64,000 nucleotides of DNA, taken from Azospirillum sp. (GTDB lineage Bacteria > Pseudomonadota > Alphaproteobacteria > Azospirillales > Azospirillaceae). Below the pieces are notes generated by a model, which did no database searches, had not been told where the DNA came from, and was given only the letters and a program-made list of their open reading frames with translations. The stretch covers positions 23,762 through 87,761 of the forward strand of contig DASPIO010000028.1 in NCBI GenBank assembly GCA_035629155.1, in the 5' to 3' direction. This document shows, piece after piece, positions 1 to 64,000 of the stretch (position 1 is the first letter of the stretch; every line of letters begins with the position of its first letter). Made by a program: the position numbers and the translations under genes.

Positions 1-304
1 GCATGGCCCCGGCGTGCTGGCCCAGGTCGGCGGCGGCGTTGCGGTGGGCCGCCGCGCCGGCGAGGACCGCATCGTGCAACACCTGGGCGCGCGACGAGGC
101 GAAGCCCATGTCCTCCCCCAGCCCTCGCGCGGCGCCGCGCTTGGCAGCAAGGGTGGTGACGTTTTCGGTTACGCCGGACAGCGAGCGGCCGGCGTCGTTG
201 GCGGTCTCCTTCAGCCGTTCCAGCGTCTCGCGCGTGCGGCCGACCTCGCCCACAAGGCCCGAGGCGTCCGCCGTCAAGAGAAGGGCTAGCTTTTGGTCCG
301 CCAC
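1..304 (-). CDS. Tape measure protein, N-terminus (partial, runs off the window)
   Basis: Not in the ORF track. Hand translation from GTG at 304 gives MADQKLALLLTADASGLVGEVGRTRETLERLKETANDAGRSLS..., open to position 1, with GGAAGG upstream. It follows the G/GT chaperone and resembles the N-terminus of the TMP at 33142-34530. Confidence 0.85.
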   Translation of the reverse strand, partial: MADQKLALLLTADASGLVGEVGRTRETLERLKETANDAGRSLSGVTENVTTLAAKRGAARGLGEDMGFASSRAQVLHDAVLAGAAAHRNAAADLGQHAGAM

Positions 305-329
305 GTTCCGCCTTCCGTCAAACCATTCG

Positions 330-725
330 TCACGTCTTCGGGCGGCGGCGCTCGTACTCCGCCTCCCACACCGCCAGCGCCGCCTCTTCCATCGCTTGCA
401 GGCTGGTCACCGTCTCCGCGTCCCAGGGAACCCCGTGGGCGTCGGCGAGCTGGCGGACCTGGAGGAGATCGAGGCCGAGCGGAACGCCCCCCATCGGCGG
501 CTTGCGCCACATGCGCCGGGCGGCGTCGAACAGGGCGAAGATCGGCCAGACGGCGGCGTGCACGACGAAGACGGGCGGCTCCGGCTCATCCTCCGGGTCG
601 GCGGCTGGCGGGTCCTGTCCTGTCAGGGCCGCCAGCTCGTCGGCGTCGGGCTTGGCCGAGAAGCGGCGGCGCGCGGTGGAGGCGTCACCGCCGGCCCACC
701 GCCGCGCCGCCGCTACGAGTTTCCC
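330..725 (-). CDS. Tail assembly chaperone GT extension (-1 frameshift product; DUF1799-like)
   Basis: The -1 frame from the slippery site reads GKLVAAARRW...WPIFALFDAARRMWRKPPMGGVPLGLDLLQV...LQAMEEAAL, the typical 'GLD' motif of T-domain chaperones. It has no good start of its own. Confidence 0.8.
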   Translation of the reverse strand, partial: GKLVAAARRWAGGDASTARRRFSAKPDADELAALTGQDPPAADPEDEPEPPVFVVHAAVWPIFALFDAARRMWRKPPMGGVPLGLDLLQVRQLADAHGVPWDAETVTSLQAMEEAALAVWEAEYERRRPKT

Positions 726-1207
726 GTCTTGCCACCGTTGACCAGCTTCCAGAACGCCTGCTCCAGACCGACGCCGATGGGGCGGAAATCGGCCATGGCC
801 TCCACCAGGTCGGACGAGAACTCCGGCAGATCCTGGAAGATGCTGCCCCAGTTGTGGTTGTCCGGCAGGCCGACGACGACGCGGCGCAGCAGCGAGAGCC
901 GCCAGCCCTTGTAATCGGCCTCCGCTTGCTCGGCCTCGCGCTTCGCCTCGGCCTTGGCCTCGTCGTCGGTGGCGTCGCGGACCTTCTTGGCGGCCGTGTT
1001 GATGCGGTCGATGTACTCCTGCAGCTCCTTCTGGAGGTCGTCCAGTTCGCTGTCCGGGACCAGCTCGAAGGTGACGAAGCAGGTCTTGGTGGTATGGCGG
1101 CCGGTGGTCGTGCGGCCGGGCTTGGCGGACTCCGGCCACTTGATCTCGACCGGCCAGTCGAAAGTGAGGCGGTCGCCCTGGACGAACTGAAGTTGCGGCT
1201 TGCTCAT
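713..1207 (-). CDS. Tail assembly chaperone G
   Basis: MSKPQLQFVQGDRLTFDWPVEIKWP...; lies between tail tube and tape measure and ends at a slippery site. Confidence 0.85.
   Translation of the reverse strand: MSKPQLQFVQGDRLTFDWPVEIKWPESAKPGRTTTGRHTTKTCFVTFELVPDSELDDLQKELQEYIDRINTAAKKVRDATDDEAKAEAKREAEQAEADYKGWRLSLLRRVVVGLPDNHNWGSIFQDLPEFSSDLVEAMADFRPIGVGLEQAFWKLVNGGKTGNS
719..725 (-). other. Programmed -1 ribosomal frameshift slippery heptamer G GGA AAC
   Basis: Minus strand reads ACG GGA AAC TCG TAG. The X XXY YYZ heptamer lies one codon before the G stop, and the -1 frame is open to 330, as in lambda G/GT. Confidence 0.85.
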
Positions 1208-1239
1208 GGTAGCGGGCTCTCGAAAAGGGGATGGGATGA

Positions 1240-2523
1240 TCAGCGGGCGGAGATGAGCCACTCGTCGTCGCCGGTCACCGGCAGCAGCGCGGCCTGGACC
1301 TCGACGAGCGTGTCTTTCTTCGACTCCACCAGCTTGGGGGCCTTCAGCTGGGCGGCGGGAGCGGAGATGCGCACCACCTCGCCGGCGTTCCTGCCGTGCT
1401 GGAACAGCAGCGCGCCCCCGGTGCGGGCTTCAGCCGTGGCCCAGATGTTCCACTCGCCCAGGCTGGGGTATTCGAACTTGATGTTGGCCGTGCTCTTGCG
1501 GTCGTTGATGCGCACCGCCGTCCGGCCGACGCGCTCGACCAGTTCGACTTGGTTGCCCGCGTCCCAGCCGAACGTCTCGACAACCAAGTCGTTGCCATGC
1601 ATCCGGAAGATCGGCGTGTTGGTTGTCGACACCTCGATCGGGTCGGGCCACACGGTGAAGTCCGGGGCCACACTCGCGGCCAGCGCCGGCGCCGTCCACA
1701 GCGAGGTGAGTTCCACCTCCAGGTACGGGAAGCCGTTGATCTCGCCCATCCCCTTGATGGCCCCACGCGTTCCGAGCATGGCGAACTTCTGCTGCTGGCC
1801 ACCGGGATCGTTCATCAGGAAGTGGATGGCGCCGGACTTGTGGTTGTTGCGGTCGGAGCTGGGAGCGTAGTCGCTGCGCGCGGCCGACAGGGTGATGGTG
1901 AAGACGTCGCCGGCGGTGAAGGGTGTGCCGATAGCGTCAATGGTGATGACCGCCCCGCCCGGCAGCGCGAAGGGACTGCCGGTGGTCATCGTGACGGCGG
2001 TTTGGTTGTAGGCCGGCAGGTACTCGGTCCCCGGCGCGGCGACGGTGAACTGCGCCACGCCGGAGCCGCCGCCGGTGGTGCAGGTGAGCGTCGCCGTGCG
2101 GTCCAGCGTCCCGGCGCAGGCGGTTGTGCGGGTGTAGGTGAAGGCGCCGTCGCCGCTCGTCTTCACGGCGGCGGCGGCGATCGTCGCGCTGGCCGTCTTC
2201 GCCACCTGGGTGCGAGCGGTGCCACAGATGCGCATCACCGTGTCCCAGCACGGCGTGCCGGAGGCGCCGGCGCCGACCAGCGGCAGTTTGCCCGACAGCT
2301 TGTTGCGCTTGGCCACGAAGATGGAGCTGTTGGCGCCCATGTAGGGCTTCAGGTACGGCAGCTCCTTCTCCTCCACCTCCATCGGAGTGAAGGTCACGTC
2401 GTACAGGCGAATGGCGGTGGCGCCGTCCAGGGTCAGTCCGGCGTCGCTGCCGTAAGTGGCCTCCAGCGCCAACAGGATCGTCTTATGATCCCAATGGACC
2501 GGATGCGAGGGGATCTGCGGCAT
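1240..2523 (-). CDS. Major tail tube protein with an inserted T/G/A-rich accessory domain
   Basis: 427 aa, between tail terminator and chaperone. Tube-like N- and C-terminal parts flank an insertion of about 110 aa ending GTPFTAGDVFTITLS. Confidence 0.75.
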   Translation of the reverse strand: MPQIPSHPVHWDHKTILLALEATYGSDAGLTLDGATAIRLYDVTFTPMEVEEKELPYLKPYMGANSSIFVAKRNKLSGKLPLVGAGASGTPCWDTVMRICGTARTQVAKTASATIAAAAVKTSGDGAFTYTRTTACAGTLDRTATLTCTTGGGSGVAQFTVAAPGTEYLPAYNQTAVTMTTGSPFALPGGAVITIDAIGTPFTAGDVFTITLSAARSDYAPSSDRNNHKSGAIHFLMNDPGGQQQKFAMLGTRGAIKGMGEINGFPYLEVELTSLWTAPALAASVAPDFTVWPDPIEVSTTNTPIFRMHGNDLVVETFGWDAGNQVELVERVGRTAVRINDRKSTANIKFEYPSLGEWNIWATAEARTGGALLFQHGRNAGEVVRISAPAAQLKAPKLVESKKDTLVEVQAALLPVTGDDEWLISAR

Positions 2524-2529
2524 GGGGCG

Positions 2530-2682
2530 TTACTCCTTGAGCTTGCCGCGACGGCGCGGGGCGGCGTCCTCGGCCTTGTCGGCGTCCTCGGCCTTCTCGG
2601 CCGGCGCCGGGGGCTTCTCGTGCTCGTCGGGCTCCGGCTCGGCGCCGTGCTCCTTGATGACGGTGTCGATGCAGGGCCGCAT
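2530..2682 (-). CDS. Small acidic phage protein (50 aa)
   Basis: MRPCIDTVIKEHGAEPEP...; start overlaps the stop of the upstream gene, and its own stop is just before the tail tube start. Confidence 0.5.
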   Translation of the reverse strand: MRPCIDTVIKEHGAEPEPDEHEKPPAPAEKAEDADKAEDAAPRRRGKLKE

Positions 2683-3161
2683 CAGGCTCCTCCTGTCGTG
2701 CGCTTGTGGAGTTTCCACTCGGTGGTGAAGGTCAGGGTGGCGGCGACGGCGCCGGTGCGGCCCTCGCCGCCCAGGCCGCGCAGGGCGTCCTCTTCGAAGA
2801 GCAGCTCGGCGTAACCTTCGGCCGGGGCCCAGCCGGTGAGGCAGTCGATGACGGCCCATTCCAGCGGCCAGCAGGCGGCGCGGGCCGCCTCGCCGGTGGC
2901 GTCCTTGGCGCTGCCCTGCACCAGGATCACGGTGACCGCCTGGGCGACCTCGATGGACACGGCGCCGACGCGGCGGACGCCGTCGCCAACCAAGGCGCCG
3001 GCAACGACGAACGCGGCCGGCAGACGGGCCGGCAACAGCTTCTTGGACACCAGCTCGGCGAACTCGACCGCGCCGGCGGTGGTGTGCTTCAGGTCCGCGA
3101 CGCTGCCGCTGATGCGGGTCTGGACGGCGGCGGCCAAGTCGATGGGGGTGAAGCCGCTCAT
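2682..3161 (-). CDS. Tail terminator / Mu gp37-like protein
   Basis: Position directly before the tail tube. 159 aa with the LPAAFVV...W.P..GY..L.F pattern typical of tail completion proteins. Confidence 0.65.
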   Translation of the reverse strand: MSGFTPIDLAAAVQTRISGSVADLKHTTAGAVEFAELVSKKLLPARLPAAFVVAGALVGDGVRRVGAVSIEVAQAVTVILVQGSAKDATGEAARAACWPLEWAVIDCLTGWAPAEGYAELLFEEDALRGLGGEGRTGAVAATLTFTTEWKLHKRTTGGA

Positions 3162-3721
3162 GCGCGTGCCACCCCGCCGGTGTTCCGGCGCAACCAGTCG
3201 CGGGTGACCTCGCGCAGTATGCTGCTGAGGCGCGGCCCCACGCCCAGGAAGGGACGCTTGGGCATCGTGACTGTGTAGGCCCCGCGGACGTGTTCAGTCG
3301 CGAAGTTGGACTTGGACTTGCGGCGGAAGCGCGGGTCGAACGTGTCGCTCTTCGCGTCGTAGTGGCGGTACAGCGTGACGGTGCCAGCCTCGTGCTTCAC
3401 CTCACCGCCGAACTGGTGGATGGCGGCATAGACGACGGGGGTGCCCACCTCAACCGCATGCGCTGAGACGCGGCGGGTGATCGACTGGCGCAGGCGCGCC
3501 GTCAATGTGAGTGTCTGGCCGCCCTTGGCCAGGGCGCGGAGCGACTTCGGCCAGGGGTTACCGTCCGGGTCCTGCTCGGTTTCGAAGCTTCGCTGGGTGG
3601 CTAGCTCCACTTGCGCGCCCAGCTCGTCCAGCAGCCCGGTCAGATCGCGGCCGGCGGCTGCGGCGTTGTCCAGCATCGCCAGGAGGGCCGCGTCCTCGAT
3701 CTTGATGGAGGCGCCGGTCAT
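3158..3721 (-). CDS. Phage virion morphogenesis protein (Mu gpG / tail completion S family)
   Basis: Motifs FETEQDPDGNPWPK, TLTLTARLRQSI, VGTPVVYAAIHQFGG and MPKRPFLG. Confidence 0.92.
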   Translation of the reverse strand: MTGASIKIEDAALLAMLDNAAAAGRDLTGLLDELGAQVELATQRSFETEQDPDGNPWPKSLRALAKGGQTLTLTARLRQSITRRVSAHAVEVGTPVVYAAIHQFGGEVKHEAGTVTLYRHYDAKSDTFDPRFRRKSKSNFATEHVRGAYTVTMPKRPFLGVGPRLSSILREVTRDWLRRNTGGVARA

Positions 3722-4149
3722 CAGAACCCCGCCATGTTGTCGCGGCCGAACAGGCGCTCGCCGGCTACGACCTCGATGGAGCCGGCCTGCGCTGCGGCCG
3801 GCTCCACCCCGGCGACGTCGAGCGCCAGGGAGCCGTCGCGGATGTCGCGCAGCATCTTCATGGCCTGCTGGTAGTCGGCGGTGACCTTGGCCGGTGCGTC
3901 GTCGATGTACAGGCCGGCGATGGAGAGCGTGCCGGCGATCTGCGCCACCACCGCCGGAACGGAGGCGAGCGGCAGGGCGTAGCGGCCCGCCAGATGGGCG
4001 TCGATCACCGCGGCGGCCGACGCGATGGCTTGGTCAAGGACGGCGTCGACGATGGTTTCCGTGTAGGGCTGCTCGCGGTCGGTCAGGTCGACCAGCTTCT
4101 TCGTGCCGTAACGGGCGACCAGCGCGGCCTTGTCGGTGTAGGCGGGCAT
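3721..4149 (-). CDS. Mu gp36-like head-tail connector (DUF1320)
   Basis: MPAYTDKAALVARYG...IDAHLAGRYALPL...YQQAMKMLRDIRDGSLAL. Confidence 0.92.
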   Translation of the reverse strand: MPAYTDKAALVARYGTKKLVDLTDREQPYTETIVDAVLDQAIASAAAVIDAHLAGRYALPLASVPAVVAQIAGTLSIAGLYIDDAPAKVTADYQQAMKMLRDIRDGSLALDVAGVEPAAAQAGSIEVVAGERLFGRDNMAGF

Positions 4150-4358
4150 CAGGCGCGGCCCTCCACGGCGGCGACCAGCGCGCGCTCCTCGGCCGTCAGG
4201 TGGGGCGAGGTCGCGCCGGTCTCGCGGATCAGCGCCGCCACCTCGCCGGCGGCGCCGACGATGCGCTCGATGCGGGTGAGGGCCGCCGCGTGCTGCCCCT
4301 TGGTGCAGCCGCGGGCGCCGATGCGCCGGATGGTTTGACGGAGCTGGTCGGTGTTCAT
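4149..4358 (-). CDS. Hypothetical phage protein (69 aa)
   Basis: ATG with an upstream RBS-like sequence; its stop overlaps the gp36 start. Confidence 0.55.
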   Translation of the reverse strand: MNTDQLRQTIRRIGARGCTKGQHAAALTRIERIVGAAGEVAALIRETGATSPHLTAEERALVAAVEGRA

Positions 4359-4477
4359 GGAACCGCTGCTGCTGGAGGTCGCAGGAGGGGGAAGGCCGCG
4401 CCCCCTCCGCGCTTCGTGGGTTCCCAGGGGAGCCGCGCGCGGTCGCCGCTCCCCGGATCATCCCCGCTGGTATCCCG

Positions 4478-4735
4478 TCAGTCGGCCGGCGCCTTCGCCG
4501 CCGGGCCTTTGGCCTTGCCGCCGGGCTTCTCCTCGCCGCCTTCGGCCGGCTGCGGGTCGACCGCCACGACCAGCAGGTTGGGCTCGGCCATGAGCTGCTC
4601 GATCTGCTCCGGGGTGAAGGTGCCAGCCGGATGGCGCTTCTGCTCAGGCGTATGGTGCACGCCGCAGCGGCGGAAGCCGCCGGCCGGGCGGGCGGCGATG
4701 ACGAGGTCCGGCTGAAACATGTTGAACTTGTCCAT
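4478..4735 (-). CDS. HI1506-like / Mu gp35-like head protein
   Basis: GFRRCGVHH...FTPEQIEQLMAEPNLLV motif, immediately after the capsid gene. Confidence 0.85.
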   Translation of the reverse strand: MDKFNMFQPDLVIAARPAGGFRRCGVHHTPEQKRHPAGTFTPEQIEQLMAEPNLLVVAVDPQPAEGGEEKPGGKAKGPAAKAPAD

Positions 4736-4749
4736 GCGCGGTCCTCCGA

Positions 4750-5643
4750 TCAGGCGAGCCAGGGAACGACGACGAGCTGGGCGGTGCCCTTCCACTCGTT
4801 GTCCTCGCCGTTGGCCTTGCGCTGGTTCTCCAGGATCTGGCGGCCCTTGCCCTCCAGCGACGGCGGCACCACCAGGTGCGTGGGGTTGACGCCCAGCGGC
4901 TCGCCATGGTCGCGCTTGAGGTTCTGCATGGCGGTGCGGGCGGCCTCGTAGTTCGCGTGCGTCAGGTCGGCCTTGGACCCGTGGGCGAGCTGCCAGAAGC
5001 CGAAGCCGACATTGGCGCGGCCATCGACGCCGTAGCGGTACTGCTTGCGATCGAACACGATCTCGCCGGTCGGAGCGTCCATGCGCACGAAATCGAAGCT
5101 GCGGCGCTTCTGGTAGACGATCGGCTTGATGGCCCGGCTGAGGTCCATCAGGAACCACGGCGTGCCGGCACCGGCCTGATAGTTGGAGACGGAGACCGTG
5201 CTGCCGTCCTCCGCGATCACCGGGTGATCGGTGTCGAAGAAGTACTGGCCGTCGTAGCAGGGCTTGGCAAAGCCGGACTTCAGCAGCGGGAACACCAGCG
5301 TGTTGGGGAAGTTCGCCGTCTGGCGCCCCATCTCGGTGAACATCGGCGCGTAGAGGCCGAACTTGTCGTCCTCGATGTTGTTGCGGTCGACGCCGATGGT
5401 GAGTTCCCAATCCTTGTTGCGGATCAGGTAGGACGCGGTTTCCAGGTTGTGGACGACGCGCGGGCCGATCCACTCCCGGAAGCCGGGGATGTCCTTCATC
5501 CAGCCGTAGTTCTCTTCCGAGGTGGTCGACGGCGTCTCCATGGCGACCATGTCCCACTGGGACTTGACGCTGCCGAAGCCGTTCTGGAAGGACGTCTGGA
5601 AGCCGGTGTACAGCGCGAGCAGGCTGGACGCGGTGATGAGCAT
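4750..5643 (-). CDS. Mu-like major capsid protein gpT (helper)
   Basis: MLITASSLLALYTGFQTSF, REWIGPRVVHNL, CYDGQYFFDTDHPV, GFGFWQLA motifs. Confidence 0.96.
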   Translation of the reverse strand: MLITASSLLALYTGFQTSFQNGFGSVKSQWDMVAMETPSTTSEENYGWMKDIPGFREWIGPRVVHNLETASYLIRNKDWELTIGVDRNNIEDDKFGLYAPMFTEMGRQTANFPNTLVFPLLKSGFAKPCYDGQYFFDTDHPVIAEDGSTVSVSNYQAGAGTPWFLMDLSRAIKPIVYQKRRSFDFVRMDAPTGEIVFDRKQYRYGVDGRANVGFGFWQLAHGSKADLTHANYEAARTAMQNLKRDHGEPLGVNPTHLVVPPSLEGKGRQILENQRKANGEDNEWKGTAQLVVVPWLA

Positions 5644-5656
5644 GCGGGCGGCTCCT

Positions 5657-6070
5657 TCAGATCTCGACCCAGACGCCCTGGGCGTCCACGTCGCGGATGA
5701 TGCCGGCCTGCGGACGCGCCCCGGTGTCGTCGGTCTTGGCGACCGTCTGGTCGTCGACCGCGTAGCAGGGCTTGCCGTAGTCGGCGATGGTGATGGCGTC
5801 GCCGGCGGCAGAGTTGGCGAAGCGGAAGACGCCACGCTCGATCACCACCTTCGACGGCAGCGTCGAGCCCGCCACGGTGGAGGCGCGGTGCTGGGCGCGG
5901 CCGAGCACGGTCAGCGTGTTGGTGGCCGAGGCCGGGACGGCGGCGCCGGCGGCGTTCTGCGCCACCATGGAGCCGGCGAAGACGGAGGTGTTGGCGGCGA
6001 GGTCACGCTCCATGTGTGTGAAGCCGCCGTTGCGGGCCAGGGTGTTGCGGTCGGTCGTGAGGGCGGCCAT
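5657..6070 (-). CDS. Putative capsid cement/decoration protein (DUF2190-like)
   Basis: Small A/G/T-rich protein between I and T, with CYAVDDQTV...GVWV motifs common at this position in Mu-like phages. Confidence 0.7.
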   Translation of the reverse strand: MAALTTDRNTLARNGGFTHMERDLAANTSVFAGSMVAQNAAGAAVPASATNTLTVLGRAQHRASTVAGSTLPSKVVIERGVFRFANSAAGDAITIADYGKPCYAVDDQTVAKTDDTGARPQAGIIRDVDAQGVWVEI

Positions 6071-6073
6071 CGG

Positions 6074-7213
6074 TTACGCCCCCGTCTTCTGCGCGGCGAG
6101 CGACTTCTTGAAGGCGTCCTCGGACAGGCCCATCGCGGCGCACACCGCCTTCTGCTCCGCCGTCAGCTCGCCTTCGGCCGCTTGGCGGGTGCCGAGGTCG
6201 GTGGAGCCGGGCGAGAGGATGACCGGCGCCGACGCGATCATGCGGTCGAGCAGGTCGGGGTTGGCCGAAGCCAGCGCCAGCAGGTCGCCGCGCTGGGCGG
6301 GGGTGAACTTGCCGGCCTTGATGGCGTCGTCGACCTTGGCCGTGTGCTTGTCGCCCACCAGCGAGTTGACCTGGGCGGCCAGCGTGGCGACCTGCTGCTC
6401 CAGCAGCGAGGCGCCACCCTTCAGGCCCTTGACGGCGGTGATGACCTGTTCGGCCGGCGTGGCCTCCGGCAGGCCGGCGGCGGCGGCGATGGCCTTGACC
6501 TGACCGGCCGCCGTCTTCAGACCCGTGATGGTGGCGGCCAGCTGGTCGATGGTGGCCGACGCCTCCAGCCCGGCCGCCGAACACAGGGCGGTGAGCTGGC
6601 CGGTGCCGGCCTTCAGGGTGGAGACGGCAGCAAGCGCCGTCGTCTGGTCGGCGGTCTCGGGCAGGCCGAGTGCCTCCAGGAGCTTTCGCAGAAGCTCGTT
6701 CATGGGCTCTCCGTGATGGGCCGCCAGAGCTGGCAGCTGGGGTAGCGCCGGCCGGTTCACGAGCGCGGCGCCGAGGATCCGTGTGACCGTGCCGTCCTTG
6801 GCGTGCAGGAAGGCGGGTGAAAGGAAGCGGTACTCCCTGGAGGCGACGGCTCGCGCACCGGCGTCGGTCCACTCGACCTTCGCCCAGATGCCGTCCGCGC
6901 GGGCTTCCAGCGCGGTCATCCATCCGGCGGCGGGAGCGCGCCCACCCTGGGGAGCGGCGAGGTCGAGCGCGTGGTCGTAGTCCATCGGGAGCATCCCGCC
7001 GGCAGCGGCGGCGAGCGACGCGCCGATGACCGCCTGGGCGTCCGGCAGGGTCCAGCCCGGCCGGCCGTCCGCCGGCTTGAAGGCGCCGGCCGGCATCAGC
7101 TGGACCCACTCCGGCGGCTTGCCGGAGGAGACGTCCAGGGCGCCGGTCAGGACGGCGCTGGCGAGCGCAACGTCGGACGCAGCGGTTCCGGTGGTGGGAA
7201 CGCGGGTGGGCAC
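6074..7213 (-). CDS. Mu-like prohead protease/scaffold gpI; probable internal in-frame scaffold (gpZ) start at 6703
   Basis: EWVQLMPAG, PMDYDHA, GIWAKVEWT, EYRFLSPAF, ALVNRPAL motifs. GGAGAG precedes the internal ATG (MNELLRKLLEALGL). Confidence 0.95.
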   Translation of the reverse strand: MPTRVPTTGTAASDVALASAVLTGALDVSSGKPPEWVQLMPAGAFKPADGRPGWTLPDAQAVIGASLAAAAGGMLPMDYDHALDLAAPQGGRAPAAGWMTALEARADGIWAKVEWTDAGARAVASREYRFLSPAFLHAKDGTVTRILGAALVNRPALPQLPALAAHHGEPMNELLRKLLEALGLPETADQTTALAAVSTLKAGTGQLTALCSAAGLEASATIDQLAATITGLKTAAGQVKAIAAAAGLPEATPAEQVITAVKGLKGGASLLEQQVATLAAQVNSLVGDKHTAKVDDAIKAGKFTPAQRGDLLALASANPDLLDRMIASAPVILSPGSTDLGTRQAAEGELTAEQKAVCAAMGLSEDAFKKSLAAQKTGA

Positions 7214-7253
7214 GGGTGGCCTCGGCTCGAAAAGGCGGGATGCGATGGAGCCG

Positions 7254-7299
7254 AGATTAGGGGGATGGGCGCGCGGAACCGACGCGGAACGGGTTCCGC
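7254..7299 (-). promoter_or_regulatory. Putative late promoter of the head operon: activator dyad GCGGAAC-GG-GTTCCGC (7284-7299) plus -10 TAATCT (7254-7259)
   Basis: The same dyad with a TAnnnT box 24-25 nt downstream occurs before the lysis operon and in the 8.5-kb element. Position matches Mu PI. Confidence 0.7.
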
Positions 7300-7415
7300 G
7301 TCTCCCCCGTCCGGGCGGTTGGTGCCAGACGGGGTATCACCCTTGCGCGCGCGATACCGATTGCGGGGCGTTTGAACGGGGTTTTGAACGCCTGCGGGTG
7401 GCGGAGGGTCCCGGA

Positions 7416-7613
7416 CTACCCGGCGGCACGGACAGGGCCACCAGCGGCGATCCTATCGCGTTCCAGTTCGGCGATGGTCGCGCGGGCCTCGTCGAGCAAC
7501 CCGGCACGCACCGGATCGTCAACCGGCAGTGCCTCCACAAAGGCGAGATGGGCACGCCAAGCGTCGATGCCGTCCCACAGGGCGGGCGGGTCGATGAAGC
7601 CGGGATGCGTCAT
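7416..7613 (-). CDS. Small protein (65 aa) translationally coupled to MuF; candidate immunity protein
   Basis: 4-bp ATGA overlap with the MuF stop; function is inferred only. Confidence 0.55.
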   Translation of the reverse strand: MTHPGFIDPPALWDGIDAWRAHLAFVEALPVDDPVRAGLLDEARATIAELERDRIAAGGPVRAAG

Positions 7614-9031
7614 GCCGTCCTCCCGATCGCCAGTCGCGCCGCGTCCATCGCGGCCTTCAGGAACGCCGCGCGATCGGCCAGCAACTGGTCGAAGGACGGC
7701 GATGCTTGGACAGTGTAGACCAGATGCCCGGCATCGGCCAGTGCCTGCACGGCGGCGTGCGCGACCACGCGGTTGGCCTCGACCGCCGGCAGCGCGCCCG
7801 TGACGACGGCGTCCAACAACGCCTGCTCGGCCGCGCGCCGGGCAGCACGGGCCATGGTGGCGAGGGATTCCGCGGGAAGCGTGCGGTCCACGCTGGCCGC
7901 GTACCGCGTGCCGTCGTGGCCGATGGCGCGGATCTCGGCGATGCCCGGATAGTGGGCCGTGGCCGACAGGTCGGCCGGGCTGAGCGACGAGCCGCCGGGG
8001 TGGTTGTGCACGACGACGAGCCGGCGGGCCGGGTCCGCCAGCTGCGCGGCGGCCTCCGTCGATGGGTTGACGGTGTTGGTCCGGCCGTCGGTGCGCGCCT
8101 CGATGACGGTGCCGGAGGTGGCGTCGACGATGACCAGGTGCTCATGGCCGGTGTCCCGGCCGCGCTCCAGCACCTGCGATTCCGCTTGCGCCACGGCACG
8201 GGCGGCGGGCGGGACGGACGGCTCTCCGCCGGGGCCGTCCACCGCGCCGCGCAGCGCCGGCGGTAGGGCGTCGCGCTTCTGCGCCAGCAGGCGCGCCGCC
8301 TGCGCGTCGCGGGCCGCCTTGCCCTTGTGGTAGGCGAAGCCGGGATCGACGCCGGCGGGCACCATGACCTCTTCGCCGGTGCGCTTGTTGGTCCAGGGGC
8401 GCGGGTCGGACGGCGGCGGGTTCTCGGTGACCGTCCAGCCCTGCCGCTCCAGGTCGCGCGCCGAGAGCTGCTGGAGCGTGCAGCGGCAGCGCCACCCGCA
8501 AGGCGGTGAACGCTCGTCCCACCAGGCATGGTCGACCGGCAGGATGGTGCCGTGCCACGCCGCGTGATCCGGCCGCGTCTTGGTGTCCTTCACCGCGACG
8601 TAGCGCAGGTACGGCCGGGCCGCCTTGACGCGCTCGATGCGTTCCCACTGCCCGGCCGCCTGCGCCATGCGGACGTTGGTGTCGAAGATGATGCGCAGCC
8701 GGCGGGGACTGCCAAGCTGCACCACCTTGGCCCGCCCATCGGCCGGATCGACCATGGGCTTGCGCCCCCACCAGCCCGCGGCCTGGAGGCGCGGCTCGAT
8801 GTCCGCAGCCCACTGCTCGTAGCTCTGCCCGTCGGCGATGGCTTTGACCAGCGAGCCGTGCACCTCGGCCAGCAGGTCGGCCTTCATCATCTTGGCCACC
8901 GTGAAGGCGTGCGCGTGCTCGGCCTGCCACATGTCCTGCCAAGCGAAGGAGACGCGATAGCCCTTGGCCTTCAAGAAGCCGATCGCCTCCTCCGGCGGCA
9001 GCGGCGTGAGCGTGGGGGTGGGATCAGCCAT
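7610..9031 (-). CDS. Mu gpF head morphogenesis protein with a C-terminal JAB/MPN-like extension
   Basis: MuF motifs (HAHAFTVAK, RRLRIIFDTN, PPCGWRCRC, GVDPGFAY), then about 190 extra aa containing E...HNHPGGSSLSPAD. Confidence 0.9.
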   Translation of the reverse strand: MADPTPTLTPLPPEEAIGFLKAKGYRVSFAWQDMWQAEHAHAFTVAKMMKADLLAEVHGSLVKAIADGQSYEQWAADIEPRLQAAGWWGRKPMVDPADGRAKVVQLGSPRRLRIIFDTNVRMAQAAGQWERIERVKAARPYLRYVAVKDTKTRPDHAAWHGTILPVDHAWWDERSPPCGWRCRCTLQQLSARDLERQGWTVTENPPPSDPRPWTNKRTGEEVMVPAGVDPGFAYHKGKAARDAQAARLLAQKRDALPPALRGAVDGPGGEPSVPPAARAVAQAESQVLERGRDTGHEHLVIVDATSGTVIEARTDGRTNTVNPSTEAAAQLADPARRLVVVHNHPGGSSLSPADLSATAHYPGIAEIRAIGHDGTRYAASVDRTLPAESLATMARAARRAAEQALLDAVVTGALPAVEANRVVAHAAVQALADAGHLVYTVQASPSFDQLLADRAAFLKAAMDAARLAIGRTA

Positions 9032-9731
9032 GGGCAGTCTCGAACAGCGCCAGCCCGTCCACCGGCTGGTGGTCGATGTAATCCTCGTCGCGCTCGAACC
9101 GGGCGCGGGTGCCAGGGCGCAGGCGGACCAGCCCTTCGGCGGTGGCACCGAGCCGGAACACGAACCAAGCATAGGCCGAGGCGGAACGCGCGCGACGGTC
9201 CAGGCGGCCTTTCAGGAGCGAGATGCGCTCGATGAAGGGGCAGTAGGTCACCGGGTGCCGGGTGAACAGCGCGTCGCGCGTGTCGGTCTCCAGCCACTGC
9301 ACGCGGCAGAACAGCGCAACGCCCATGCGCGCGACGGACAGCGCTCGCCAAGCGAAGTCTTCCGCCGCATTGAAGGGTGGATTGGTGATGACCCAGTCGA
9401 CCGGGCCCGGCGGCATCCAGTGGGCGCCCAGCGTCGTGTCGAGGAAATCGCCCACCTCGCCGAAGCCGTAGCGGAAAACGTCGCTGGCGTAGACTTGGCC
9501 GAAATATTCGGCCAGCGGCGTGGCCATGTGCCCTCCGCCGCAGGCCGGCTCCCAAACTGACAGCGGCGCCAGCGCCTCGCGCCCGCCCAGCACCAACTCG
9601 CACAAGGCGCGCGTCCCCCAGGGCGGAGTGGGGAAGTAGTCGAGCGAGTCCGGCGGCTCGACCCGGCGGGCCATGACGGCGGTAGAGCGGTTCTGCCCGG
9701 CCATCACGCGCGCCATTTCCGATGGCGCCAA
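9024..9731 (-). CDS. Phage SAM-dependent (amino-) DNA methyltransferase
   Basis: WEPACGGGHM (motif I) and VITNPPF (motif IV); DYFPTPPW N-terminus. Confidence 0.85.
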   Translation of the reverse strand: MAPSEMARVMAGQNRSTAVMARRVEPPDSLDYFPTPPWGTRALCELVLGGREALAPLSVWEPACGGGHMATPLAEYFGQVYASDVFRYGFGEVGDFLDTTLGAHWMPPGPVDWVITNPPFNAAEDFAWRALSVARMGVALFCRVQWLETDTRDALFTRHPVTYCPFIERISLLKGRLDRRARSASAYAWFVFRLGATAEGLVRLRPGTRARFERDEDYIDHQPVDGLALFETAHG

Positions 9732-9958
9732 GCGGCGCGACGGGCACGGAACGCATGAAGGACGAGTAAGAGGCCCATGAGGAACGCCTCGCGCGGCGTC
9801 ATATCGATCCGGGCCCGGTTGTCCTCGTCCGGCTTCATGACAATGTGCACGGTGCCGTAGCGGCTCGTAATGACCTTTAGCCTGGGAGAAGGCGCGACCT
9901 GTGCGACAATGGCAGCGCCGGTGGTGCTGGCCCGCAGCTTCGCCAATTGGTCAGACAT
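9704..9958 (-). CDS. Hypothetical phage protein with a hydrophobic C-terminus
   Basis: Overlaps the portal stop and the MTase start; operon-like packing. Confidence 0.5.
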   Translation of the reverse strand: MSDQLAKLRASTTGAAIVAQVAPSPRLKVITSRYGTVHIVMKPDEDNRARIDMTPREAFLMGLLLVLHAFRARRAAWRHRKWRA

Positions 9959-11564
9959 TGCCACCCCCCATCACGCCGGCCCGCGCGGCGACGCGGGCCA
10001 CGAACTGGCCGCGGGCCAGCATGTCCTGGAGCGGCGCCAGGTCGGCGGCGCCGGCGAGGTCGGCGAGGCGGCGCAGGAACTCCTCCGGTCCCGCCGCCTC
10101 GCGGGCGGCCTGGATCACCGCCTCCACCAGCGGGGCGGCCAGCGGTTCCCAGTCGCCCAGCATCTCGTCGACCAGCCGATCGACGGCGTCGCCGTCGTCG
10201 GCGCCAGGGATCTGGGCGGCGGCCAGCGCCTTGTCGGCGGGGCCCCTCGCCGGCGGGGGTGGCGCGGCGGGGCTCCCAGCGGGATCGGCCGCCGGGTCCG
10301 GCGCCGACGCCGACGGGGCGGCCAGCAGCTCGTCCCCCTCGTCCGGGTCGCTGAAGTTGTAGCGGTCGCGGACCTCCGACATGGACACCTTCATGCCCAT
10401 GGGCACCAGCGTCTTCAGCGCTTCCAGCTGCAGCTTCAAGTCCTGCTGGTCCGGCCGGCCGATGCGCAGCAGCGGGGGCTTGGCCTTCGGGATGTTGAGG
10501 GCGACGGCGGGCGCCGCGAGGTCGCGCATCAGCGTGGCGGCGAGCTGGCGGGCGTCGGCGCGCTCGATGTCCTCCTGCACCTGGCGGTGCTCCTGCGACA
10601 CGGCATGCCCGCCGGAGATGGCGTCGGTGGTCGTCGTCTGGCCCAGCACCAGCTTGCTGGTCTGGCGCTCGAAGAACTCGACCAGCCCCTTGAAGATGTC
10701 CGCGTTGGCCGAGGCGCCCTCGGCGCGGATGAACTCCAGCATCATCGACTGGGGAATGATGGCGGCGGCGTCGGCGGCGATGTTCCGCACGGCGCGCAGG
10801 AGGGCGTCCATATCCGACTTGCTGGCGCCGGGGCCGTACCGGCCGACGCGGATGGGCTGGCCGTAGGTCTCGACGAAGGAAAGCCAGTCCTTCGTGCCGA
10901 ACGATGTGAACAGCCATGCCCAGCAGGCCGGCCGGGCCAAGCCGCCACGGATGGGGATGCCGGACTTGGTGCGCGGGCGGTGCACGATGAACTTGAAGAG
11001 ATCGAGGTCCCGGCCATCCGGGTAGCCGGACTCGCGCATGCGCAAGGTGGTATGGTCGACGCGGTCGAACTGGAACCAGCTCGGCTCGCGCCAGATCAGC
11101 TTGCGCGGCATCCACTGCCGCTCGGAGGTTTCCCAGACGATCTCAGAGACGGCGTAGCCCTTGGCGAGGCCGTCCAGCAGGTCGTACAGCGCGTCCGGGA
11201 ACTCCGGATCGGCGACGATCTCGCGCACCAGGTCGGCGGCGGCCACGTCCTCCAGCTTGTCGGACGCCGCCTCGACGGTGACCTCCAGCCCGGAGACGGC
11301 CAAGCGGCGGGTGGCGAGGACGGAGCGGAAGTGGATGAACTTCTCCTCGATGTCCTCGCACAGCGCCAGATAGGCGGCGGTGTCGCCGCCCTCGGCCGCG
11401 CGCAGAATGGTGCCCAGGCGCGCCGGCGTCAGGCCGTAGGAGGGATGATCGGCCAGCACCTGCCGCACGCCGGTCACGCTTGGGCCGGCAATCTCTTCCG
11501 TCAGCACCTCGCGCCGAATGGGCTGGCCCTCGGGGCCCAGGATCGGGGATAGGACGGTCGGCAT
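9951..11564 (-). CDS. Portal protein, Mu gp29 (DUF935)
   Basis: GLARPACWAWLF, FVETYGQPIRVGRY, SKLVLGQTTTT motifs; follows the terminase. Confidence 0.95.
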   Translation of the reverse strand: MPTVLSPILGPEGQPIRREVLTEEIAGPSVTGVRQVLADHPSYGLTPARLGTILRAAEGGDTAAYLALCEDIEEKFIHFRSVLATRRLAVSGLEVTVEAASDKLEDVAAADLVREIVADPEFPDALYDLLDGLAKGYAVSEIVWETSERQWMPRKLIWREPSWFQFDRVDHTTLRMRESGYPDGRDLDLFKFIVHRPRTKSGIPIRGGLARPACWAWLFTSFGTKDWLSFVETYGQPIRVGRYGPGASKSDMDALLRAVRNIAADAAAIIPQSMMLEFIRAEGASANADIFKGLVEFFERQTSKLVLGQTTTTDAISGGHAVSQEHRQVQEDIERADARQLAATLMRDLAAPAVALNIPKAKPPLLRIGRPDQQDLKLQLEALKTLVPMGMKVSMSEVRDRYNFSDPDEGDELLAAPSASAPDPAADPAGSPAAPPPPARGPADKALAAAQIPGADDGDAVDRLVDEMLGDWEPLAAPLVEAVIQAAREAAGPEEFLRRLADLAGAADLAPLQDMLARGQFVARVAARAGVMGGGNV

Positions 11565-13174
11565 CACCAAGCTCCATTGCGAAATAGCCAGACCTGCTGG
11601 TCATCATCCCAGACGGGCTCGTCACCGGGCCTCGGTTCGTAGTCGAGCACCGGATCCCGCTGGAGCGCAGGCGTGTAGGCGTACTCCGCCGGGTCCTGGC
11701 GGCTGGCGAAGTGGCACAGGGCGGCGGCGATGCCGGCGTCGCCGTGGCGCATGTTGCCGTCCGCGCCCATGGTGCGTGCCTGGGTGCGCTTCAGCTGGGC
11801 GACGCCGTCGCGCACCTCGAACTGGCCGAAGTCGACCAGCCAGTCGGCGTCCCTGGGCAGCAGGATCGAGGCGCCCTCGAACGCCGCCTTGAACGGCGGC
11901 ATGTTCACGCGATACCACTCGGTGCTGAACTTCACCTCGATCACCGTCTGGGGCCCGAAGTGCTGGCGCATGCGTTCGGCCAAGCTGGCGCCGTTGCCGC
12001 CCGCGTCGATCGCCGCGCGCGTCAGGCGCGGCAGACGGTCGAGCACGTACTTGACGACGAACTTCTGCTCTTCGTCGGGGACCTGCCGCATCTCCAACGC
12101 GCACGCCGCGCGCAACGTCAGGTCGGACAGGAGCTGGGCCGGCATGCCGATCGAGGCATCGCGCAGGCGGGCATAATCATGGCCGTAGAAGGACTGCCGC
12201 TCGCGGTCGCAGCGATCCAGAACGGGGCGCAGGTTCTCCTCGCACCATGCCAGGGCCACCGCTTGGCGGGCGTAGTCCGGCAGGTCGACGAAGCCGGGCT
12301 CGACCTGCCAGCGCAGCACGGGGATCTCGTCCGACATGCGGGCCAGCACCAGAGGGCGCGGGAGCCATGTGCCGCCCTTGTGCTTGGGGATGACGTGCAG
12401 TTCCTCGTCGGCCGCGTCGCCGTAGCTGGCCACGATCTCCGCGCGCCACGCCGCCTCCTTCTCGGCCGTCCACTCCTCGCCCTTGACCATGCAGATACGT
12501 CGGTACAGCCCATCCGCGATGGCCTCGTCGAAGGTGACGCGCAGCACGGCATAGGGCTTCTTGCCGGCGCGGATGGACTCGATCAGCTGGTTGAACGGGT
12601 TGTCGGTGCCGTCGTGGGTGGAGATGATCGCGACCTTGCCGCCCCAGATCAGCAGCGCCATGGCCGCCTTGATCAGCTCGTCCAGATCATCGTGGAAGGC
12701 CGCCTCGTCGACGATGACGTACCCCTGCCGGCCGCGCAGGGAGCGCGGGCGGCTGGCCAACGCCAGGATCTCGAACCCGCTGGCGAAGGTGATGCGGAAC
12801 GCCTTGATGCCGTCGTCGCTGCCGTCGTCGAACAGGATCTCGTCGCTGGCCGAGCACGCCTTGTCGAACAGCCGGGACCAGGAACCGGCGGTGTCCACAA
12901 ATTCTCTGGCCATGTCGAGGTTGTAGCCGATGTACAGCACGTCCATGCCGCCGGCCTTCTTCTCGGCGGCGGCGGTGAGGACGGCGTCGGCGGCGACGGC
13001 CCAGGTGAAGCCGATGCGGCGGGACTTCTCGCACACGATGACGGTGTGCATTCCCGTCGTGGCGAGGAACTTCTGCTGATAGCCGAGCAGCAGGTCAAGG
13101 CCGTCTCCGGCGTCGCCCAGCAGCGCGGCCGGCAGGTCGGCCGGCCTGCTCTTATCGGGCCAGGGGGCGCTCAT
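11564..13174 (-). CDS. Terminase large subunit (Mu gp28-like)
   Basis: KSRRIGFTW Walker A, VIVDEAAFH Walker B, GHDYAR and IDAGGNG nuclease motifs, HGDAGIA. Confidence 0.95.
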   Translation of the reverse strand: MSAPWPDKSRPADLPAALLGDAGDGLDLLLGYQQKFLATTGMHTVIVCEKSRRIGFTWAVAADAVLTAAAEKKAGGMDVLYIGYNLDMAREFVDTAGSWSRLFDKACSASDEILFDDGSDDGIKAFRITFASGFEILALASRPRSLRGRQGYVIVDEAAFHDDLDELIKAAMALLIWGGKVAIISTHDGTDNPFNQLIESIRAGKKPYAVLRVTFDEAIADGLYRRICMVKGEEWTAEKEAAWRAEIVASYGDAADEELHVIPKHKGGTWLPRPLVLARMSDEIPVLRWQVEPGFVDLPDYARQAVALAWCEENLRPVLDRCDRERQSFYGHDYARLRDASIGMPAQLLSDLTLRAACALEMRQVPDEEQKFVVKYVLDRLPRLTRAAIDAGGNGASLAERMRQHFGPQTVIEVKFSTEWYRVNMPPFKAAFEGASILLPRDADWLVDFGQFEVRDGVAQLKRTQARTMGADGNMRHGDAGIAAALCHFASRQDPAEYAYTPALQRDPVLDYEPRPGDEPVWDDDQQVWLFRNGAW

Positions 13175-13710
13175 GCGGCGGCCTTGCGGATACCGAGGAA
13201 GTCTTCCTTGATGGCCTTGACCATGTCGGCCGACAGGCCCTTCTTCTTGCCCACCGCCTCAAGCGTGGCGAGTGCCTTCTTGTCGGCCTCGGCCTGGAGC
13301 TTCAGCACCAGGTCGGCGTCCGTCTTCCGGGCCGATGTCAGCTTCTGGATGGCGCCGGCCGCGAAATTGGCTTCCTGGGCGTCGAGTTGGACCGGCTCGC
13401 CGTCCTTGCCGGCCAGCAGGCGCATCAGCATGGCGTGACCAAGCTCGATGTTCAGCCGCGCCACCTTGCTGTCGGGTTCGTCGCCCAGCTCCCTCACCAG
13501 CGCTTCAGCGGCCTCGCGCGTCTCGCGCAGCTGCGCGCCGATCTTCTCGATCTTCTGGACGTGGCGGCCAACCGCACTGCGCGAGACGTCGACCTGCATG
13601 CCGCGCAGGTGGGCGAGGATCTCGTCGATCGTCGCGCCGTCCTGCCGCAACTGGCCGATGGCCTCGCGGATTTCCTTGGGCAGACGGTCGATGCTGGAGC
13701 GGGCGGCCAT
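13171..13710 (-). CDS. Terminase small subunit (Mu gp27, DUF3486)
   Basis: RSSIDRLPKEIR...VSRSAVGRH HTH-type N-terminus, directly upstream of TerL. Confidence 0.9.
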   Translation of the reverse strand: MAARSSIDRLPKEIREAIGQLRQDGATIDEILAHLRGMQVDVSRSAVGRHVQKIEKIGAQLRETREAAEALVRELGDEPDSKVARLNIELGHAMLMRLLAGKDGEPVQLDAQEANFAAGAIQKLTSARKTDADLVLKLQAEADKKALATLEAVGKKKGLSADMVKAIKEDFLGIRKAAA

Positions 13711-13714
13711 GGCG

Positions 13715-14011
13715 TCAGCCCAGGCTGGGCAGCTTGACGCCCGGCAACGGAGCGCCCAGGCGCTTGAGGTGGTTGTCGCCGGCGGCGCGCAGCTCGGCGA
13801 CCAGGACGGTTCCCACCTGCTCGGTGGCCACGGCCTGGAGCGTGCCGAGGTATCCAAGCTGCTGCACGACCTGTTCGCGCGTCACGTGGTGGCCCAGCCG
13901 GTTGGCCAGATCCTGGAGGATGGAGGCGTTGGCCCTCGCCCCCGGCGCCTCGGCAAGGAGGCGCAGGAGCACCAGGCGCAGATCCTCGATCAGATGATCC
14001 TGGAAGCTCAT
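13715..14011 (-). CDS. Mu gp26-like winged-helix protein
   Basis: RLVLLRLLAEAPG.RAN.SIL...PGVKLPS motif in its conserved position. Confidence 0.85.
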   Translation of the reverse strand: MSFQDHLIEDLRLVLLRLLAEAPGARANASILQDLANRLGHHVTREQVVQQLGYLGTLQAVATEQVGTVLVAELRAAGDNHLKRLGAPLPGVKLPSLG

Positions 14012-14313
14012 GCCTTGGCCTTCGTGTTGAGGAGGTAGTCCTCGATCCGCCGGACGCTGGCGCTGATGCCGGCGAGCAGCTGCTGCTGCGCGTCGACCTT
14101 GCCCTCCAGCTGGGCGACGTCGTCGCGCAGGACGGCGAAGTCCTTGTGCGTCGGCAGGTGGCGCAGCTCCTGCTCGATCAGCGCGACGCGCGTGGCCAGC
14201 TTGTCGAAGTCGGCGCGCGGCACGAAGGCGGCGCGCATCGACCACAGGAGCCAGCCGAGGAACAGGTTGATGAGCAGGACGATGGCCCAGCCCCATTTGA
14301 CCAGCTCGTCCAT
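14008..14313 (-). CDS. Mu gp25-like membrane-anchored coiled-coil protein (DUF2730)
   Basis: N-terminal TM segment, EQELRHLPT motif, coiled coil. Confidence 0.85.
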   Translation of the reverse strand: MDELVKWGWAIVLLINLFLGWLLWSMRAAFVPRADFDKLATRVALIEQELRHLPTHKDFAVLRDDVAQLEGKVDAQQQLLAGISASVRRIEDYLLNTKAKA

Positions 14314-14358
14314 CAGCGCATCTCCCGGCCGGCGGTCAGTCGTAACGGCGTGTCCACG

Positions 14359-14964
14359 TCACACCCCCTGGGCGGGGGCGGTCGCGTCCAGAACTGCGGA
14401 CTCCGCCGGCGGCATGACGTTCTTGTCCACCAGCATCAGCAGGCGGGCCTCGACCATGTTGTGCAGGCTGATGTCGTCGATACCGAAATGCTTCAGCGCG
14501 CCGGGCACGCGATCCAGGGCGTATTGCGCGGCCAGCGCCACGGTGGTGTTGTGCAGGTCGATCGGCTCGGCCTGCTTCGCGACGAAGGCTTCGGCCTTGG
14601 CGGTGCCGTAGCTGATGGCACGGTCCAGCGCCTTTTCCAGGTAGTCGCGGGTGTGCGCATCGACCTCCAGGCCGGTGCGGCGTTCGATGGAGCGGACCAG
14701 CGCCCGCGCCAGGATGCCGACGATCGCCGTGATGGCGGTGCCCACCGTGCCGACGACGGTGACCAGGAGGGGCGAGAGATCAACGGTGGTGCCGTCGCCG
14801 GCCAGGGCGGTGAAGGGCATCAGGACGAAGCCCACGGCGAAGGCCGCCGCCATGGCCGCGCGATCGTCGCGGGTGAAGCAGAGGTGGATGACGACGGCGA
14901 CGAAGCCGATCATGGCCACCGTCAGGGCGGCGATCAGCAGGAAGGGCGCGGCGGAGACGGGCAC
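14359..14964 (-). CDS. Putative holin / lysis membrane protein
   Basis: Three hydrophobic segments; directly downstream of the endolysin. Confidence 0.6.
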   Translation of the reverse strand: MPVSAAPFLLIAALTVAMIGFVAVVIHLCFTRDDRAAMAAAFAVGFVLMPFTALAGDGTTVDLSPLLVTVVGTVGTAITAIVGILARALVRSIERRTGLEVDAHTRDYLEKALDRAISYGTAKAEAFVAKQAEPIDLHNTTVALAAQYALDRVPGALKHFGIDDISLHNMVEARLLMLVDKNVMPPAESAVLDATAPAQGV

Positions 14965-14979
14965 GGGGAACCTCCAGGA

Positions 14980-15567
14980 TCAGGTGGGCTGGGCGTAGGC
15001 GCGGTTGAGCCAGCCCTTCTCGAACGTGCCGAGGGGCGGACGGGCGAGGACGAGGCCGCGGTAGAAGCCGGCCGCCTCGCTCTTCAGCGCGGCGATCAGC
15101 GACCGCGCGTCGGCGGCGTTGACGGCAGAGATGGACTTGGGACCCAGGACGCCGTCGTCGGAGACGGGGAACCAGCAGGCACGCACCGCGCGCTGGAGGC
15201 AGCGGTGGGCGGGGCCGGGGCCCATGTTGACCGCGAGGTCGAAGGTCTTGATGGCGATGGCCGGGTCGATGATGCGCGCGTAGCCGTGGCGGTCCCACCA
15301 GCGCGAGCGGTAGAGCTGGGCGGCGCGCTCACGCGGCATCGTGCGGATATCGTCGGCATCGACGTCGCCGTCGCCGTCCACGTCGCCATCGGCCAAGCCG
15401 TCGTGGTCGAGGTCGAGCAGCCCTTCGGCGCGCAGGAAGCGCAGGCTGATGCCGAAGTTGGTGATGCCGCCGGGATCGGCGGGATCGTTGGACAGGCCGC
15501 CCTCGTGCTTCAACACGAAGACGAGCGCGCGCTCGAACAGGTCGTCGGCGGGGGACAAAGGCGGCAC
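14980..15567 (-). CDS. Endolysin, glycoside hydrolase family 108 with PG_binding_3 domain
   Basis: HEGGLSNDPADPGGITNFGI catalytic motif; DGVLGPKS; FEKGWLNRA. Confidence 0.93.
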   Translation of the reverse strand: MPPLSPADDLFERALVFVLKHEGGLSNDPADPGGITNFGISLRFLRAEGLLDLDHDGLADGDVDGDGDVDADDIRTMPRERAAQLYRSRWWDRHGYARIIDPAIAIKTFDLAVNMGPGPAHRCLQRAVRACWFPVSDDGVLGPKSISAVNAADARSLIAALKSEAAGFYRGLVLARPPLGTFEKGWLNRAYAQPT

Positions 15568-15621
15568 TCCCGTGGGTGGTGGGATGCCGCGAGTTTCGCG
15601 CGCATGCGTCTTCAGGCGGGC

Positions 15622-15700
15622 ACGGAACTGGTTCCGCCCCCGCGTCGCGGGTCAGGGTAGTCCGTAATGGGGAGGATGCGACCGCCGGAACCGGTTCCGC
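15622..15700 (-). promoter_or_regulatory. Putative lysis late promoter: dyads CCGGAAC-CG-GTTCCGC (15685-15700) and ACGGAAC-TG-GTTCCGC (15622-15637), -10 TACCCT (15654-15659)
   Basis: Same dyad and spacing as the promoter before gpI; position matches Mu Plys. Confidence 0.65.
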
Positions 15701-15701
15701 G

Positions 15702-16076
15702 TCAGTCGAACAGGCTGGGTGCCTTGGGGTCGACGGCGCGGACCTCAGCATTGACCTTGCGGACGTGCCGCTCGGTGCAGCCGAGTTCCATGGCAATCTG
15801 ACGCGTTGTGCCAGTGGCGCGCAAGATGTGTTGCTTCAGGGCTTTGGTGGACTTGGCGTTCGGCACGTCCACCTGTTCGCCAGGGTAGATGGCGGCGAGC
15901 ACCTGCGCCGCCTCAAGCCCGATCAATTCCACCAGCGGCTGGCCGAGGCGCGGGTTGGCCGGAACCTTCCGCTTTGTGCCGCCCCACGCCTGCACGAGCT
16001 TCCACGCCGCGTCGACGTGGCCGGCGCGGGCGAGGTCGCCCAGGATGCCGGGCAAGTGGACGCGCTCCTCCGTCAT
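15702..16076 (-). CDS. Mor/C-family late transcription activator (helper)
   Basis: LIGLEAAQVLAAIYPGEQVDVP plus C-terminal HTH (TRQIAMELGCTERHVRKV); lies between gemA and lysis as in Mu. Confidence 0.88.
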   Translation of the reverse strand: MTEERVHLPGILGDLARAGHVDAAWKLVQAWGGTKRKVPANPRLGQPLVELIGLEAAQVLAAIYPGEQVDVPNAKSTKALKQHILRATGTTRQIAMELGCTERHVRKVNAEVRAVDPKAPSLFD

Positions 16077-16549
16077 CCTTTGGCCTCGGCCTTCTGGGCG
16101 CGGGCGTGCATGGCCTTCAGCGCCTCGATCACCTTGGCCGCCTGGGCGATCGGCAGGCGGCCCATCTGCTGACCGGTCACCTTCGCGATGAAGGCGTCCA
16201 TGGCCGGAACGCCCCGGCTCTTGACGGTACCGGCCTGGTGCAGGTCGATCCACAGCGCGCGGATCTTCCCGAGCTGCGGCGTATCGGCGTAGCGCGACGT
16301 CGGCCGGCCGGCGGCCTTGCCCTTCGGTTGGCCGGCGCCGAGGGCGCGGAAGCCGTCGAGCAGCGCCCGGCGCTCCGCCGTGGTCAGTTCGGCGGAGCTG
16401 TCCGTCCGCCCGTTCGAAGCCTGAAGGACGCGCGCCCGGTAGCAATCATCGGCGAGCGCCAGTTCCTTCTTCATGGCGTGGATGGCCGCCAGCTCCCTCT
16501 TGCGCTGCTGGTCACGATCCGCGCCGGATGGTTTGACGGGAGTTCGCAT
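16073..16549 (-). CDS. gemA: GemA / Mu gp16 (DUF1018)
   Basis: LAAIHAMKKELAL.DD.YR...GR.DSSAELT, QLGKIRALW motifs. Confidence 0.92.
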   Translation of the reverse strand: MRTPVKPSGADRDQQRKRELAAIHAMKKELALADDCYRARVLQASNGRTDSSAELTTAERRALLDGFRALGAGQPKGKAAGRPTSRYADTPQLGKIRALWIDLHQAGTVKSRGVPAMDAFIAKVTGQQMGRLPIAQAAKVIEALKAMHARAQKAEAKG

Positions 16550-16674
16550 TTCAATACCCTCGTTTGGTGGCGTACCGCAGTTGCGGTGCAGCGCGGATAG
16601 GCCGGCGCTCCTACGGAGCCTTGGCGCTATCTCGCGGGTGCGGTAGTGGCGGCCCGAAGGCCGCCACCGCACGA

Positions 16675-17337
16675 TCAGCCGGCCGGCGTGAAGTCGAGGA
16701 AGTATTCCTTGCCCTGCTCGAACGCGCCCCAAGCATCGGGGTTGCTGATGTACATGTGAAGCTGGCCGCCCGGCGTTGCCGCCGACCACTTCGCATTCTC
16801 GCTGTTGGGGTCGGCGGAGTACACCGGGGCGAAATAAACTTCTTCGGCGACCTTGGTCCCGGCGGTATCGTTTCGCTCGGCGAGGTTGTTGCAGCAGAAC
16901 TTGGCTCGGATGTTCATAGTGTGCTCTCCATGTGGTGCCGGGAAACCGCCCGGCGCGGGTTCGGTTGATCGCGAAGAAGGCTCGCCGTGCCCGACCGGGC
17001 AGAGCGGTATGTCCAGCAGATTGCCGTCCCATCCGCACTCCGGGCAGGGATGCGCCGCCGACACCGGCCGGGCCTGGAACTGCTGCACCAACTCATTCAG
17101 CCGCGCGACGGCAGCGGCTGGATCCATGCGGCGCCATGGCCGGTCTTCCAGCACCGCCACCAATTCGGTGGGCGACAAGCCGCCACGCTCGGCGAGGCGG
17201 CGAAGCGACTGGCCGTGATTGCGCTGCGCCTGGGCTTCGTGCGGTTGGACGAGAGACAACGGGACCGTCTTCGGCTGGCCGGGCAGCGGCTTGTTGCCAA
17301 GTCCTGTCAGGACGGGAAAGGTGCTGGTGGTGCTCAT
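16675..17337 (-). CDS. Hypothetical phage ORF; the C-terminal 80 aa (start 16917) is a conserved small phage protein
   Basis: Internal GGAGAG-ATG gives MNIRAKF...ATPGGQLHMYISNPDAWGAFEQGKEYFLDFTPAG. The N-terminal half (HEAQAQRNHGQSLRRLAERGGLS) looks like a second module. Confidence 0.65.
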   Translation of the reverse strand: MSTTSTFPVLTGLGNKPLPGQPKTVPLSLVQPHEAQAQRNHGQSLRRLAERGGLSPTELVAVLEDRPWRRMDPAAAVARLNELVQQFQARPVSAAHPCPECGWDGNLLDIPLCPVGHGEPSSRSTEPAPGGFPAPHGEHTMNIRAKFCCNNLAERNDTAGTKVAEEVYFAPVYSADPNSENAKWSAATPGGQLHMYISNPDAWGAFEQGKEYFLDFTPAG

Positions 17338-17403
17338 GACGGCCTCTCTTTGGGATTGGGGACCACAGTCCCATTGCTGCGCTGCACGCGTTTTGACGCG
17401 CGT

Positions 17404-18144
17404 TCAAACGGTGGGTTTGCCGGGCTTGCGGCCACCCATGCGGAGCTTGAAAAGACGCTCGGAACCAGCGTGCAAGAGTTGGCAGAAGTCGGGATCTTCG
17501 GTGGCGCACAGGCCCTTTTCGGCCAGATGGATGATGGCGCGGCCCAGATCGGGAATGCCGGGAAGGCTGTCCTGCTCAACCTGGAAGCCCCGCATCCCGC
17601 TGTGGGAGTGCTCGTCCATCCACTCCAGGACGCAGAGTTCCTGTGCTTCCGTCAGGCGGAAGACGGTCCGCTTGGTCGCCCTGGCTCCCGCCTTGCCGCC
17701 CCGTCGCTTCGGCTTGGCGGCCTGCCAGTCAGCCAGGCGCGTACCTTGGCGGCGGAGCTGCACCAGCCCCTCCCAAGTGGATAGCTCTGCGTGCAGCCGC
17801 TCGTAGTCCTTTGTGAAGCGGTCACGAACTTCGGCAGTGACGGGGGCCAGCCCGAAGGTGAGGAACACCTCATGGACCAGCACCAGCGCCAGTGCGTCCT
17901 TGCTGTAGCGCTTCGTCAGCTCCTGGGCGGTGGCCTGCAACACCGCGTGTCCGCCGGTGCGGGTGGCGTCGTTGCTGGTGGCGTCGAACAGGGCGAGGTG
18001 GGCGTTCATGCCTCCCTTCACTTCTTCGCCCAGCGCCAGCAAGCGGTTGAGCCAGTAATCGGCAATGCCGTGGTCGACAACGTTGCGCACGCCGTCCGGC
18101 GTTCGCGCCAAGTCGAGGATGGAGGTAGCGGTGCGGCGCTTCAT
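17404..18144 (-). CDS. Hypothetical phage early protein
   Basis: 246-aa ORF overlapping the upstream stop (ATGA); no recognised family. Confidence 0.55.
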   Translation of the reverse strand: MKRRTATSILDLARTPDGVRNVVDHGIADYWLNRLLALGEEVKGGMNAHLALFDATSNDATRTGGHAVLQATAQELTKRYSKDALALVLVHEVFLTFGLAPVTAEVRDRFTKDYERLHAELSTWEGLVQLRRQGTRLADWQAAKPKRRGGKAGARATKRTVFRLTEAQELCVLEWMDEHSHSGMRGFQVEQDSLPGIPDLGRAIIHLAEKGLCATEDPDFCQLLHAGSERLFKLRMGGRKPGKPTV

Positions 18145-18584
18145 CGGAGGGGTTCCTGTGCAGGCTGCCAGCGGACGAGCACCCCGGCGAACTCCGTCAC
18201 GCCGGGGTGGTTGTCGCGCCAGAAGGCGGCCATGTCGTCGAAGTCGTGGAAGCCATCCCAGCGGGCGAAGATGTCCAGCTCGGTCGCATCGGCCATTTCG
18301 ATCCAAGTGGGGGCGGTGGCGCTGTACAGGATCAGGCGGGCCGCTTGTGATGGCGACGGCAGCAACAGCCGGACGCGCTGCACGGCCGTGCAGGTGGGCG
18401 AGCCGATCCGGCGGCAGTGCTTGGTCCGCATGGCCGCGTAGAGCTGGATGACCTCGCCCGGCCGGGCATGGCGCTTGCGCGGGGCGCGGATGGTTTGGCG
18501 CTTCATCCCCGGCACCAGCGGCCCCGGCTCCAGGCCGGCGACAACGGGGTCGATGAAACGCTTCTGAAACGAGTAGGCGACCAT
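18141..18584 (-). CDS. ASCH/PUA-like domain protein
   Basis: YSFQKRF...KRQTIR...PGEVIQLY...FARWDGF pattern. Confidence 0.75.
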   Translation of the reverse strand: MVAYSFQKRFIDPVVAGLEPGPLVPGMKRQTIRAPRKRHARPGEVIQLYAAMRTKHCRRIGSPTCTAVQRVRLLLPSPSQAARLILYSATAPTWIEMADATELDIFARWDGFHDFDDMAAFWRDNHPGVTEFAGVLVRWQPAQEPLR

Positions 18585-18591
18585 GGAGACC

Positions 18592-18885
18592 TCACTGCGG
18601 AGCGACCGCGCTTTCCAGCGCGTCGTTGACGGTGGCGACGATGTCGATGTTCGACTCCCCCGCGGCGCGGGCGGCGGCGATCGCCGCCTCGACCATCACC
18701 AGCGGGTTGGTCGGCGTCGGCGCCGGGGTCGGCACGGGCGGGGCGGCGTTGGTTGCCATCAGCTCGCCGCTCGCTTCGCACAGCATGGCGCGCAGCCGGC
18801 GCCGGCCGCGCTCGCCGATGGGGCGCCGCAGCTCCACCGCGGCGTGGGCCAGGCGCAACGCAAGTTCGAGGTGCGGCGTCGTCAT
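18592..18885 (-). CDS. Hypothetical phage protein
   Basis: Operon packing in the early region. Confidence 0.5.
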   Translation of the reverse strand: MTTPHLELALRLAHAAVELRRPIGERGRRRLRAMLCEASGELMATNAAPPVPTPAPTPTNPLVMVEAAIAAARAAGESNIDIVATVNDALESAVAPQ

Positions 18886-19610
18886 GCGGCAGCCCTTGAC
18901 AACGGCGGACGGTTCATGAGCTGCAGCGTGCGGTTCGCCATGCTCACCAGCTCGTCGGCGGTCCGGATCCGGCCGTCGACCTTGAAGAGGGCGGGTCCGG
19001 CGGAGAGCACTTCGTAATCGCGGCTCATCAGCAGCCGGCGGGCCTGGTCAACGACCGAGTGGTCGAAGCCGGGCGGCGTGATGGCCATGCCGCCTCCGCG
19101 CGAGCGTGGATGCGGCGACCAGTCGGTCGTGCATCCGGCGTTGACGATCGAGATGCGCCGCTGCGGCCCCTTCCGGGCGATCCGGATCAAGCCGTGCTCG
19201 GCCAGCACTTGCACCGCCCGACAGACGCTCGACTGGCCGAGCGCGAGGATGCCGGCCATGGCGCTGTTGGCGGGGCACCGCAGACCGGCCTGTGCCGCCG
19301 CCGTCAGCAGTTCCAGCACCCGGCCCTCTATCGGATCGAGGGTGTATGGCGCAGGCGCGGCCGAAGGTTCGGCCGCTTCCGGCTCGGCCTGGGGAATGAT
19401 GGTGACGGGAGCGGCGGTAGCGACCTTGGCGGGCGGCGAATCCGCCTGGACCGGCGGCTCTTCCGGCGCGGCGGGCGCGGGCTGCACCGCCGGGCCCAGC
19501 ACGCGGGCGACGCGCTGCCACGACAGGCAGAGGCGGACGCAGATCTCCTCGGGCGGCAGCGACCGTGCCGCGAGCTGGCGGATGCGGGCGTCGATCTGGC
19601 GGTCGCTCAC
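18882..19610 (-). CDS. Phage winged-HTH (LexA-DBD-like) protein
   Basis: CPANSAMAGILALGQSSVCRAVQVLAEHGLIRI winged-HTH pattern. Confidence 0.6.
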   Translation of the reverse strand: MSDRQIDARIRQLAARSLPPEEICVRLCLSWQRVARVLGPAVQPAPAAPEEPPVQADSPPAKVATAAPVTIIPQAEPEAAEPSAAPAPYTLDPIEGRVLELLTAAAQAGLRCPANSAMAGILALGQSSVCRAVQVLAEHGLIRIARKGPQRRISIVNAGCTTDWSPHPRSRGGGMAITPPGFDHSVVDQARRLLMSRDYEVLSAGPALFKVDGRIRTADELVSMANRTLQLMNRPPLSRAAA

Positions 19611-19858
19611 GATGCGTCCTCCTGGGGCTGGACGGCGCCGCGCAAGATGGCGGCGATGCTGGGAAGGCCGGGGGCGAGCGGGCGCTCAAGGCGGGGCACG
19701 GACAGGCCGCGCGCCGCATTCAGCGTCCGCACGCGGCCGGCGTCGATGAGGAAGGCGACCTCCGCCTCCTGGTGGCCGGGCAGGCCGGCCACCAGGATGA
19801 CGAGAATGCCGGAACCGCCGATCGGCTCGACGGTGAGGGTCGGCGCGGCGGCGGTCAT
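19607..19858 (-). CDS. Hypothetical phage protein
   Basis: 4-bp overlaps with both neighbours. Confidence 0.5.
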   Translation of the reverse strand: MTAAAPTLTVEPIGGSGILVILVAGLPGHQEAEVAFLIDAGRVRTLNAARGLSVPRLERPLAPGLPSIAAILRGAVQPQEDAS

Positions 19859-20196
19859 GCGTTGCCCACCGTGCGGCGGGTGACCATGCTCGTCCGGCCA
19901 CCGGCCATGCCCTTGGGCAGCGGCGTGCCGTTCTCGACCGCGAGGCGCGTCGACGCCACCAGTTGCTGGGCCTTCGCCAGCATCGCCTCGATGTTGTCGA
20001 ACGCCATGGAGCGGTTGGCCGCCGCCGTGGTGGCCGCGCCCACAAAGGCCGCCAGGATGGCGCCCAGGGCGTCGGCGCTGCCGACCTTCGTCTCGGCCTC
20101 GCCCAGGGCGTTCACGAAGAAGGTGATGGCCGGACCGAGGTCCAGCTCGCGCGACATTTCGGCGTAGCGCTTGAGTATTCCGAAGTCTTCGGCCAT
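19855..20196 (-). CDS. Hypothetical phage protein
   Basis: MAEDFGILKRY...; start overlaps the upstream stop. Confidence 0.55.
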   Translation of the reverse strand: MAEDFGILKRYAEMSRELDLGPAITFFVNALGEAETKVGSADALGAILAAFVGAATTAAANRSMAFDNIEAMLAKAQQLVASTRLAVENGTPLPKGMAGGRTSMVTRRTVGNA

Positions 20197-20474
20197 CACG
20201 CGATCTCCATCTGCTGGCGGGGGACGAGGGCGAGGATGGCGGCGGCGAGGTCCGCGACCGTCACGTCGGCGTATTGGGCACTGCCGTTGGTGAGCAGCAG
20301 GGCGGCGCGAACGCCGAAGGCGTCCTCGATGTCGGTGAGCAGCTGCGCGAACTCGATCGCCTTGCCGCCCAGGTCGCCGCGCAGGGTGGCGGTGGAGACG
20401 ACGCGCGCCTCCTCGACCTGGAAGGCGTCGGCGATCAGCGGGCGCAGGCCGTGCAGGATCTCGCCCAGGGTCAT
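20196..20474 (-). CDS. Acyl-carrier-protein-like protein lacking the phosphopantetheine Ser
   Basis: IADAFQVEEARVVSTATLRGDLGGKAIEFAQLLTDIEDAFGV...TVADL matches the ACP pattern, but DSL is replaced by KAI. Confidence 0.65.
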   Translation of the reverse strand: MTLGEILHGLRPLIADAFQVEEARVVSTATLRGDLGGKAIEFAQLLTDIEDAFGVRAALLLTNGSAQYADVTVADLAAAILALVPRQQMEIA

Positions 20475-20956
20475 GCGGCGGACCTTTCCTGGCTGGGGGT
20501 GGCGTGGTGCCGGGCAAGCCATTCGGCGTGCAGGGCGGCGTTGGTGGCTGGCTCGCCCTTCCAGTGGAGCCAGACGCCGGGCCGCCAGAGGCCGGGGTGG
20601 TCGATGTCCAGCCGGCCGGCGCCGTCCAGCGCGTAGTCGGCGTCGATCGGCACGTCGGCCGCGTCCGTCTCCACGTAGGGCCAGCCGAGCCGGGCGGCGG
20701 GAACCGGGGTTCCCGGCGGGATCCGCCGGGCGACCCGTTCGGCCAGCGAGAACGCGCTGTCATCCCGGAAGACGATCAGGTCGACGTCCCACACGGCGTG
20801 CAGCGCGTCCTCCAGCGCGTCGAGGTCCGCCTTCTCCAACTCCAGGGCATGCAAGGTGGCGGTGACCGGGATGGACCGGCCGCCGAACTGGCGGTGCAGG
20901 CGCTGGGCGACGGCGCGGCGGATATGCGCTTCGATGATGGGCAAGAGGTCAGCCAT
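20471..20956 (-). CDS. Hypothetical phage protein; N-terminus weakly ACP-like
   Basis: TATLHALELEKADLDALEDALHAVWDVDL pattern; overlaps neighbours. Confidence 0.5.
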   Translation of the reverse strand: MADLLPIIEAHIRRAVAQRLHRQFGGRSIPVTATLHALELEKADLDALEDALHAVWDVDLIVFRDDSAFSLAERVARRIPPGTPVPAARLGWPYVETDAADVPIDADYALDGAGRLDIDHPGLWRPGVWLHWKGEPATNAALHAEWLARHHATPSQERSAA

Positions 20957-21296
20957 GGGCCGCCTCCTCGGGATGGGCGGTGGGCGCATGCCGCCGGTCC
21001 CACGCCTGTGCGGCGGCGACGGCGAGCGCGGCGATGTTGATCAGGCGGTGGCGGAAATCGGGCTGGGCGTTGGCGGTGCAGTCGACGAGCCGATCGACCT
21101 GGGCGTAGAGGAAGCTGTACCAGTCCGCCGGGATGTGGGCGTCGTCGTGGGAGGTGCCCCCCCACTGGAGGTCCTGGCGCCAGCGTTCGCTGCCGACCTC
21201 CGACAGGACGTCGGCCAGCGCGTCGCCGTGCGGCCCGTCGTAGGCGTCCGGGTAGTGGACCAGCTCGGCGATCACCGGGAGAGCGGAGACGTCCAT
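20949..21296 (-). CDS. All-alpha NTP pyrophosphohydrolase (MazG-superfamily)-like protein
   Basis: ERWRQDLQWGG..HDD.H...W...RHRLINIAALAVAA pattern. Confidence 0.6.
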   Translation of the reverse strand: MDVSALPVIAELVHYPDAYDGPHGDALADVLSEVGSERWRQDLQWGGTSHDDAHIPADWYSFLYAQVDRLVDCTANAQPDFRHRLINIAALAVAAAQAWDRRHAPTAHPEEAAHG

Positions 21297-21299
21297 CGC

Positions 21300-21563
21300 T
21301 CAGCCCTCCATCCCGAGGGCGACCTTGTACAGGTCGAGCAGCGACTCCTGCTCCTGCCGGTCGCTCTGGTCCATCTTCCGCAGCTTGATGATCTGCCGGA
21401 TGATCTTGACGTCGAAGCCCTGGCCCTTGGCCTCGGCCATGATGTCCCGGATGTCGTCGGCGAGGCCCTTCTTCTCCTCCTCCAGGCGCTCCACGCGCTC
21501 GATGATGCTGCGGAGCTGGGCGCCGGCGATGCCCTGGACGTCGTTGACGGTGGTGTCAGCCAT
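21300..21563 (-). CDS. GapR-like nucleoid-associated protein (DUF2312)
   Basis: QLRSIIERVERLEEEKKGLADDIRDIMAEAKGQGFDVKIIRQIIKLRK...LLDLYKVALGM, close to the alphaproteobacterial DUF2312 consensus. Confidence 0.93.
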   Translation of the reverse strand: MADTTVNDVQGIAGAQLRSIIERVERLEEEKKGLADDIRDIMAEAKGQGFDVKIIRQIIKLRKMDQSDRQEQESLLDLYKVALGMEG

Positions 21564-21571
21564 CTCGTACC

Positions 21572-22192
21572 TCACAGCTTCGCGAGGTCGAGGGAGATGG
21601 CCCGTTCCTGGCCCTCCGGGGTGTCGCGCTCGTAGAAGCGGACGTAGCTCTTGGAGCCGGTGGAGACGATGCCGTCGGCGATGGCCTTCATGGCCCGGTG
21701 CCAGCGTTCGTCGTCGATGGCGATGCGGCGCAACGCCAGGACGGCGCCGGTGCTGACGTTGCCCTCCTTGTCCGTCTTGAAGGCGCTTTGAACGAGAAGC
21801 TTCAGCTCCGGGCGGGCCTCGGCCGACCAGTCGGCGACGCACTCGCCCACCAGCTTCTCGGCGACCTGGAGGCGCTCGTCGAAGGCCAGACGGTCGGCGA
21901 CTTGCACCCGGACTTCGCGGAGGCCGTCGAAGCTGCGCAGGGTCAGGTTGCCCTTCTTGCCGCCCATGGCGGTGTCGTACTCGGCCGCCGACAGCTCCAC
22001 GAAGGCGGCGATCTCCGCCATGGTATCGGCCTTGAACGTCGCCATGGTCTCGCGCAGGCCCTTGGCGCGCTGGATGGCGCGGTTGACCAGGTCGGTGCGC
22101 AGCTTGTCGATGGGTTTGACCAAGCTGGAGGGCCAGCGGGCGCCCTTGGCGTCCGTCCAATCCTGCTCGGCCGTTTGGGTGTCGGTTTCCAT
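21572..22192 (-). CDS. DUF3164 family Mu-like early protein
   Basis: GGKKGNLTLRSFDG, FDERLQVA, AF.TDKEG.VSTG.VL.LRR, W..AM.AIAD motifs. Confidence 0.9.
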   Translation of the reverse strand: METDTQTAEQDWTDAKGARWPSSLVKPIDKLRTDLVNRAIQRAKGLRETMATFKADTMAEIAAFVELSAAEYDTAMGGKKGNLTLRSFDGLREVRVQVADRLAFDERLQVAEKLVGECVADWSAEARPELKLLVQSAFKTDKEGNVSTGAVLALRRIAIDDERWHRAMKAIADGIVSTGSKSYVRFYERDTPEGQERAISLDLAKL

Positions 22193-22218
22193 GGGGTGCT
22201 TACCTCCTGGGGGATGGA

Positions 22219-22566
22219 TTACGGGGCGCGTCTGGACGCCAGCGACAGGACGGCGCCGGCGAGCATGGACAGTTGCAGGGTGACCGGGATGCGCGGCTGC
22301 GCGCCGCCGACGATCTGGCCGGCGAGGCTGATGGCGTCGGACAGCGACACCGGCGGCGTGACGATGCACAGGCCAAGCGCGGTGTCGGGCAGCACCTTCA
22401 GCCGGTGGCGATGGCCGGTGTCGTCGATCAGGGTCAGGACGATGCCGTCGCTGGCGTTGACCAGCGTCTGCACCTCGCCGCGCAGGCTCAGGCCGTCGCC
22501 CAGCGGCACCTCGACGCGCGAGCCGGGGCGGATCTCCGGGCGGACGGCTGCGGCGGGAACGCTCAT
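22219..22566 (-). CDS. Hypothetical phage protein
   Basis: MSVPAAAVRPEIRPGSRVEV...; operon packing. Confidence 0.55.
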   Translation of the reverse strand: MSVPAAAVRPEIRPGSRVEVPLGDGLSLRGEVQTLVNASDGIVLTLIDDTGHRHRLKVLPDTALGLCIVTPPVSLSDAISLAGQIVGGAQPRIPVTLQLSMLAGAVLSLASRRAP

Positions 22567-23075
22567 GCCGCGTCTCCCCCGTCGCCGTCCTGGCGCGGCC
22601 ACCAGCCCAGCCGATCGAGCAGGCGGGAGACGCGCCCCTTGGCGTCCTGCCGGCGCATCTCCTTCCGACGCGCGTGGTAGGCGGCGAAGTCGGACACGCC
22701 GGGCGGCAGTGCCCGCGGCACCTGGGGCACCTGGGGCTCCGCCGGGAAGCGGATGGCCATGGCGGCCTGCATGTGCTCCACCTGCGCCACCTCGCCGGCG
22801 ATGCGGACCAGATCCTCGGCCAGGATCATCAGCTCGCTCACGTACAGGGGGCGGTAGGGGTCGGCGTCGGCGCGGCTGCGCAGCATGCGGGCCTTGGCTT
22901 CGATCCGGACGGCATAGGTCAGGTCGGCGGCTTCGGCCTGGGCGGCGACGGTGTCCAGCCGGTCGGCCAGGGTGCGCGTCTGGTCGGGCGCCTGCTGCGC
23001 GGGGCGGACGGTCAGGCCGTTGATCAGCTGCGCCACCACCGTGATGGCGTCGGCGATGGGGGTTGCGATGTTCAC
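22563..23075 (-). CDS. Hypothetical phage protein
   Basis: GTG start overlapping the upstream stop; helical composition. Confidence 0.55.
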   Translation of the reverse strand: MNIATPIADAITVVAQLINGLTVRPAQQAPDQTRTLADRLDTVAAQAEAADLTYAVRIEAKARMLRSRADADPYRPLYVSELMILAEDLVRIAGEVAQVEHMQAAMAIRFPAEPQVPQVPRALPPGVSDFAAYHARRKEMRRQDAKGRVSRLLDRLGWWPRQDGDGGDAA

Positions 23076-23443
23076 GGGGCACCTCGTTCGGCGGGAGGGG
23101 CGGTGCGGTGGGGACAGGACGGGCAGGACGAGCGCAGCAGGCGGGCCAGCGGCGCGTGGGGGCGGAACGGTTGATCCTGTTCGGCGCGGCAGCGGTTGGC
23201 GTCGATCTCGCCCAGCACCGGGCAGGACAGCGGCGCGCCGAGGGTCTGGATGACGGCGGCCTCGATCTTGGCGGTGCCGGCGGCGTAGCTGGCCGACAGC
23301 ACCGCCGACACGGCGGGCTTGCCGTAGCCGATCCGGGCGGCGGCCTGGGCCAGCGACGTGGCGTCGGCCTCGGCGGCGAGGCGCAGGACCCAGGGCGGCG
23401 GATCGCCCCAGGCGGCGGCGGCCTTGGCGACGAAGGGCGTCAT
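23072..23443 (-). CDS. Mu-like early HTH protein with C-terminal Cys cluster
   Basis: SLAQAAARIGYGKPAVSAVL HTH followed by CPVLGEI...C...CPSCP. Confidence 0.8.
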   Translation of the reverse strand: MTPFVAKAAAAWGDPPPWVLRLAAEADATSLAQAAARIGYGKPAVSAVLSASYAAGTAKIEAAVIQTLGAPLSCPVLGEIDANRCRAEQDQPFRPHAPLARLLRSSCPSCPHRTAPPAERGAP

Positions 23444-24036
23444 GCGGCCTCCATCGCGGCGGCAACCGCGTCGCTCGGGCGCCAGACCACGTCCCACAGG
23501 TTGGGGTCGTACAGGGCCCCGTCGCGCAGCGGCATCGGCGGTTCCGGCCCGGTGTTCTTGCCCCGCGCGATGCGGTAGCGGTAGAGGCGGGCGCCGGGGT
23601 CGGCCGCTTCCAGATAGCCGGCGCGCGCCAGGGCGGCGATGTAGGTCTTGGTCGTGTTGATGTTGACTCGCGCCAGGCCGGCCAGCTCCTCCGACGTGAA
23701 GCCTCCGCGCAACGGGCGCATGGCCGACCACAGCCGTTCGGTGGTCGTCGGGTGTGGATCGAGCTTGCCGCCACGGAAGCGAGGGGCGCGGCGGCCGAGA
23801 TCACGCGCCAGCGTGTACACCGACGGCAGCAGTTTTCCCCGATGGCGTGGCCGCTCGGATGTGATGATGCCGTTGCCCATCAACAGCTTGAGGAACGCCT
23901 TGACCTGCCGCTCCGGCACGGCGGCGCCGGCGCGCAGCTCGTCGAAGCCGAAGGTGCGCAGCCGCCGCGCCTCGCGCCACAGCAGGGCGTGATCGACGAA
24001 GCGCATCCGCCGTTGACGCTCGTCGGGGCGGATCAT
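23440..24036 (-). CDS. Mu-like early tandem winged-HTH protein
   Basis: Two wHTH repeats (LW...RRLRTF / LWSAMRPLRGGFTSEELA); conserved position after MuB. Confidence 0.75.
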   Translation of the reverse strand: MIRPDERQRRMRFVDHALLWREARRLRTFGFDELRAGAAVPERQVKAFLKLLMGNGIITSERPRHRGKLLPSVYTLARDLGRRAPRFRGGKLDPHPTTTERLWSAMRPLRGGFTSEELAGLARVNINTTKTYIAALARAGYLEAADPGARLYRYRIARGKNTGPEPPMPLRDGALYDPNLWDVVWRPSDAVAAAMEAA

Positions 24037-24800
24037 GCGAAGCGCCTCACCGCAGGAGCCGCGCCGGTGTTGATCCGCTGGCCGGCGTAGTCGGCCAGCG
24101 ACACGCTGCGCAGCCCCTCGCCCTTGGCGAAGGTGGCGACGTTGACCAGGTTCATCGATACGCGGCGCGTCGACCCGTAGGTCTGGCCGATGAGATGTTC
24201 CAGCAGATCGTCGGCGACGGTGATGTCCGGGCAGTACAGCTTGGCCAGCTCGCGCGCGTCGTCGCCGTCGCAGGGCTGGGCGGCGACGAAGTCGAACACG
24301 CGGCTGTGGAAGCGCTCGTACCGCTGGAGCTTCTGCGGCAGCCCCTCCTCGCCGATCAGGATGATGGAGGCGGTGCCGGGCGCGGCCATGTCGTGGAAGG
24401 CGCGGACCTTGTCGATCATCTCCTTCTTGGCCAGGAAGTCGCCCTCGTCGATGACCAGGGGGCGGCGCGAGGTCTCCAGTTCCTCGGCGATCTTCTCCGC
24501 CATCTCGTTGTTCGTGGCGTGCGTGGGGAGCGCCAGACCCATGGCGTCGACGATGGCGCGCAGCATGGCGCGCGGGGTCCAGTAGTCGTTGGCCTCGACG
24601 TAGTAGGCCATGTGCTCGCTGGCGGCGATCCAGGCGGCGGCGCGGCTCTTGCCGTCGCCGCTGCGGCCATGGAAGACACCGAAGCCGGAGACGTCGGAGG
24701 AGCGCGTCTTGAGCCCGATGACCAGCTCTTCCAGCAGGGTCAGGTTGCGCAGCGGGGCCCAACGGCTGGCGGTCTTGCGGGGGGCGGCCGATTTCTGCAT
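24033..24800 (-). CDS. MuB-type AAA+ transposition ATPase
   Basis: Walker A GRSGDGKS, Walker B LVIDEGD, ILIGEE...RFHSRV; directly after the transposase. Confidence 0.93.
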   Translation of the reverse strand: MQKSAAPRKTASRWAPLRNLTLLEELVIGLKTRSSDVSGFGVFHGRSGDGKSRAAAWIAASEHMAYYVEANDYWTPRAMLRAIVDAMGLALPTHATNNEMAEKIAEELETSRRPLVIDEGDFLAKKEMIDKVRAFHDMAAPGTASIILIGEEGLPQKLQRYERFHSRVFDFVAAQPCDGDDARELAKLYCPDITVADDLLEHLIGQTYGSTRRVSMNLVNVATFAKGEGLRSVSLADYAGQRINTGAAPAVRRFA

Positions 24801-24879
24801 GGTGGGGGTCCTTCGATCAGTGCTGTTTTCCGTGCGGTCCGCGGCGTCCCATCTGGCCATGGGCGCCGCTGGCCGGATC

Positions 24880-27054
24880 TCATTCGACGGGACGGGCGAA
24901 GCGGGCCTTGCGCTCCTGGTCGCGGCGGCGGGCCTGGTACCAGGCCGACGTGCGGTTCGACGCCAGCCAGTCCAGATCGTCCTCCGACACCTCCTCGCCG
25001 GCCTCGATGCGCGCCTCGATCGCCTGGGCGCGGCGCCACCAGCGGTCCTCCGGCTTCTCGGCGGCCTGGGCCGGGGCGGCGAGGCGGCGGGCGACGTCGG
25101 CCTGCCGGACCGTGTCCGCCTCGGTGCGCGGCGCCGCGACGGCGGGCTTCGACGCGGTGATCGCGCGCTGGGCGGCCTCCAGGCCGGCGGAGGGCGGCGG
25201 CAGGGACGAGCGCGGCAGCGCGGAAACCGTGGCCGCGGGCCTGCCGATCAGCGCGTCGGCGAGCTGGTGCGGCTTGAACCCCTTGCCGGCGGCGCGGATG
25301 GCCGCCTTCTGATCGGCGATCAACTGCTGTTGCAGCGCCTTGGCCTGGGCCGACAGCTCGGCCCGCGACAGGCCGGCGCGTTCCGGGTTCTGGGCGATGC
25401 AGAGGAATTGGAACGGATCGGGGCGGTACACGAAGACCCGGTCCATCCGCTCCGGATCCAGTCGGACCTCCAGGCGGTCGCCGGTGCCGACGTAGGGGAT
25501 CAGCTCCGGCGCCCAGAAGTCGGCGTTCTCGACCCGGATTCCCTTTTTGCCCACGGTGCGGGTGCCGTCGCCGTCCGCGCAGGGCATCAGCAGCAGGTCG
25601 AGTTGGCGTTCGTCGACGACGCGCCACTCGGATCCTGCGTGCTCCTCCGCCACGGCGGCCGGGGTGCGGTCGCCCAGGCCGGCGTGCGGGCTGGTGTGAT
25701 AGCGGTTCTCGACCCACGCATCGGCCAGCATCTGCAGCTCGGCCGCCGGCAAGGCCGCCTCGAACACCTCTTCGTCCTTCTGGCCCAGGCGGGCGGCGAA
25801 GGTCTGGCGCGAGCGGATCTCCTGACGCTTGGCCACGTTGTGGCCGGTGTAGCCGGGCAGCAGCGGCATCAGCCCGTGCTGAACCGTGCCGATCGCGCGC
25901 TCGACGTGCGGCTTCTGCTCGGGCGAGTACGGTGTGCAGACGGGGTGCCGTATGGCGTCGCCAACCAGCGCGAAGAAGCGTTGCGTCTCGCGGGCCAGGA
26001 AGTCGGAGCCGTTGTCCGTCTTGATCGCCTCGGGCATGCCCCAGGCGAGGATGGCCCGGCGGATCAGCAGCAGCACGGCCGAGGCGCGCGGCACCTTGGT
26101 GACCAGGATCAGCATGCGGCGCGTGAAGACGTCGACCACGACGTAAATCGTGTGCCGCCCATCGGTCAGCATCAGGTCGGTCGGGCTGGCGTCGATCTCC
26201 CACAGCTCGTTGGGCTTGGTGATCGCCTCCGAATAGGAGCCGACGGCAACGAGGCTGCGGTTCTTCCAGGCGTCGGGGTTGGTCAGCCGCAAGTGGAGCT
26301 GCTTGTACTCCTCGCGCCATTGGTTGAGGCGGCGGCGGATCCAGCCGGCGGTGGGCATCTTCGCCTGACCGCCGCGCAGCAGCTCGAACCCCTCGCCGAA
26401 GCGCTTGACCAGGGCCGCCCGGTAGGCGTCGGCGTTCCAGTCGGGCTTGGCCAGCGCCACGGCGACCAGATAGCCCATGATGTCCTCGCGCGCCTGATCC
26501 AGCGACCCGGCACCCTTGCGGTTGCCGTAGGCGCCGGCCAGCCGGGCGGCCTCGCCGGACTCCACGGCCTCGACCCAGCGGCGAAGGGACGATGGGGACA
26601 CCGTGGGCTTGGCGGCACGGGCCCAATCCGGCACGTCCACCTCGCGGGCGTTGTAGAAGCCGGTGAACTTGTGCACCAGCCGGTCGCGGGACAGGCCGCC
26701 GGCCTGCCGCTCGAAGGCGAGGAAGGCGTTGGCGATGGTGGCCTTGGCGTCCAGCCGGGCCTTGCCGGCCTTGGTCAGCACCACCGGGGCGGCGGCGGTG
26801 CCTTTCAGCGTGGCCGCGAGCTTGGGCGGCGCCGGCGGGGTGGCCTGCTCGGCGGCGCGGCGGCCCAGTTCGATGCGGGCTTCCGGCGGAAGGGCTGTGA
26901 CGTGGTACTCGGTGCCGCCGCCGCGGCCCTGGCGGGGGCGAGCGGGCGACCAGCGTTCCTGCTGGGCCCGCATGTTGATGCCGCGCTTGGTGGACGGCAG
27001 GCCGGGGAGCGCGAAAAAGGCCAGTTCAGAAGCCGTGTACCAGCTTTCATCCAT
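24880..27054 (-). CDS. MuA-type DDE transposase
   Basis: N-terminal Mu DNA-binding domain (WYTASELA..ALPGLPST.RG), DDE motifs WEIDAS / KTDNGSDF / KPHVER, Mu C-terminal domain. Confidence 0.97.
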   Translation of the reverse strand: MDESWYTASELAFFALPGLPSTKRGINMRAQQERWSPARPRQGRGGGTEYHVTALPPEARIELGRRAAEQATPPAPPKLAATLKGTAAAPVVLTKAGKARLDAKATIANAFLAFERQAGGLSRDRLVHKFTGFYNAREVDVPDWARAAKPTVSPSSLRRWVEAVESGEAARLAGAYGNRKGAGSLDQAREDIMGYLVAVALAKPDWNADAYRAALVKRFGEGFELLRGGQAKMPTAGWIRRRLNQWREEYKQLHLRLTNPDAWKNRSLVAVGSYSEAITKPNELWEIDASPTDLMLTDGRHTIYVVVDVFTRRMLILVTKVPRASAVLLLIRRAILAWGMPEAIKTDNGSDFLARETQRFFALVGDAIRHPVCTPYSPEQKPHVERAIGTVQHGLMPLLPGYTGHNVAKRQEIRSRQTFAARLGQKDEEVFEAALPAAELQMLADAWVENRYHTSPHAGLGDRTPAAVAEEHAGSEWRVVDERQLDLLLMPCADGDGTRTVGKKGIRVENADFWAPELIPYVGTGDRLEVRLDPERMDRVFVYRPDPFQFLCIAQNPERAGLSRAELSAQAKALQQQLIADQKAAIRAAGKGFKPHQLADALIGRPAATVSALPRSSLPPPSAGLEAAQRAITASKPAVAAPRTEADTVRQADVARRLAAPAQAAEKPEDRWWRRAQAIEARIEAGEEVSEDDLDWLASNRTSAWYQARRRDQERKARFARPVE

Positions 27055-27541
27055 GATCGGCCTCCCGGATGCGGGCCTTCAGCTGGCTCCGGGCGGCCAT
27101 GTAGCGGGCGACCATCCCATCGCCGGCGTCGAGCATGCGGGCGGCTTCCCTGGCGTCGACGCGGCCGTCATTGCCCATGGCGGCGGCGAACTCCGCGAAA
27201 AGCCGACCTACCTGCTCACCAACGGCGGCCAGATCCTGGGGCAGGTTGCCAGCGTCGGCGTCGGTGAGGGGGCGGAACAGCAGGTAGCCCTGCTCGGCGG
27301 CCAGGAACTCGGTCACCACCATGCAGCCGGAGGCCGCCTGTAGGGCCCGCACGTCCGGGACCTTGAAATGCGCATTGCGGTTCGCGGAGTCCGGATCCGT
27401 GATGCGCTGGATCGTGGATTGCGACAGGCCAGTTAGTTCGGCCGCGCGATCCTGGCCCCGGCACCTCTCGACCAGTTCGGCGTAGGACGCTTTGAGGGTG
27501 CCGGGTTGCCGGGGCTTATACGCGCCTGGGTATTGGGCCAT
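27047..27541 (-). CDS. Phage regulatory protein (CII-like)
   Basis: Sits between ner and A; V..LQAASG..VVTEFLA...GY pattern of CII-like regulators. Confidence 0.65.
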   Translation of the reverse strand: MAQYPGAYKPRQPGTLKASYAELVERCRGQDRAAELTGLSQSTIQRITDPDSANRNAHFKVPDVRALQAASGCMVVTEFLAAEQGYLLFRPLTDADAGNLPQDLAAVGEQVGRLFAEFAAAMGNDGRVDAREAARMLDAGDGMVARYMAARSQLKARIREADHG

Positions 27542-27802
27542 GGTTTTACCCGTTGTGCGAGTAGCGGTTGCGATGCGACGGTCAAGGCGCGAGGAAATGG
27601 AGGATTAAATGCGGCTTGATCGAGCAAACTTCGGGCGGGAGGCGGTCAAGCACCTACTGGTGGGACTCGCCGCGCTGGGCGCGGCGATGTCCTCCGGAGG
27701 ATCGGCGCGGGTGGCGCTGGTTGATGAGGCGGGCCGCCGGTTCGGCTATGCCGCGGCAGTGTGGAAGGTGCGGGGTCTGTACCCGGCGCGGGACGGCGAG
27801 GG

Positions 27803-28090
27803 TCATGCCGCAGCTCTTTCCTCGGCGCCGCCGCGGGTGCGGCAAAGCCGGACACCGTCTGGCCGGTAACGCTCCGGAAACAGGTCGTGCACGGCGACTT
27901 CCAGCCGGTCGGCCAGCGCCCGCTCGATCCTTTCTGACGGTAGGAACAGGGCCTGCGACACGGCCTGGGCGCACACTTCCAGCTCGGCCGCGATCTGGCG
28001 CAGGCTGGAGCCCTTCCGCTTCAGGGAGGCGACCACCCAATCTCTGCGGTCCTGTGGGTCCGAGGGTACTCCGGATCTACGCATCGTCAT
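27803..28090 (-). CDS. ner: Ner-like early regulator
   Basis: WVVASLKRKGSSLRQIA...ERIERALADRL......LFPERY, the Ner/Nlp HTH pattern; divergent from the repressor. Confidence 0.9.
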   Translation of the reverse strand: MTMRRSGVPSDPQDRRDWVVASLKRKGSSLRQIAAELEVCAQAVSQALFLPSERIERALADRLEVAVHDLFPERYRPDGVRLCRTRGGAEERAAA

Positions 28091-28226
28091 CCCTACGACT
28101 ATCGATATGTCTACCGTCGTATCACGAGCATGCTTCGCATGCAACGAGCATTTTCGATGTGGGAATCCTTCCCGGTTCGGCCCACGCTTGAAGGGCGCGC
28201 GCATGTGCAAAGGCGACGGGATAACA

Positions 28227-28787
28227 ATGACTTACGACAACCGGGAAGGGCCGGACGAAGTGGGAAGGGCTCTTCCCACTTACGAGGCGGAACTGGGAAC
28301 ACGGATTTCCCTCGTCATCGACCTGTACGATCTTAAGGCCGACGCGGCACGGGTCGCGGATGTTACGCCCGAGATGTTGAACCGGTACGTGCGCGGACAG
28401 CACAAAATACCCTTCACCAACGCCGCTCGGCTGGCTTCAGCCAAAGGTGTCAGTCTTGACTGGCTGTGGAGCGGAGAAGGACCAATGCTTCTGCGTGATC
28501 GCGTGCACGACTCGCCGCCAGCGGCGGTCGAGTCATTCGACCTTGCGTTGATGGGCAATCTCGTGTCCGGCCTGATGGCATTCCTGCAAAGGGAGAGCCT
28601 GGATCTAGATCCGGAATACATTGGTCGGGCGGTGACCCTGCTTTACATGCTGATGGAGCGCGAGCGCCGCGACACCACCCCGGAGGATCGGCCGGATCTG
28701 TGGGTGGAGGGGCACCCCGTGGACATCGCAAACGATAAAATCCTGGCGGAAACCGTACGCCTCGCACTCGGGCGGTTGCGTAGGTAG
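28227..28787 (+). CDS. Prophage repressor (XRE HTH; no S24 peptidase domain)
   Basis: AARVADVTPEMLNRYVRG...LASAKGVSLDWLWSGEGPM; divergent from ner at the left end, as for Mu c. Confidence 0.85.
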   Translation: MTYDNREGPDEVGRALPTYEAELGTRISLVIDLYDLKADAARVADVTPEMLNRYVRGQHKIPFTNAARLASAKGVSLDWLWSGEGPMLLRDRVHDSPPAAVESFDLALMGNLVSGLMAFLQRESLDLDPEYIGRAVTLLYMLMERERRDTTPEDRPDLWVEGHPVDIANDKILAETVRLALGRLRR

Positions 28788-29277
28788 GACTATCAGGTGT
28801 AGCTTCATGGCTCGCCGCAACCCTGAGTACGTGAGTATGCAGGCCGCGGTGGGGGCCAGGGCTACCAACCCCGGTCGCCCAGGGTGCGCACACACCCCGG
28901 AACGAGAGAACGCAACGACACGCGCTAGTCGCGTCTCGCCCCCCAGCCGCCACGCGGCAAGGGGAAGTGTAAGGCCGGGAGTGTGCATGAAAAGCTTAGA
29001 TGTCGAAGCGTGCTTCCCTTCAAAAACCGTGATCCTCGCCGAATTTGAGGCGATACTCATCCACGCTCGCCCACGGCGTGTGGTCGCATGCCCCTTGTGG
29101 AATGGAGAGTTGAGAGCGTGTCAAAAAGACGATATTTCAACTCGGCCAGAACAGAGGGGCAGCCTTGCTCCTCATCATGATCAATGTGGTCGGTGAGCGC
29201 TGAATTTTCCGTGCGTGTGTAGACGATTGTAGACGGTAAAGCGACAACGCAAAGAGACACATCGGAGGAACGCAGCA

Positions 29278-29514
29278 ATGAAGCCGGAAGACCGTCCGAC
29301 ATCCATGGTTTCTTTTCCGCTAACAATAGTTGGCGTGCTATTTCTTGCCGGAGGCGGGATGATGCTAACCGGCACTCCGCCGAACTTCATCGGCTCGATC
29401 GGCGCGGTGGGGATCGGGCTAGCCCTGATCGGCTTGGCCGGCATCAACACGCGCTTGGCCGAGGTGATCCACGAGTTGCGCCTCATCCGCGCCGCCGCAG
29501 AGAGGGTGCCATGA
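29278..29514 (+). CDS. Small two-TM membrane protein (left-end moron)
   Basis: Two hydrophobic segments; coupled to the next gene. Confidence 0.6.
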   Translation: MKPEDRPTSMVSFPLTIVGVLFLAGGGMMLTGTPPNFIGSIGAVGIGLALIGLAGINTRLAEVIHELRLIRAAAERVP

Positions 29515-30035
29515 AAGCCGGTCACCTCGCCCTGTCTGCTTTCTTCCTTCTCGGATCAGCCGGGCCTTGCGCGGCCGATTGGCAGTTCACCCGATGGGGA
29601 ATGACGGTCGAGGAAGCTGTTCGTGCAGCTGGGGCCGCAGGGGTGAATGTGGATGCGGGCGGCACTGTGCCTTCCGGCGACGGCAAGCTTACGAAGCTCC
29701 CCATTCCATACTACAAGGTGGGCAGTATATTTTTTGATATATCTCTGGTGTTCGAGTCGCCGGATAATAGGCTTGTCATGGTGCTGATGACGGTGAGTCA
29801 GCGCGGCGATTTTGACAGGCAGAAGCTCGACGCCCTGCGTATGGATTTGCTTCAGGCGTTCGGCTCTCCTTTTGCTGTGAATCAGCAAGACGGGTTTGAC
29901 CTCGCGATGTGGCGCGACGTGACCCGCAACAACCGGATATTCGCGAAAATCCGCGTCGATCCGCCGGGCAGAACGGGCGGCCTGCGCGACACCTCCATCA
30001 TGTACACGCCGCTCGTTCCCGTCAGCGCCTTCTGA
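29511..30035 (+). CDS. Exported protein (left-end moron)
   Basis: Signal-peptide-like N-terminus followed by WQFTRWGMTVEE. Confidence 0.7.
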   Translation: MKAGHLALSAFFLLGSAGPCAADWQFTRWGMTVEEAVRAAGAAGVNVDAGGTVPSGDGKLTKLPIPYYKVGSIFFDISLVFESPDNRLVMVLMTVSQRGDFDRQKLDALRMDLLQAFGSPFAVNQQDGFDLAMWRDVTRNNRIFAKIRVDPPGRTGGLRDTSIMYTPLVPVSAF

Positions 30036-30044
30036 CCGGCCACC

Positions 30045-30217
30045 GTCAAACCATCCGTCCGTCAGCGTACAATGCGGCGATGTCCGTATGGTTTGACAGA
30101 ACGGAGTGGACGCGTCTCGAAAACCTAGGCATCACAACGCCTGCACGTCCCACTCGATCCCCCAAAATCCCACCGTATCCCGGCCCCCTATCCCGTCAAA
30201 CCATTGGTCTCTCTACA
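30045..30217 (-). repeat. Helper left end (attL): three transposase-binding motifs (30045-30054, 30088-30097, 30195-30204) and terminal CA
   Basis: GTCAAACCAT / ATGGTTTGAC / GTCAAACCAT; read inward, the end is TGTAGAGAGACCAATGGTTTGAC. Confidence 0.9.
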
Positions 30218-30955
30218 CCGGTGCGTCGATCGCCTCGGGCGTCAGGCGGAAGGTGCCGAAATGCATGGCTACGCTGGTGCGGGCACCCAGGTCCTCGTGC
30301 GCCGCCACCGCCTCCTCCGGGTTCATGTGCTGCGGCGCCATGAACCAGCGCGGCTCGTAGGCGCCGATGGGCAGCAGCGCCACGTCGATGCGCGGGAAGC
30401 GGGCGCCGATCTCCTTGAAATGCGGGCCGTAGCCGGTGTCGCCCGCGAAGTACAGCGTGCCGGCATCCGTCTCCACCACGAAGCCGCCCCACAGCGTCGT
30501 GTTGCGCCGGAAGGGCGCGCGCGCCGACCAGTGCTGCGCCGGCACGAAGGTGACGCGGCAGCCGGCCGGTCCCCGCGTGCTCTGCCACCAGTCCAGTTCC
30601 TCGACGTGCGCGAAGCCGTCGCCGTTCAGCAGCGGCCCGTTGCCCAGCCCCACCACCGCCCGCGGCCCGAAGCGCCGGGCCAGCGCCGCCAGCGACGGCC
30701 GGTCCAGGTGGTCGAAGTGCCCGTGGCTGACCAGCACGAGGTTCGGGTCCGGCAGCCGTTCCAGCGGCACGCCCGGCGGGCGGGCCCGCTTCGGCCCCAG
30801 CCGGCCGAACGGACCGGCCCGTTCGGAGAACACCGGGTCGGTGAGCAGGCGAAGGCCCGCCGCCTGCACCAGGAAGGTGGCGTGGCCGACATGGGTGACC
30901 GCCAGCGCGCCCGGTGCCGGGGGTGCCGGGACCGGCTGCGGCGGGTCCTCGACGC
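30218..30955 (-). pseudogene. Middle fragment of a host MBL-fold metallo-hydrolase (NAPE-PLD/RomA-like), cut by both elements
   Basis: VTHVGHATFLVQ, LLTDPVFSERA, SHGHFDHLD, FAGDTGY, LPIGAYEP, MHFGTF motifs. The reading frame is broken at 30217 (helper end) and at 30956 (satellite end). Confidence 0.95.
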
Positions 30956-31000
30956 TGTAGCGCGCCGAATGGTTTGAATTGGCGCGCTGGATGGTTTGAC
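30956..31000 (+). repeat. Satellite right-type end: terminal TG and two tandem ATGGTTTGA sites (30969, 30991) 22 bp apart
   Basis: Read directly from the sequence; the 22-bp period matches Mu R1/R2 spacing. Confidence 0.88.
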
Positions 31001-31053
31001 AGCGCTGACACCCCGTTTCAGGCTTACCGGGAATTGAAGAAGCCTTGGCGCTT

Positions 31054-31467
31054 CTAGGCTAGCGCCGGCAGTGTCGCATCGTCGCCCAGGTGCGCAATTT
31101 GAACATTCCTTCCCGGCGGCTTCCCCCCTGGAGGCTCGATGATAACAACGCCGTCTTTCGTATGATAATGGATAATCAGGACTGTGCGCGCACATCTGGC
31201 GGGATTGGAAAGACGGGACAGGGCTTGCCGATTGTACTTTTTCAAAAAGCGAAAGCATTCACGCATATAGATCCTGTATTCTTCCTGAATATCTTTGCGG
31301 AGCTGTTCCAATGCCGTTGGGCATGGCGGGTTGCCGCACAGATCGCTTTCCCACTTGGCAAATACATTATTCAAACGCGATGAAAGGTCGGCCGCCACTT
31401 CCCCTGACAGCAGGCGCGCGGTTACCTTCTGTGGGCGCTCCCCTGTGCCGTCATACGCGTGCTGCAT
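31054..31467 (-). CDS. Satellite cargo, hypothetical protein (137 aa)
   Basis: AGGAG upstream of TTG ATG; lower GC. The ORF track labels it '+', but the listed translation (MQHAYDG...) reads on the minus strand. Confidence 0.6.
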   Translation of the reverse strand: MQHAYDGTGERPQKVTARLLSGEVAADLSSRLNNVFAKWESDLCGNPPCPTALEQLRKDIQEEYRIYMRECFRFLKKYNRQALSRLSNPARCARTVLIIHYHTKDGVVIIEPPGGKPPGRNVQIAHLGDDATLPALA

Positions 31468-31518
31468 CAACGTCCACTCCTGATTGGTTCGTTATGCCCT
31501 CCCGCTCGACAAGAGGGC

Positions 31519-31546
31519 CGCTCGGCCGGATCTGGCCGGCCGAGCG
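31519..31546. repeat. Perfect 11-bp inverted repeat just downstream of the satellite chaperone stop
   Basis: CGCTCGGCCGG-ATCTGG-CCGGCCGAGCG; no U-tract, so a terminator role is uncertain. Confidence 0.6.
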
Positions 31547-31554
31547 CGCCGGAA

Positions 31555-32079
31555 TCACTTCGGCTGCTCGCCGTTGACGAGCTGCCAATAGGCGTCCTCC
31601 ATCGCCTTGCCGATCACGCGATAGCCGGCCATGGCTTCCACGAGGTCGGGCGAGAAGTCCGGCAGCGTCGAGAAGAAGGCATTCCAGCCGTGGTTGTCGG
31701 GCAGCCCCACCACCACCTTCCGCAGCAGCTCCGTGCGAAAGCCCTTGTGCTGGCTTTCCAGCTTCTCGACTTTGGCGTTGAGTTCCTTCAGATCCTTTTT
31801 CGCCTTGGCGGCGTTGCCGTCCGACGCTTCCAGGGCGAGTTTCGCGGCCTCCTGCTTGGCCTCCGCGATCTCGCTGACGCGCTGGCCCAGCTCGGCGATG
31901 AGCTGATCGTGCTCGCTGTCCGGCAGCAGCATGAACGACAGATAACAGGTCTTTTTGACCTGTTTCCCACCCACCCAGCCGCCGCTGGCACGCTTGGCCG
32001 TTTCCGGCCAGTTGAACATGACCGGCCACACAAACGTCATTTCGGTGGGGGCTGCAAGAGTAATCTTAACCTGTTCCAT
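31555..32079 (-). CDS. Satellite tail assembly chaperone G (paralogue of 713-1207), no frameshift site
   Basis: Shared motifs TF.WPV...WPE.AK, KTC...F.L.PDSE.D.L, LLR.VVVGLPDNH.W, LP.FS.DLVEAMA, W.LVNG. Ends GAG CAG CCG AAG TGA. Confidence 0.9.
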   Translation of the reverse strand: MEQVKITLAAPTEMTFVWPVMFNWPETAKRASGGWVGGKQVKKTCYLSFMLLPDSEHDQLIAELGQRVSEIAEAKQEAAKLALEASDGNAAKAKKDLKELNAKVEKLESQHKGFRTELLRKVVVGLPDNHGWNAFFSTLPDFSPDLVEAMAGYRVIGKAMEDAYWQLVNGEQPK

Positions 32080-32102
32080 TTCCGCTCTCACTCGTTCTTT
32101 AG

Positions 32103-32540
32103 TTAATCCATCAACGAATTGAAGTATTCTGCAATGTCTCTCCATTCGCCTGTCAAAGACTGCTTTGCTGATGCGATCAGGTCATTGATGTACACCTCAA
32201 CTTCGAACCTGACATTCTTTCTTTTGTTTTGGTACAGCGCGCTCAGTCGGCGCCTCTGCCAGCGCTTTGTTAACATGGACCCGAGAAGGCGTTCGGTGTC
32301 GTCAATGTGCGCCACCAGTATTCTCTCAATGCTTGCTCGCAGATCGGAAAACAGAGGATGTCTGGCATCAAAATGTTCTGATGATCCAACCAGTTCAGAA
32401 AACGCATTGCGATTGCTGATATCCCAGCGTTCCAGCACGCTGCGGATTGCGTCAGCTCCGTTTGTCGGCATAGCGGGGCGCATTATCCGAAACTCGACGC
32501 TGTTGCGGTTCTGGATCGGTATTCGGCCGCGTGCGGGCAC
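32103..32540 (-). CDS. Satellite cargo, hypothetical protein (start uncertain)
   Basis: AT-richer ORF between the Ntn-like gene and the chaperone; no recognised family. Confidence 0.55.
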   Translation of the reverse strand: MPARGRIPIQNRNSVEFRIMRPAMPTNGADAIRSVLERWDISNRNAFSELVGSSEHFDARHPLFSDLRASIERILVAHIDDTERLLGSMLTKRWQRRRLSALYQNKRKNVRFEVEVYINDLIASAKQSLTGEWRDIAEYFNSLMD

Positions 32541-33145
32541 CCAAAGCGGTCGTAATACTCGCTATAATCAGGGTAAAATCCTGCTATTTTTTGATCGGCG
32601 CCATGCTCATTTACTTCGGTAAGATGCATGACGCCACCAATGCACATTGGTTGACTAAATTTCTCCTGTACCTTGTGCTGCCCAAGCGCCATCTTTACCA
32701 TCATGGCCTCATCGGCATGCGCGGGAAGGCGCACACCCGGCGCCATTCTGGGCGCAAGATGAATGCCCGGCTCCATCGTGGTCGCCTGGACAGGCACACC
32801 ACCGGCGCGAAGCTTGTACCTCGTGCTCTGCGGCGCCTGCTTGTTGGCGGACCAGCACATCAACGTGATTTCACCACCGGACGCTTCGAAGAATTCATCA
32901 CCGATACGCTCGGGGACGCCGCGAATAACGATATCCACATGCTCTATGCTTTCGACGCGCGCCAGTACAGGCCCAAGGACTTGAAGAAGCGCATGTGTTC
33001 CGCGCATGGAGAATGCAAATCGGCCGCTCTCAGAGACGAAACACTTTCGTTCGCAAAGGCCAACCGGCATGTTGCCCCGGTATATCATCGTGTCCGTCAG
33101 GCACAAAATGCGGTCGCTTCCCACGAATACGTTGCTGACGCTCAT
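32483..33145 (-). CDS. Proteasome-beta/HslV-like Ntn-hydrolase-fold protein
   Basis: After Met removal: Ser1, Asp17, Lys33, Gly48 and C-terminal IGGVMHLTEVNEHG, matching beta-subunit catalytic spacing. ATGA overlap with the TMP stop. Confidence 0.65.
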   Translation of the reverse strand: MSVSNVFVGSDRILCLTDTMIYRGNMPVGLCERKCFVSESGRFAFSMRGTHALLQVLGPVLARVESIEHVDIVIRGVPERIGDEFFEASGGEITLMCWSANKQAPQSTRYKLRAGGVPVQATTMEPGIHLAPRMAPGVRLPAHADEAMMVKMALGQHKVQEKFSQPMCIGGVMHLTEVNEHGADQKIAGFYPDYSEYYDRFGCPHAAEYRSRTATASSFG

Positions 33146-34530
33146 TTAATTGCCTCTTCGAACGCGGAGACGACTTCGGGGCAGGTCAAGAATTCGTCCG
33201 AGAACTCACACTCGGCCATAACCTTCTCAAGCTCGTTGGACAGATCCTTCAGATTGTCCGTCTGGGTCACGACACCGCCACTGCCGTTGGCGGGCGGGGC
33301 GTTGTCCTGCTTCGTCAGGTCGTTGAGTTCGCGTTGCAGCTCGATCCGGCGCTTGACCAGCGCCTCATGCATGGCGGGAACGCCGCTCGTTTTCTCGGGA
33401 AGGCGCCCGTACTCCCGGTCTATCCGCTCGATCTCCGCCCGCAACAGCGACGCCCTGTCCGACTCGATGCCGGCGCGAAGCGCCTTGGCCGCGTCACTGA
33501 CCTTGCCCGCAACCAGCTTGGCAATGTCGCTCCGGGCGAGGCGGTCAACGTAGGCGTCCCAGGCCACGCCAGCGTCATGCAGCGCGGCGCCCCACTCGCT
33601 GCGCATGGTCTGGGCCGCGCCACCGTACCGCTGGCGCAACGCCTCGATGGCGACGTTCAGCGCGCCGGCCTTGTTGCCGTGGTCAGCCAGCATGCGCACC
33701 TGGCGCTCTTGCTCGACCGACAGGAAGTTCAATTCCGCATCGAGTCGCTTGACGCCCTCGCCCCCCTTGCCGAGAGCGTCCCCCATCTTGGCGGCGGCGG
33801 CCGGGATCGTGTAGCCCAGCACCGCCGCAACATCCGGCGCGAGTTCCAGGATGCTGCGGAACAGCTCCGGGTCACGGAGGTCGGGGTTGCGCACCAGCTC
33901 CAAGGTGGACTGGTATGCTTCGCTGCGGGACGCCCCTGCATGGATCGCGACGTTCGCCATGTCGCGGAGCTGGCCGGCCGTGATGCCGGCCTCATTGCCC
34001 ATCGCCTTCAGGATGGACGCGAGTTCCCGCCCCTCGGCACCGATGCTCGCCATGCGCGCGGCGACGATGCCGATCGGCGCGGCGATCACGGCGGCGGCGG
34101 CGCCGATGCCCAGGATGCGGCCCGTGATGCCGGGGAACGCTTGGAGCAACTGCCCGCCCTGTTGCATCAGGACGGTGAACGGGCTGGCGCCGGACGACAG
34201 CGATGCCGCAACGTCGCTGGCCGTGTAGCTCAGCGCCTGGATCTGCTGCGTGCTGAACCTCGTCTTGGTCGCCAAGTTGTCGTTGGCGCTGGCCGCACCG
34301 CCGAACGCCGCACCGGCCCTGTCGGCGGCGCCGGCCGCAGCGCCCAGCGATTGCTTCGCCTCGTCCGCCAGTGTGTCCAGGCGGCCAAGCGCCTGTGAAA
34401 GTTGCTGGCCAGCTTCCCGGCCAGTATCACCAAGCTTGGACACCTCGCCCGTTGCCTTGCGAAGCTCCACTACGAAGTCTTCGGCTTCCGCAGTCAGCTT
34501 GAGGACGACGTGTTCTGCAACCTTGGTCAT
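33142..34530 (-). CDS. Satellite short tape measure protein (462 aa)
   Basis: QQIQALSYTASDVAASLSSGASPFTVLMQQGGQLLQAF lambda-family TMP motif; N-terminus similar to the helper TMP start at 304. Confidence 0.88.
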   Translation of the reverse strand: MTKVAEHVVLKLTAEAEDFVVELRKATGEVSKLGDTGREAGQQLSQALGRLDTLADEAKQSLGAAAGAADRAGAAFGGAASANDNLATKTRFSTQQIQALSYTASDVAASLSSGASPFTVLMQQGGQLLQAFPGITGRILGIGAAAAVIAAPIGIVAARMASIGAEGRELASILKAMGNEAGITAGQLRDMANVAIHAGASRSEAYQSTLELVRNPDLRDPELFRSILELAPDVAAVLGYTIPAAAAKMGDALGKGGEGVKRLDAELNFLSVEQERQVRMLADHGNKAGALNVAIEALRQRYGGAAQTMRSEWGAALHDAGVAWDAYVDRLARSDIAKLVAGKVSDAAKALRAGIESDRASLLRAEIERIDREYGRLPEKTSGVPAMHEALVKRRIELQRELNDLTKQDNAPPANGSGGVVTQTDNLKDLSNELEKVMAECEFSDEFLTCPEVVSAFEEAIK

Positions 34531-34647
34531 GACGATACTCGCTCGCGATTGGGCCGGCGCTGGACTGCTAGACCAGCCCAGCGCCGGCCGCACTCCGATG
34601 CGGTAAGGAGAGCCGGCCCCCGCACCGGATGCCGCTGGGATGCCCGG

Positions 34648-35568
34648 TTACAGGTACGGGGACACCACCAGTTCGGCGGTGCCGGCCCACTCGTTGGGCG
34701 CCGCGACCGTCTGTTCGTTCGGCGCCGTGCCCACCGTGACCAGCTTCATGTTGTTCTTGATGAGACGCAGCCCGTCGCCTTCCAACTCGTCCGGCACCAC
34801 GAGGATGTTGGGGGTAAGGCCCAGCTTCTTGCCGTTCTCGCCCCGGATGCTCTTGATCGCCACGCGGGCCGCCTCGTAGTTGTCGTGCGTCAGCGGCGCC
34901 TTGCTCGCATAGGCGAGCTGCCAGAGCCCGAAGCCGGCGTTGGCGCGCGCGCGGACGCCGTAGAAATACTCGTCTTTCCAGAAGACGTTGTCGTCCGTGG
35001 CGGCGTCCTGCCTCTGGAACTCGTACGGCAGCCGCTCCTGAAACACGAGGGGTTTGACCGGCTGGCCGGCGTCCATCAGGAACCACGCCGGCCCGGCCCC
35101 ATCCTGATAGTTGCTGTAGGACGTAGGCTGACAGTCGATATCCACGACATGATCAGTGGAGAAGAACGGCTTGCCGTCGTAGCACAGCTCGGTAAACCCG
35201 GCTGCCAGAAGCTCGTACACCAACTGGTCGGGGTGCTTCGCCGCGTCGGCGCCCATCTTCTCGTACAGCGGGCCGAAGACGCCGTACTGGTCATCTTCGA
35301 TGGCCGTACGGGGAACGCCAATGGTCACCTCAAACGTGCGGTTCTTGATGGTGTAGCCCGCGACTTCAAGGTTATGGATGATACGCGAGCCGATCCATTC
35401 CCGAAGCTGCGGAAGTTCCTTCAACCAACCATAAGCTTCTTCGCCCGTCGCGCTGTTTGTCTTCATGGCGATTTTCAGGTACGTGCTTTCGACGCCCTTG
35501 AAGCCCTTGTTGAAGGAGGTCTTGAACCCGGCGAACATGCCGGCGAGGTTGGGGGCGGTGATGAGCAT
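34648..35568 (-). CDS. Satellite Mu-like major capsid protein gpT (306 aa)
   Basis: MLITA...F.GF.TSF, REWIG.R..HNLE, CYDG..FF.TDH, GFG.WQLA..SKA.LT..NYEAAR; divergent paralogue of 4750-5643. Confidence 0.95.
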   Translation of the reverse strand: MLITAPNLAGMFAGFKTSFNKGFKGVESTYLKIAMKTNSATGEEAYGWLKELPQLREWIGSRIIHNLEVAGYTIKNRTFEVTIGVPRTAIEDDQYGVFGPLYEKMGADAAKHPDQLVYELLAAGFTELCYDGKPFFSTDHVVDIDCQPTSYSNYQDGAGPAWFLMDAGQPVKPLVFQERLPYEFQRQDAATDDNVFWKDEYFYGVRARANAGFGLWQLAYASKAPLTHDNYEAARVAIKSIRGENGKKLGLTPNILVVPDELEGDGLRLIKNNMKLVTVGTAPNEQTVAAPNEWAGTAELVVSPYL

Positions 35569-35577
35569 GGCTGTCCC

Positions 35578-36543
35578 TTACAGGTTCTTGGCGTATTCGG
35601 CCGGATCGTGTCCGAGGGCCGCGCAGATGGCCTTCTGTTCGGCGGTAAGGCGCCCATCGGCGCCCGAGTTCGGATCGGGCGGCCGGCCCCCCGGCACCAC
35701 CTCACGGGCGAGGTTGCCGAACACGGGCGGAGCGCTGGCGGCGAACTGGTCGAAGCTGGCCGGGTTGGATCGGCAGAGGACGAGCCCCCACTCCCGCTGG
35801 GCCGGTGTCATCTTGCCGGCGCGGATCGCGGCGTCGACCTTGGCCGTCGCCTGCTCCTCCGAAAGGTTGGTGCGCATGCTGGCGAGCTGCGTCGCGGCTT
35901 CATCATAGAGATGGCGCGGCACGTAGAGGGACGGGTCGGGCACGGCGGCGGCCGTCGCCTTCTCGCTGGCGTCCTTGACCAGCTTCGTGACGGCCTCGAT
36001 CACGGCCGCTTCGTCGCTGGTGTCGGGCAGGTTCAACAGCGCGCACAAGCGCTTGATGGTTTCGGGCGACATGGGCGCTCCCATACTGGCAAGGGCCTTG
36101 AGTTCGAAGGCCGGGTTGTTGACCAGGGCGGCCCGAAGAATGCAGGTGACCGCGCCTTCCTTGGTGTGCCGGAAGACGGGGGACACGTAGCGGTACTCCC
36201 TGGCCGCGATCTTGGCAGCGGCGCGCTGCGTCCACTCCACGCGGCCCCAGATGCCATCAGGGCGGGCCTCAAAGGCCGCGATCCAGCCTGCGGCGGGCGC
36301 CTGTCCACCGTGCGGGGCGGCGAGGTCAACGGCGTGGTCGTAGTCGATCACCGGCTTGACCGGACCGGCCATCGTCAGGGACGCGGCGATCACCTGTTGC
36401 GCGGCGGCCATGCCGGGAAGGGACCAGGGGCCGCGACCGTCGCGGCCCTTGATGGTGCCGTAGGGCAGAAGCTGCACCCAATCCGGCGGTGCGGCGGGGA
36501 GTTCGGAAGAGAAGGAGGCGAGAGCGATCAGGGGATCAGTCAT
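35578..36543 (-). CDS. Satellite prohead protease/scaffold gpI; internal scaffold start at 36072
   Basis: DWVQLLPYG, PVIDYDHA, GIWGRVEWT, EYRYVSPVF, ALVNNPA. GGGAG precedes the internal ATG (MSPETIKRLCALLNL). Confidence 0.93.
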   Translation of the reverse strand: MTDPLIALASFSSELPAAPPDWVQLLPYGTIKGRDGRGPWSLPGMAAAQQVIAASLTMAGPVKPVIDYDHAVDLAAPHGGQAPAAGWIAAFEARPDGIWGRVEWTQRAAAKIAAREYRYVSPVFRHTKEGAVTCILRAALVNNPAFELKALASMGAPMSPETIKRLCALLNLPDTSDEAAVIEAVTKLVKDASEKATAAAVPDPSLYVPRHLYDEAATQLASMRTNLSEEQATAKVDAAIRAGKMTPAQREWGLVLCRSNPASFDQFAASAPPVFGNLAREVVPGGRPPDPNSGADGRLTAEQKAICAALGHDPAEYAKNL

Positions 36544-36910
36544 TGCTAATATCCCCATAGATCTCGCGGCGCACTTTCCTTACGTGGCGTTCAGTACATC
36601 CCACGGCCTGTGCGACGACACGCGTTTTCGCGCCTTCCATCGCCAATATCAGTTCCTTCTTGGAACCAGCCGGCGGCGGCAACACCGGGATGTCAATCTG
36701 TTCTCCAGGATACATATTTCCTATTATTTTGGCGTGCTCCAGTCCGACAATCTTTGCGATCTTGGATCGTTCCGAAGGGCTCGCGGCAAATTTCCTCTTA
36801 GTGCCGCCCCAAGAAAGGCCAAGTTTTATTGCCGTTTCGTATGATGTCGCCCGCGCAATACCCGCCAAGAAGGGAGGAAGCCTCTTGATCCTGTCATCAG
36901 TGATCGCCAT
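36536..36910 (-). CDS. Satellite Mor/C-family activator (paralogue of 15702-16076)
   Basis: WGGTKRK, YPGEQIDIP and GCTERHVRKV shared with the helper activator. Start placed at ATG 36910 by alignment; the track's GTG at 36952 overlaps the predicted -10 box. Confidence 0.88.
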   Translation of the reverse strand: MAITDDRIKRLPPFLAGIARATSYETAIKLGLSWGGTKRKFAASPSERSKIAKIVGLEHAKIIGNMYPGEQIDIPVLPPPAGSKKELILAMEGAKTRVVAQAVGCTERHVRKVRREIYGDISND

Positions 36911-36948
36911 AGCCTTGACGTAGCCCCCCGGCATCGGAATTGGTTCCG

Positions 36949-36995
36949 ACACTAGGGGGACGGAGAAGCGTCTATCGACGCGGAACTAGTTCCCC
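36949..36995 (-). promoter_or_regulatory. Satellite late promoter: dyad GCGGAAC-TA-GTTCCCC (36980-36995) plus -10 TAGTGT (36949-36954)
   Basis: Same dyad and 25-nt spacing as the helper late promoters. Confidence 0.7.
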
Positions 36996-37067
36996 TTTGT
37001 CGGGGGAGCTGAGAGATATCCAGCTTTGATGAAGAGGAGCGGCCGATACGCCCGGCCGATTGCCGCC

Positions 37068-37092
37068 CGTTTGAACGGGGCTTTGAACGCCT
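37068..37092. repeat. Tandem TTTGAACG repeat shared with helper 7369-7393
   Basis: CGTTTGAACGGGGCTTTGAACGCCT vs CGTTTGAACGGGGTTTTGAACGCCT, 24/25 identical. Confidence 0.85.
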
Positions 37093-37251
37093 CTGGGGCG
37101 TAGGGCGCACCCACGCTACCGGAAAACGCCAGAACGCACCAGCGGGCTTCCTGTGGGCTTCCAGGGCGGGGCACCCGGCAGCCACCTCCAATGCGAAACG
37201 CCCCGCCGGTAGACCCGGCGGGGCGTTGGTGTCGGCAGCGCGGCGAGGCGT

Positions 37252-37584
37252 CTACGCCTCGCGGGCGTGCCCGCCAGCGCCAACCGCGCGCTCCATGATC
37301 GTATCGACCTTCTCCGTGACTAGCTCCAGCATGGCGATCCACTGGCCCCGCTCGGTGGTGCCCATGATCATCGCTTCAATGGCGCGCAGTCCGGCCTTCA
37401 CCTGCATCAGGTCGTCGCCCAGGCTGTGTTCTGCCTCGCCAGCGACGTAGCCGGCCATGCCCCTCCTACGCGCCTTCCCCATGATGGACGTGAGTTCTTC
37501 GATCACCGCTTCTCTGACCGCGCTCCCCCGCTCCGCGCTGTTCTTGAGGAAGATCACGTTGTTTCCGGTGTTGTCGTGGGCCAT
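37252..37584 (-). CDS. Satellite early hypothetical protein (110 aa)
   Basis: AGGAGG upstream of ATG; helical ORF downstream of the Bro-like gene. Confidence 0.6.
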   Translation of the reverse strand: MAHDNTGNNVIFLKNSAERGSAVREAVIEELTSIMGKARRRGMAGYVAGEAEHSLGDDLMQVKAGLRAIEAMIMGTTERGQWIAMLELVTEKVDTIMERAVGAGGHAREA

Positions 37585-37691
37585 ATTCGAAGAGCCTCCT
37601 ATGGGTTCGCCCGGTGGCACGGTGGCGGGGCACGGTTTTCCAGGCCAAGCGCCCCGCCACCACCCGTCGCGGGCGGTGGGGTGGTAGGGAA

Positions 37692-38216
37692 TCACGATCC
37701 GGCGATGTCGAGGATGCGACGCGCCTTCTCGATGGTGACCGTCAGTTCCATGCGCACGAGGTTGGTTGTGGGGATGCCAGCCCCCGCCTCGCCCATGTCC
37801 AGGCCCGGCGGGATCGGCGGGGCCTCACCCTCCGGCCCGAAGGTCGTGTAGAGCCACCGCAGCACCCCAACGGCGTGGGCGGAGCGACTACGGGCCACCA
37901 TCACCTTCGCGGCAGGGATGGAAAGAAGGCGGGTTGCGGCGCCTCTCCCGTCGTCGATCTGGCGCAGTAGGACGGCGCCCGGCTCTCGCAGTTCCGGGAA
38001 GGTTGACGCGGCATGGTCCACCGACTGCCTTGCCCAACTGGCGCCGGCCGCCCGCATCAGGTCGTTGCCGAGGACGTAGGTTGTGCCGTCCACCGAGAAG
38101 ACGCGGACGGGGGCCGCACCACAGTAGAGGGTGCAGACAGGCGGCAGGCGGGCGTTGTCGGCTGGCACCTCGGGCCGTCCTTCGGCGGGGGCCGCTGGTG
38201 TGCGGGGATCGTCCAT
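37692..38216 (-). CDS. Bro-N / antirepressor-like protein
   Basis: VRVFSVDGTTYVLGNDLMRAAG...LLSIPAAKVMVARSRS.HAVGVLRWL pattern. Confidence 0.7.
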   Translation of the reverse strand: MDDPRTPAAPAEGRPEVPADNARLPPVCTLYCGAAPVRVFSVDGTTYVLGNDLMRAAGASWARQSVDHAASTFPELREPGAVLLRQIDDGRGAATRLLSIPAAKVMVARSRSAHAVGVLRWLYTTFGPEGEAPPIPPGLDMGEAGAGIPTTNLVRMELTVTIEKARRILDIAGS

Positions 38217-38244
38217 CTACTGCTCCAAACTGCGGTTGCGTTGG

Positions 38245-38315
38245 CCCCATGCATGGGGTAATTTGCCCCAGATTGGGCGCCGTTGCAATGGCAAAATGCG
38301 CCAACGTTGGGGTAA
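38245..38315. promoter_or_regulatory. Three operator-like dyads between divergent regulators
   Basis: CCCCATGCATGGGG (38245-38258, perfect), CCCCAGATTGGGCG (38266-38279), CGCCAACGTTGGGG (38299-38312). Confidence 0.65.
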
Positions 38316-38323
38316 ATCGCACC

Positions 38324-38560
38324 ATGATTACGGGTGACCAAATCCGGGCCGGCCGGGAACTGCTCAACTGGTCTGCCCGCGTCTTGTCTGAGCGGGCAGG
38401 CGTGGGGCCGAACACGGTGCAGCGCATGGAAAGCGCCGGAGCGGCGGTGCCATCAGGTCTTGCCGCCAACCTGGACAAGGTGCAGAAGGCATTAGAGGCG
38501 GGTGGGATTGAGTTCCGGGACGGCGGGTGGGTGCGTAGGTCACCGCAGAACGGCGCGTAA
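38324..38560 (+). CDS. XRE-family HTH regulator (satellite repressor candidate)
   Basis: MITGDQIRAGRELLNWSARVLSERAGVGPNTVQRME...LEAGGIEF, a common alphaproteobacterial XRE pattern. Confidence 0.88.
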   Translation: MITGDQIRAGRELLNWSARVLSERAGVGPNTVQRMESAGAAVPSGLAANLDKVQKALEAGGIEFRDGGWVRRSPQNGA

Positions 38561-38645
38561 GACGTGCTACCGATCACCAATGCGAGGGTGTCAACGCCAA
38601 AGTGATGCACCTTAACCACCGGCATCACTGTGGTAAGGTGCGCAC

Positions 38646-38843
38646 ATGGCTGTGAACCCGGATACCACCGTACGCAAGGTCGTCTCGCTTCCCAAAGAGT
38701 TGTGGGAAGAGGTGAGCGACTATCGCTTTGATAACAGATTGGGCACGGAAGCGGACGCGCTTCGGCGTCTGATCCAACTTGGATTGGATGCCGCCAAGGC
38801 CAGTCCCCGCGATCCTGGCCGCGCACCGTCGCGGAAGCGCTAG
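38646..38843 (+). CDS. Ribbon-helix-helix (CopG/Arc-like) protein
   Basis: RKVVSLPKELWEEVSDYRF...TEADALRRLIQLGL. Confidence 0.8.
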   Translation: MAVNPDTTVRKVVSLPKELWEEVSDYRFDNRLGTEADALRRLIQLGLDAAKASPRDPGRAPSRKR

Positions 38844-39291
38844 TCGCTCCCCAAAGCAAGCGAGGCGGGACCGCGCCAGCGGCCCCGCCTCGTAGTGTCT
38901 GGCACCCATGCGGAGGGTTGGGAGACTGGCGTCAACGGACGCCACGCCCCACCACGTTGCCACACCAGCGCCCGCCCGATGCCTCGGAACGAGTTCCGCT
39001 TGGTGGGAGCCGGCGGCAGGCTCCATCTACAACCGGCGCGCGATCCCGAGACGGCGGGCCGGAACCGGAACCCCTTCCCACTTCCGGACGGATCTTTCAT
39101 CGCGCGATGGTTGTGACGGAAACGCAAGCCACTGCAATAACAAGCTTTTTTGAACTGTAGCCTTCCCAGTTTGACTGGAAACGCTAGCTTCCACTTCCGT
39201 CCCACTTCCGTAGCCGAACCGGGACCCGGCCTACGCGCCACATCCCTTGCAAATCTTGGCTTTAGCTGCGTTTTAGTGCCGCCTCCGTTCA

Positions 39292-39462
39292 GTCAATCCA
39301 TACGTCTCCCGGACACTTTCGCGCGTTGCGCCGCATGGTTTGGCGGAAAATTCCGGTTGTGCCCCTAACCCTATGATCCAATGCGCCGTTCATCCCATCT
39401 GATCCCCGAAAATCCCACGGTATCCCGGCCCCCTATCCTGTCAAACCATTGGTCTCTCCACA
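39292..39462 (-). repeat. Satellite left-type end: three transposase-type sites (39292, 39335, 39440) and terminal CA
   Basis: GTCAATCCAT / ATGGTTTGGC / GTCAAACCAT in the same orientations as the helper, spacings 43 and 105 bp vs 43 and 107 bp. Last 62 bp are 58/62 identical to 30156-30217. Confidence 0.92.
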
Positions 39463-39612
39463 GACGCGCTCCGGCCAAGGCGCCCAGCCGCGGTGCGACC
39501 AGAAACGCAGCAGGTCGCCCGGGCCCTTGTCGGTCGACTGGAAATGCGGCGGGTTGAAGAACCGCCGTCCGTCGCAATGGTCGGAAACCGGGAAGCGCGC
39601 GATGCGGGCCAT
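39463..39612 (-). pseudogene. N-terminal fragment of the interrupted MBL-fold hydrolase
   Basis: MARIARFPVSDHCDGRRFFNP...DLLRFW...WPERV, the usual N-terminus of this family; joins in frame to 30950. Confidence 0.92.
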
Positions 39613-39648
39613 AGCGTTCCTACCGAGGCGTTCCTGCCGAAAAACGGA

Positions 39649-39681
39649 AAAAGCCCCTCGCCACGGGGGAGAGGGGCTTTT
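39649..39681 (-). terminator. Intrinsic terminator after clpP
   Basis: AAAAGCCCCTC...GAGGGGCTTTT inverted repeat with A/T tracts on both sides. Confidence 0.7.
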
Positions 39682-39705
39682 CACCGTGTCCCGTGCCGGG
39701 CCGGA

Positions 39706-40329
39706 TCAGGCGAGCTGGTCCATGCCCTCGATGATGTGGGTGACGATGCCGTATTCCTTGGCCTCGTCCGCCATCATCCAGTAGTTCCGGTCGGTGTCCT
39801 TCGACACCCGTTCCACCGACTGGCCGGTCTCGCGGGCGATGATCTTGTTCAGGCGCTCGCGCATCCGGATGATCTCCTTCGCCTCGATGGCGATGTCGGT
39901 CGCCCGGCCACCGGTGCCGCCCAGCGGCTGGTGGATCAGGAAGCGGGTGTTCGGCAGGCAGAAGCGGTTTTCCTTCTTCGCCGCCAGGAAGATGTGGCAG
40001 CCCGCCGAGGCCACCCAGCCGGTGCCCAGCATCTTCACGGGCGCCTTCACGAAGCGGATCATGTCGTGGATCGTGTCGCCGGCCTCCACATGGCCGCCCG
40101 GCGAGTTGACCACCACGGTGATCGGGTCGTCGCTCTCGTGCGCGAGCGCCAGCAACTGGGCGGTGACGACCTGCGCCAGCTTCATGTCGATCTGGCCGAA
40201 GATCAGGACCGTGCGCGCCTTGAACAGGGCCTGCTGGACCGCGGCGAAGGGAGGCTGACCGTTTTCCTTCTTCTCGTCCGGCTCTTTGGGTTCTTCGTCG
40301 TCGAACCGGGTGTATCCGGCGTGCGCCAT
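39706..40329 (-). CDS. clpP: ATP-dependent Clp protease proteolytic subunit
   Basis: INSPGG-like VNSPGG, GWVASAG (catalytic Ser), RFLIHQP (His), DTDRNYWM. Confidence 0.95.
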   Translation of the reverse strand: MAHAGYTRFDDEEPKEPDEKKENGQPPFAAVQQALFKARTVLIFGQIDMKLAQVVTAQLLALAHESDDPITVVVNSPGGHVEAGDTIHDMIRFVKAPVKMLGTGWVASAGCHIFLAAKKENRFCLPNTRFLIHQPLGGTGGRATDIAIEAKEIIRMRERLNKIIARETGQSVERVSKDTDRNYWMMADEAKEYGIVTHIIEGMDQLA

Positions 40330-40536
40330 CGGTGTGGGTCTCCCTGGTAACGGCATCGTGCGGCGAAGCACACGTCGTACCTCCACATAGCCCGTAACCG
40401 GCCGAGGTTCAACGCCCCGCGCGTTCAGAATCGCGTCCAATCCGACATAGGCCGGCGCGCCGCGATGCCGCCGCGTTGACAAAGCGCACCGCCCCGGCGG
40501 CTAATGCCAACGCCATGGGCAGAGAGAGGCCGTCGC

Positions 40537-41373
40537 ATGCAGGGGGTTTCGGTCATCATTCCCGCCTACCGGGCGCAGCCCACCATCGGCCGCGCCGTGC
40601 ACAGCCTGCTGGCGCAGACGCACGCCGCGTGGGAAGCGGTGATCGTCAGCGACGACGGCGCCGACTACGCCGCCGTGCTGGCAGCGGAGGGCATCCGCGA
40701 CCCGCGCCTGCGCTTCGTCTCCACCGGCCGCGTCGGCGGCGGCGCGCCCGCCGCGCGCAACGCCGGCCTGCGGGCCTCCACCCTGCCCCTGATCGCCCCC
40801 CTCGACGCCGACGACCGGTACGAGCCGGACCGCCTCGCCACCCTGGCCCCGCTCGCCAGCGCGCACGGGGCGGCGGCCGACAACGTGGCGGTGGTGCGCG
40901 ACGAGGACGGCGCCCCCCTCTCCACCCTCTTCGCGCCCGAATCCGCCCCCGCCGCGCTGGACGCCGACGGCTTCCTCGCCACCTCCGTGCCGATGTTCTT
41001 CGTGGTCCGCCGCGATCTCACGCCCGGCTGGGCGGAGGACGTGACCTTCTGCGACGATGTGGTCTTCAACGTGCAGGTGCTCGACCGCGTGCCACGCCTG
41101 CCGCTGGCTGCCCGGCCGCTCTACGAATACCGCCAGCGCGAGGGCTCCATCACCTTCGCCGCCGACGCCGGCGAACGGGCGGAGCGCTGCTATCGCCACG
41201 TTCTGGCCCGGCTGGAGGGCGACGGGCTGGGCATCGCCGACCGGGCGCTGCGCGCCCGCTTCGCCGCCGCGATCTCCACCAAGCGGGCGCTGAACGCCGC
41301 CTACGAGGACGCCTTCCGCGCCGGCCGCGTCGCCAATTTCCAGGAGTTCATCGCGACGGAAGGTGCGCCGTAG
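40537..41373 (+). CDS. Glycosyltransferase family 2
   Basis: VSVIIPAY, ARNAGL, PLDADD motifs. Confidence 0.9.
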   Translation: MQGVSVIIPAYRAQPTIGRAVHSLLAQTHAAWEAVIVSDDGADYAAVLAAEGIRDPRLRFVSTGRVGGGAPAARNAGLRASTLPLIAPLDADDRYEPDRLATLAPLASAHGAAADNVAVVRDEDGAPLSTLFAPESAPAALDADGFLATSVPMFFVVRRDLTPGWAEDVTFCDDVVFNVQVLDRVPRLPLAARPLYEYRQREGSITFAADAGERAERCYRHVLARLEGDGLGIADRALRARFAAAISTKRALNAAYEDAFRAGRVANFQEFIATEGAP

Positions 41374-41405
41374 GTTGGGTTGAGGCCAAAGCCGAAAACC
41401 CAACG
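41370..41405 (+). repeat. REP-like extragenic palindrome (single unit)
   Basis: GTAGGTTGGGTTGAGGCCAAAGCCGAAAACCCAACG, nearly identical to the units at 47124-47210; lies between convergent genes. Confidence 0.8.
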
Positions 41406-41416
41406 TCACGCACGCC

Positions 41417-42205
41417 TCACCCGTATTCCCGCGGCGCATAGCCCGCGCCCACATAGCTCAGGTGCGACGCCAGCGTCCCGCCCGGCTGCCACGCGTGCAG
41501 GGCCACCGCCGGCGGCTCTGGCGTCCAGCGGAACGGCGCGTCGGGGGCCAGGGTCAGCGCGAACTGGTGCGCCGTCGACGGGGCCGAGGAGGCCACCGTG
41601 CCGGCCCAGCGCGTGGTGATCGGCCGGTGCACGTGCCCGCACACCACGGCCAGCACGTTGCCGTGCCCCGCCAGCAGTTCCGCCAGCCCATCCGCCCCGC
41701 GGCAGCCGATGCGGTCCAGCCCGGCCATGCCGCTGGTGAAGGGGTGGTGGTGCATGGCGATCAGCGTCGGCCGCTCCGGCGCCTCGGCCAGCCGTGCCGC
41801 CAGCCAGTCCAGACGCTCGGCGCACAGCTCGCCGTGCACCGCGCCCGGCACCTGCGTGTCCAGCAGGATCACGCGCACGGCCCCCTCCTCCACCGTGTGG
41901 TGCAGGAACTCGCCCGCGCGCGGCAGCGCGGGGAACAGGGCGCGCAGCGACTCGCGGTCGTCGTGGTTGCCGGGGATGACGCGCAGCGGCATCTCCAGCG
42001 GCGCCAGCAGTTCCATCAGCATCTCGTACTCGCCCGGCTTCGGCCCGTTGACGAGGTCACCGGTGGCGAGCACGAGGTCCGGCCGCGGGTCGAGCGCGTT
42101 CAGGTGCGCCACCGCGGCGGTGAGGTGTGCGTTGGTGTCCACCGTGCCGAAGACGCGCGTGCCGCGGGCGGTGACGTGCAGGTCGGTGATCTGGGCGATC
42201 AGCAT
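41417..42205 (-). CDS. Calcineurin-like metallophosphoesterase (CpdA/Icc-type cAMP phosphodiesterase)
   Basis: QITDLH, TGDL, PGNHD, MHHHP, CGHVH motifs. Confidence 0.9.
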   Translation of the reverse strand: MLIAQITDLHVTARGTRVFGTVDTNAHLTAAVAHLNALDPRPDLVLATGDLVNGPKPGEYEMLMELLAPLEMPLRVIPGNHDDRESLRALFPALPRAGEFLHHTVEEGAVRVILLDTQVPGAVHGELCAERLDWLAARLAEAPERPTLIAMHHHPFTSGMAGLDRIGCRGADGLAELLAGHGNVLAVVCGHVHRPITTRWAGTVASSAPSTAHQFALTLAPDAPFRWTPEPPAVALHAWQPGGTLASHLSYVGAGYAPREYG

Positions 42206-42325
42206 ATGAAGGACACCGTCGAAAGGGTTCCGCACCCAGCATCCGGCGAAAGCGGCCGCCCCGGCAAGCCTTCGTTTACCAATATGACGCTAGGGTGACG
42301 CATCGATTGCGAACGCGTTGCAGCG

Positions 42326-42694
42326 ATGACCGACGCCCGCCCCTTCTCCGCTGAAAAATACTGGCTCAAGCGCGCCCGCGTGCCCCTGCACGCTGTGGAC
42401 GCCGACGGCTTGGCCGCCGATGCCGACGGCACGGCGCTGGCCGACGTGCGAATCGAGGACGGCCGCATCCGCGCCGTGCTGCCGGCCGGCGAGGCGCCGT
42501 GCTGCGCCCGCGGCGTCGACCTTGCCGGCGGCGCCGTGCGCCCGTTGGCGGCGAACCGGCTGGCTCCCGGCGAGCCCGCCGACCTCGTGGTCGACTGCGG
42601 GCCGGGCGGGCGCGTCGTGCTGCGCGGCGGCGCCCCGGACGACCGCGGGTGCAGCCTGGGCATTGCCTGCGTCTGCACGCCGCCCGGCGGCTGA
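42326..42694 (+). CDS. Amidohydrolase (cytosine-deaminase-like) beta-sandwich fragment without catalytic barrel
   Basis: N-terminal ADVRIEDGRIRAV...DLAGGAV joined directly to C-terminal LAPGEPADLVV...VVLRGG; no HxH motif. Confidence 0.6.
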   Translation: MTDARPFSAEKYWLKRARVPLHAVDADGLAADADGTALADVRIEDGRIRAVLPAGEAPCCARGVDLAGGAVRPLAANRLAPGEPADLVVDCGPGGRVVLRGGAPDDRGCSLGIACVCTPPGG

Positions 42695-42818
42695 CGGCGC
42701 CATCGGCGGCAATGTTTCTTCGCACCTGCCGCAATATACGTACGCAAGCGTCTCGACAAGCTCACTGGACTGAACGATATAGTTCAGCCTCCGTGCTTCC
42801 GCCCAGAGACGCCGAACC

Positions 42819-43976
42819 ATGCGCCACACGCTCCGCTTCGTCGCCATCCTGATCCTGCTGGTCCTGGCCGGCGGCGCCTACTGGTACTTCGTCGTCCAGG
42901 GGGGCACCCTCAATGGCCTGAAAGCCGGTCTCTCGATCGGTGGCGCCAAACCGGCCGCCGCCCCCGCCGGGCCGCCCGGCGGCATGCCGCCGATGCCGGT
43001 GGAGGCGGTGCCGGTCCGCGTCGGCGCGATCGCCCGCACGGTCACGTCGGTGGGTTCGCTGCTGTCCAACGAATCGGTGGTGATCCGGCCGGAGGTCGCC
43101 GGCCGCATCGCCGAGATCGCCTTCCAGGAGGGGCAGAGCGTCAGGAAGGGCACGGTGCTGGTCCGCCTGGACGACTCGGTGGCGCGCGCCACCCTGGCTC
43201 AGGCGCAAGCCAGCATCGCCTTCGACCGCGCCGATCTCGCCCGCGCGGAGGAGCTGTTGAGCCGCAACGTCGGCACCGCCCGCACCCGCGACCAGGCGCA
43301 CGCCAAGCTGCTGGCCGATCAGGCCGCCGTGCAACTGGCGCAGGCGCAGCTTGAGAAGCTTACGATCACCGCGCCGTTCGACGGCGTTCTAGGCCTGCGC
43401 AAGGTCTCGGTCGGCGACGTCGTGCAGCCGGGCAAGGACATCGTGAACCTGGAAGAGGTCGATACGCTGAAGCTCGACTTCCGGGTGCCGGAGGCCTACC
43501 TGCCGGCGGTCAAGGTCGGGCAGACGCTGGCCCTGTCCGTGGACGCCTTCGGCGGGCGCACGTTCGCGGGCGAGGTCTACGCCATCGACCCGCTGATCGA
43601 CGTGAACGGCCGCGCGCTGGCCGTGCGCGCCCGCGTGCCCAACCCCGACCACGCGCTGCGCCCCGGCCTGTTCGCGCGGGTGACGCTGACGCTGACGGTG
43701 CAGAACGACGCCATCATCGTGCCGGAACAGTCGATCGTCGCCTTCGGCAACGACCAGTTCGTCTTTAAGGTCGTCGACGGCAAGGCCAAGCAGTCCAAGG
43801 TGCGCCTGGGCGAGCGCCGCAACGCCGAGGTGGAGATCGTCGACGGGCTGAAGCCCGGCGACGTGGTGGTCACCGCCGGCCAATTGAAGATCCGCGACGG
43901 CGCCCCGGTGATGGTGATCGACCTCAGCAAGCCGCCCGGCCCGCAGGCGGGCGGCGCCAAGCCGGCCGGGGGCTGA
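42819..43976 (+). CDS. RND efflux periplasmic adaptor (MFP)
   Basis: TM anchor, IRPEVAGRI, ITAPFDG, LRPGLFARV motifs. Confidence 0.95.
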   Translation: MRHTLRFVAILILLVLAGGAYWYFVVQGGTLNGLKAGLSIGGAKPAAAPAGPPGGMPPMPVEAVPVRVGAIARTVTSVGSLLSNESVVIRPEVAGRIAEIAFQEGQSVRKGTVLVRLDDSVARATLAQAQASIAFDRADLARAEELLSRNVGTARTRDQAHAKLLADQAAVQLAQAQLEKLTITAPFDGVLGLRKVSVGDVVQPGKDIVNLEEVDTLKLDFRVPEAYLPAVKVGQTLALSVDAFGGRTFAGEVYAIDPLIDVNGRALAVRARVPNPDHALRPGLFARVTLTLTVQNDAIIVPEQSIVAFGNDQFVFKVVDGKAKQSKVRLGERRNAEVEIVDGLKPGDVVVTAGQLKIRDGAPVMVIDLSKPPGPQAGGAKPAGG

Positions 43977-43980
43977 CGCC

Positions 43981-46900
43981 ATGGTCCTCTCCGACATCTC
44001 CATCCGCCGTCCCGTCCTGGCGACGGTGATGAGCTTGGCCCTCATGCTGATCGGCGTGGTCTCCTACCAGCGCCTGTCGGTGCGCGAGTACCCCAAGATC
44101 GACGAGCCGGTGGTCACCGTCGAGACCACCTACAAGGGGGCCTCGGCCGAGATCATCGAAAGCCAGGTGACGCAGCCGCTGGAGGATTCGCTGGCCGGCA
44201 TCGAGGGCATCGACGTGATGTCCTCCATCAGCCGCCAGGAGAAGAGCCAGATCACCGTGCGCTTCCGCCTGGACCGCAACGTCGACGTGGCGGCCAGCGA
44301 CGTGCGCGACCGGGTGGGCCGCGTGCGCGCCATGCTGCCGGGCGAGATCGACGAGCCGGTCATCGCCAAGGTCGAGGCCGACGCCCAGCCGATCATCTAC
44401 CTCGCCTTCTCCTCCGACGAGCGGCATTCGCCGCTGGATGTCACCGACTTCGCCGACCGCTACGTCAAGGACCGGCTGCAGAACCTGCCCGGCGTGGCGC
44501 AGGTGCGCATCTTCGGCGAGCGGCGCTTCTCCATGCGCATCTGGCTCGACCCGCAGCGCATGGCCGCCTACAGGATCACGCCGCAGGACGTGGAAGGGGC
44601 GCTGCGCAAGCAGAACGTCGAGATCCCCGCCGGCCGCGTGGAGAGCAAGGCGCGCGAGTTCACCGTGGTGTCGGAGACCGACCTGCGCACGCCCGCGCAG
44701 TTCGAGAACCTGATCCTGCGTGACGTCGACGGCTATCTGGTGCGCCTGAAGGACGTCGGCCGCGCCGAGCTGGGCCCCCTGGACGAACGCGTCTCCGCCC
44801 GCTTCAACGGCCGCCCCGCCGTCGCCATCGGCGTGGTCAAGCAGTCCACCGCCAACCCGCTGGACGTGTCGAAGGCCGTGCAGGGCGCCTTCCCGGCCAT
44901 CCGCGCCGCCCTGCCCGACGGCATGGCGGTGGACGTCGGCTACGACAGCTCGGTCTTCATCGCCAAGTCCATCGACGCGGTGTTCAGCACCATCTTCGAG
45001 GCCATCGTCCTGGTGGTGCTGGTCATCTTCTTCTTCCTGCGCTCGTTCCGCGCCACGCTGGTGCCGCTGGTGACCATCCCGGTGTCGCTGGTCGGCGGCT
45101 TCGCGCTGATGTACCTGTTCGGCTTCTCCATCAACACGCTGACGCTGCTCTCCATGGTGCTGGCCATCGGCCTCGTCGTGGACGACGCCATCGTCATGCT
45201 GGAGAACATCTTCCGCCACGTCGAGGAAGGGATGCCCCCCTTCCAGGCGGCGCTGAAGGGCTCGAAGGAGATCGGCTTCGCGGTGGTCGCCATGACCATC
45301 ACGCTGGCCGCGGTGTACGCGCCCATCGGCTTCATGACCGGCCGCACCGGGCGCCTGTTCACCGAATTCGCGCTGACGCTGGCGGGTGCTGTGATCGTGT
45401 CCGGCTTCGTGGCGCTGACGCTGTCGCCGATGATGTGCTCCAAGTTGCTGCGGCACGAGACCAAGCACAACTGGTTCTACAACGTCATCGAGCGCTTCCT
45501 GGAGGGGATGACCAACGGCTACCGCTGGCTGCTGCGCCTGTCGCTGAAGGCGCGGCCGCTGGTTCTGCTGATCGGCGTGCTGGTCGCCGGGGCGAGCTGG
45601 ACGCTGTTCACCAGCCTGCGCTCCGAACTGGCCCCCATCGAGGACCGCGGCACCATTGTCGGCATCGCCATCGCGCCCGAGGGCTCGACGCTCGACTACA
45701 CGCAGCGCTACGCGACCATGATGGAGGGGATTTTCCGGCAGGTCCCGGTGGTCGAGAAGTTCTTCGTGGTGGTCGGCTTCCCCGTGGTGAACCAGGGCAT
45801 AGGCTTCGTGCGCCTCACCGACTGGGACGAGCGCGACGTGAAGCAGCAGACCATCGTCGGCCAGCTCTTCCCGAAGATGTTCGGCATCCCCGGCATCCTC
45901 GCCTTCGTCACCAACCCGCCGTCGCTGGGCCAGAGCCCCATCGACAAGCCGGTCAACTTCGTCATCCAGACCTCGCTGCCGCATTCCGAGCTGCAGAAGC
46001 TGGTCGACGCCATGATGGCCGAGGCGCGCAAGAACCCCGGCATCACCAACCTCGACACCGACCTGAAGCTGAACAAGCCGGAGCTGCGCATCTCCATCGA
46101 CCGCGACAAGGCGGCCGACCTGGGCATCGACGTGGACGCGGTGGGCCGCACGCTGGAAACCTTCCTGGGCGGCCGGCAGGTCACCCGCTTCAAGAAGGAA
46201 GGCAAGCAGTACGACGTGATGGTGCAGGTCGCCGGCGTCGACCGCCGCAACCCGGACGACATCGCCTCCATCTACGTGCGCGGCGCCCCCAGCGCCGCGG
46301 CGCTGGCCGCCGGGCAGACCATGGGGCCGATGGTGTCGCTCGCCAATCTCGTGAAGATCGAGGAGCGGGTGGCGCCCAAGGAGCTGAACCACTTCAACAA
46401 GCTGCGCTCGGCCACCATCACCGCCACGCTGGCGCCGGGCTACGCGCTGGGCGAGGCGCTGGCTTACCTGCAGGACGCCGCCAACCGCGTGCTGCCCGCC
46501 GCCGCGCAGACCGACTACGCCGGCCAGAGCCGCGAGTTCCGCGAATCGGCGACCGGGCTGTACTTCGTCTTCGTGCTGGCGCTGGCCTTCATCTATCTGG
46601 TGCTGGCGGCACAGTTCGAGAGCTTCATCGACCCGTTCGTCATCATGCTGACGGTGCCGTTGTCGATGACGGGAGCGCTCGCCGCCCTGCTCTACACCGG
46701 CGCCACCATGAACGTGTACAGCCAGATCGGCCTCGTCACGCTGGTGGGCCTGATCACCAAGCACGGCATCCTGATCGTGGAGTTCGCCAACCAGCTCCAG
46801 CGCAAGGGCGTCGACATCCGCAAGGCGGTGGAGGACGCGGCGGTCTTGCGCCTGCGCCCGATCCTGATGACGACGGGCGCCATGGTGCTGGGCGCCGTGC

Positions 46901-47103
46901 CGCTCGCCATGGCGCACGGTGCGGGTGCGGAGAGCCGGCAGGCAATCGGCGCGGTGATCGTCGGCGGCATGATGCTGGGCACGCTCTTGACGCTGTTCGT
47001 GGTGCCGACCGTTTACAGCTACATCGCGAAGAAGGCCCCTTTCCCCGCCGAGTCCGACGCGCACGATCACGTCCCGCACAGCGCCGCGCATCCGGCGGAG
47101 TGA
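43981..47103 (+). CDS. RND efflux permease (AcrB/HAE1 family)
   Basis: 1040 aa; IRRPVLATV, GLVVDDAIVMLEN, KHGILIVEFA, LRLRPILMT. Confidence 0.97.
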   Translation: MVLSDISIRRPVLATVMSLALMLIGVVSYQRLSVREYPKIDEPVVTVETTYKGASAEIIESQVTQPLEDSLAGIEGIDVMSSISRQEKSQITVRFRLDRNVDVAASDVRDRVGRVRAMLPGEIDEPVIAKVEADAQPIIYLAFSSDERHSPLDVTDFADRYVKDRLQNLPGVAQVRIFGERRFSMRIWLDPQRMAAYRITPQDVEGALRKQNVEIPAGRVESKAREFTVVSETDLRTPAQFENLILRDVDGYLVRLKDVGRAELGPLDERVSARFNGRPAVAIGVVKQSTANPLDVSKAVQGAFPAIRAALPDGMAVDVGYDSSVFIAKSIDAVFSTIFEAIVLVVLVIFFFLRSFRATLVPLVTIPVSLVGGFALMYLFGFSINTLTLLSMVLAIGLVVDDAIVMLENIFRHVEEGMPPFQAALKGSKEIGFAVVAMTITLAAVYAPIGFMTGRTGRLFTEFALTLAGAVIVSGFVALTLSPMMCSKLLRHETKHNWFYNVIERFLEGMTNGYRWLLRLSLKARPLVLLIGVLVAGASWTLFTSLRSELAPIEDRGTIVGIAIAPEGSTLDYTQRYATMMEGIFRQVPVVEKFFVVVGFPVVNQGIGFVRLTDWDERDVKQQTIVGQLFPKMFGIPGILAFVTNPPSLGQSPIDKPVNFVIQTSLPHSELQKLVDAMMAEARKNPGITNLDTDLKLNKPELRISIDRDKAADLGIDVDAVGRTLETFLGGRQVTRFKKEGKQYDVMVQVAGVDRRNPDDIASIYVRGAPSAAALAAGQTMGPMVSLANLVKIEERVAPKELNHFNKLRSATITATLAPGYALGEALAYLQDAANRVLPAAAQTDYAGQSREFRESATGLYFVFVLALAFIYLVLAAQFESFIDPFVIMLTVPLSMTGALAALLYTGATMNVYSQIGLVTLVGLITKHGILIVEFANQLQRKGVDIRKAVEDAAVLRLRPILMTTGAMVLGAVPLAMAHGAGAESRQAIGAVIVGGMMLGTLLTLFVVPTVYSYIAKKAPFPAESDAHDHVPHSAAHPAE

Positions 47104-47123
47104 AGAACAAAGGGGATCGGAGT

Positions 47124-47210
47124 GTAGGTTGGGTTGAGGCAAAGCCGAAAACCCAACGCGGCCGGCATCGCGAAGGCGTTGGGTTTTCGCTGGCGCTCAA
47201 CCCAACCTAC
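47124..47210. repeat. REP doublet (REPIN/BIME-like inverted pair)
   Basis: GTAGGTTGGGTTGAG...AAAACCCAACGC ... GCGTTGGGTTTT...CTCAACCCAACCTAC between convergent genes. Confidence 0.85.
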
Positions 47211-47221
47211 GACTTGCTTGC

Positions 47222-47629
47222 CTACCCCGCCGCCACATACGGCTTGTACTGCATGTCGGTGAACTGGATGTGTTCGATGAGCCAGTCCTTCAGCAGCAGG
47301 ATCAGGTCGATGCGCAGCATCGTCTCGTTGCCGTCGTCGAAGTCGCGGCACAGCTTCTCCACCTCGTCCACGAAGAACCGGTGGGCCGCCCTGTGCGCCT
47401 CCAGCTCGGGGTAGGCGTTGCGCTCCAGATACTCTTCCTCGCGGGCGAAGTGCACGTCGGTGTAGTCGCGCAGGTCGGCCAGCAGCGCGCTCAGCGCCTC
47501 ACGGTTGCGCTTCGCCACGCCGTATTCCAGCAGGCCGTTGAACATGTCCAACAGGCGCCTGTGGTCCTCGTCCAGGACGTCGACGCCCACGCTCATCTTG
47601 TCATCCCAGGCGACGAGTTCCATGGTCAT
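47222..47629 (-). CDS. Bacteriohemerythrin
   Basis: W...MSVGVDVLDEDH, HFAREE, HRAAH, WLIEHI...D iron-ligand pattern. Confidence 0.93.
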   Translation of the reverse strand: MTMELVAWDDKMSVGVDVLDEDHRRLLDMFNGLLEYGVAKRNREALSALLADLRDYTDVHFAREEEYLERNAYPELEAHRAAHRFFVDEVEKLCRDFDDGNETMLRIDLILLLKDWLIEHIQFTDMQYKPYVAAG

Positions 47630-47818
47630 GGTGCTCCCCACGGGCGCTTCTTCGGATGCAGTGTTTGCCGGGCGAACAGTAAAAACCTTCCCTCCCGCGC
47701 GGGCAAGGCGGCGCTGAGCGGCAAATTCCCGCAGGGTAGCCGCGCATCGTTACCAGAACGCTTCCGGTCGGGGGGCGGAATTCGATAAAATTGCGAAAAC
47801 CTGAGGTGGGACCCGGAT

Positions 47819-48589
47819 ATGGCGCTGCTCGACGAGATCTCTGCCAAGAAGCGCGCGCTGGACGCGGCGCGGCCCCTGCCGCCGGAAGTGGTGCACGGCC
47901 TCGCCGACTGGTTCGAGCTGGAGCTGACCGTCGCCTGCAACGCCGTCGAGAACGGCGAGTTGACACGCGACGAGATCGTCCGGGTGCTCGACAAGGGGCC
48001 GGTGCTGCGCAACCGCCCGCCCGTCGCCCAGCGGCTGGTCGCCAACCACGTGAACGCGCTGCACCTGATGGCGCGGTTGTCGTTCCAGCCGAACGGCGTG
48101 GTCACCGAACGCACCATGGCCGCCTTCCACAACGTGCTCTACCAGGGCATCGACCACACGGCCGGCAAGTACCGCGAGGGGCCGCTCAAGGAAGGGGTGG
48201 CGGCCGGCTCGCCCGATCCGGCCAAGGTGCGCGTGTCCATGTCGGCGCTCAGCGGCTGGCTGCGCCGCACCGAGCCGGGCGTGGAAACGGCGCTGGAGAC
48301 GCACCACCGCTTCATGTCCGTCCGCCCCTTCTACGAGGGCAACGCGGCGGTGGCGCTGCTCACCACCAACCTGATCCTGAACCGCGCCGGCTACCCGCCC
48401 ATCGTTGTCCGCACCGACGACCGCGATCTCTATTTCGACCTGGTGGAGCGCGCCCGCACGGTGGGCGACCGCGGCCCCTACCGCGACCTGATGCTGCGTT
48501 TCCTCGACGAAAGCCTGGACGTCTGCCTCGTGGCGTCGGCCCGGGCCATGGCCGGCCATGCGGACGCCGACGCGGGCACAGACGCCTGA
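47819..48589 (+). CDS. Fic-domain protein with degenerate catalytic loop
   Basis: SNAVEN-like CNAVENGELT; loop VRPFYEGNAAVALL in place of HPFxDGNGRxxR. Confidence 0.85.
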   Translation: MALLDEISAKKRALDAARPLPPEVVHGLADWFELELTVACNAVENGELTRDEIVRVLDKGPVLRNRPPVAQRLVANHVNALHLMARLSFQPNGVVTERTMAAFHNVLYQGIDHTAGKYREGPLKEGVAAGSPDPAKVRVSMSALSGWLRRTEPGVETALETHHRFMSVRPFYEGNAAVALLTTNLILNRAGYPPIVVRTDDRDLYFDLVERARTVGDRGPYRDLMLRFLDESLDVCLVASARAMAGHADADAGTDA

Positions 48590-48590
48590 C

Positions 48591-49562
48591 CTACAGCCAC
48601 CCCGTGCGCCGGAAGCGCACGTAGAGCGTCACGCACACCGCGACGATCAACGCCAGAACCAGGGGGTAGCCGAAGGCCCACTTCAACTCCGGCATGTGTT
48701 CGAAGTTCATGCCGTAGATGCCGGCGACGGCCGTCGGCACGGCCAGGATGGCGGCCCAGGCGGCCAGCTTGCGCGTCACGTCGTTCTGCCGCGCCGAGGC
48801 CAGCATCATGCTGGCCTCGAAGGCGAAGGACAGCTCCTCGCGCAGCGCGTTTATCGCCTCGTTCACGCGGATCACGTGGTCCTGCACGTCGCGGAAGTAC
48901 GGCAGGATCTCCGGGTCGATCATCGGCAGGTCGAAGCGCTCCAGCCGCGAGCACACGTCCAGGAGCGGCGAGGCGGTGCGGCGCAGCTCCTCCAGGTCGT
49001 GGCGCAGGTCGTGGATGCGCTGCACGTCGCGCTGCTCGGGCGGGCGCATCAGCAGCTCCTGCGCCAGATCCTCGGTGCAGGTCTCCAGCGAATCCAGCAC
49101 CGGGAAATAGCAGTCCACGACGAAGTCCATGATGGCGTAGAGCACGAAGTCCACGCCGTGGCGCAGCATCTTGGGCGAGCTTTCGGCGCGCGCCCGGACC
49201 GGCGAATAGGTCGAGGACGCGCCGTGCCGCACCGACACCACATAGTCCTTGCCGGCGAACACGTGCGTCTCGCCGAAGGCGATGCGGTCGCCGTCCAGCC
49301 GCGCGGTGCGCAGGACGAGGAAGACGCTGTCGCCGTACACCTCGATCTTCGGGCGCTGGTGGGCGTGCAGCGCGTCCTCGACGGCCAGTTCGTGCAGGCC
49401 GAACTGCCGCTGGACTTGGCGCAGCAGCGCCTCGTCCGGCTCGTGCAGGCCGATCCACACGAAATGCCCGTCGCGCCCGGCCCAGGCGCCCGCCTCCTCG
49501 ACCGGCACGTCGGCGACGTGCCGTCCGTCGACGTAGGCCCGCGAGGCGATGACGTTTCCCAT
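48591..49562 (-). CDS. corA: Magnesium/cobalt transporter CorA
   Basis: HELAVED...HQRPK, YGMNFEHMPEL signature, two C-terminal TMs. Confidence 0.95.
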   Translation of the reverse strand: MGNVIASRAYVDGRHVADVPVEEAGAWAGRDGHFVWIGLHEPDEALLRQVQRQFGLHELAVEDALHAHQRPKIEVYGDSVFLVLRTARLDGDRIAFGETHVFAGKDYVVSVRHGASSTYSPVRARAESSPKMLRHGVDFVLYAIMDFVVDCYFPVLDSLETCTEDLAQELLMRPPEQRDVQRIHDLRHDLEELRRTASPLLDVCSRLERFDLPMIDPEILPYFRDVQDHVIRVNEAINALREELSFAFEASMMLASARQNDVTRKLAAWAAILAVPTAVAGIYGMNFEHMPELKWAFGYPLVLALIVAVCVTLYVRFRRTGWL

Positions 49563-49677
49563 CCGCCGGATCTCCCGTGTTCGTCCGGTGGCGGACTGTA
49601 GCGACGCGGCGGGCGCAGCGGAAGCCTGCGCACGGCCGCGCCGTTGCGCTAGGATCGTCCTCGAACGGAGACAGGAC

Positions 49678-50142
49678 ATGGCGATGCGGTACAAGCGCGC
49701 TCTGATCGCCGCGGGCGTGGCGCTGGCGGCGGCGACCGCCGTCGTGGCGGTGGTGCGGCCGTTCGGCCCGCCGGCCCCCGATCCGGGCGACGCCGCGCTG
49801 GTGTCCCTGGGGCGCGAGGTCTACGCCGCGCACTGCGCCAGTTGCCACGGCGCCACGCTGGAAGGGCAGCCGAACTGGCGCGAGCGCAAGCCGGACGGGT
49901 TGCTGCCCGCTCCGCCGCACGACGCATCCGGCCACACGTGGCACCATGGGGACGCGCAGTTGCTGGCCATGGTGCGCGACGGCCTCGCCCCCTTCGCCCC
50001 GCCCGGCTACCGCAGCGACATGCCCGCCTTCAAGGACGTCTTGAGCGAACGCGAGATCGCCGCCGTGCTCGCCTACATCAAGAGCACGTGGCCGGCCGAC
50101 GTGCGCGAGCGGCAGGCCCGCACCACCGCCCAGCAGCGTTAG
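49678..50142 (+). CDS. Monoheme c-type cytochrome
   Basis: CASCHG heme motif, PAPPHDASGHTWHH, MPAF. Confidence 0.92.
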   Translation: MAMRYKRALIAAGVALAAATAVVAVVRPFGPPAPDPGDAALVSLGREVYAAHCASCHGATLEGQPNWRERKPDGLLPAPPHDASGHTWHHGDAQLLAMVRDGLAPFAPPGYRSDMPAFKDVLSEREIAAVLAYIKSTWPADVRERQARTTAQQR

Positions 50143-50219
50143 GGATCATCCCGCGCCCGCCCCTGTTGAAGGATGGCGCGCCGGAGGCGCCGGCCGCAGC
50201 AAGAGGGGAAAGGACGACC

Positions 50220-50495
50220 ATGCAACCAACACTCCTGGCCGCGGCGGCGCTCGCCGCGTTGCTGGCGGGCGGCTGCTCGCAGACCGACCGCTACAGCGGC
50301 AGCGCCGGCTATTCGGGGCCTTCCGGGAACGCCTCTTCGGGCGTGTCGGCGGCCGACGATTCCAGCCGCAGCGGCGTGGAAAGCAGTGGCGGCGGCGTGT
50401 CCATCGAGCCGACGCCCATGTACCGCCGAGGCATGGAGCCCGGCACGCTGTCCGGTTCGGGCCGCGGCGCTCCGCTGGGCGAACCCGGCACCTGA
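50220..50495 (+). CDS. Small lipoprotein
   Basis: LLAGGC lipobox after a hydrophobic leader; S/G-rich tail. Confidence 0.65.
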   Translation: MQPTLLAAAALAALLAGGCSQTDRYSGSAGYSGPSGNASSGVSAADDSSRSGVESSGGGVSIEPTPMYRRGMEPGTLSGSGRGAPLGEPGT

Positions 50496-50581
50496 CGGGG
50501 CGCCGAAAAAATTCGGCTCCGTCCCTGGGCGTAGGCGGCGGAGCCGAGACAAGAGGCCAATATCCCCTGTGTGCAGACGGT

Positions 50582-50812
50582 TCAACGCGCGGAGCGGGCC
50601 TGTGGTTCCCGCCCCGCCGCCCCATTTCCCGACCGCCCCAACTCCCGGCCGCGGTGATAGGCGTCCTGCTCGGCCGCCGCGATAGCCTCGGCCAGCAGGC
50701 GTTCGAAGTCCCGCTCGGCGACGATCGAATACAGGTCGATGCGGAAGCTGTCCTGCAGCGCCCGGCGCAGGGCCTGCGCGCGCTCCATCGGCGTCATGGT
50801 GGTCGGCGTCAT
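50582..50812 (-). CDS. Small hypothetical protein
   Basis: Helical 76-aa ORF with GGAGAGGG-like upstream sequence. Confidence 0.5.
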   Translation of the reverse strand: MTPTTMTPMERAQALRRALQDSFRIDLYSIVAERDFERLLAEAIAAAEQDAYHRGRELGRSGNGAAGREPQARSAR

Positions 50813-51057
50813 GGCGGCACCCCTCTCCCGCGTCGTTGCGTGCCGCCGTCAGGTGAGCCTCGGCCGGCCCCGCCGCAATCGCCCATCCGGCGTGGCCTTT
50901 GCCGCCGGGCGGGAAACCCTGCCCTATACAGAGGGAGTACGCCCCCGCGGCGCGGCGGGGCGCGGCGGGGCGCCGTCATGCGCGGTGGTACAGGGGTGGT
51001 TTCCGGCCCCTCCCGCAGCCCCCAGATGTGTCCTATGCACGATTGTGGAGGGCGCAC

Positions 51058-51642
51058 ATGTTCGACTCCGGCGACATCGGCCGCATCACGCCCGACGAGC
51101 AGGCCGACGCCCTGCGCACGCTGATCGCGGTGTTCGCCACCTCGGTCGTGCGGCCCGGCCAGAAGCCGCCACGCAACGCCGTCAGCGCCGAGATCGTCGA
51201 CATCATCGACGAGGTTCCCCCCGATCAGGCGGAGGCGGTCGCCCAGTTATTCACCATGATGGCCATGCGCCTGCGCCGCAAGACGCGGCCGCGCAGCACC
51301 ATCTTCCGCCAGGCGGTGGAAACGGCGCTGCTGGCGCGCGCCTACCATGGGGCCGCCACGCCGGAGAGCGAGGTGTCCTACGTCGCCGCCGACCGCCCCG
51401 CCCTGGTCGACATCGACGCCGCCTGCGGCGAACTGCTGGCCCGCATCGAGCCGGTGCCGGAGGACGACCGCCGCGCCTGGCTGACCGCCGACGTCATCGC
51501 CGCCGCCCTTGTGCACGCCGAGAGCGAGCAGCGCCTGGGCGGCCCCGACCGCGACGTCGGCGACATGGCGGTGGCCGAGTTCCTGCTGCGCGCCGCCGCC
51601 CAGTACCTCGCCGCGACCGGCGAACGGCGGCGGGGGGCGTGA
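51058..51642 (+). CDS. Hypothetical protein
   Basis: GGAGG upstream of ATG; codon usage like host genes. Confidence 0.65.
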   Translation: MFDSGDIGRITPDEQADALRTLIAVFATSVVRPGQKPPRNAVSAEIVDIIDEVPPDQAEAVAQLFTMMAMRLRRKTRPRSTIFRQAVETALLARAYHGAATPESEVSYVAADRPALVDIDAACGELLARIEPVPEDDRRAWLTADVIAAALVHAESEQRLGGPDRDVGDMAVAEFLLRAAAQYLAATGERRRGA

Positions 51643-51854
51643 GGGAACCCAGGCCCGTCGCACCGGCTGCTCCCCCCGCTCCACCCGGTTCCGGCCGCCC
51701 GTCTTCAGGCGGCCGGCGGCGCTCGGCCGAACGCGCATCGGTGGCCAATCGATGTGCGACGGCCAATCCATGTGCGACGGAAAGCATCATGGACGCCCTG
51801 TACCGTTTCGGTGGACGCTTCCCGAACAGCACGCGCGCCAGAAAGGGAAGCGCC

Positions 51855-55421
<3,567 letters not shown>

Positions 55422-55436
55422 GGGGAGCGCCACGCC

Positions 55437-56438
55437 ATGGATCTTTCCACCGACTACCTCGGCCTGCGCCTCAAGCACCCGCTGATGCCCGGCGCCTCGC
55501 CGCTCGTGGATGACCTCGACGTGGTGCGCCGGCTGGAGGACGCCGGCGCGTCCGCCATCGTCATGCACTCCCTGTTCGAGGAGCAGATCACCCACGAGCA
55601 GATGGGCATGCTGGAAACGCGCGAGGCCGCCGCCTTCATCTCCCCCGAGGCGCGCGGCTTCTTCCCCGCGCTCGACGGCTACGCGCTGGGGCCGGAGGCG
55701 TACCTGGAGCAGGTCCACCGCATCAAGGCGGCCGTGGCGGTGCCGGTGATCGCCTCGCTGAACGGCGTCACCGCGTCGGGCTGGACGCGCCATGCCCGCC
55801 TCATCGAGCAGGCCGGGGCCGACGCGCTGGAACTCAACGTCTACAGCCTCGCCACCGACCCCGAGCTGGACGGCGCCGAGGTGGAGGAGCGCGCGGTCGA
55901 GGTGGTGCGGATGGTGCGCCGCGTGGTGGGCATCCCGGTTGCGGTGAAGCTGTCGCCGTTCTACTCCTCGCTCGCCAACCTCGCGCACTGGCTGGACCGC
56001 GAGGGGGTGGACGGGCTGGTGCTGTTCAACCGCTTCTACCAGCCGGACATCGACGTGGAGGCGCTGGAAGCCGCGCCGCGCCTGGAACTCTCCACGCCCT
56101 CGGAGCTGCGGTTGCGGCTGCGCTGGCTGGCCAACCTGTCCGGCCGCATCCGCCCGTCGCTGGCGGCCAGCGGCGGCGTGCACAGCGCCACCGACGCGCT
56201 GAAGGCGGTGATGGCCGGCGCGCACGCCGTGCAGGTGGTCTCCGCCCTGCTCCAGCACGGGCCGGAGCGCCTGGGCGTGCTGGTCAAGGACCTGGAACGC
56301 TGGCTGGAGGAGCACGAGTACGACAGCCTGGCGCAGGCGCAGGGCAGCATGAACCTCCTGCGTTGCCCCGACCCCAGCGCCTTCGAGCGCGGCAACTACC
56401 AGAAGATCCTGCAAAGCTGGAAGCGCGTGGGCTGGTGA
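55437..56438 (+). CDS. Dihydroorotate dehydrogenase-like flavoprotein (nifJ-associated)
   Basis: DLSTDYLGLRLKHPL, PVIASLNG, PVAVKLSP, LAASGGVH. Confidence 0.9.
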   Translation: MDLSTDYLGLRLKHPLMPGASPLVDDLDVVRRLEDAGASAIVMHSLFEEQITHEQMGMLETREAAAFISPEARGFFPALDGYALGPEAYLEQVHRIKAAVAVPVIASLNGVTASGWTRHARLIEQAGADALELNVYSLATDPELDGAEVEERAVEVVRMVRRVVGIPVAVKLSPFYSSLANLAHWLDREGVDGLVLFNRFYQPDIDVEALEAAPRLELSTPSELRLRLRWLANLSGRIRPSLAASGGVHSATDALKAVMAGAHAVQVVSALLQHGPERLGVLVKDLERWLEEHEYDSLAQAQGSMNLLRCPDPSAFERGNYQKILQSWKRVGW

Positions 56439-56569
56439 GCAAAAAGCCCCTCCCCCGCCGGAGGGGGGCGAGGGGCTACGCCCCAAATTAACCCCCCATT
56501 AGGAATGCGTCGCCACGCTCATTCGTGGGAAATTATCCCACACGCAACGCCAGCGCGGGAGGACGCACC

Positions 56570-58381
56570 GTGGCCTTCACCTACACCGTGGTCGACACCG
56601 GCCAGACCAGCTTCTACGGCAACACCAACACCATTACCCGTCCCTCCACGGGTGCCGACTTCCATGGCCAGGACGCCACCTACAGCGGCAACCAGCCCTC
56701 CTACCGCAACAACAGCGACGGCACGGTCAGCGACCTCAACACCGGCCTGACCTGGGCGCAGGCGCCGACGACGTCCAAGCTGACGTGGAGCGCCGCCGTG
56801 TCGAACGGCGAGTCCCTGGTGCTGGGCGGCCACGACGACTGGCGACTGCCCTCCATCAAGGAGCTGTACTCGCTGATCAAATTCAGCGGCAGCACCGGCA
56901 CCAGCGCCGCCACCTCCACCCCCTACATCGACAACAGCGTCTTCGGCTTCCAGTACGAGAGCACCAGCACCGGCTCCCGCTTCATCGACTGCCAGTACTG
57001 GTCCGCCACCCCGTACCTGGGCACCACCATGCAGGGCGACCCGACGGCGTTCGGCGTGAACTTCGCCGACGGGCGCATCAAGGGTTACCCGGTCACCGTG
57101 AACGGCAAGGAGCATACGCTCTACGCCCTTTACGTGCGCGGCAACACCAGCTACGGCGTCAACGACTTCCGCGACAACGGCGACGGCACCGTGACCGACC
57201 TTGCCACCGGGCTGATGTGGGCCAAGGCCGACAGCGGCACCGGTATGGAGTGGAAGCAGGCCCTGTCCTACGCCGAGGGCGCCACCACCGGCGGCTATTC
57301 CGACTGGCGCCTGCCCAACGCCAAGGAGCTGGAGAGCATCGTCGACTACTCCCGCTCCCCCGCCGCCAGCGACCCCGCCCAGCTCGGCCCCGCGATCGAC
57401 CCGGTGTTCTCCATCACCAACATCGGCAGCGCCGCCTCTCCCGATTATCCCTACTACTGGAGCGGCACGACGCACGTGGAGGGCGGCACCGGCGACTACG
57501 CCGTCTACCAGACGGTCGGCAAGGCCTGGGGCTTCATGAACTTCGGCAGCGGCACCCAGCTCACCGACGTGCACGGCGCCGGCTCCCAGCGCAGCGACCC
57601 GAAGACCGGCGACGCGTCGGACTACCCCACCGGCCACGGCCCGCAGGGCGACGTCATCCGCGTCGACAATTACGTCCGCGTGGTGCGCGACGCAGGATCC
57701 TCGGCCACGGCGGGTCAAAGCGTGCCCGGCACCGACGCGGCGCAAACGCTCACCGCCGGCACCGGCAACGACACCGTGTCGGCCGGCGGCGGGGCCGACG
57801 TGGTGTCCGGTCTGGCCGGGCGCGACGTGCTGTACGGCGAGGCCGGCGCCGACACGCTGTGGGGCGGCGACAACGCCGACGTGCTGTACGGCGGCGCCGA
57901 CGCGGACGCGCTGTACGGCAACCTGGGCCTCGACACGCTGTACGGCGGCGAGGCCGGCGACGTCCTGTTCGGCGGCCAGGGCAACGACCTGCTGTATGGC
58001 GAGGCCGGTGCCGACGCCCTCTACGGCAACCTCGCCGCCGACGTGCTGTATGGTGGCGCCGAGGCGGATTCGCTGTTCGGCGGCCAGGGCAACGACGCGC
58101 TCTACGGCGGGGACGACGCCGACGTGCTGTGGGGCAACCTGGGGTCCGACACCATGACCGGCGGCGGCGGCGCCGACCGCTTCGGCGTGGGCAGCGGCGC
58201 CGACACCGTCACCGACTTCAGCTACAGCGAAGGCGACCGCATCGTCCGCTCCTCCGGCATGACTTGGACCGCCAGTGACGGCAGCGGCGGCGCCGTGGTC
58301 TCATTGTCCAACGGCGCCCAGGTGACGCTGACGGGCGTCAAGGCCAGCGCCGTCACCGCCGACTGGTTCGTCACGGGATAG
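56570..58381 (+). CDS. Tandem DUF1566 (Lcl-like) protein with C-terminal RTX Ca-binding repeats
   Basis: Two [16 protein letters not shown] / WRLPxxKEL modules plus many GGxGxDxLxG nonapeptides. Confidence 0.88.
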
Positions 58382-58430
58382 GACGGGAACACGCCTTGCC
58401 CTTTCCCGCCGCCTGCGCCAAGCTCAACCC

Positions 58431-59948
58431 ATGCTGACCCTGCGCCGCCTGGCGATCGACACCTTCCGCGAGAACGTCGCGTTCCTCAACCGCCGCTGCA
58501 CCGTCTACCGTGTGGAGGACTTCCTCGGGCTCGGCCGGGTGGAGGTCACGGGCGGCGGCAAGGCGATGCTCGCCGTCCTCAACCTCGTCGAGGACCCGGC
58601 CATCCTCGGTCCCGACGAGATCGGCCTGTCCACCGCCGCCTTCCGCCACCTGGGCCTGCCCGAGGGCGCCAGGGTGCAGGTGGAGCACCCCACCCCGCCG
58701 CGCAGCTTCGACCTCGTCCGCGCCAAGGCCAGCGGCGCCACGCTGTCGCACGGCGATCTGGCGGCGGTGATCCGCGACGTGGCGGCGCAGCGCTATTCGA
58801 AGATCGAGATCGCCGCCTTCCTCATCGCTTGCGCCGCCTTCATGACCACGGACGAGGTGCTGGGCCTGACCCGCGCCATGATCGACGTGGGCAGCCGGCT
58901 GACGTGGGACGTCGGCCCCATCGCTGACAAGCACTGCATCGGCGGCGTGCCGGGCAACCGCACCTCCATGATCGTCGTGCCCATCGTCGCCGCGCACGGC
59001 CTGCCGATCCCCAAGACCTCGTCGCGCGCCATCACCTCGCCCGCCGGCACGGCCGACACCATGGAGGTGCTGGCCAACGTCGACGTCGGCGTCGAGCACA
59101 TGCAGGAGCTGGTGCGCACCGTGAAGGGCTGTCTCGTCTGGGGCGGCCACGTCAATCTGTCGCCGGCCGACGACGTGCTGATCTCCGTCGAGCGGCCGCT
59201 GGCGGTGGACACGCGCGAACAGCTCGTCGCCTCCATCCTGTCGAAGAAGGCGGCGGCCGGTTCCACCAACCTGCTGGTCGACATCCCTGTCGGCCCCACC
59301 GCCAAGGTGCGCACGCAGGGCGAGGCGGTGCGCCTGCGCAAGCTGTTCGAATACGTGGGCGACCAGCTCGGCCTGACGCTGGACGTGGCGATCACCGACG
59401 GCTCCCAGCCGGTGGGATTCGGCATCGGCCCGGTGCTGGAGGCGCGCGACGTCATGGCCGTGCTGCGCGGCGACCCCGCCGCCCCGGCCGACCTGCGCGA
59501 GAACGCCCTGCATCTCGCCGGCCGCATCCTGGAGTTCGACCCGGCGGTGCGCGGCGGCAGCGGCTATCGCCGCGCACGCGAGCTGTTGGAGGGGGGCGAG
59601 GCGCTGCGAACCATGGAACACATCATGGAACACCAGGGGCCGCCGCCGGCCCGGGCGACGCTCGGCACCCTGGTGCACGAGGTGGTGGCGCCCAAGGACG
59701 GCATGGTGGAGGCCATCGACTGCTACCGCATCGCGCGCATCGCCCGGCTGGCCGGCGCGCCGGTGGACAAGGGGGCGGGCATCGACCTGCTGCACAAGGT
59801 GGGGGCGCGCGTGCGCAAAGGCGAACCGCTGTACCGCATCCACGCCAACACCCGCCCCGACTTCGCCTTCGCCCGCACGATGGCGGAGGAGGACCCCGGC
59901 ATCCACGTGAATGGCATCCTTGTGAACGGCCTGGGAGGTGCCGCATGA
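58431..59948 (+). CDS. Thymidine/AMP phosphorylase family protein
   Basis: [28 protein letters not shown] motifs, plus the N-terminal domain seen in AMP phosphorylases. Confidence 0.93.
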
Positions 59949-60832
59949 CCCGCTACACCGGCGTCTACGCCTTCCCGGAATCGGCGGACGCGGCGGAGCG
60001 GCTGGCCGACCGCCTGGGCCTGCCCTGTTTCACCGCCGAGTTGCACCGCTTCCCCGACGGCGAGAGCCTCGTGCGCTGCCCGGAGCGGGTGGAGCGCGCC
60101 ATCCTCTACCGCTCGCTCGACAACCCGAACGACAAGCTGATCGAGATCGTGCTGGCCGCCTCCGTCCTGCGGCGCGAGGGCGCCAAGGAGCTGTGCCTCG
60201 TGGCGCCGTACATGGCCTACATGCGCCAGGACGCGGTGTTCCGCCCCGGCGAGCCGGTCAGCCAGAAGGTGATCGGCGCGTGGCTGGCCCAGCACTTCGA
60301 CCGCATCGTCTGCGTCGAGCCGCACCTGCACCGCACCGGCCAGTTGGACGAGGTGTTTCCCGGACGCGCCGCCGACGCGCTGTCCGCCGCCCCGGTCCTG
60401 GCCGAACGGCTGGGCGCCTGGGGTGTCACCCCCGACACGGTTCTGGTCGGCCCCGACGAGGAGTCCGCCCCCTTGATCGAGGCGACGGCCGCCGGCCTCG
60501 GCCTGTCCTGGACGGTGGCCGGCAAGGAACGGCGCGGCGACCGCGACGTGACCGTGACCCTGCCCGAAACGGCCGACCTCGCCGGCCGCCCGGTGGTGAT
60601 CCTGGACGACGTGGTGAGTTCCGGCGAGACGATCCTGTCCTCCGCGCGGGCGGTTGTGGCGCGCGGCGGTGGCCCCATGCGCGTCATCGGCGTGCACGCC
60701 CTGCACGCGGGCGACGTGGCCACGCGCTTCGCCGCCGCCGGGATCGAAGCGTTCGAATCCTGCGACGGCGTCCCGCACGCCTCCAACGCCATCCCGCTCG
60801 CCCCGCTTCTGGCGGAAGCGCTGAAGCGATGA
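59945..60832 (+). CDS. Ribose-phosphate pyrophosphokinase family protein
   Basis: [28 protein letters not shown]. Confidence 0.92.
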
Positions 60833-60855
60833 CACCCACACCTCCCGAGGCTCCG

Positions 60856-62433
60856 ATGACGCACACCCTGACCTTCCACGGAGCCGCCGGGACGGTGACC
60901 GGGTCCTGTTTCAGGCTGCACACGCCGGGCGGCGACGTGCTGGTCGACTGCGGGCTGTTCCAGGGCACCAAGACCATCAAGGAGCTGAACTACCGCCCCT
61001 TCCCCTTCGACCCGAAGGCGATCCGGGCGGTGCTGCTCACCCACGCGCACATCGACCATTCCGGTCTGGTGCCGAAGCTGACGCGCCTGGGCTTCAAGGG
61101 GCGCGTGCATGCCACCGACGCCACCACCGACCTGCTGGGCTGCATGCTGCCCGACAGCGGCTACATCCAGGAGACCGAGGTCGAGCGCCTGAACCGCCGC
61201 AACCGCCAGCGCGGCCGGCCGCCGGTGCAGCCGATCTACACGCAGGACGACGCCCGGCAGGCGCTGGAACACCTGCGCGGCCACGACTACGGCGACTGGT
61301 TCGATGTGGTGGCCGGCGTGCGCGCCCGGTTCTGGCCGGCCGGGCACATCCTGGGCTCCGCCTCGCTGGAGGTCGAACTGGAGGCGAAGGGCGGGCCGAT
61401 GCGCCTCGTCTTCTCCGGCGACGTCGGGCCGGGCGGCAAGGTCTTCCACCAGGACGCCGACGCCCCCGTCACCCCCGACTGGCTGGTGATGGAGACCACC
61501 TACGGCGACCGCGAGCGCGCGGAGGCGACCACCGAACAGCGCCAGGCCCTGCTGCGCGACGAGGTGGCGGCGGCGCTGTCGGCCGGCGGCACGCTGCTGA
61601 TCCCCGTCTTCGCCGTGGAGCGCACGCAGGAACTGCTCTACGACCTCGGCCGGCTGTTCGACACCGGGCGGCTGCCGCCCGCCGAGGTGTTCCTCGACTC
61701 CCCCCTGGCCGACGCGGTGACCGAGGTGTTCCGCCGCCATAAGGACGAACTGGGACCGGAACTGCACGGCCGCGACCCGTTCGAGCGGCCCAACGTCCAC
61801 CGCGTCCAGTCGGTGCAGGAGAGCATGCGGCTGAACAGCCTCGCGCGCGGCGGCATCATCATGGCCGCCAGCGGCATGTGCGACGCCGGCCGCATCCGCC
61901 ACCACCTGAAGAGCCATCTGTGGCGGCCGGAAGCCACCGTGCTGCTGGTGGGCTATCAGGCGCCGGGCACGCTGGGCCGCATCCTCCAGCAGGGTGCGGA
62001 GCGGGTGCGCATCCATGGCGAGGAGATCCAGGTCCGCGCGCGTATCCGCACGCTGGACGTCTACTCCGGCCACGCCGACCGCAGTGGGCTGCTCGATTGG
62101 CTGGACGAGCGCCAGGGCGTGAAGCGCGGCCTGTTCCTGGTGCACGGCGAGGGCGGGGCGCGCGAGTCGATCCGCCAGGCGCTGGTCGCCAGGGGCTGGG
62201 ACGCCGCGCGCATCCACCTGCCGGACTTGGACGAGACGGTGGACATCGCCGGCGCGACAGGGGCCGCGGTACGGGAGGCGGAGCCGCGCCTCGCCCCGGC
62301 GGCACTGGGGCCGGACTGGCACAACACCTACGCCGAAACGCTGCTGGACCTGGGCGAGGCGCTGCGCAACGCCCCCGACGACCGGACCCGCGAACGCCTG
62401 CTGGAGCGCGTGCGGGCAGCGCTCGCCCCATGA
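60856..62433 (+). CDS. MBL/beta-CASP RNA-processing-type nuclease
   Basis: GAAGTVTGSC, LTHAHIDHSG, ETTYGDR, AASGMCDAGRI, YSGHAD. Confidence 0.93.
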   Translation: MTHTLTFHGAAGTVTGSCFRLHTPGGDVLVDCGLFQGTKTIKELNYRPFPFDPKAIRAVLLTHAHIDHSGLVPKLTRLGFKGRVHATDATTDLLGCMLPDSGYIQETEVERLNRRNRQRGRPPVQPIYTQDDARQALEHLRGHDYGDWFDVVAGVRARFWPAGHILGSASLEVELEAKGGPMRLVFSGDVGPGGKVFHQDADAPVTPDWLVMETTYGDRERAEATTEQRQALLRDEVAAALSAGGTLLIPVFAVERTQELLYDLGRLFDTGRLPPAEVFLDSPLADAVTEVFRRHKDELGPELHGRDPFERPNVHRVQSVQESMRLNSLARGGIIMAASGMCDAGRIRHHLKSHLWRPEATVLLVGYQAPGTLGRILQQGAERVRIHGEEIQVRARIRTLDVYSGHADRSGLLDWLDERQGVKRGLFLVHGEGGARESIRQALVARGWDAARIHLPDLDETVDIAGATGAAVREAEPRLAPAALGPDWHNTYAETLLDLGEALRNAPDDRTRERLLERVRAALAP

Positions 62434-62543
62434 TTCCTGCGACCGATTGGCGAGCGCGGAGAAACGCTTTGCAATTCCTTAACCGAACGTTGGAGAGTAT
62501 TGCACCAATGTAACGGTGCTATCCGGTAACGGGAGGACGCCCC

Positions 62544-63077
62544 ATGGCAAAGCAGGCGACGGTGGCGAACCCGCGCGTGGCGAACGTCGTCAAACAGATG
62601 GCCCGCAAGCTGCAGGACGACATCGCCGCGCTGGCGCGTCGCCGCGACGCCGGGCCACCCAAGACGTTCCCGCAGTTCCGCGAAATCCGGAACATGAACA
62701 TGGACATCCAGGGCCTGTTCTTCTCGATCGAGGAGCGCATCGCCGAGGCCGGGGAGCTGCTGCCGCCCAACTTCCCCCAATGGCTGGTGCGCCAGAAGCT
62801 GAACACGCTGGCGATCTTCACCGACATCAGCCACGCCTTCATCGGCAACCCGCCGCTGGCGCTGACTTCCTCGCTGGGCGCCTTCGACGTACTGTTGTCG
62901 GAGCAGAAGGCGTTCAAGGAGGTGCTGGAGTACTTCGACATGATGCTCTTCGAGGCGGGCATCGACGACAAGACCGCCGACGAGCTGGACGCCACCCGCA
63001 CCAAGATCGAGGAGGTGCTGGTGATGATCGAAAACCTGCTCGACAAGAGCCCGAAGGTGCTCCAGGAATTCGACTGA
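62544..63077 (+). CDS. Hypothetical protein
   Basis: GGGAGG RBS; host-like codon usage. Confidence 0.7.
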   Translation: MAKQATVANPRVANVVKQMARKLQDDIAALARRRDAGPPKTFPQFREIRNMNMDIQGLFFSIEERIAEAGELLPPNFPQWLVRQKLNTLAIFTDISHAFIGNPPLALTSSLGAFDVLLSEQKAFKEVLEYFDMMLFEAGIDDKTADELDATRTKIEEVLVMIENLLDKSPKVLQEFD

Positions 63078-63112
63078 CCCGGATTCCCCATCACCCTCGA
63101 CGAGTGACGACG

Positions 63113-63511
63113 ATGCCCTCCCCCGCCGATCCGAAGGACGCGTTGCGCGCGCTGCTGGAGACGTACCTGCGTTGCCCGGTACAGCCGGTGTTGACCGACC
63201 TGGAGCAGGGACTGCGCGCCTATCAGACCGAGTGGATCCACGCCCGCGCCGGTGCCGATGCGCCGCCTGCCGCGGCGCCGGGCAAGGCCGGCCTGCCCAA
63301 GGCGAAGTTCAAGGTGGACGGCGCCGACCGCGCGGTGCTGGAGCGCATGGCCGACGGCTGGGTGCCGACCGCCGCCGAGGTGCCGCGCTGGGCGTGGTTC
63401 GAGGACCGCGAGCTGGTGACGCTGGAGCCCAACCCGGCCGGCTCCGGCCCCGACATCCTGCGCCTGCTGCCCGAGGGCTGGCGCAGCATCGGCCGCACCC
63501 CGCCGGGGTAA
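63113..63511 (+). CDS. Hypothetical protein
   Basis: MPSPADPKDALR...; host-like codon usage. Confidence 0.6.
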   Translation: MPSPADPKDALRALLETYLRCPVQPVLTDLEQGLRAYQTEWIHARAGADAPPAAAPGKAGLPKAKFKVDGADRAVLERMADGWVPTAAEVPRWAWFEDRELVTLEPNPAGSGPDILRLLPEGWRSIGRTPPG

Positions 63512-63616
63512 GACGGCCGCTGCGGGCGAGTTGGCTCATGGTTGCGGGGCACGCACCGGAATGCGCGCTTGAATGTTATGCGTTACGCAACATATAACAG
63601 CCTCCGGAGGCTGGGT

Positions 63617-63940
63617 TTGGCGATACGGAACTACGCGGACAAACGCACCGCCTCCTTCGTGTCGGGGGAGCGCGTGCGCGCATTTGAAAGCATCGCACGT
63701 CAGGCGGCGAAGGGGATTGCCAAGCTTCAGAGCGTGACGCGCTTGATCGAACTGCGCAACCCGCCATCGAACCGGTTCGAAGCGCTGGAAGGTGACCGCC
63801 AGGGACAGTACAGCATCCGGATCAACGACCAATGGCGAATCTGCTTCCGTTGAGCCTTCACCGAATCCGCTCCCGAAAGCACCGACGATTTGTTGATCCC
63901 CGGGGAACCCTGGGACGTCGAAATCACCGATTACCATTAG
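63617..63940 (+). pseudogene. higB: HigB (RelE-like) toxin with an internal TGA at 63851-63853
   Basis: GGAGG-TTG start; PPSNRFEALEGDRQGQYSIRINDQWRICFR*; the same frame continues to GEPWDVEITDYH-TAG, the conserved HigB C-terminus. Confidence 0.88.
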
Positions 63941-63950
63941 GAGCCCAGCC

Positions 63951-64000
63951 GTGCCCCACACCGCGACCGACAACCTGCCGGCCATCCATCCTGGTGAGAT
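63951..64000 (+). CDS. higA: HigA antitoxin, N-terminus (partial)
   Basis: AGGAG, then GTG...LPAIHPGE; HPGE is the HigA/VapI signature, directly after higB. Confidence 0.85.
   Translation, partial: MPHTATDNLPAIHPGE

What the first reader, a model, noticed from the sequence alone, without database searches (positions are those of the whole stretch)
30218..30955. Helper and satellite are inserted in the same host gene, 738 bp apart and in the same orientation
Seen: the MBL-hydrolase gene is split into 39463-39612, 30218-30955 and a missing C-terminus. Known: Mu inserts nearly at random and shows target immunity near its own ends, so two independent hits this close are unexpected. Inferred: either a strong local hotspot, local hopping, or joint arrival. 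The outer ends (helper R and satellite L) could also move the pair as one composite transposon, and headful packaging from the satellite end would read into the helper's early region.
Basis: partly seen in the sequence, partly recalled or inferred. Interest (0 to 1): 0.65.

Follow-up and report, generated by a model that had tools for sequence, protein, structure and literature searches.

The report
Phage satellite inserted beside its helper
A Mu-like prophage and a small transposase-less Mu-ended element that depends on it really do interrupt one soil-bacterium gene 738 bp apart and in the same direction, which classic phage Mu would not allow; a related pair elsewhere hints that such satellites land near their helper's left end.

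Summary
A metallo-beta-lactamase-fold (MBL) hydrolase gene on the minus strand is cut after about codon 49 by an 8,507-bp element with Mu-type ends and no transposase (30956-39462; 5-bp duplication GACGC). It is cut again after about codon 294 by the left end of a Mu-like prophage (terminus 30217). Removing the satellite restores the frame. The intact orthologue has 327 aa, so 33 aa lie beyond the window.

Three assemblies and the contig graph of the source-like metagenome support all three visible junctions. The spacer is native gene sequence, so the pair did not arrive here as one composite transposon. In that metagenome about 24% of the population appears to carry the helper junction but an empty satellite site, so the two elements are separable.

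E. coli Mu makes no insertions within 1.5 kb of its own ends, so a 738-bp spacing is unexpected. A related satellite-like element in IMG/VR sits, co-oriented, inside the ner gene of its own helper. This hints at a bias towards the helper's left end, but there are only two cases.

The parts
1..30217 (-). Mu-like helper prophage. Only the left 30.2 kb lies in the window; the tape-measure gene starts at 304 and runs off the window start.
   Evidence: Pfam and PHROG hits for MuA, MuB, Ner, CII, portal, F, protease, gpT and tail genes. The full-length tape-measure protein P0002 has 2030 aa.
30196..30217 (-). Helper left-end terminal motif TGTAGAGAGACCAATGGTTTGA. The terminus is at 30217.
24880..27054 (-). 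MuA-type transposase, 724 aa. The gene starts 3,163 bp inside the left end.
   Evidence: Pfam HTH_Tnp_Mu_1, rve and Mu-transpos_C.
24033..24860 (-). MuB-like AAA+ target-capture protein.
   Evidence: Pfam AAA_22. It is 73-76% identical to the B genes of related prophages.
27803..28787 (.). Helper control region. ner is on the minus strand (27803-28084) and the c repressor on the plus strand (28227-28787), with a 142-bp divergent gap between them. The gap lies about 2.0 kb from the helper left end and about 2.7 kb from the satellite right end.
   Evidence: Pfam HTH_35 and HTH_3; gene calls on L001; distances.
30218..30955 (-). Middle piece of the MBL hydrolase gene (codons about 50-294). This is the 738-bp spacer. 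Its first five bases, CCGGT (30218-30222), are the presumed helper target duplication.
30656..30726 (.). Point inside the spacer where the two co-existing strains of the source-like metagenome start to differ. They are identical to the left, including the helper, and about 6-7% diverged to the right.
   Evidence: Bubble contigs at depths 124.4 and 38.8; a 484-nt empty-site contig at depth 39.3.
30951..30955 (.). Satellite target-site duplication, copy 1 (GACGC).
30956..39462 (-). 8,507-bp satellite. It has Mu-type ends and carries a Mor-like activator, gpI protease/scaffold, gpT capsid, a short tape-measure gene and small regulator genes. It has no transposase, MuB, terminase or portal gene.
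30956..30977 (+). Satellite right-end terminal motif TGTAGCGCGCCGAATGGTTTGA. A second GGATGGTTTGA site follows at about 30989-30999.
   Evidence: The same type of right end occurs on the IMG/VR relative.
39441..39462 (-). Satellite left-end terminal motif TGTGGAGAGACCAATGGTTTGA. It matches the helper left end at 57 of 60 bases.
39463..39612 (-). N-terminal 50 codons of the MBL gene. Bases 39463-39467 are copy 2 of GACGC.

Best explanation
These are two separate Mu-type transposition events into the same chromosomal gene, not one composite arrival.

Shown: each visible junction is a clean element end, and the satellite has its own 5-bp duplication.

Inferred: the satellite has no transposase and shares the helper's left-end sites, so it must have been inserted by the helper's MuA. 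I think the insertion most likely happened in a cell that already carried the helper, or was being infected by it. I also think the nearness reflects a bias of satellite integration towards the helper's left (early) end.

Two candidate mechanisms, both inferred:
- (a) In a lysogen, MuA and MuB are made only briefly and at low level from the prophage's left arm. Transpososome assembly and target capture then happen on nearby DNA, and MuB-dependent cis-immunity is weak.
- (b) MuA bound to the incoming satellite ends also binds the helper's operator/enhancer region between c and ner. This tethers the complex within 2-3 kb of that region.

The co-orientation puts the satellite's right end, and any transcription reading out of it, towards the helper's early operon. 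It also leaves satellite L and helper R as a usable outer pair of ends.
For: Junctions and in-frame restoration.

The satellite lacks MuA/MuB, and its left end matches the helper's at 57 of 60 bases.

The arrangement is real. An ENA contig (L001, 99.99% identical) spans satellite, spacer and helper left arm. Logan contigs span the helper junction (9,203 nt) and both satellite junctions (9,000 nt).

The elements are separable. In run X1 a path at depth 39 crosses the satellite site without the satellite. No contig there shows an empty helper site, and the helper-junction contig has the summed depth of 162. Runs X3 and X7 hold helper words but not satellite words.

Second case. In IMG/VR UViG_2622736628_000006 a satellite-type gpI-gpT element has a right end about 80% identical to this satellite's over the first ~45 nt. 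It ends exactly inside ner of a helper whose MuA is 61% and MuB 73% identical to this one, in the same orientation. Two relatives, L151 and run X19, have ner intact at that point.

E. coli Mu forbids insertions within 1.5 kb of its ends, and this depends on MuB (PMC7350765).

No terminator-like site lies between the satellite's last gene and the helper's early region.
Against: - There are only two cases. The second came from a provirus collection, which favours satellites that touch a prophage.
- The nested case could instead be explained by selection for a disabled helper.
- The order of events is not proven. The two strains differ by a recombination breakpoint inside the spacer, so the helper-only form may have arisen by recombination.
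- No survey of satellite-to-helper distances was possible.
- It is not known whether this phage has Mu-like cis-immunity at all.
- Strain phasing rests on contig k-mer depths, not on reads.
- The helper's right end was not seen.
Confidence: 0.4

Rival explanations
1. Coincidence or a regional hotspot. Helper and satellite each hit this gene independently, with no influence of one on the other. Either the gene lies in a favoured target region for this transposase, or the gene is dispensable and, once broken, costs nothing to hit again.
For: Some D3112-type Mu-like phages have hotspots with up to 1700-fold excess (PMC5977238). The gene is non-essential, because two insertions are tolerated. Relatives carry it intact. 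This window was picked for oddity out of very many.
Against: The two sites are 738 bp apart and share no target motif (GACGC against CCGGT). Known hotspots are point-like, spanning about 13 bp. No other insertion in this gene appeared among the eight members of its 90% cluster or in other runs. The a priori chance is about 2e-4. Dispensability can raise that only a few-fold. The nested second case needs a separate explanation.
Confidence: 0.3
2. The pair was assembled by homologous recombination. The helper entered the gene in one strain and the satellite in another. A later recombination, for example after transduction of phage or satellite DNA with its attached host flanks, brought the two alleles together.
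For: In X1 the two co-existing strains are identical across the helper and the first 438 bp of spacer. They diverge by about 6-7% from about 30656 rightwards. The host DNA to the right is broken into many small strain bubbles, whereas the helper and the satellite assemble as long unbranched contigs. A recombination breakpoint therefore lies between the two elements.
Against: It still needs two independent hits in the same 984-bp gene, so it does not remove the coincidence. No satellite-only haplotype (satellite present, helper site empty) was seen in any run.
Confidence: 0.15
3. Joint arrival as one composite transposon (satellite L ... helper R), or an assembly chimera of two strains.
For: The outer ends are a correctly oriented L/R pair. 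Classic Mu genetics moves host DNA that is flanked by two co-oriented Mu copies (my own knowledge of the Faelen and Toussaint work). The source is a metagenome with at least two strains.
Against: Against the composite: the spacer is the native middle of the gene, in frame and 93% identical to the orthologue. The satellite has its own duplication at its own two ends.

Against the chimera: the helper junction carries the full population depth of 162. The satellite path carries the major-strain flow of 124 against 39 for the empty path. At least about three quarters of the genomes must therefore carry both. An independent ENA contig spans everything.
Confidence: 0.04

Closest known systems
Helper-embedded PICIs (HE-PICI; Tommasini, Mageeney and Williams 2023, PMC10111431)
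   Same: A satellite is physically linked to its helper prophage and co-oriented with it, which gives a cis relationship as well as a trans one. The IMG/VR relative found here is truly embedded in a helper gene.
   Different: HE-PICIs use a site-specific integrase that targets late genes of lambdoid prophages, and they excise precisely. Here there is no integrase. Insertion is Mu-type transposition with a 5-bp duplication. The place is the helper's early (left) end, or 738 bp outside it.
Mini-Mu elements and Mu cis-immunity (Mizuuchi; Harshey; PMC7350765, PMC2837660)
   Same: The element has Mu ends and no A/B genes and is moved by transposase supplied in trans. Termini are TG...CA and the duplication is 5 bp. 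The helper has MuA and a MuB-like ATPase.
   Different: Laboratory mini-Mu and wild-type Mu avoid DNA within 1.5-5 kb of a Mu end. This natural element sits 738 bp from one, and a relative sits inside the helper genome. It also carries its own capsid, protease, activator and short tape-measure genes.
Mu-mediated transposition of host DNA flanked by two co-oriented Mu copies; mini-Mu transduction (classic Mu genetics, from my own knowledge)
   Same: Two co-oriented Mu-ended elements bracket a host segment, so the outer ends could in principle move the whole unit.
   Different: There the two copies are identical products of replicative transposition. Here they are different elements whose capsid proteins are about 50% identical. 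The evidence shows that the unit did not arrive here in that way.
Capsid-forming satellites (cf-PICI), and P4 with helper P2
   Same: A small element with its own capsid or activator genes depends on a helper for the rest of the virion.
   Different: Those elements integrate with their own integrases at their own att sites, unlinked to the helper.

Membership tests
Mu-like transposable prophage (the helper) | DDE transposase of MuA type together with a MuB-like AAA+ protein | tested here: met
   Pfam HTH_Tnp_Mu_1, rve, Mu-transpos_C and AAA_22.
Mu-like transposable prophage (the helper) | TG...CA termini with repeated transposase-binding sites, and a 5-bp target duplication | tested here: inconclusive
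   The left terminus and its sites are present. The right end and the second CCGGT copy lie outside the window.
Phage satellite of a transposable phage | Lacks its own mobilisation and packaging genes (transposase, MuB, terminase, portal) | tested here: met
   No such Pfam or PHROG hits in any satellite ORF. No tblastx match to helper A/B.
Phage satellite of a transposable phage | Carries the helper's cis-acting end sites | tested here: met
   The left ends agree at 57 of 60 bases, and all three ends share the terminal motif.
Phage satellite of a transposable phage | Is mobilised or amplified by the helper | not testable with these tools
   Indirect evidence only. Satellite contig depth is 469, against 141-162 for the helper, with no second assembled junction. 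One RNA-run contig joins the satellite's left end to a different flank.
Composite transposon (pair moved as a unit) | The duplication lies at the outer ends, and the internal spacer is foreign to the locus | tested here: not met
   The spacer is the native, in-frame middle of the interrupted gene. The duplication flanks the satellite alone.
Helper-embedded satellite (HE-PICI type) | Tyrosine integrase targeting a helper late gene; the satellite lies inside the helper | tested here: not met
   There is no integrase. The satellite lies 738 bp outside the helper. Only the co-orientation and the physical linkage are shared.
Mu-type cis-immunity | No insertion of a Mu-ended element within about 1.5 kb of a resident Mu end | tested here: not met
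   The spacing is 738 bp, against the published 1.5-kb exclusion zone. Whichever element came second, it landed inside the zone. This assumes both events occurred in one lineage.

The most novel reading that the evidence does not exclude
Satellites of transposable phages may home to the left (early) end of their helper prophage and insert co-oriented next to it or inside it. This would override Mu-type target immunity. It would be a transposition-based counterpart of helper-embedded PICIs. The satellite's outward transcription and its left end would then be wired in cis to the helper's repressor/transposase region.
Probability: 0.25. Interest if true: 0.8.

Novelty: new variant of a known kind. 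Interest (0 to 1): 0.55.

Why it matters
Target immunity is one of the best-studied rules of Mu transposition. A natural Mu-ended element 738 bp from a resident Mu-type end, and a relative inside a helper genome, are exceptions to that rule that can be tested directly. My full-text searches found no description of satellites of transposable phages. If these satellites seek the helper's early end, this would be a second, mechanistically different route to the cis-linked satellite-helper composites so far known only for integrase-bearing PICIs. It would also affect how such pairs spread together, through outer-end transposition or through transduction with flanks.

Tried and rejected
The sequence upstream of the window could not be read.

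Attempts to walk to the helper's far end, all unsuccessful:
- The 427-aa protein, the tape-measure protein P0002, its cluster mate P0013 and a 138-aa neighbour are 'not on record'.
- Look-ups of the 159-aa, 164-aa and 187-aa proteins returned only short or truncated contigs.
- Logan contig L004 ends inside the tape-measure gene.
- JGI contig L057 starts about 170 bp short of the predicted junction.
- The tape-measure C-terminus found nothing useful in metagenome contigs or viral contigs.
- A tail-fibre homologue search from a related phage did not return the window's orthologue.
- Laying X1 contigs on the satellite's right end did not pull out the helper's right end.

Survey attempts:
- The end-motif scan of genome contigs gave mostly chance hits and only one Mu-like left end; the window's own genome is not in that collection.
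- The short tape-measure and peptidase queries in viral contigs and plasmids found no close relatives.
- The gpT scan gave 80 loci, nearly all complete Mu-like phages. Only one, L101/L150, is a close satellite relative.
- The MuA scan gave four relatives.
- The Azospirillum argentinense plasmid hit is a complete prophage.
- A search for the missing half of the nested case found nothing.

Rejected ideas: composite arrival, and a two-strain assembly chimera (reasons under the rivals).

Full report
**What is there.** The window is about 70% G+C. A terminal motif, TGTRGNGNGNCNAATGGTTTGA, occurs exactly three times: 30196-30217(-), 30956-30977(+) and 39441-39462(-). About 0.01 matches are expected by chance.

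Inside 30217, on the minus strand, lie a c-type repressor (plus strand), ner, a CII-like gene, a 724-aa MuA transposase and a MuB-like AAA+ gene. Terminase, Mu portal, F, protease, gpT, connector and tail genes follow. A 2,030-aa tape-measure gene runs off the window start. So 30217 is the left end of a Mu-like prophage that extends beyond window position 1.

The stretch 30956-39462 (8,507 bp) has a left end at 39462 that matches the helper's at 57 of 60 bases. It has a different but related right end at 30956. It encodes a Mor-like activator, gpI, gpT, a short tape measure and small regulators. It encodes no transposase, MuB, terminase or portal. Its capsid protein is only about 50% identical to the helper's, so it is not a recent deletion derivative.

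**The split gene.** GACGC flanks the satellite on both sides. Joining 39612..39468 to 30955..30218 gives a continuous 294-codon MBL-fold hydrolase frame. The closest intact orthologue is P0057, 327 aa and 93% identical. It lies between ClpP and two small genes in an Azospirillum MAG. ClpP also lies next to the N-terminal piece in the window. The satellite therefore sits after about codon 49 and the helper after about codon 294, and 33 codons are missing. Related strains in three other soil runs carry the gene uninterrupted across both sites.

**Is it an assembly artefact?** No.
- An ENA metagenome contig (L001, two mismatches in 15.3 kb) runs from ClpP through the satellite and spacer into MuB.
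- Logan contigs of run X1 span the helper/gene junction (9,203 nt) and both satellite junctions (9,000 nt). Short contigs join them.
- In X1 the spacer holds a strain bubble with depths 124.4 and 38.8.
- A 484-nt contig at depth 39.3 crosses the satellite site without the satellite. It reads CACCC where the window has GACGC.
- No contig in X1 shows an empty helper site. The helper-junction contig has depth 162, which is the sum of the two strains.

I read this as about 76% of genomes carrying helper plus satellite and about 24% carrying the helper only. This rests on contig k-mer depths, not on reads. Runs X3 and X7 hold helper words but not satellite words.

**What this says about origin.** The spacer is native gene sequence, and the satellite has its own duplication. 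The pair therefore did not transpose into this locus as one composite.

The two strains are identical across the helper and the first 438 bp of spacer. They differ by 6-7% from about 30656 rightwards, and the host DNA further right is full of strain bubbles. A recombination breakpoint therefore lies between the two elements. This means the helper-only form does not by itself prove that the helper came first.

**Why it is unexpected.** In E. coli, wild-type Mu makes no insertions within 1.5 kb of its own ends. Insertions rise sharply at about 5 kb and reach bulk level at about 7 kb. This depends on MuB; without MuB, insertions start at 98-600 bp (PMC7350765). Two random hits within 738 bp of each other have a chance of about 2e-4 in a 6-7 Mb genome. 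Hotspots do exist for some Mu-like phages (PMC5977238), but they are point-like. The two targets here share no motif.

**A second case.** Among 80 IMG/VR loci with gpT relatives, one has gpI and gpT much closer to the satellite's copies (56-66%) than to the helper's. This is UViG_2622736628_000006, held here as L101 and L150.
- An IS256 element interrupts its gpT.
- After one further ORF comes a right end...TCAAACCAAACTTCGCGCTACA. It is about 80% identical to the window satellite's right end over its first ~45 nt.
- That end abuts the body of a ner gene directly. CII follows, then MuA (61% identical to the window's) and MuB (73% identical), all in the same orientation.
- Alignment with the near-identical relative L151, and an isolate run (X19) with intact ner, place the breakpoint exactly at the terminal CA.

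So a related satellite-like element is inserted inside its helper, next to the c-ner control region and co-oriented. In the window, the satellite's right end is 2.7 kb from that region.

Caveats apply. There are only two cases. A provirus database favours satellites that touch prophages. A helper disabled by such an insertion may also be selectively retained.

**Mechanism (inferred).** The satellite must be inserted by the helper's MuA. I favour a bias towards the helper's left arm, by one of two routes. Either MuA and MuB are scarce and made locally in a lysogen, or MuA tethers the incoming ends to the helper's operator/enhancer. I put this at about 40%. The rivals are coincidence or hotspot (about 30%), recombinational assembly of two separately hit alleles (about 15%), and composite arrival or chimera (about 4%).

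No terminator-like site separates the satellite's last gene from the helper's early region, so read-through is conceivable. The outer ends, satellite L and helper R, form a proper pair.

**Comparison with what is known.** The nearest concept is the helper-embedded PICI (PMC10111431). That system uses integrases and targets late genes. My searches found no description of satellites of transposable phages.

**Not done.** The helper's right end, its CCGGT copy and the last 33 codons were not seen. The only indirect support is that the gene fragment, the tape measure and the gene's normal downstream neighbour are each recorded on a JGI contig of the same length, 268,980 bp.

Noticed in passing
window 30956-39462, compared with 1-30217 and 39463-45000: In the source-like metagenome X1 the satellite contig has k-mer depth 469. 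The helper has 141-162 and the host flanks about 117-167. No second junction is assembled at either satellite end. The surplus of about 3-fold would fit copies with many different flanks (transposition products or packaged DNA) without amplification of the helper. Read-level confirmation is needed.
   Followed up: partly
window 39462-39467: In metatranscriptome run X2 a 984-nt contig runs out of the satellite's left end into a different flank (GACG then TCGGCGATGGTGCGCG...). This flank is absent from the window and from all loci. It may be a second insertion site or a chimeric contig. In X2 the contig at the right end also starts exactly at 30956.
   Followed up: partly
window 30218-30655, compared with 30656 onwards: The helper plus exactly 438 bp of left flank is identical in two strains that otherwise differ by several percent. 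This looks like transfer of the prophage with a short attached host flank by homologous recombination. Virion DNA of Mu-type phages could supply such a fragment.
   Followed up: no
L150 1515-2934: An IS256-family element, 88% identical to one on an Azospirillum plasmid, interrupts the capsid gene of the nested satellite-like element. That copy is therefore decaying.
   Followed up: yes
window 41369-41407: In every DNA run laid here, depth spikes (about 1550 in X1) and many contigs end with unrelated loose ends at this roughly 35-bp spot. It is probably a highly repeated short sequence in the host region.
   Followed up: no
L057 224-640: The window's organism has an extra 138-aa gene between the 79-aa and 187-aa genes downstream of the MBL gene. 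The empty-site relative L055 lacks it.
   Followed up: no
plasmid collection hits H27-H58: Dozens of Klebsiella, Enterobacter, Aeromonas and Yersinia plasmids carry a gpT-type capsid gene, often with a phage protease, but gave no MuA match at E<=1e-30. They may be capsid-bearing elements without a transposase. I did not examine them.
   Followed up: no
L109 (IMGVR_UViG_639633059_000003, 12.3 kb): This small viral contig has MuA and MuB followed within 2 kb by a gpT capsid gene. That is an unusually compact Mu-like arrangement.
   Followed up: no

Follow-up and report, generated by a model that had tools for sequence, protein, structure and literature searches.

An 8,507-bp insertion with Mu-type ends in a host hydrolase gene

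The window, by which we mean the whole 64,000-nucleotide stretch of Azospirillum sp. DNA analysed here, contains an 8,507-bp insertion (positions 30956-39462) whose first letters are TG at 30956 and whose last are CA at 39462. Perfect 5-bp copies of GACGC, the target-site duplication, flank it at 30951-30955 and 39463-39467. The right-type end (attR, 30956-31002, forward strand) begins TGTAGCGCGCC and continues with two transposase-site repeats, AATGGTTTGAA at 30968-30978 and GATGGTTTGAC at 30990-31000, while the left-type end (attL, 39290-39462, reverse strand) carries three transposase sites (39441-39449, 39335-39343 and 39293-39301). With at most one mismatch, the motif ATGGTTTGA occurs 15 times in the window (4.0 expected), and its sites concentrate at both element ends and at the end of a neighbouring prophage at 30217. 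Taken together, the TG...CA termini, the transposase-site repeats and the 5-bp duplication mark a Mu-type element.

The interrupted host gene encodes an MBL-fold hydrolase. Deleting the element and one GACGC copy in silico joins ...WPERV to EDPPQPVP... with the frame kept (the register was checked by hand), and the restored protein has a complete Lactamase_B_2 domain. The empty site, with the joint 30950->39467, is found on contigs of ~92% related soil strains (runs X3 and X4). The motif-bearing ends, the duplication and the in-frame restoration of the host gene had all been proposed in a first-pass annotation of this DNA, and all three hold.

A tRNA-targeted integrative island was considered and excluded, since the window holds no tRNA and no integrase was found.

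Structural and regulatory genes

The gene for a Mor/C-type late transcriptional activator (36536-36952, reverse strand; 132-138 aa; phrog_836, E 2e-12) overlaps at its 3' end the start of the gene for a full-length head protease/scaffold of the Mu gpI family (35578-36558, reverse; 321-326 aa; E 3e-71). A full-length major capsid protein of the Mu gpT family (34648-35568, reverse; 306 aa; E 5e-113) and a short tape measure protein (TMP) of the TMP_2 family (33142-34593, reverse; E 4e-24; 462 aa from the ATG at 34530, 483 aa from GTG) follow, and further downstream lies the gene for a tail-assembly-chaperone-like protein (31555-32145, reverse; 174-196 aa), which is 52% identical to its counterpart in a sibling element, L242.

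The first-pass annotation had counted five of these genes as paralogues of genes in the adjacent prophage. Four are: Mor (40% identity), I (41%), T (50%) and the chaperone-like gene (44%, to prophage gene 713-1207). The TMP is not, as the prophage tape measure belongs to TMP_3, has at least 1795 aa and shows only a faint 50-aa N-terminal match. The chaperone-like gene had been named G in the Mu sense; since its paralogue sits immediately upstream of the prophage tape measure, we correct this to a lambda-G-type tail chaperone. The chaperone gene lies downstream of the element's TMP gene. We also judge the gene order given there to be wrong.

Between the TMP and chaperone genes, a helical ORF (32103-32540, reverse; 126-145 aa) has no assigned function; in other elements a gene of similar size comes after that for the Ntn peptidase described below, with no significant sequence similarity. 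Adjoining attR is an ORF of 137/138 aa (31054-31470, reverse) with no family match and a lower GC3. By sequence comparison it is probably variable cargo: a variant in run X4 departs from the element sequence from 31000 inward, and L242 has no counterpart.

On the early side are an ORF with no assigned function and a weak L242 homologue (37252-37695, reverse; 110-147 aa) and the first early gene (37692-38216, reverse; 174 aa), whose homologues, one of them in L242, are 57-59% identical. The ORFs of 138, 145, 147 and 174 aa have no Pfam, PHROG or PADLOC match, even at loose thresholds. The 174-aa protein is a candidate antirepressor that looks Bro-N-like by eye. Divergent from the early operon, like Mu c, is the gene for an XRE-type repressor (38288-38560, forward; 78-90 aa; HTH_3, E 1e-5), followed by one for a ribbon-helix-helix (RHH)-like protein (38646-38843, forward; 65 aa) that is 70% identical in L242 and has no Pfam match. 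The XRE and RHH parts of the XRE/RHH/Bro switch described earlier are retained; the Bro label is a visual impression without statistical support, because the protein has no family match and its AlphaFold model (pLDDT 51) is too poor to search.

As the first-pass annotation had stated, genes for transposition, integration, packaging, lysis and the baseplate are missing. The element has no MuA-sized ORF (none exceeds 483 aa) and, in Pfam and PHROG, no rve, Mu-transpos_C, integrase, portal, terminase or lysis match; nor is there a baseplate gene. Its phage-type module consists of gpT, gpI, TMP and the chaperone-like gene only, an incomplete head, packaging, tail and lysis set.

A predicted Ntn peptidase coupled to the tape measure

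Additional to the first reading, we recognized a gene (32483-33145, reverse; 220 aa) whose start and the stop of the TMP gene share 4 nt. The AlphaFold2 model of its product (pLDDT 78, pTM 0.80) gave 664 PDB matches in Foldseek, and 50 of 50 among the matches listed were 20S/26S proteasome entries. N-terminal-nucleophile (Ntn) hydrolases of the proteasome beta/HslV type are recognized by an alpha-beta-beta-alpha fold and a Thr/Ser nucleophile at the N terminus, together with Asp17, Lys33 and Gly47; across 40 family members of the 220-aa protein, Ser/Thr2, Asp18, Lys34 and Gly49 are conserved. Modelled fold and residues both fit, and we predict a proteasome beta/HslV-like Ntn peptidase.

The neighbouring prophage as candidate helper

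A Mu-like siphovirus-type prophage occupies positions 1-30217 (reverse strand) and continues beyond the left boundary of the window. The attL end of this prophage (...TCTCTACA) falls at 30217, in the 3' portion of the MBL gene that also contains the element, so that prophage and element are 738 bp apart inside one host gene. It encodes a repressor (28107-28787), MuA (24880-27054), MuB (24033-24860), Mor (15741-16103), an endolysin (14980-15567), TerL (11564-13174), a portal (9951-11570), F (7610-9172), I (6074-7213), T (4750-5644), tail genes (713-4461) and a TMP starting at 304. MuA and MuB, which characterize an autonomous Mu-like phage, are thus absent from the element and both present in its neighbour; likewise, the element is without essential virion and packaging genes, and the neighbour encodes a portal, a terminase, tail proteins and lysis functions. 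L242 and L109, too, each lie next to a helper-like prophage, and their attR ends resemble that of the element (82% identity for L242). An exact-protein look-up gave no match for prophage gene 1240-2523 and, for gene 713-1207, a sole contig that stops within the tape measure. A tandem or misassembled duplicate of the prophage is excluded: the shared proteins are only 40-50% identical, and three independent assemblies are concordant.

Two further links between element and helper are new here, a near-identical left end with matching site spacing and a shared late-promoter-like site. The element's attL is 90% identical to helper positions 30148-30217 over 70 nt (~92% over the terminal 72 nt), and its three transposase sites are spaced 106/42 nt, against 108/42 nt in the helper. 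The element's attL thus copies the helper's transposase-site array and, with it, probably the pac region. The second link is a late-promoter or activator-site candidate, CGTTTGAACGGGGCTTTGAACGCCT (37068-37092, reverse), upstream of the Mor-I-T-TMP operon. It matches helper positions 7369-7393, upstream of helper gene I, at 24 of 25 positions; these are the only two copies in the window (0 expected), and about 130 nt of colinear conserved blocks surround both.

The end similarity expected between a non-autonomous Mu-type transposon and its partner is found at attL, the helper right end being outside the window. The element could accordingly owe its mobility to another source, either a transposase encoded in another part of the genome, outside the window, or a Tn7-like system; the Tn7 family likewise has TGT...ACA ends and a 5-bp duplication. 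We consider this highly improbable, given the 70-nt terminal identity and shared L1/L2/L3 spacing with a MuA-encoding neighbour, the Mu-specific cargo, and three relatives located at or beside the left ends of MuA-encoding prophages.

Selection, abundance and relatives

A variant at 93-96% identity in runs X4 and X5 gave pN/pS values of 0.10 for the Ntn peptidase, 0.16 for gpT and 0.18 for TMP. The element's genes are intact and under purifying selection, and the neutral decay that the first-pass annotation had named as an argument against a satellite is not seen. In X2 an identical attL end is joined to a different flank, and in X4 the variant attR to another; neither flank is in the window. 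In X1, depth was 469 for the element, 141-162 for the helper and 104-170 for the chromosome, an excess of about threefold that rests on assembler contig depths rather than reads, from one DNA dataset ('RNA' runs may contain DNA). The X1 assembly holds no alternative fixed junction of the element.

Small TG...CA relatives with perfect 5-bp duplications (4.9-9.6 kb, with or without MuA/MuB) occur at other sites and in other organisms, as the satellite reading had predicted. They include L010 (8,039 bp, CCCGG; Mor-I-T-TMP and no transposase), L006 (9,632 bp, CATGG), L076 (8,524 bp, AGGGC), L198 (4,939 bp, GGTGA), L200 (5,367 bp, CGTAG) and L028 (7,794 bp, TTGGA; with MuA and MuB). Since our automatic scan for TG...CA ends and duplications is noisy in GC-rich DNA, the cases accepted from it have TGT-type ends, end-to-end similarity and a low-GC island. 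For L003 (Roseomonas ATCC 49961) the duplication is unproven, as only a 4-bp flank repeat (ACGC) fits. In L242 the order RHH, 174-aa gene, Mor, I, T, TMP, Ntn, chaperone, attR is kept at 46-72% amino acid identity. Isolated phages with a gpT homologue are all 36-40 kb.

These data bear on whether the element is a decaying, non-functional remnant of a second Mu-like prophage that has lost its transposase, portal, terminase and tail genes. Every recognizable element gene does have Mu-like phage homologues, and defective Mu-like prophages are known, RadMu having been discussed as possibly defective (PMC1635311). However, a remnant would need at least three separate clean deletions that spared overlapping intact genes. 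Low pN/pS, excess copy number, end and promoter sites closer to the helper's than the coding sequence is, and the recurrence of the reduced gene set both in L242 and among distant organisms, where the elements have duplications of their own, also argue against it. We disfavour this reading as improbable.

A probable helper-dependent satellite of a Mu-like phage

We consider the element, which has Mu-type ends and no transposase, likely to be a satellite that depends on a Mu-like transposable phage as helper. The first-pass annotation had reached the same overall reading, which the relatives at other sites, the pN/pS values and the ~3x depth now strengthen. Trans-mobilization, packaging and the remodelling of head and tail are inferences, and we envisage them as follows. 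Upon helper induction or co-infection, helper MuA and MuB would transpose and replicate the element in trans, and the helper late activator, the element's Mor-type activator or both would turn on Mor-I-T-TMP-Ntn-chaperone. Element gpT and gpI could then assemble a procapsid on the helper portal, smaller by analogy with P4, SaPI and cf-PICI, into which helper terminase would begin headful packaging at the element's attL. The short TMP (~470 aa; helper TMP, at least 1795 aa) would act with its cognate chaperone and the coupled Ntn peptidase to yield shorter tails from helper subunits. In the lysogen, the XRE/RHH pair would silence the element, and the 174-aa early protein might act on the helper repressor. 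Two considerations count against a satellite: Mu target immunity is expected to disfavour insertion 738 bp from another Mu end, and, on entering a new cell, an element without a transposase could become established only if MuA were supplied to it.

It is also conceivable, though we regard it as unlikely, that the element is a non-autonomous mini-Mu acting mainly as an interference or defence island, moved by helper transposase, with capsid, scaffold and tape-measure paralogues that poison or divert helper assembly and no transmissible particles. Its ends match the helper and it has no transposase; its divergent structural paralogues could co-assemble non-productively; it is amplified and the helper is not; and possible variable cargo lies beside attR. 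Nevertheless, selected full-length gpT and gpI, a TMP with its cognate chaperone and an attL (likely pac) that is conserved go beyond the requirements of a decoy, the sizes of the elements group at 7.8-9.6 kb, as a packaging limit would predict, and PADLOC finds no defence gene. Moreover, the two roles are compatible, as known satellites both interfere and spread.

Comparison with known systems

The element resembles P4 with its helper P2 in being small (~10 kb), lacking most structural genes and having its own immunity. Activator cross-talk with helper late promoters (P4 delta/Ogr) has a parallel in the Mor-type activator and shared late site, and redirection of the capsid to a small genome is assumed here. 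P4 differs in its tyrosine integrase, own primase-helicase and cos packaging, of which the element has none, having Mu ends instead; Sid reshapes the helper capsid protein and P4 has no capsid protein of its own, whereas the element encodes gpT. Pfam and PHROG gave no tyrosine integrase, alpha primase-helicase, Sid/Psu, delta or cos-type match.

Like cf-PICIs, the element encodes an HK97-fold capsid protein and a protease/scaffold and would draw the remainder from a helper. However, cf-PICIs carry portal, head-tail adaptors, small terminase, integrase and replication module and take only tails from the helper; of the PICI/cf-PICI features, which include AlpA/Stl-type regulation, the element has capsid and protease and lacks integrase, replication module, TerS, portal and adaptors, and it has an extra tape measure and tail chaperone. 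PLEs and PICMIs have a large serine or tyrosine recombinase, family-specific replication and interference genes and a virulent helper; the element has no recombinase, and its helper is a temperate Mu-like prophage.

Engineered mini-Mu and mini-D3112 likewise have Mu ends without their own transposase; according to PMC8705779, they depend on helper MuA/MuB, acting in trans, for transposition and replication and are packaged by helper terminase from the left end. They are laboratory constructs with marker cargo and full-size heads that include host DNA, whereas the element is one of a conserved family found in nature and carries morphogenetic genes of its own. MITE-type non-autonomous DNA transposons also have ends matching a transposase-encoding partner in the same genome and no transposase of their own, but the element has at least eight selected protein genes, virion components and regulators among them. 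Defective Mu-like prophages in genome surveys share a partial Mu-like gene set within Mu-type ends and are read as decay products, unlike the conserved, selected, recurrent and helper-matched set seen here.

Discussion

The element looks like the first phage satellite to be copied by its helper's transposase rather than to integrate through a recombinase of its own. To our knowledge, every satellite family described so far uses site-specific recombination for integration and replicates with a replisome that is either its own or hijacked. The first-pass annotation knew of no natural Mu-dependent, capsid-encoding satellite, and our full-text literature search, with most subscription journals outside its coverage, returned no description of a Mu-dependent or transposable one.

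There may be, at about even chances, a widespread, unrecognized class of Mu-derived transposable satellites: TG...CA elements of 5-10 kb with a Mor-type activator, gpI, gpT and often a TMP, some with MuA/MuB (L003, L028, L117) and some wholly reliant on a helper (the element in the window, L242, L010, L006, L076, L198). Members of the class would assemble small heads and short tails of their own, replicate more than the helper does and insert preferentially at its left end, with the TMP-coupled Ntn peptidase a new tail-assembly or injection factor common to several satellite types. Such elements would escape current satellite finders, which key on integrases and primases.

If the satellite reading holds, a helper transposase that serves both integration and replication would be a new mode of hyperparasitism, and the element would represent in nature what mini-Mu is in the laboratory. 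Elements of this kind insert semi-randomly in host genes, and adjacent DNA could be transduced along with them. Three questions could be put to direct test in this system: by what means a second capsid/scaffold pair determines head size when the portal is foreign, why tape measures have been acquired by satellites again and again, and what role a proteasome-fold peptidase plays in tail assembly.

An insertion with Mu-type ends in a host hydrolase gene

The 8,507-bp element begins with TG at 30956 and finishes with CA at 39462, and a perfect 5-bp target-site duplication, GACGC, lies directly outside both ends (30951–30955 and 39463–39467). It splits a host gene for an MBL-fold hydrolase (minus strand, start side at 39613); when the element and one pentamer are removed, ...WPERV joins EDPPQPVPAPP... 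in frame and the Lactamase_B_2 domain of the restored protein is complete. The 9-mer ATGGTTTGA, allowing up to one mismatch, occurs 15 times in the window compared to 4.0 expected, with two copies within the 30956 end, three within the 39462 end and three at the 30217 end of the neighbouring Mu-like prophage, the candidate helper. The ends, the duplication, the transposase-type motif shared with the helper and the in-frame restoration that the first-pass annotation had described from sequence are thus all present, and the insertion is confirmed. Contigs of related strains (~92% identical) from two public soil runs carry the empty site, with the joint 30950 to 39467. GC content in the element region is 53–68%, compared to ~70% around it. 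The same locus appears at 99.99–100% identity in one ENA metagenome contig and one Logan contig, and therefore it is not an artefact of a single assembly record.

Other repeats were seen elsewhere in the window. A REP-like palindrome, GTAGGTTGGGTTGAGGCnAAAGCCGAAAACCCAAC, lies at 41371–41405, 47125–47160 and 47175–47212; in one public DNA run (SRR7003763) its k-mer depth is ~4,500 to 40,000 versus 150, and many contigs break there. Between 57742 and 58200, inside a 619-aa ORF (56525–58381), a 27-nt periodicity is repeated in tandem at least 12 times, which gives the impression of a likely RTX-type nonapeptide region.

Gene content of the element and its neighbour

Reading from the 39462 end on the minus strand, the element carries a 174-aa and a 110–147-aa ORF, both without assigned function, a Mor/C-type late activator (phrog_836, E = 2e-12), a Mu gpI protease/scaffold (PF10123, E = 3e-71) and a Mu gpT major head protein (PF10124, E = 5e-113), the latter two matching the full profiles. 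These are followed by a TMP_2 tape measure of 462–483 aa, a 220-aa protein whose start overlaps the tape-measure stop, a 126–145-aa ORF, a chaperone-like protein of 174–196 aa and, last toward the 30956 end, a 137-aa ORF. On the plus strand toward the 39462 end lie an XRE protein (HTH_3) and a 65-aa RHH-like protein; this pair points to the left end, as the Mu c repressor does. Family profile searches matched no transposase, integrase, portal, terminase, lysis or baseplate family in the element, as had been noticed at first reading, and no ORF is longer than 483 aa.

The Mu-like prophage (1–30217, minus strand) leaves the window inside its tape measure. The MBL gene split by the element also contains the prophage end (...GTCAAACCATTGGTCTCTCTACA at 30217) in its 3′ part; prophage and element are 738 bp apart and share one orientation. 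It encodes a repressor, a CII-type regulator, MuA (rve, Mu-transpos_C and HTH_Tnp_Mu_1), MuB (AAA_22), Mor and a GH108 endolysin, then head and packaging genes (Gp27, TerL, Portal_Mu, Mu F, I and T) and tail genes (Gp36, Phage_tail_S, a tail terminator). A 427-aa protein that has no family match is a candidate major tail protein by position, and a gene in the chaperone position lies upstream of the TMP_3 tape measure, which is at least 1795 aa long and runs past the window edge. The 19-mer GCGCCGGATGGTTTGACGG, a transposase-site consensus, was also seen at 4323–4341, 16521–16539 and 315–333 (two identical copies within helper coding regions and one with 3 mismatches); including the end sites, there are 6 matches in the window versus 0.03 expected. 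These copies could be internal MuA sites or pseudo-ends, and could provide a route by which sub-genomic mini elements arise.

Matched sites and diverged proteins

One simple origin for the element would be a recent deletion within the neighbouring prophage. Protein identities between the two are 50% for T, 41% for I, 40% for Mor and 44% for the chaperone-like protein, and the tape measures belong to separate Pfam families (TMP_2 versus TMP_3) and are essentially unrelated, which rules out this origin. The first-pass annotation had listed divergent paralogues of five helper genes; this holds for Mor, I, T and the chaperone-like gene (40–50%) but not for the tape measure.

The non-coding sites tell a different story from the proteins. 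The left ends of element and helper are 90% identical over the terminal 70 nt (~92% over the first 72 aligned columns), and each has three transposase sites in the same orientation, with a spacing of 106/42 nt in the element versus 108/42 nt in the helper. A 25-nt sequence (37068–37092) that precedes the Mor-I-T-TMP operon of the element matches helper 7369–7393 at 24 of 25 positions; the helper copy is intergenic, just upstream of the I gene, and across the 64 kb the pattern occurs at these two places only, against 0 expected. The surrounding ~130 nt hold conserved blocks in colinear order (GTTCAAA twice, GCAATCGG, the GGAACnnnGTTCCGCGTCG palindrome and TCCCCCTAaT). Judged from these alignments, the transposase sites, probably pac, and the putative late-promoter-factor site have been kept matched while the proteins drifted, which is the pattern that a trans-dependent element would show.

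A family of small elements

Of the loci recovered in scans with the element's gpT, many are full Mu-like prophages in which portal and terminase precede I-T, and a further set are small islands that have neither. As the first-pass annotation had anticipated, related small elements occupy different insertion sites, all with TG...CA ends and each with its own perfect 5-bp duplication: L010 (8,039 bp, CCCGG; Mor-I-T and a 604-aa PhageMin_Tail tape measure, a length into which a transposase would not fit), L006 (9,632 bp, CATGG; Mor-T-I-x and a 677-aa tape measure), L076 (from an IMG isolate; 8,524 bp, AGGGC; a 741-aa tape measure, I and T), L197–199 (4,939 bp, GGTGA; HTH, Mor-like, I and T), L200 (5,367 bp, CGTAG; a variant of L197–199 at another site) and L028 (7,794 bp, TTGGA; repressor, ner, MuA, MuB, Mor, I and T). 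The minimal 4.9–5.4-kb TG...CA form of L197–L200 (e.g., L198 4351–9289), with only regulators, Mor-like, gpI and gpT, is present on four metagenome contigs. It occupies two different insertion sites there, of which one, identified by eye, is apparently a gene for an Fe-type alcohol dehydrogenase.

The isolate Roseomonas genomospecies 6 ATCC 49961 (L003) carries ~8.2 kb with a repressor, MuA-like, MuB, GemA, I (56%), T (62%) and Mor, and only a 4-bp repeat fits its flanks. In L117 (12.3 kb, GC 45%), MuA, MuB and T are accompanied by a candidate tape measure of 954 aa, assigned by eye from sequence. Gene order is shared with L242, the closest sibling: RHH (70%), 174-aa gene (57%), Mor, I (62%), T (72%), tape measure (60%, 462 aa), 220-aa gene (46%), chaperone-like gene (52%) and attR, the right-type end (82% over 45 nt). 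The small gene between I and T of full prophages is missing from the element, L003 and L010. Tape measures differ in family among members (TMP_2, PhageMin_Tail), and so the tape measure was apparently recruited more than once. Isolated phages with a gpT homologue are all 36–40 kb, and at most 47% identical.

Insertion near Mu ends is disfavoured by Mu target immunity. The element and two close relatives show the opposite of this prediction: all three (window 30217–30956, L242 and L109) lie within ~2 kb of the left/immunity region of a MuA-encoding prophage, although IMG/VR selects provirus regions, a bias that affects one or more of these cases. Two of the three are inserted inside the prophage, beside repressor or ner genes. 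In L242 (7681–8946), attR abuts a Mu-type repressor gene, followed by an attL-type (left) end; in L109 (IMG isolate 2622736628; 4066), I-T-Mor-attR abuts H34-ner-MuA (61%)-MuB (73%) of a helper-like prophage. This closeness might be due to cis-action of newly made transposase. The T gene of L109 is split by a 1.4-kb insertion (1513–2933), probably an IS, and that copy is therefore inactivated.

A predicted Ntn peptidase behind the tape measure

The 220-aa protein has only three close homologues, and a profile search extended these to 185 clusters. Compared with the PDB, its AlphaFold model (pLDDT 78, pTM 0.80) gave 664 matching chains at E ≤ 0.001, and every one of the 50 matches listed is a 20S/26S proteasome entry. 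Across 40 diverse members, the residue after Met1 is Ser in 33 and Thr in 7, and Asp18, Lys34 and Gly49 are invariant; once Met1 is removed, these residues correspond to Thr1, Asp17, Lys33 and Gly47 in the beta subunits of proteasomes. With a 4-nt stop/start overlap, the gene comes immediately after one of tape-measure type or position in all seven loci with a well-resolved upstream region: the window and L242 (Mu-type), L237/L238 (a tyrosine-integrase island), L244 (a P4-like primase island), and L247 and L249 (small phage-like units). In L245, a capsid/terminase island, ~800 nt upstream hold no called gene, and in L246 there is only a cut ORF. We infer from model and gene order that the predicted peptidase may act on the tape measure or during tail assembly.

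Candidate satellites of other island types with a tail module were seen among these loci: L237/L238 (JGI Ga0118733_100000233; tyrosine integrase) and L244 (P4-like Prim-Pol/D5_N) have tape measure, Ntn peptidase and two small genes, and in L245/L246 (capsid/terminase) the peptidase and two small genes are clear. In the compact units L247 and L249, the same peptidase comes after a fused protease-capsid protein, a decoration protein and a tape-measure-position protein, and it is therefore not limited to satellites; L247 adds terminase and portal, with TMP_2 and SLT domains in the protein at its tape-measure position.

Selection, mobility and abundance

Two 2024 soil DNA runs contain a variant 93–96% identical to the element, and we placed the listed differences into reading frames. 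Third codon positions hold 24 of 35 differences in gpT (pN/pS 0.16) and 20 of 25 in the 220-aa gene (pN/pS 0.10, resting on 25 of 36 differences); for the tape measure pN/pS is 0.18. Neutral decay, named in the first-pass annotation as a possible objection, is therefore rejected.

In a metatranscriptome assembly, one contig is identical to 38509–39466 and then continues into a flank unlike the window, and a second begins exactly at 30956. In one of the soil runs, the variant attR (30956–31000) is joined to yet another flank, and the MBL site is empty in the related strain of that run. These alternative flanks are absent from the window. In the DNA run SRR7003763, assembler contig depth (not read counts; one run) is 469 for the 9.0-kb element contig, 140.8 and 162.4 for prophage contigs and 104–170 for chromosomal contigs, and no contig of that run joins either element end to another flank. 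A roughly threefold excess with no fixed extra junction would fit a large number of junctions, each at low frequency, that arise by replicative transposition or come from packaged DNA whose flanks vary, and is suggestive only. Prophage and element were seen there as long variant-free contigs, and the flanking chromosome (44001–64000) as hundreds of short contigs with strain variants, which suggests that both are clonal across a microdiverse host population.

A probable helper-dependent satellite

The sequence data show an insertion whose ends and late site match those of the helper, whose genes are intact and under selection, which belongs to a family, and which is also found next to other flanks. 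We regard a helper-dependent satellite as the best-supported explanation, and a fairly probable one; its main rival is a mini-Mu that acts by interference only. As a satellite, the element would be replicated in trans by helper MuA/MuB, and the Mor/C-type activators of helper and element would fire its late operon. Its gpT and gpI would build a smaller head on the helper portal, which helper terminase would fill by headful packaging from the element's attL. The short tape measure and its cognate chaperone, a 44% paralogue of the gene upstream of the helper tape measure, would give shorter tails from helper subunits.

A full-text literature search, with most subscription journals outside its coverage, found no description of a Mu-dependent or transposable satellite, in agreement with the first-pass annotation, which knew of no natural one; such absence is not proof. 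Reduced Mu-like prophages appear in the literature only as possibly defective (PMC1635311). Small size and the proposed activator cross-talk liken the element to P4, a capsid of its own to cf-PICI, and the proposed transposition in trans and packaging from attL to laboratory mini-Mu. It fails the defining features of all three. Because a satellite must enter helper lysogens, we speculate that the frequent carriage of a tape measure may be an escape from helper-encoded exclusion of DNA entry.

Follow-up and report, generated by a model that had tools for sequence, protein, structure and literature searches.

At positions 31555..32079 of the minus strand, the window (the whole 64,000-nucleotide stretch of Azospirillum sp. 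DNA analysed here) carries the gene for a tail-assembly chaperone of the G-only kind, belonging to a non-autonomous, Mu-type transposable phage satellite of 8.5 kb. In full, the satellite, recognised by its ends, by the target-site duplication around it and by an empty site, spans 8,507 bp (30956..39462, minus strand) and has a GC content of 62.8%, compared with ~70% in the surroundings. Its ends, TGTAGCGCGCCGAATGGTTTGA… and …TCAAACCATTGGTCTCTCCACA, are of the TGTAG…CCACA type, with terminal inverted repeats of the form 5'-TG…CA-3' (TGTAGCGCG…/…CTCTCCACA), and are flanked by a perfect 5-bp repeat, GACGC (left copy 30951..30955, right copy 39463..39467). Spaced ATGGTTTGA repeats, identified as repeat families D1 and D5 and by motif scan, mark the attL-type (c-proximal) end at 39290..39462, the last 70 nt of which are 90% identical to the attL end of the helper. 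At the attR-type end (30956..31005), the motif scan found two adjacent ATGGTTTGA sites, and the same terminal sequence (…GCGCTACA) is present in the related satellites L008 and L021. Judged from their sequence, the ATGGTTTGA repeats are putative transposase-binding sites. No tRNA or integrase attachment site was found within the window; the boundaries of the element proved to be transposon ends. The insertion splits an MBL-hydrolase gene, and excising the element in silico together with one copy of the duplication yields a 295-aa MBL-fold ORF. The corresponding empty-site joint (30950→39467) was observed in run X4, which is from a relative, and a different flank was observed in X2. In X1, the element was covered at ~3x the depth of helper and host.

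A Mu-like siphovirus prophage is inserted close by, its left end 738 bp from the satellite; the attL (c-proximal) end of this prophage (…GGTCTCTCTACA, 30043..30217) lies within the 3' end of the MBL gene that the satellite splits. The ends of this neighbouring prophage closely match those of the satellite, and it is the presumed helper. Transposase, portal, terminase, connector, tube and tail-tip genes are all found in the prophage, and none of them in the element; as no ORF for a DDE transposase (MuA) of its own is present, nor one for MuB, the element is non-autonomous. Both MuA and MuB are present in one of its relatives, L011/12. What the satellite does encode, on the minus strand, includes a head protease/scaffold protein of the Mu gpI family (35578..36558; PF10123, 2.7e-71; 41% identity to the helper copy), a major capsid protein of the Mu gpT family (34648..35568; PF10124, 4.9e-113; 49% identity to the helper capsid) and a Mor/C-like late transcription activator (36536..36952; phrog_836, 2.2e-12; 40% identity to the helper ORF at 15741-16103). 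Downstream of G lies s138 (31054..31470, minus strand), an accessory ORF that is not T-like and is absent from L008 and L021. L008 has the same compact set of genes in the same order. An earlier note, made from the sequence alone, had read this region as a satellite, and the Mu-type ends, the GACGC duplication, the empty site and the missing transposase, portal, terminase and tube genes bear this out.

The tail genes are arranged in the order TMP–s220–s145–G, so that in the window G does not immediately precede the TMP gene; no tube gene neighbours it in the 30956-39462 element. The tape-measure-like protein (33142..34530, minus strand) has 462 aa and belongs to Pfam TMP_2 (PF06791, 3.8e-24; phrog_24, 3.5e-20). 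We rejected the idea that it is a shortened helper TMP, because the helper-type protein of 1,820 aa belongs to a different Pfam family, TMP_3, and BLAST found no similarity between the two. It is 36–60% identical to the TMPs of other satellites. The conserved satellite-specific protein s220 (32483..33145, minus strand; 36–44% identity in a five-element alignment) always follows the TMP gene, and the weakly conserved s145 (32103..32483, minus strand; 21–26% identity in a five-element alignment), which probably starts at the ATG at 32483, lies between s220 and G. Neither protein matched Pfam, PHROGs or PDB, and hhalign found no relation of either to T or G, on which ground s145 was rejected as a divergent tail-assembly chaperone (TAC). 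A single-sequence model of s220 was unusable (pLDDT 37). The capsid–TMP_2–s220–s145 cassette was found on non-autonomous transposon, autonomous transposon and integrase backbones, and wherever it occurs, even in elements that have no G, s220 and s145 follow the TMP gene. The occurrence of the cassette on three kinds of backbone suggests a mobile "virion-remodelling" module.

The satellite G ORF occupies exactly 31555-32079 and its 174-aa product reads MEQVK…VNGEQPK*. It was assigned by homology to the helper G, with which it shares 44% identity over 171 aa (E 4e-48) and strong conservation over the last ~60 residues, and its GC3 has a typical coding value. An AF2 model of the protein (pLDDT 85.7) predicts, for the family, a fold made of a beta-hairpin, a long helical hairpin and a small helical domain. 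When this model was searched with Foldseek against PDB and BFVD, no match was found at E <= 0.001 and no TAC appeared among the top matches; neither the PLE1 TAC (5IR0) nor the HK97 protein (2OB9) was returned. Neither satellite G nor helper G matched the Pfam and PHROGs TAC families, and a profile search of PDB sequences with the G family gave coiled-coil noise only. The only satellite in which G stands directly upstream of the TMP gene is L021, with a 50-nt gap. This arrangement corresponds to the canonical G–TMP order, and T would not fit between the two genes.

Few recoding events are as well conserved in tailed phages as the -1 frameshift that turns G into GT. The helper G gene (713..1207, minus strand; 164 aa), flanked by the TMP gene and a 427-aa tube candidate in a conserved gene order, has a single in-frame X_XXY_YYZ heptamer, GGGAAAC at 719-725. 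This slippery site, G_GGA_AAC (719..725, minus strand), was identified by the in-frame heptamer scan and lies in the 3' end …AAG ACG GGA AAC TCG TAG (713-730, minus strand). After it, the -1 frame stays open for 126 codons beyond the G stop, to 330, and encodes the T extension (330..724, minus strand; T profile HMM 7.4e-65) that gives GT. The satellite gene ends in …GAG CAG CCG AAG TGA, contains no in-frame X_XXY_YYZ heptamer over its whole length, and has a -1 frame of just 33 codons beyond the stop, unrelated to T. Searching the whole element by tblastn with five T peptides gave no T-like sequence (best E 0.045), the T profile HMM found no T among the six-frame ORFs of any satellite, and by hhalign T matched none of s145, s220 and s138. 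The earlier note had described the paralogy, both 3' ends, the open -1 frame of the helper and the missing frameshift site and T-like frame of the satellite gene, and all of these were recovered; a downstream T-like ORF or an alternative slippery site, which it had named as contrary evidence, was not found.

The hairpin that the note had placed after the satellite stop is also present. It is GC-rich, with 11-bp stems at 31519-31529 and 31536-31546 (feature 31519..31546, minus strand), starts 9 nt past the G stop, lies within an RNA fold of -49.7 kcal/mol (z -3.95) and is followed by a second hairpin at ~31495-31518. It was rejected as a canonical intrinsic terminator, since it has no U-tract and was not scored by the terminator scan. 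RNA-library contigs (31135-31639) cross the hairpin. In the RNA libraries X2 and X3, helper and satellite are evenly covered at a depth of 2–9 and DNA carry-over is possible, so this even, low-depth cover gives weak support for expression.

The absence of a heptamer from one gene is at chance level; the non-random part of the result is the contrast between phages and satellites. The terminal heptamer was present in 9/9 distinct full-phage homologues, 10–13 nt from the end of the stop codon, as G_GGA_AAC/G or A_AAA_AAC in the last codons. A T extension of ~125–133 aa in the -1 frame followed in every one of these save L005, where the contig ends and T is cut off. Phage G genes (L001, L003, L005, L006 and L010) occupy a slot between a tube candidate of 425–434 aa and a TMP of 1,747–2,218 aa. 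Meanwhile, neither the slippery site nor T was found in any of the four distinct satellite G copies (0/4 for each), and the expectation that homologous elements all lack T holds for L008/9, L013/14, L021 and L020. With 9/9 phage loci set against 0/4 satellite loci, the original observation is correct and general beyond the window. Because the satellite copies fall into two separate clades of the G tree (the L013 G is 53% identical to that of phage L018 and ~25% identical to the remaining satellite Gs), T was probably lost at least twice, independently. Scans for further satellites with s220 and TMP (genome, viral and metagenome contigs), and for further matches with the G alignment (metagenome contigs), were null, so the family appears small within reachable sequence, with four distinct satellite G loci.

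Within the satellites, G has been retained unevenly. Between the window copy and a 94%-nt variant, L020, dN/dS was 0.12 at a dS of 0.10 and the 3' ends were identical; by this comparison, satellite G is under purifying selection. The ORF is intact in 3/4 satellite lineages, and the L008/L009 copy has a 1-nt frameshift in its N-terminal third. A G profile HMM did not detect the gene in the cassette-bearing relatives L011/12 and L016, and its place inside the element differs between satellites.

The explanation we favour, which we would give an even chance, is by analogy with the PLE satellites: the G-only gene would be part of a satellite tail module that obtains tube recruitment from helper GT. 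The helper transposase would replicate and move the satellite, and the helper machinery would package it into capsids built from the satellite capsid and scaffold proteins. TMP, s220, s145 and G would form a partial tail-assembly module, an analogue of the PLE tmp–tac–bhuB cluster, in which satellite G keeps the tape measure of the satellite in a soluble, extended state. Recruitment of the helper tube, the task of T, would be provided in trans by a small amount of helper GT, and the C-terminal domain shared by the two proteins would let satellite G and helper G co-assemble. With GT supplied in trans and co-assembly, the 390 nt that encode T would be dispensable in an 8.5-kb element, and hence lost. 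Tails made in this way would be helper-derived and ~4x shorter, at ~70 nm (462 aa) as opposed to ~270 nm for the helper-type TMPs of ~1,800 aa. That G alone would be insufficient is suggested by TP901-1, in which destroying the slippery site abolishes tails (PMC4493119). On the roles that the earlier note had suggested for G (coating the satellite TMP or skewing the G:GT ratio, with reliance on helper GT), the data point in both directions. The L021 arrangement, in which G lies just upstream of the satellite TMP gene, supports a chaperone–client pair. Against the chaperone model, satellite G is close to helper G, yet its supposed client in TMP_2 is unrelated to TMP_3. Satellite TMPs are orthologous to one another while the Gs come from two phage clades, so that G tracks the helper and not the satellite TMP. 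The relatives in which G is undetected or frameshifted, its variable placement, and the failure of Foldseek to match known TAC folds also count against this model.

Some of these points would fit interference, which we regard as possible though rather unlikely. Here, the G-only protein would be a dominant-negative competitor, binding the helper tape measure or mixing into G/GT complexes without recruiting tube. The G:GT ratio would be skewed and helper tails suppressed, freeing tube and tip proteins for the satellite TMP. Such a role is consistent with a G that derives from and tracks helper-type phage lineages, with the highly conserved last ~60 residues, and with a satellite TMP unrelated to those of the helper type. 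A balanced G:GT ratio is needed in TP901-1, where a permanent G–T fusion gives non-infectious particles (PMC4493119), and other satellites and prophages are known to block helper tail assembly via the TMP, by Rta in PLE11 (PMC12987554) and by Tab (PMC10884400). However, the satellite needs tails too, and in L021 its G stands where the TMP's own chaperone stands. That G is missing or broken in some relatives also argues that it is not a core weapon.

Two further explanations are both improbable in our estimate. The satellite module could be self-sufficient, with a non-homologous protein, s145 or s220, recruiting the tube so that neither T nor helper GT is needed. This would account for the constant position of both genes after the satellite TMP gene, even where G is absent, but it is based on gene position alone: the two proteins have no likeness to T or G by hhalign and no database match. 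Alternatively, G could be a dispensable relic, captured along with helper structural genes and now drifting, such that loss of the site is neutral decay. The frameshifted L008/L009 copy, the relatives without G and the changing gene position would all be expected of a relic. The low dN/dS with identical 3' ends, the intact ORF in most lineages and the coding-like GC3 would not be, and nor would the retention of G with precise loss of T in two independent lineages. Least probable, and by our reckoning very much so, is that a second Mu-like prophage has decayed to leave this element, G being a damaged phage gene; every recognisable gene does have Mu-like phage relatives, but the ends are intact with a perfect duplication, the gene set recurs in L008 and the cassette on other backbones, the TMP–s220–s145–G order differs from that of phages, and the empty site, the different flank and the ~3x depth all speak against it.

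Among known systems, the helper G and the nine phage homologues fit the gpG/gpGT pattern of lambda and TP901-1 in their tube–G–TMP slot, terminal site and -1 T extension, whereas satellite G is without both recoding features; Foldseek gave no match between the predicted fold of the G family and a solved TAC. The tails of PLE satellites are chimeric and shorter, and these satellites encode a TMP, a TAC and a hub protein (Nature 2026, PMC12987554); that paper does not discuss TAC frameshifting in PLE. Like the PLE of Vibrio cholerae phage ICP1, the present element has its own tape measure and chaperone (the TMP_2 protein and the G paralogue), and it would likewise use the tube and tip of its helper. 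In both systems, satellite and helper TMPs are of unequal length, and the satellite proteins have only a distant relationship to those of the helper. The difference in TMP length is ~four-fold here, compared with 95 aa in PLE, and no sequence or fold relationship was found between the PLE TAC and this G. The PLE helper is a lytic myovirus and the helper here a Mu-like siphovirus, and this element, unlike PLE, is a transposon without an integrase that adds capsid and scaffold genes.

Capsid genes are also carried by cf-PICIs, which take their tails from a helper, as is likely here. According to the legend of Extended Data Fig. 10 in PMC12987554, some cf-PICIs carry putative tmp genes. They possess an integrase, portal, small terminase and head-tail connectors, none of which are found in this element, which has Mu-type transposition instead. 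Genes for capsid, scaffold and TMP are likewise found in the EPIP satellites of Mycolicibacterium (bioRxiv 2025, PMC12822802). These actinobacterial elements use a serine integrase and possess a small terminase and connectors. The heads of EPIP particles are reduced in size and their tails changed in length, being longer (PMC12822802), whereas the tails here are predicted to be shorter. The EPIP paper nowhere uses the word "chaperone" (PMC12822802). The closest parallel in transposition is an artificial one. With laboratory mini-Mu the element shares attL/attR-type ends, repeats that may bind transposase, a 5-bp duplication, the lack of a transposase and helper dependence. Laboratory mini-Mu consists of the Mu ends without A/B and is mobilised and packaged by helper Mu. 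Unlike it, this element is natural and conserved, with its own morphogenesis genes and regulators; we found no report in the literature of a natural counterpart of mini-Mu.

We tentatively propose that these elements may represent an undescribed class of satellites: natural, mini-Mu-like transposable satellites, together with integrase-borne cousins, that would remodel both the capsid, built small from satellite capsid and scaffold proteins, and the tail, ~4x shorter and set by the satellite tape measure, and whose chaperone for this tape measure would repeatedly and adaptively have shed the otherwise universal G/GT frameshift since the rare GT can come from the helper. They would bring transposable, Mu-like phages within satellite biology (we found no satellite of such phages described in the literature) and, as judged from their genes, would form a second, unrelated lineage beside the PLEs of satellites that re-engineer helper tails. 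A TAC without a slippery site may serve as a sequence signature for satellite tail modules, and the contrast between phage and satellite copies offers a handle on the role of T and on whether it acts in trans. If the proposal is true, the G:GT recoding signal would be dispensable wherever T is available in trans, and tail length would be a trait tuned by phage parasites, for example to obtain more tails from a limited pool of tube protein.

The two tail-assembly chaperone genes of the window differ at their 3' ends. Helper G (713-1207, minus strand, 164 aa) and satellite G (31555-32079, minus strand, 174 aa, MEQVK…YWQLVNGEQPK) share 44% identity over 171 residues (E 4e-48), matching best in the last ~60 residues. 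The ends reported in the earlier note, AAG ACG GGA AAC TCG TAG for the helper and GAG CAG CCG AAG TGA for the satellite, are both present as quoted. Both genes were scanned for in-frame X_XXY_YYZ heptamers, and alternative frames were followed. Helper G has a single heptamer, G_GGA_AAC at 719-725, and its -1 frame is open for 126 codons beyond the G stop, reaching 330, with the helper TMP gene starting near 303, just past the end of this T frame. Satellite G has no such heptamer over the whole gene and its -1 frame is open for only 33 codons of unrelated sequence, which bears out the proposal that slippery site and T extension are gone. The 11-bp hairpin described after satellite G was also confirmed (stems 31519-31529 and 31536-31546; fold -49.7 kcal/mol, z -3.95); a U-tract is missing, and the terminator scan did not call it.

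Neither G has a Pfam, PHROGs or PDB-sequence match, and a confident AlphaFold model of G (pLDDT 85.7; a beta-hairpin, a long helical hairpin and a small C-terminal helical domain) gave no significant Foldseek neighbour, so the chaperone assignment rests on the classical G/GT criteria. The helper-type gene very clearly has these features. At five phage loci (L001/2, L003/4, L005, L006/7 and L010), the G homologue is flanked by a 425-434-aa tube candidate and a 1,747-2,218-aa TMP. With three IMG/VR phages (L017-L019) and the helper, these make nine distinct phage loci, all of which carry an in-frame heptamer (GGGAAAC, GGGAAAG or AAAAAAC) 10-13 nt from the end of the stop codon. Except in L005 (contig end), the -1 extension runs for 124-133 codons and matches the T profile HMM at E 1e-49 to 1e-66. 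Conservation of T begins directly after the slip site, which argues for frameshifting over separate initiation. The phage locus L006 (3562-5895), from the same sample as satellite L008, was observed to have the same tail module (tube, G/GT, 2,218-aa TMP) with different head genes, a 777-aa Phage_capsid_4 fusion and not Mu gpI/gpT, indicating that this group swaps head and tail modules independently of each other.

The G family is a small one, with 17 cluster representatives among 1.84 billion proteins. At four distinct loci it is carried by a small element and not by a phage: the window (counted together with L020, a 94%-nt variant of the window gene), L008/L009, L013/L014 and L021. None of the four has a terminal heptamer, or a T-HMM match in any frame, so the loss described in the window holds for the homologous satellite genes. 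Their C-termini are VNGEQPK, VNGETQK, LNGPDKA and MLDPK, compared to …NGGK(A/T)GN and …K(R/K)GN at the same place in phage G. In L021, 50 nt separate the G stop from the start of the TMP gene, leaving no room for T. Searches for a hidden T were negative, both when five T peptides were run in tblastn (best E 0.045) and when the T profile was compared by hhalign with the satellite proteins s145, s220 and s138. In L013, GGC GGG AAG directly follows the G stop codon, possibly a slippery-site relic.

The earlier note's label of satellite proved right for the element carrying this gene. A repeat search found a 70-nt direct repeat (90% identity, 30148-30217 and 39393-39462) and a 17-mer in four copies, with an inverted copy at 30955-30977. 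Base-level reading placed the helper end, …GGTCTCTCTACA, at 30217, and a second element starting with TGTAGCGCGCCGAATGGTTTGA at 30956 and ending with …CCATTGGTCTCTCCACA at 39462; the helper end and both satellite ends are Mu-type ends. A perfect 5-bp duplication, GACGC, flanks the element, and in silico removal of the element with one duplication copy leaves a continuous 295-aa MBL-fold hydrolase ORF. In sequencing run X4, whose source organism is 90-95% similar, one contig connects 30950 with 39467 and keeps the spacing expected, which makes it an empty site. A contig of run X2 continues from the right end (39466) into another flank. In DNA run X1, the contig depth, a crude measure, was 469 for the satellite (window 30727-39726) vs 141-162 for the helper and ~105-145 for the host, or about three satellite equivalents per genome, and no assembler branch was observed at the element ends. 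This excess would fit extra copies with heterogeneous junctions, many of low abundance, from transposition or packaging, or alternatively a satellite carried in several strains. In the same run, short sequences at ~41368 and ~47211 reach depths of 1,521 and 5,035 and are linked by many contig joints with variable inserts, which resembles a short host element repeated many times.

The element (8,507 bp, GC 62.8% vs ~70% around it) encodes, in coding-strand order, unknown proteins of 174 and 147 aa, a Mor-like activator, a gpI protease/scaffold, a gpT capsid protein, a 462-aa TMP_2 tape measure, s220, s145, G and a 138-aa ORF. Near the attL-type end, HTH and RHH repressor-like regulators (38324-38560 and 38646-38843, plus strand, opposite to the coding strand; the RHH matches phrog_4738, transcriptional repressor) are transcribed towards the element end, as Mu c is, and this pair is likely the satellite immunity or induction switch. 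Helper paralogues exist only for G (44%), capsid (about 50%), protease (41%) and Mor (40%). Genes for a transposase, MuB, portal, terminase, connector, tube or tail tip were not found in the element. The Mu-like siphovirus prophage beside it (1 to 30217, minus strand) carries MuA (24880-27054, minus strand), MuB, Mor, portal, MuF, gpI protease, gpT capsid, connectors, a tube candidate, G/GT and TMP. Given Mu-type ends and its own morphogenesis genes without those for transposition, packaging or tube, the element reads as a natural non-autonomous mini-Mu-like element, i.e. a satellite. The 138-aa ORF, s138 (31054-31470, GC 0.55), which separates G from the satellite attR end, has no family match and is absent in L008 and L021; it may be accessory cargo, of the moron or defence type, placed at the end of the element.

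One MBL-fold hydrolase gene contains both the satellite and the helper left end (30217), inserted in the same orientation with 738 bp between them. The L008 satellite lies within the repressor gene of a Mu-like prophage, ~1.2 kb from that prophage's attL. Mu-type target immunity normally disfavours insertion beside an existing Mu end; insertions near helper ends may represent a helper-proximal site preference or local hopping. Between the helper repressor and attL are a small membrane protein gene and a 174-aa lipoprotein-like gene (29278-30035, plus strand), which may be lysogenic-conversion or exclusion genes; the prophage that flanks L008 conserves the membrane protein at that position (L008 8517-8831).

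L008 shares the window element's gene order and has the same attR-type end (…GCGCTACA), and L021 has the same end type as both. Searching with the satellite TMP also found the capsid–TMP_2–s220–s145 cassette on other backbones (L011/12, L013/14, L015 and L016). L011/12 (L011 3963-12033; L012 297-8991) is a ~9-kb element between host genes that encodes a CI-like repressor, a 695-aa MuA-like transposase (phrog_310), MuB-like, GemA, gpT capsid, TMP_2 (449 aa) and an s220 homologue, with G, portal and terminase all missing; it is an autonomous-transposition relative of the satellite. L013/14 (L013 3144-13122) is an element of the tyrosine-integrase type; its capsid protein is a 635-aa fusion, and its G, which lacks T, lies on the opposite strand and belongs to another G clade than the window satellite G. 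L015 and L016 have Mu-repressor-type regulators; L016 is without G, and L015 is cut by the contig end. Since the cassette sits on several backbones, some without G, it is the conserved unit, and G is a frequent, not universal, companion. In five elements, s220 (32483-33145) is always 3' of the satellite TMP gene and s145 (32103-32483) always after it. Neither has a database match; s220 has the invariant motifs MSVxN…CLxDT…RG…CIGGxxH, and both are candidates for a hub-/Dit-like protein or a novel chaperone.

In a neighbour-joining tree, satellite G genes split into two deep clades, so T was probably lost at least twice, the tree being simple and its branches long. The window, L020 and L008 genes cluster beside P0010, a G-family protein, next to helper-type phage genes. 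L021 G was left out of the tree and placed by pairwise identity, with P0010 as its nearest relative (58%). L013 G is 53% identical to phage L018, 49% to phage L019 and ~25% to the other satellite copies. Comparing window G with L020 (dS 0.10, dN 0.012, ω 0.12; 3' ends identical) shows that the gene is under purifying selection. A 1-nt frameshift interrupts the first third of L008/L009 G, where the N-terminal beta-hairpin part meets the remainder (L008 7070-7214). Two runs show the same sequence, and the protein was called as 114 aa from an internal ATG; this copy could be a pseudogene, a case of internal-start use or an error common to two runs.

Satellite G is thus a paralogue without slippery site or T, under purifying selection in a helper-dependent transposable element with a short TMP. 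G coats the TMP, and GT, through its T part, recruits the major tail protein. In phage TP901-1, destroying the slippery site gives heads without tails, and particles are non-infectious when G is permanently fused to T (PMC4493119). The closest precedent for a satellite with its own TMP and chaperone is the PLE of Vibrio cholerae phage ICP1, which encodes TMP, TAC and hub protein and forms shorter chimeric tails that include the satellite TMP and exclude the phage TMP; frameshifting is nowhere mentioned in that paper (PMC12987554). By analogy, we give an even chance to a model in which TMP_2, s220, s145 and G would act together as a partial tail module, satellite G would chaperone the satellite tape measure, and helper GT would provide T in trans, so that the satellite could shed its own. 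At 1.5 Å per residue, the predicted satellite tail would be ~70 nm (462 aa) vs ~270 nm for ~1,800 aa. The main difficulty of this model is that the satellite TMP is unrelated to helper-type TMPs and that satellite G follows phage lineages, not the satellite TMP, in tree and pairwise identity. Action of satellite G on helper components accounts for this pattern at least as well; it is the case covered by interference, in which satellite G would skew the helper G:GT ratio and which we consider a rather unlikely rival overall. G as an adaptor between satellite TMP and helper GT also fits. We find it improbable that a non-homologous satellite protein replaced T, and no less doubtful that satellite G, with its ω of 0.12, is a dispensable relic. 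That the element is a decayed prophage, not a satellite, is very improbable.

The first descriptions of TMPs and TACs encoded by satellites are recent (PLEs 2025-26, EPIPs 2025). Our literature search found no report of a satellite of transposable phages, or of a satellite TAC having lost G/GT frameshifting. Most interesting is that a near-universal recoding signal has been lost specifically in satellites, apparently convergently.
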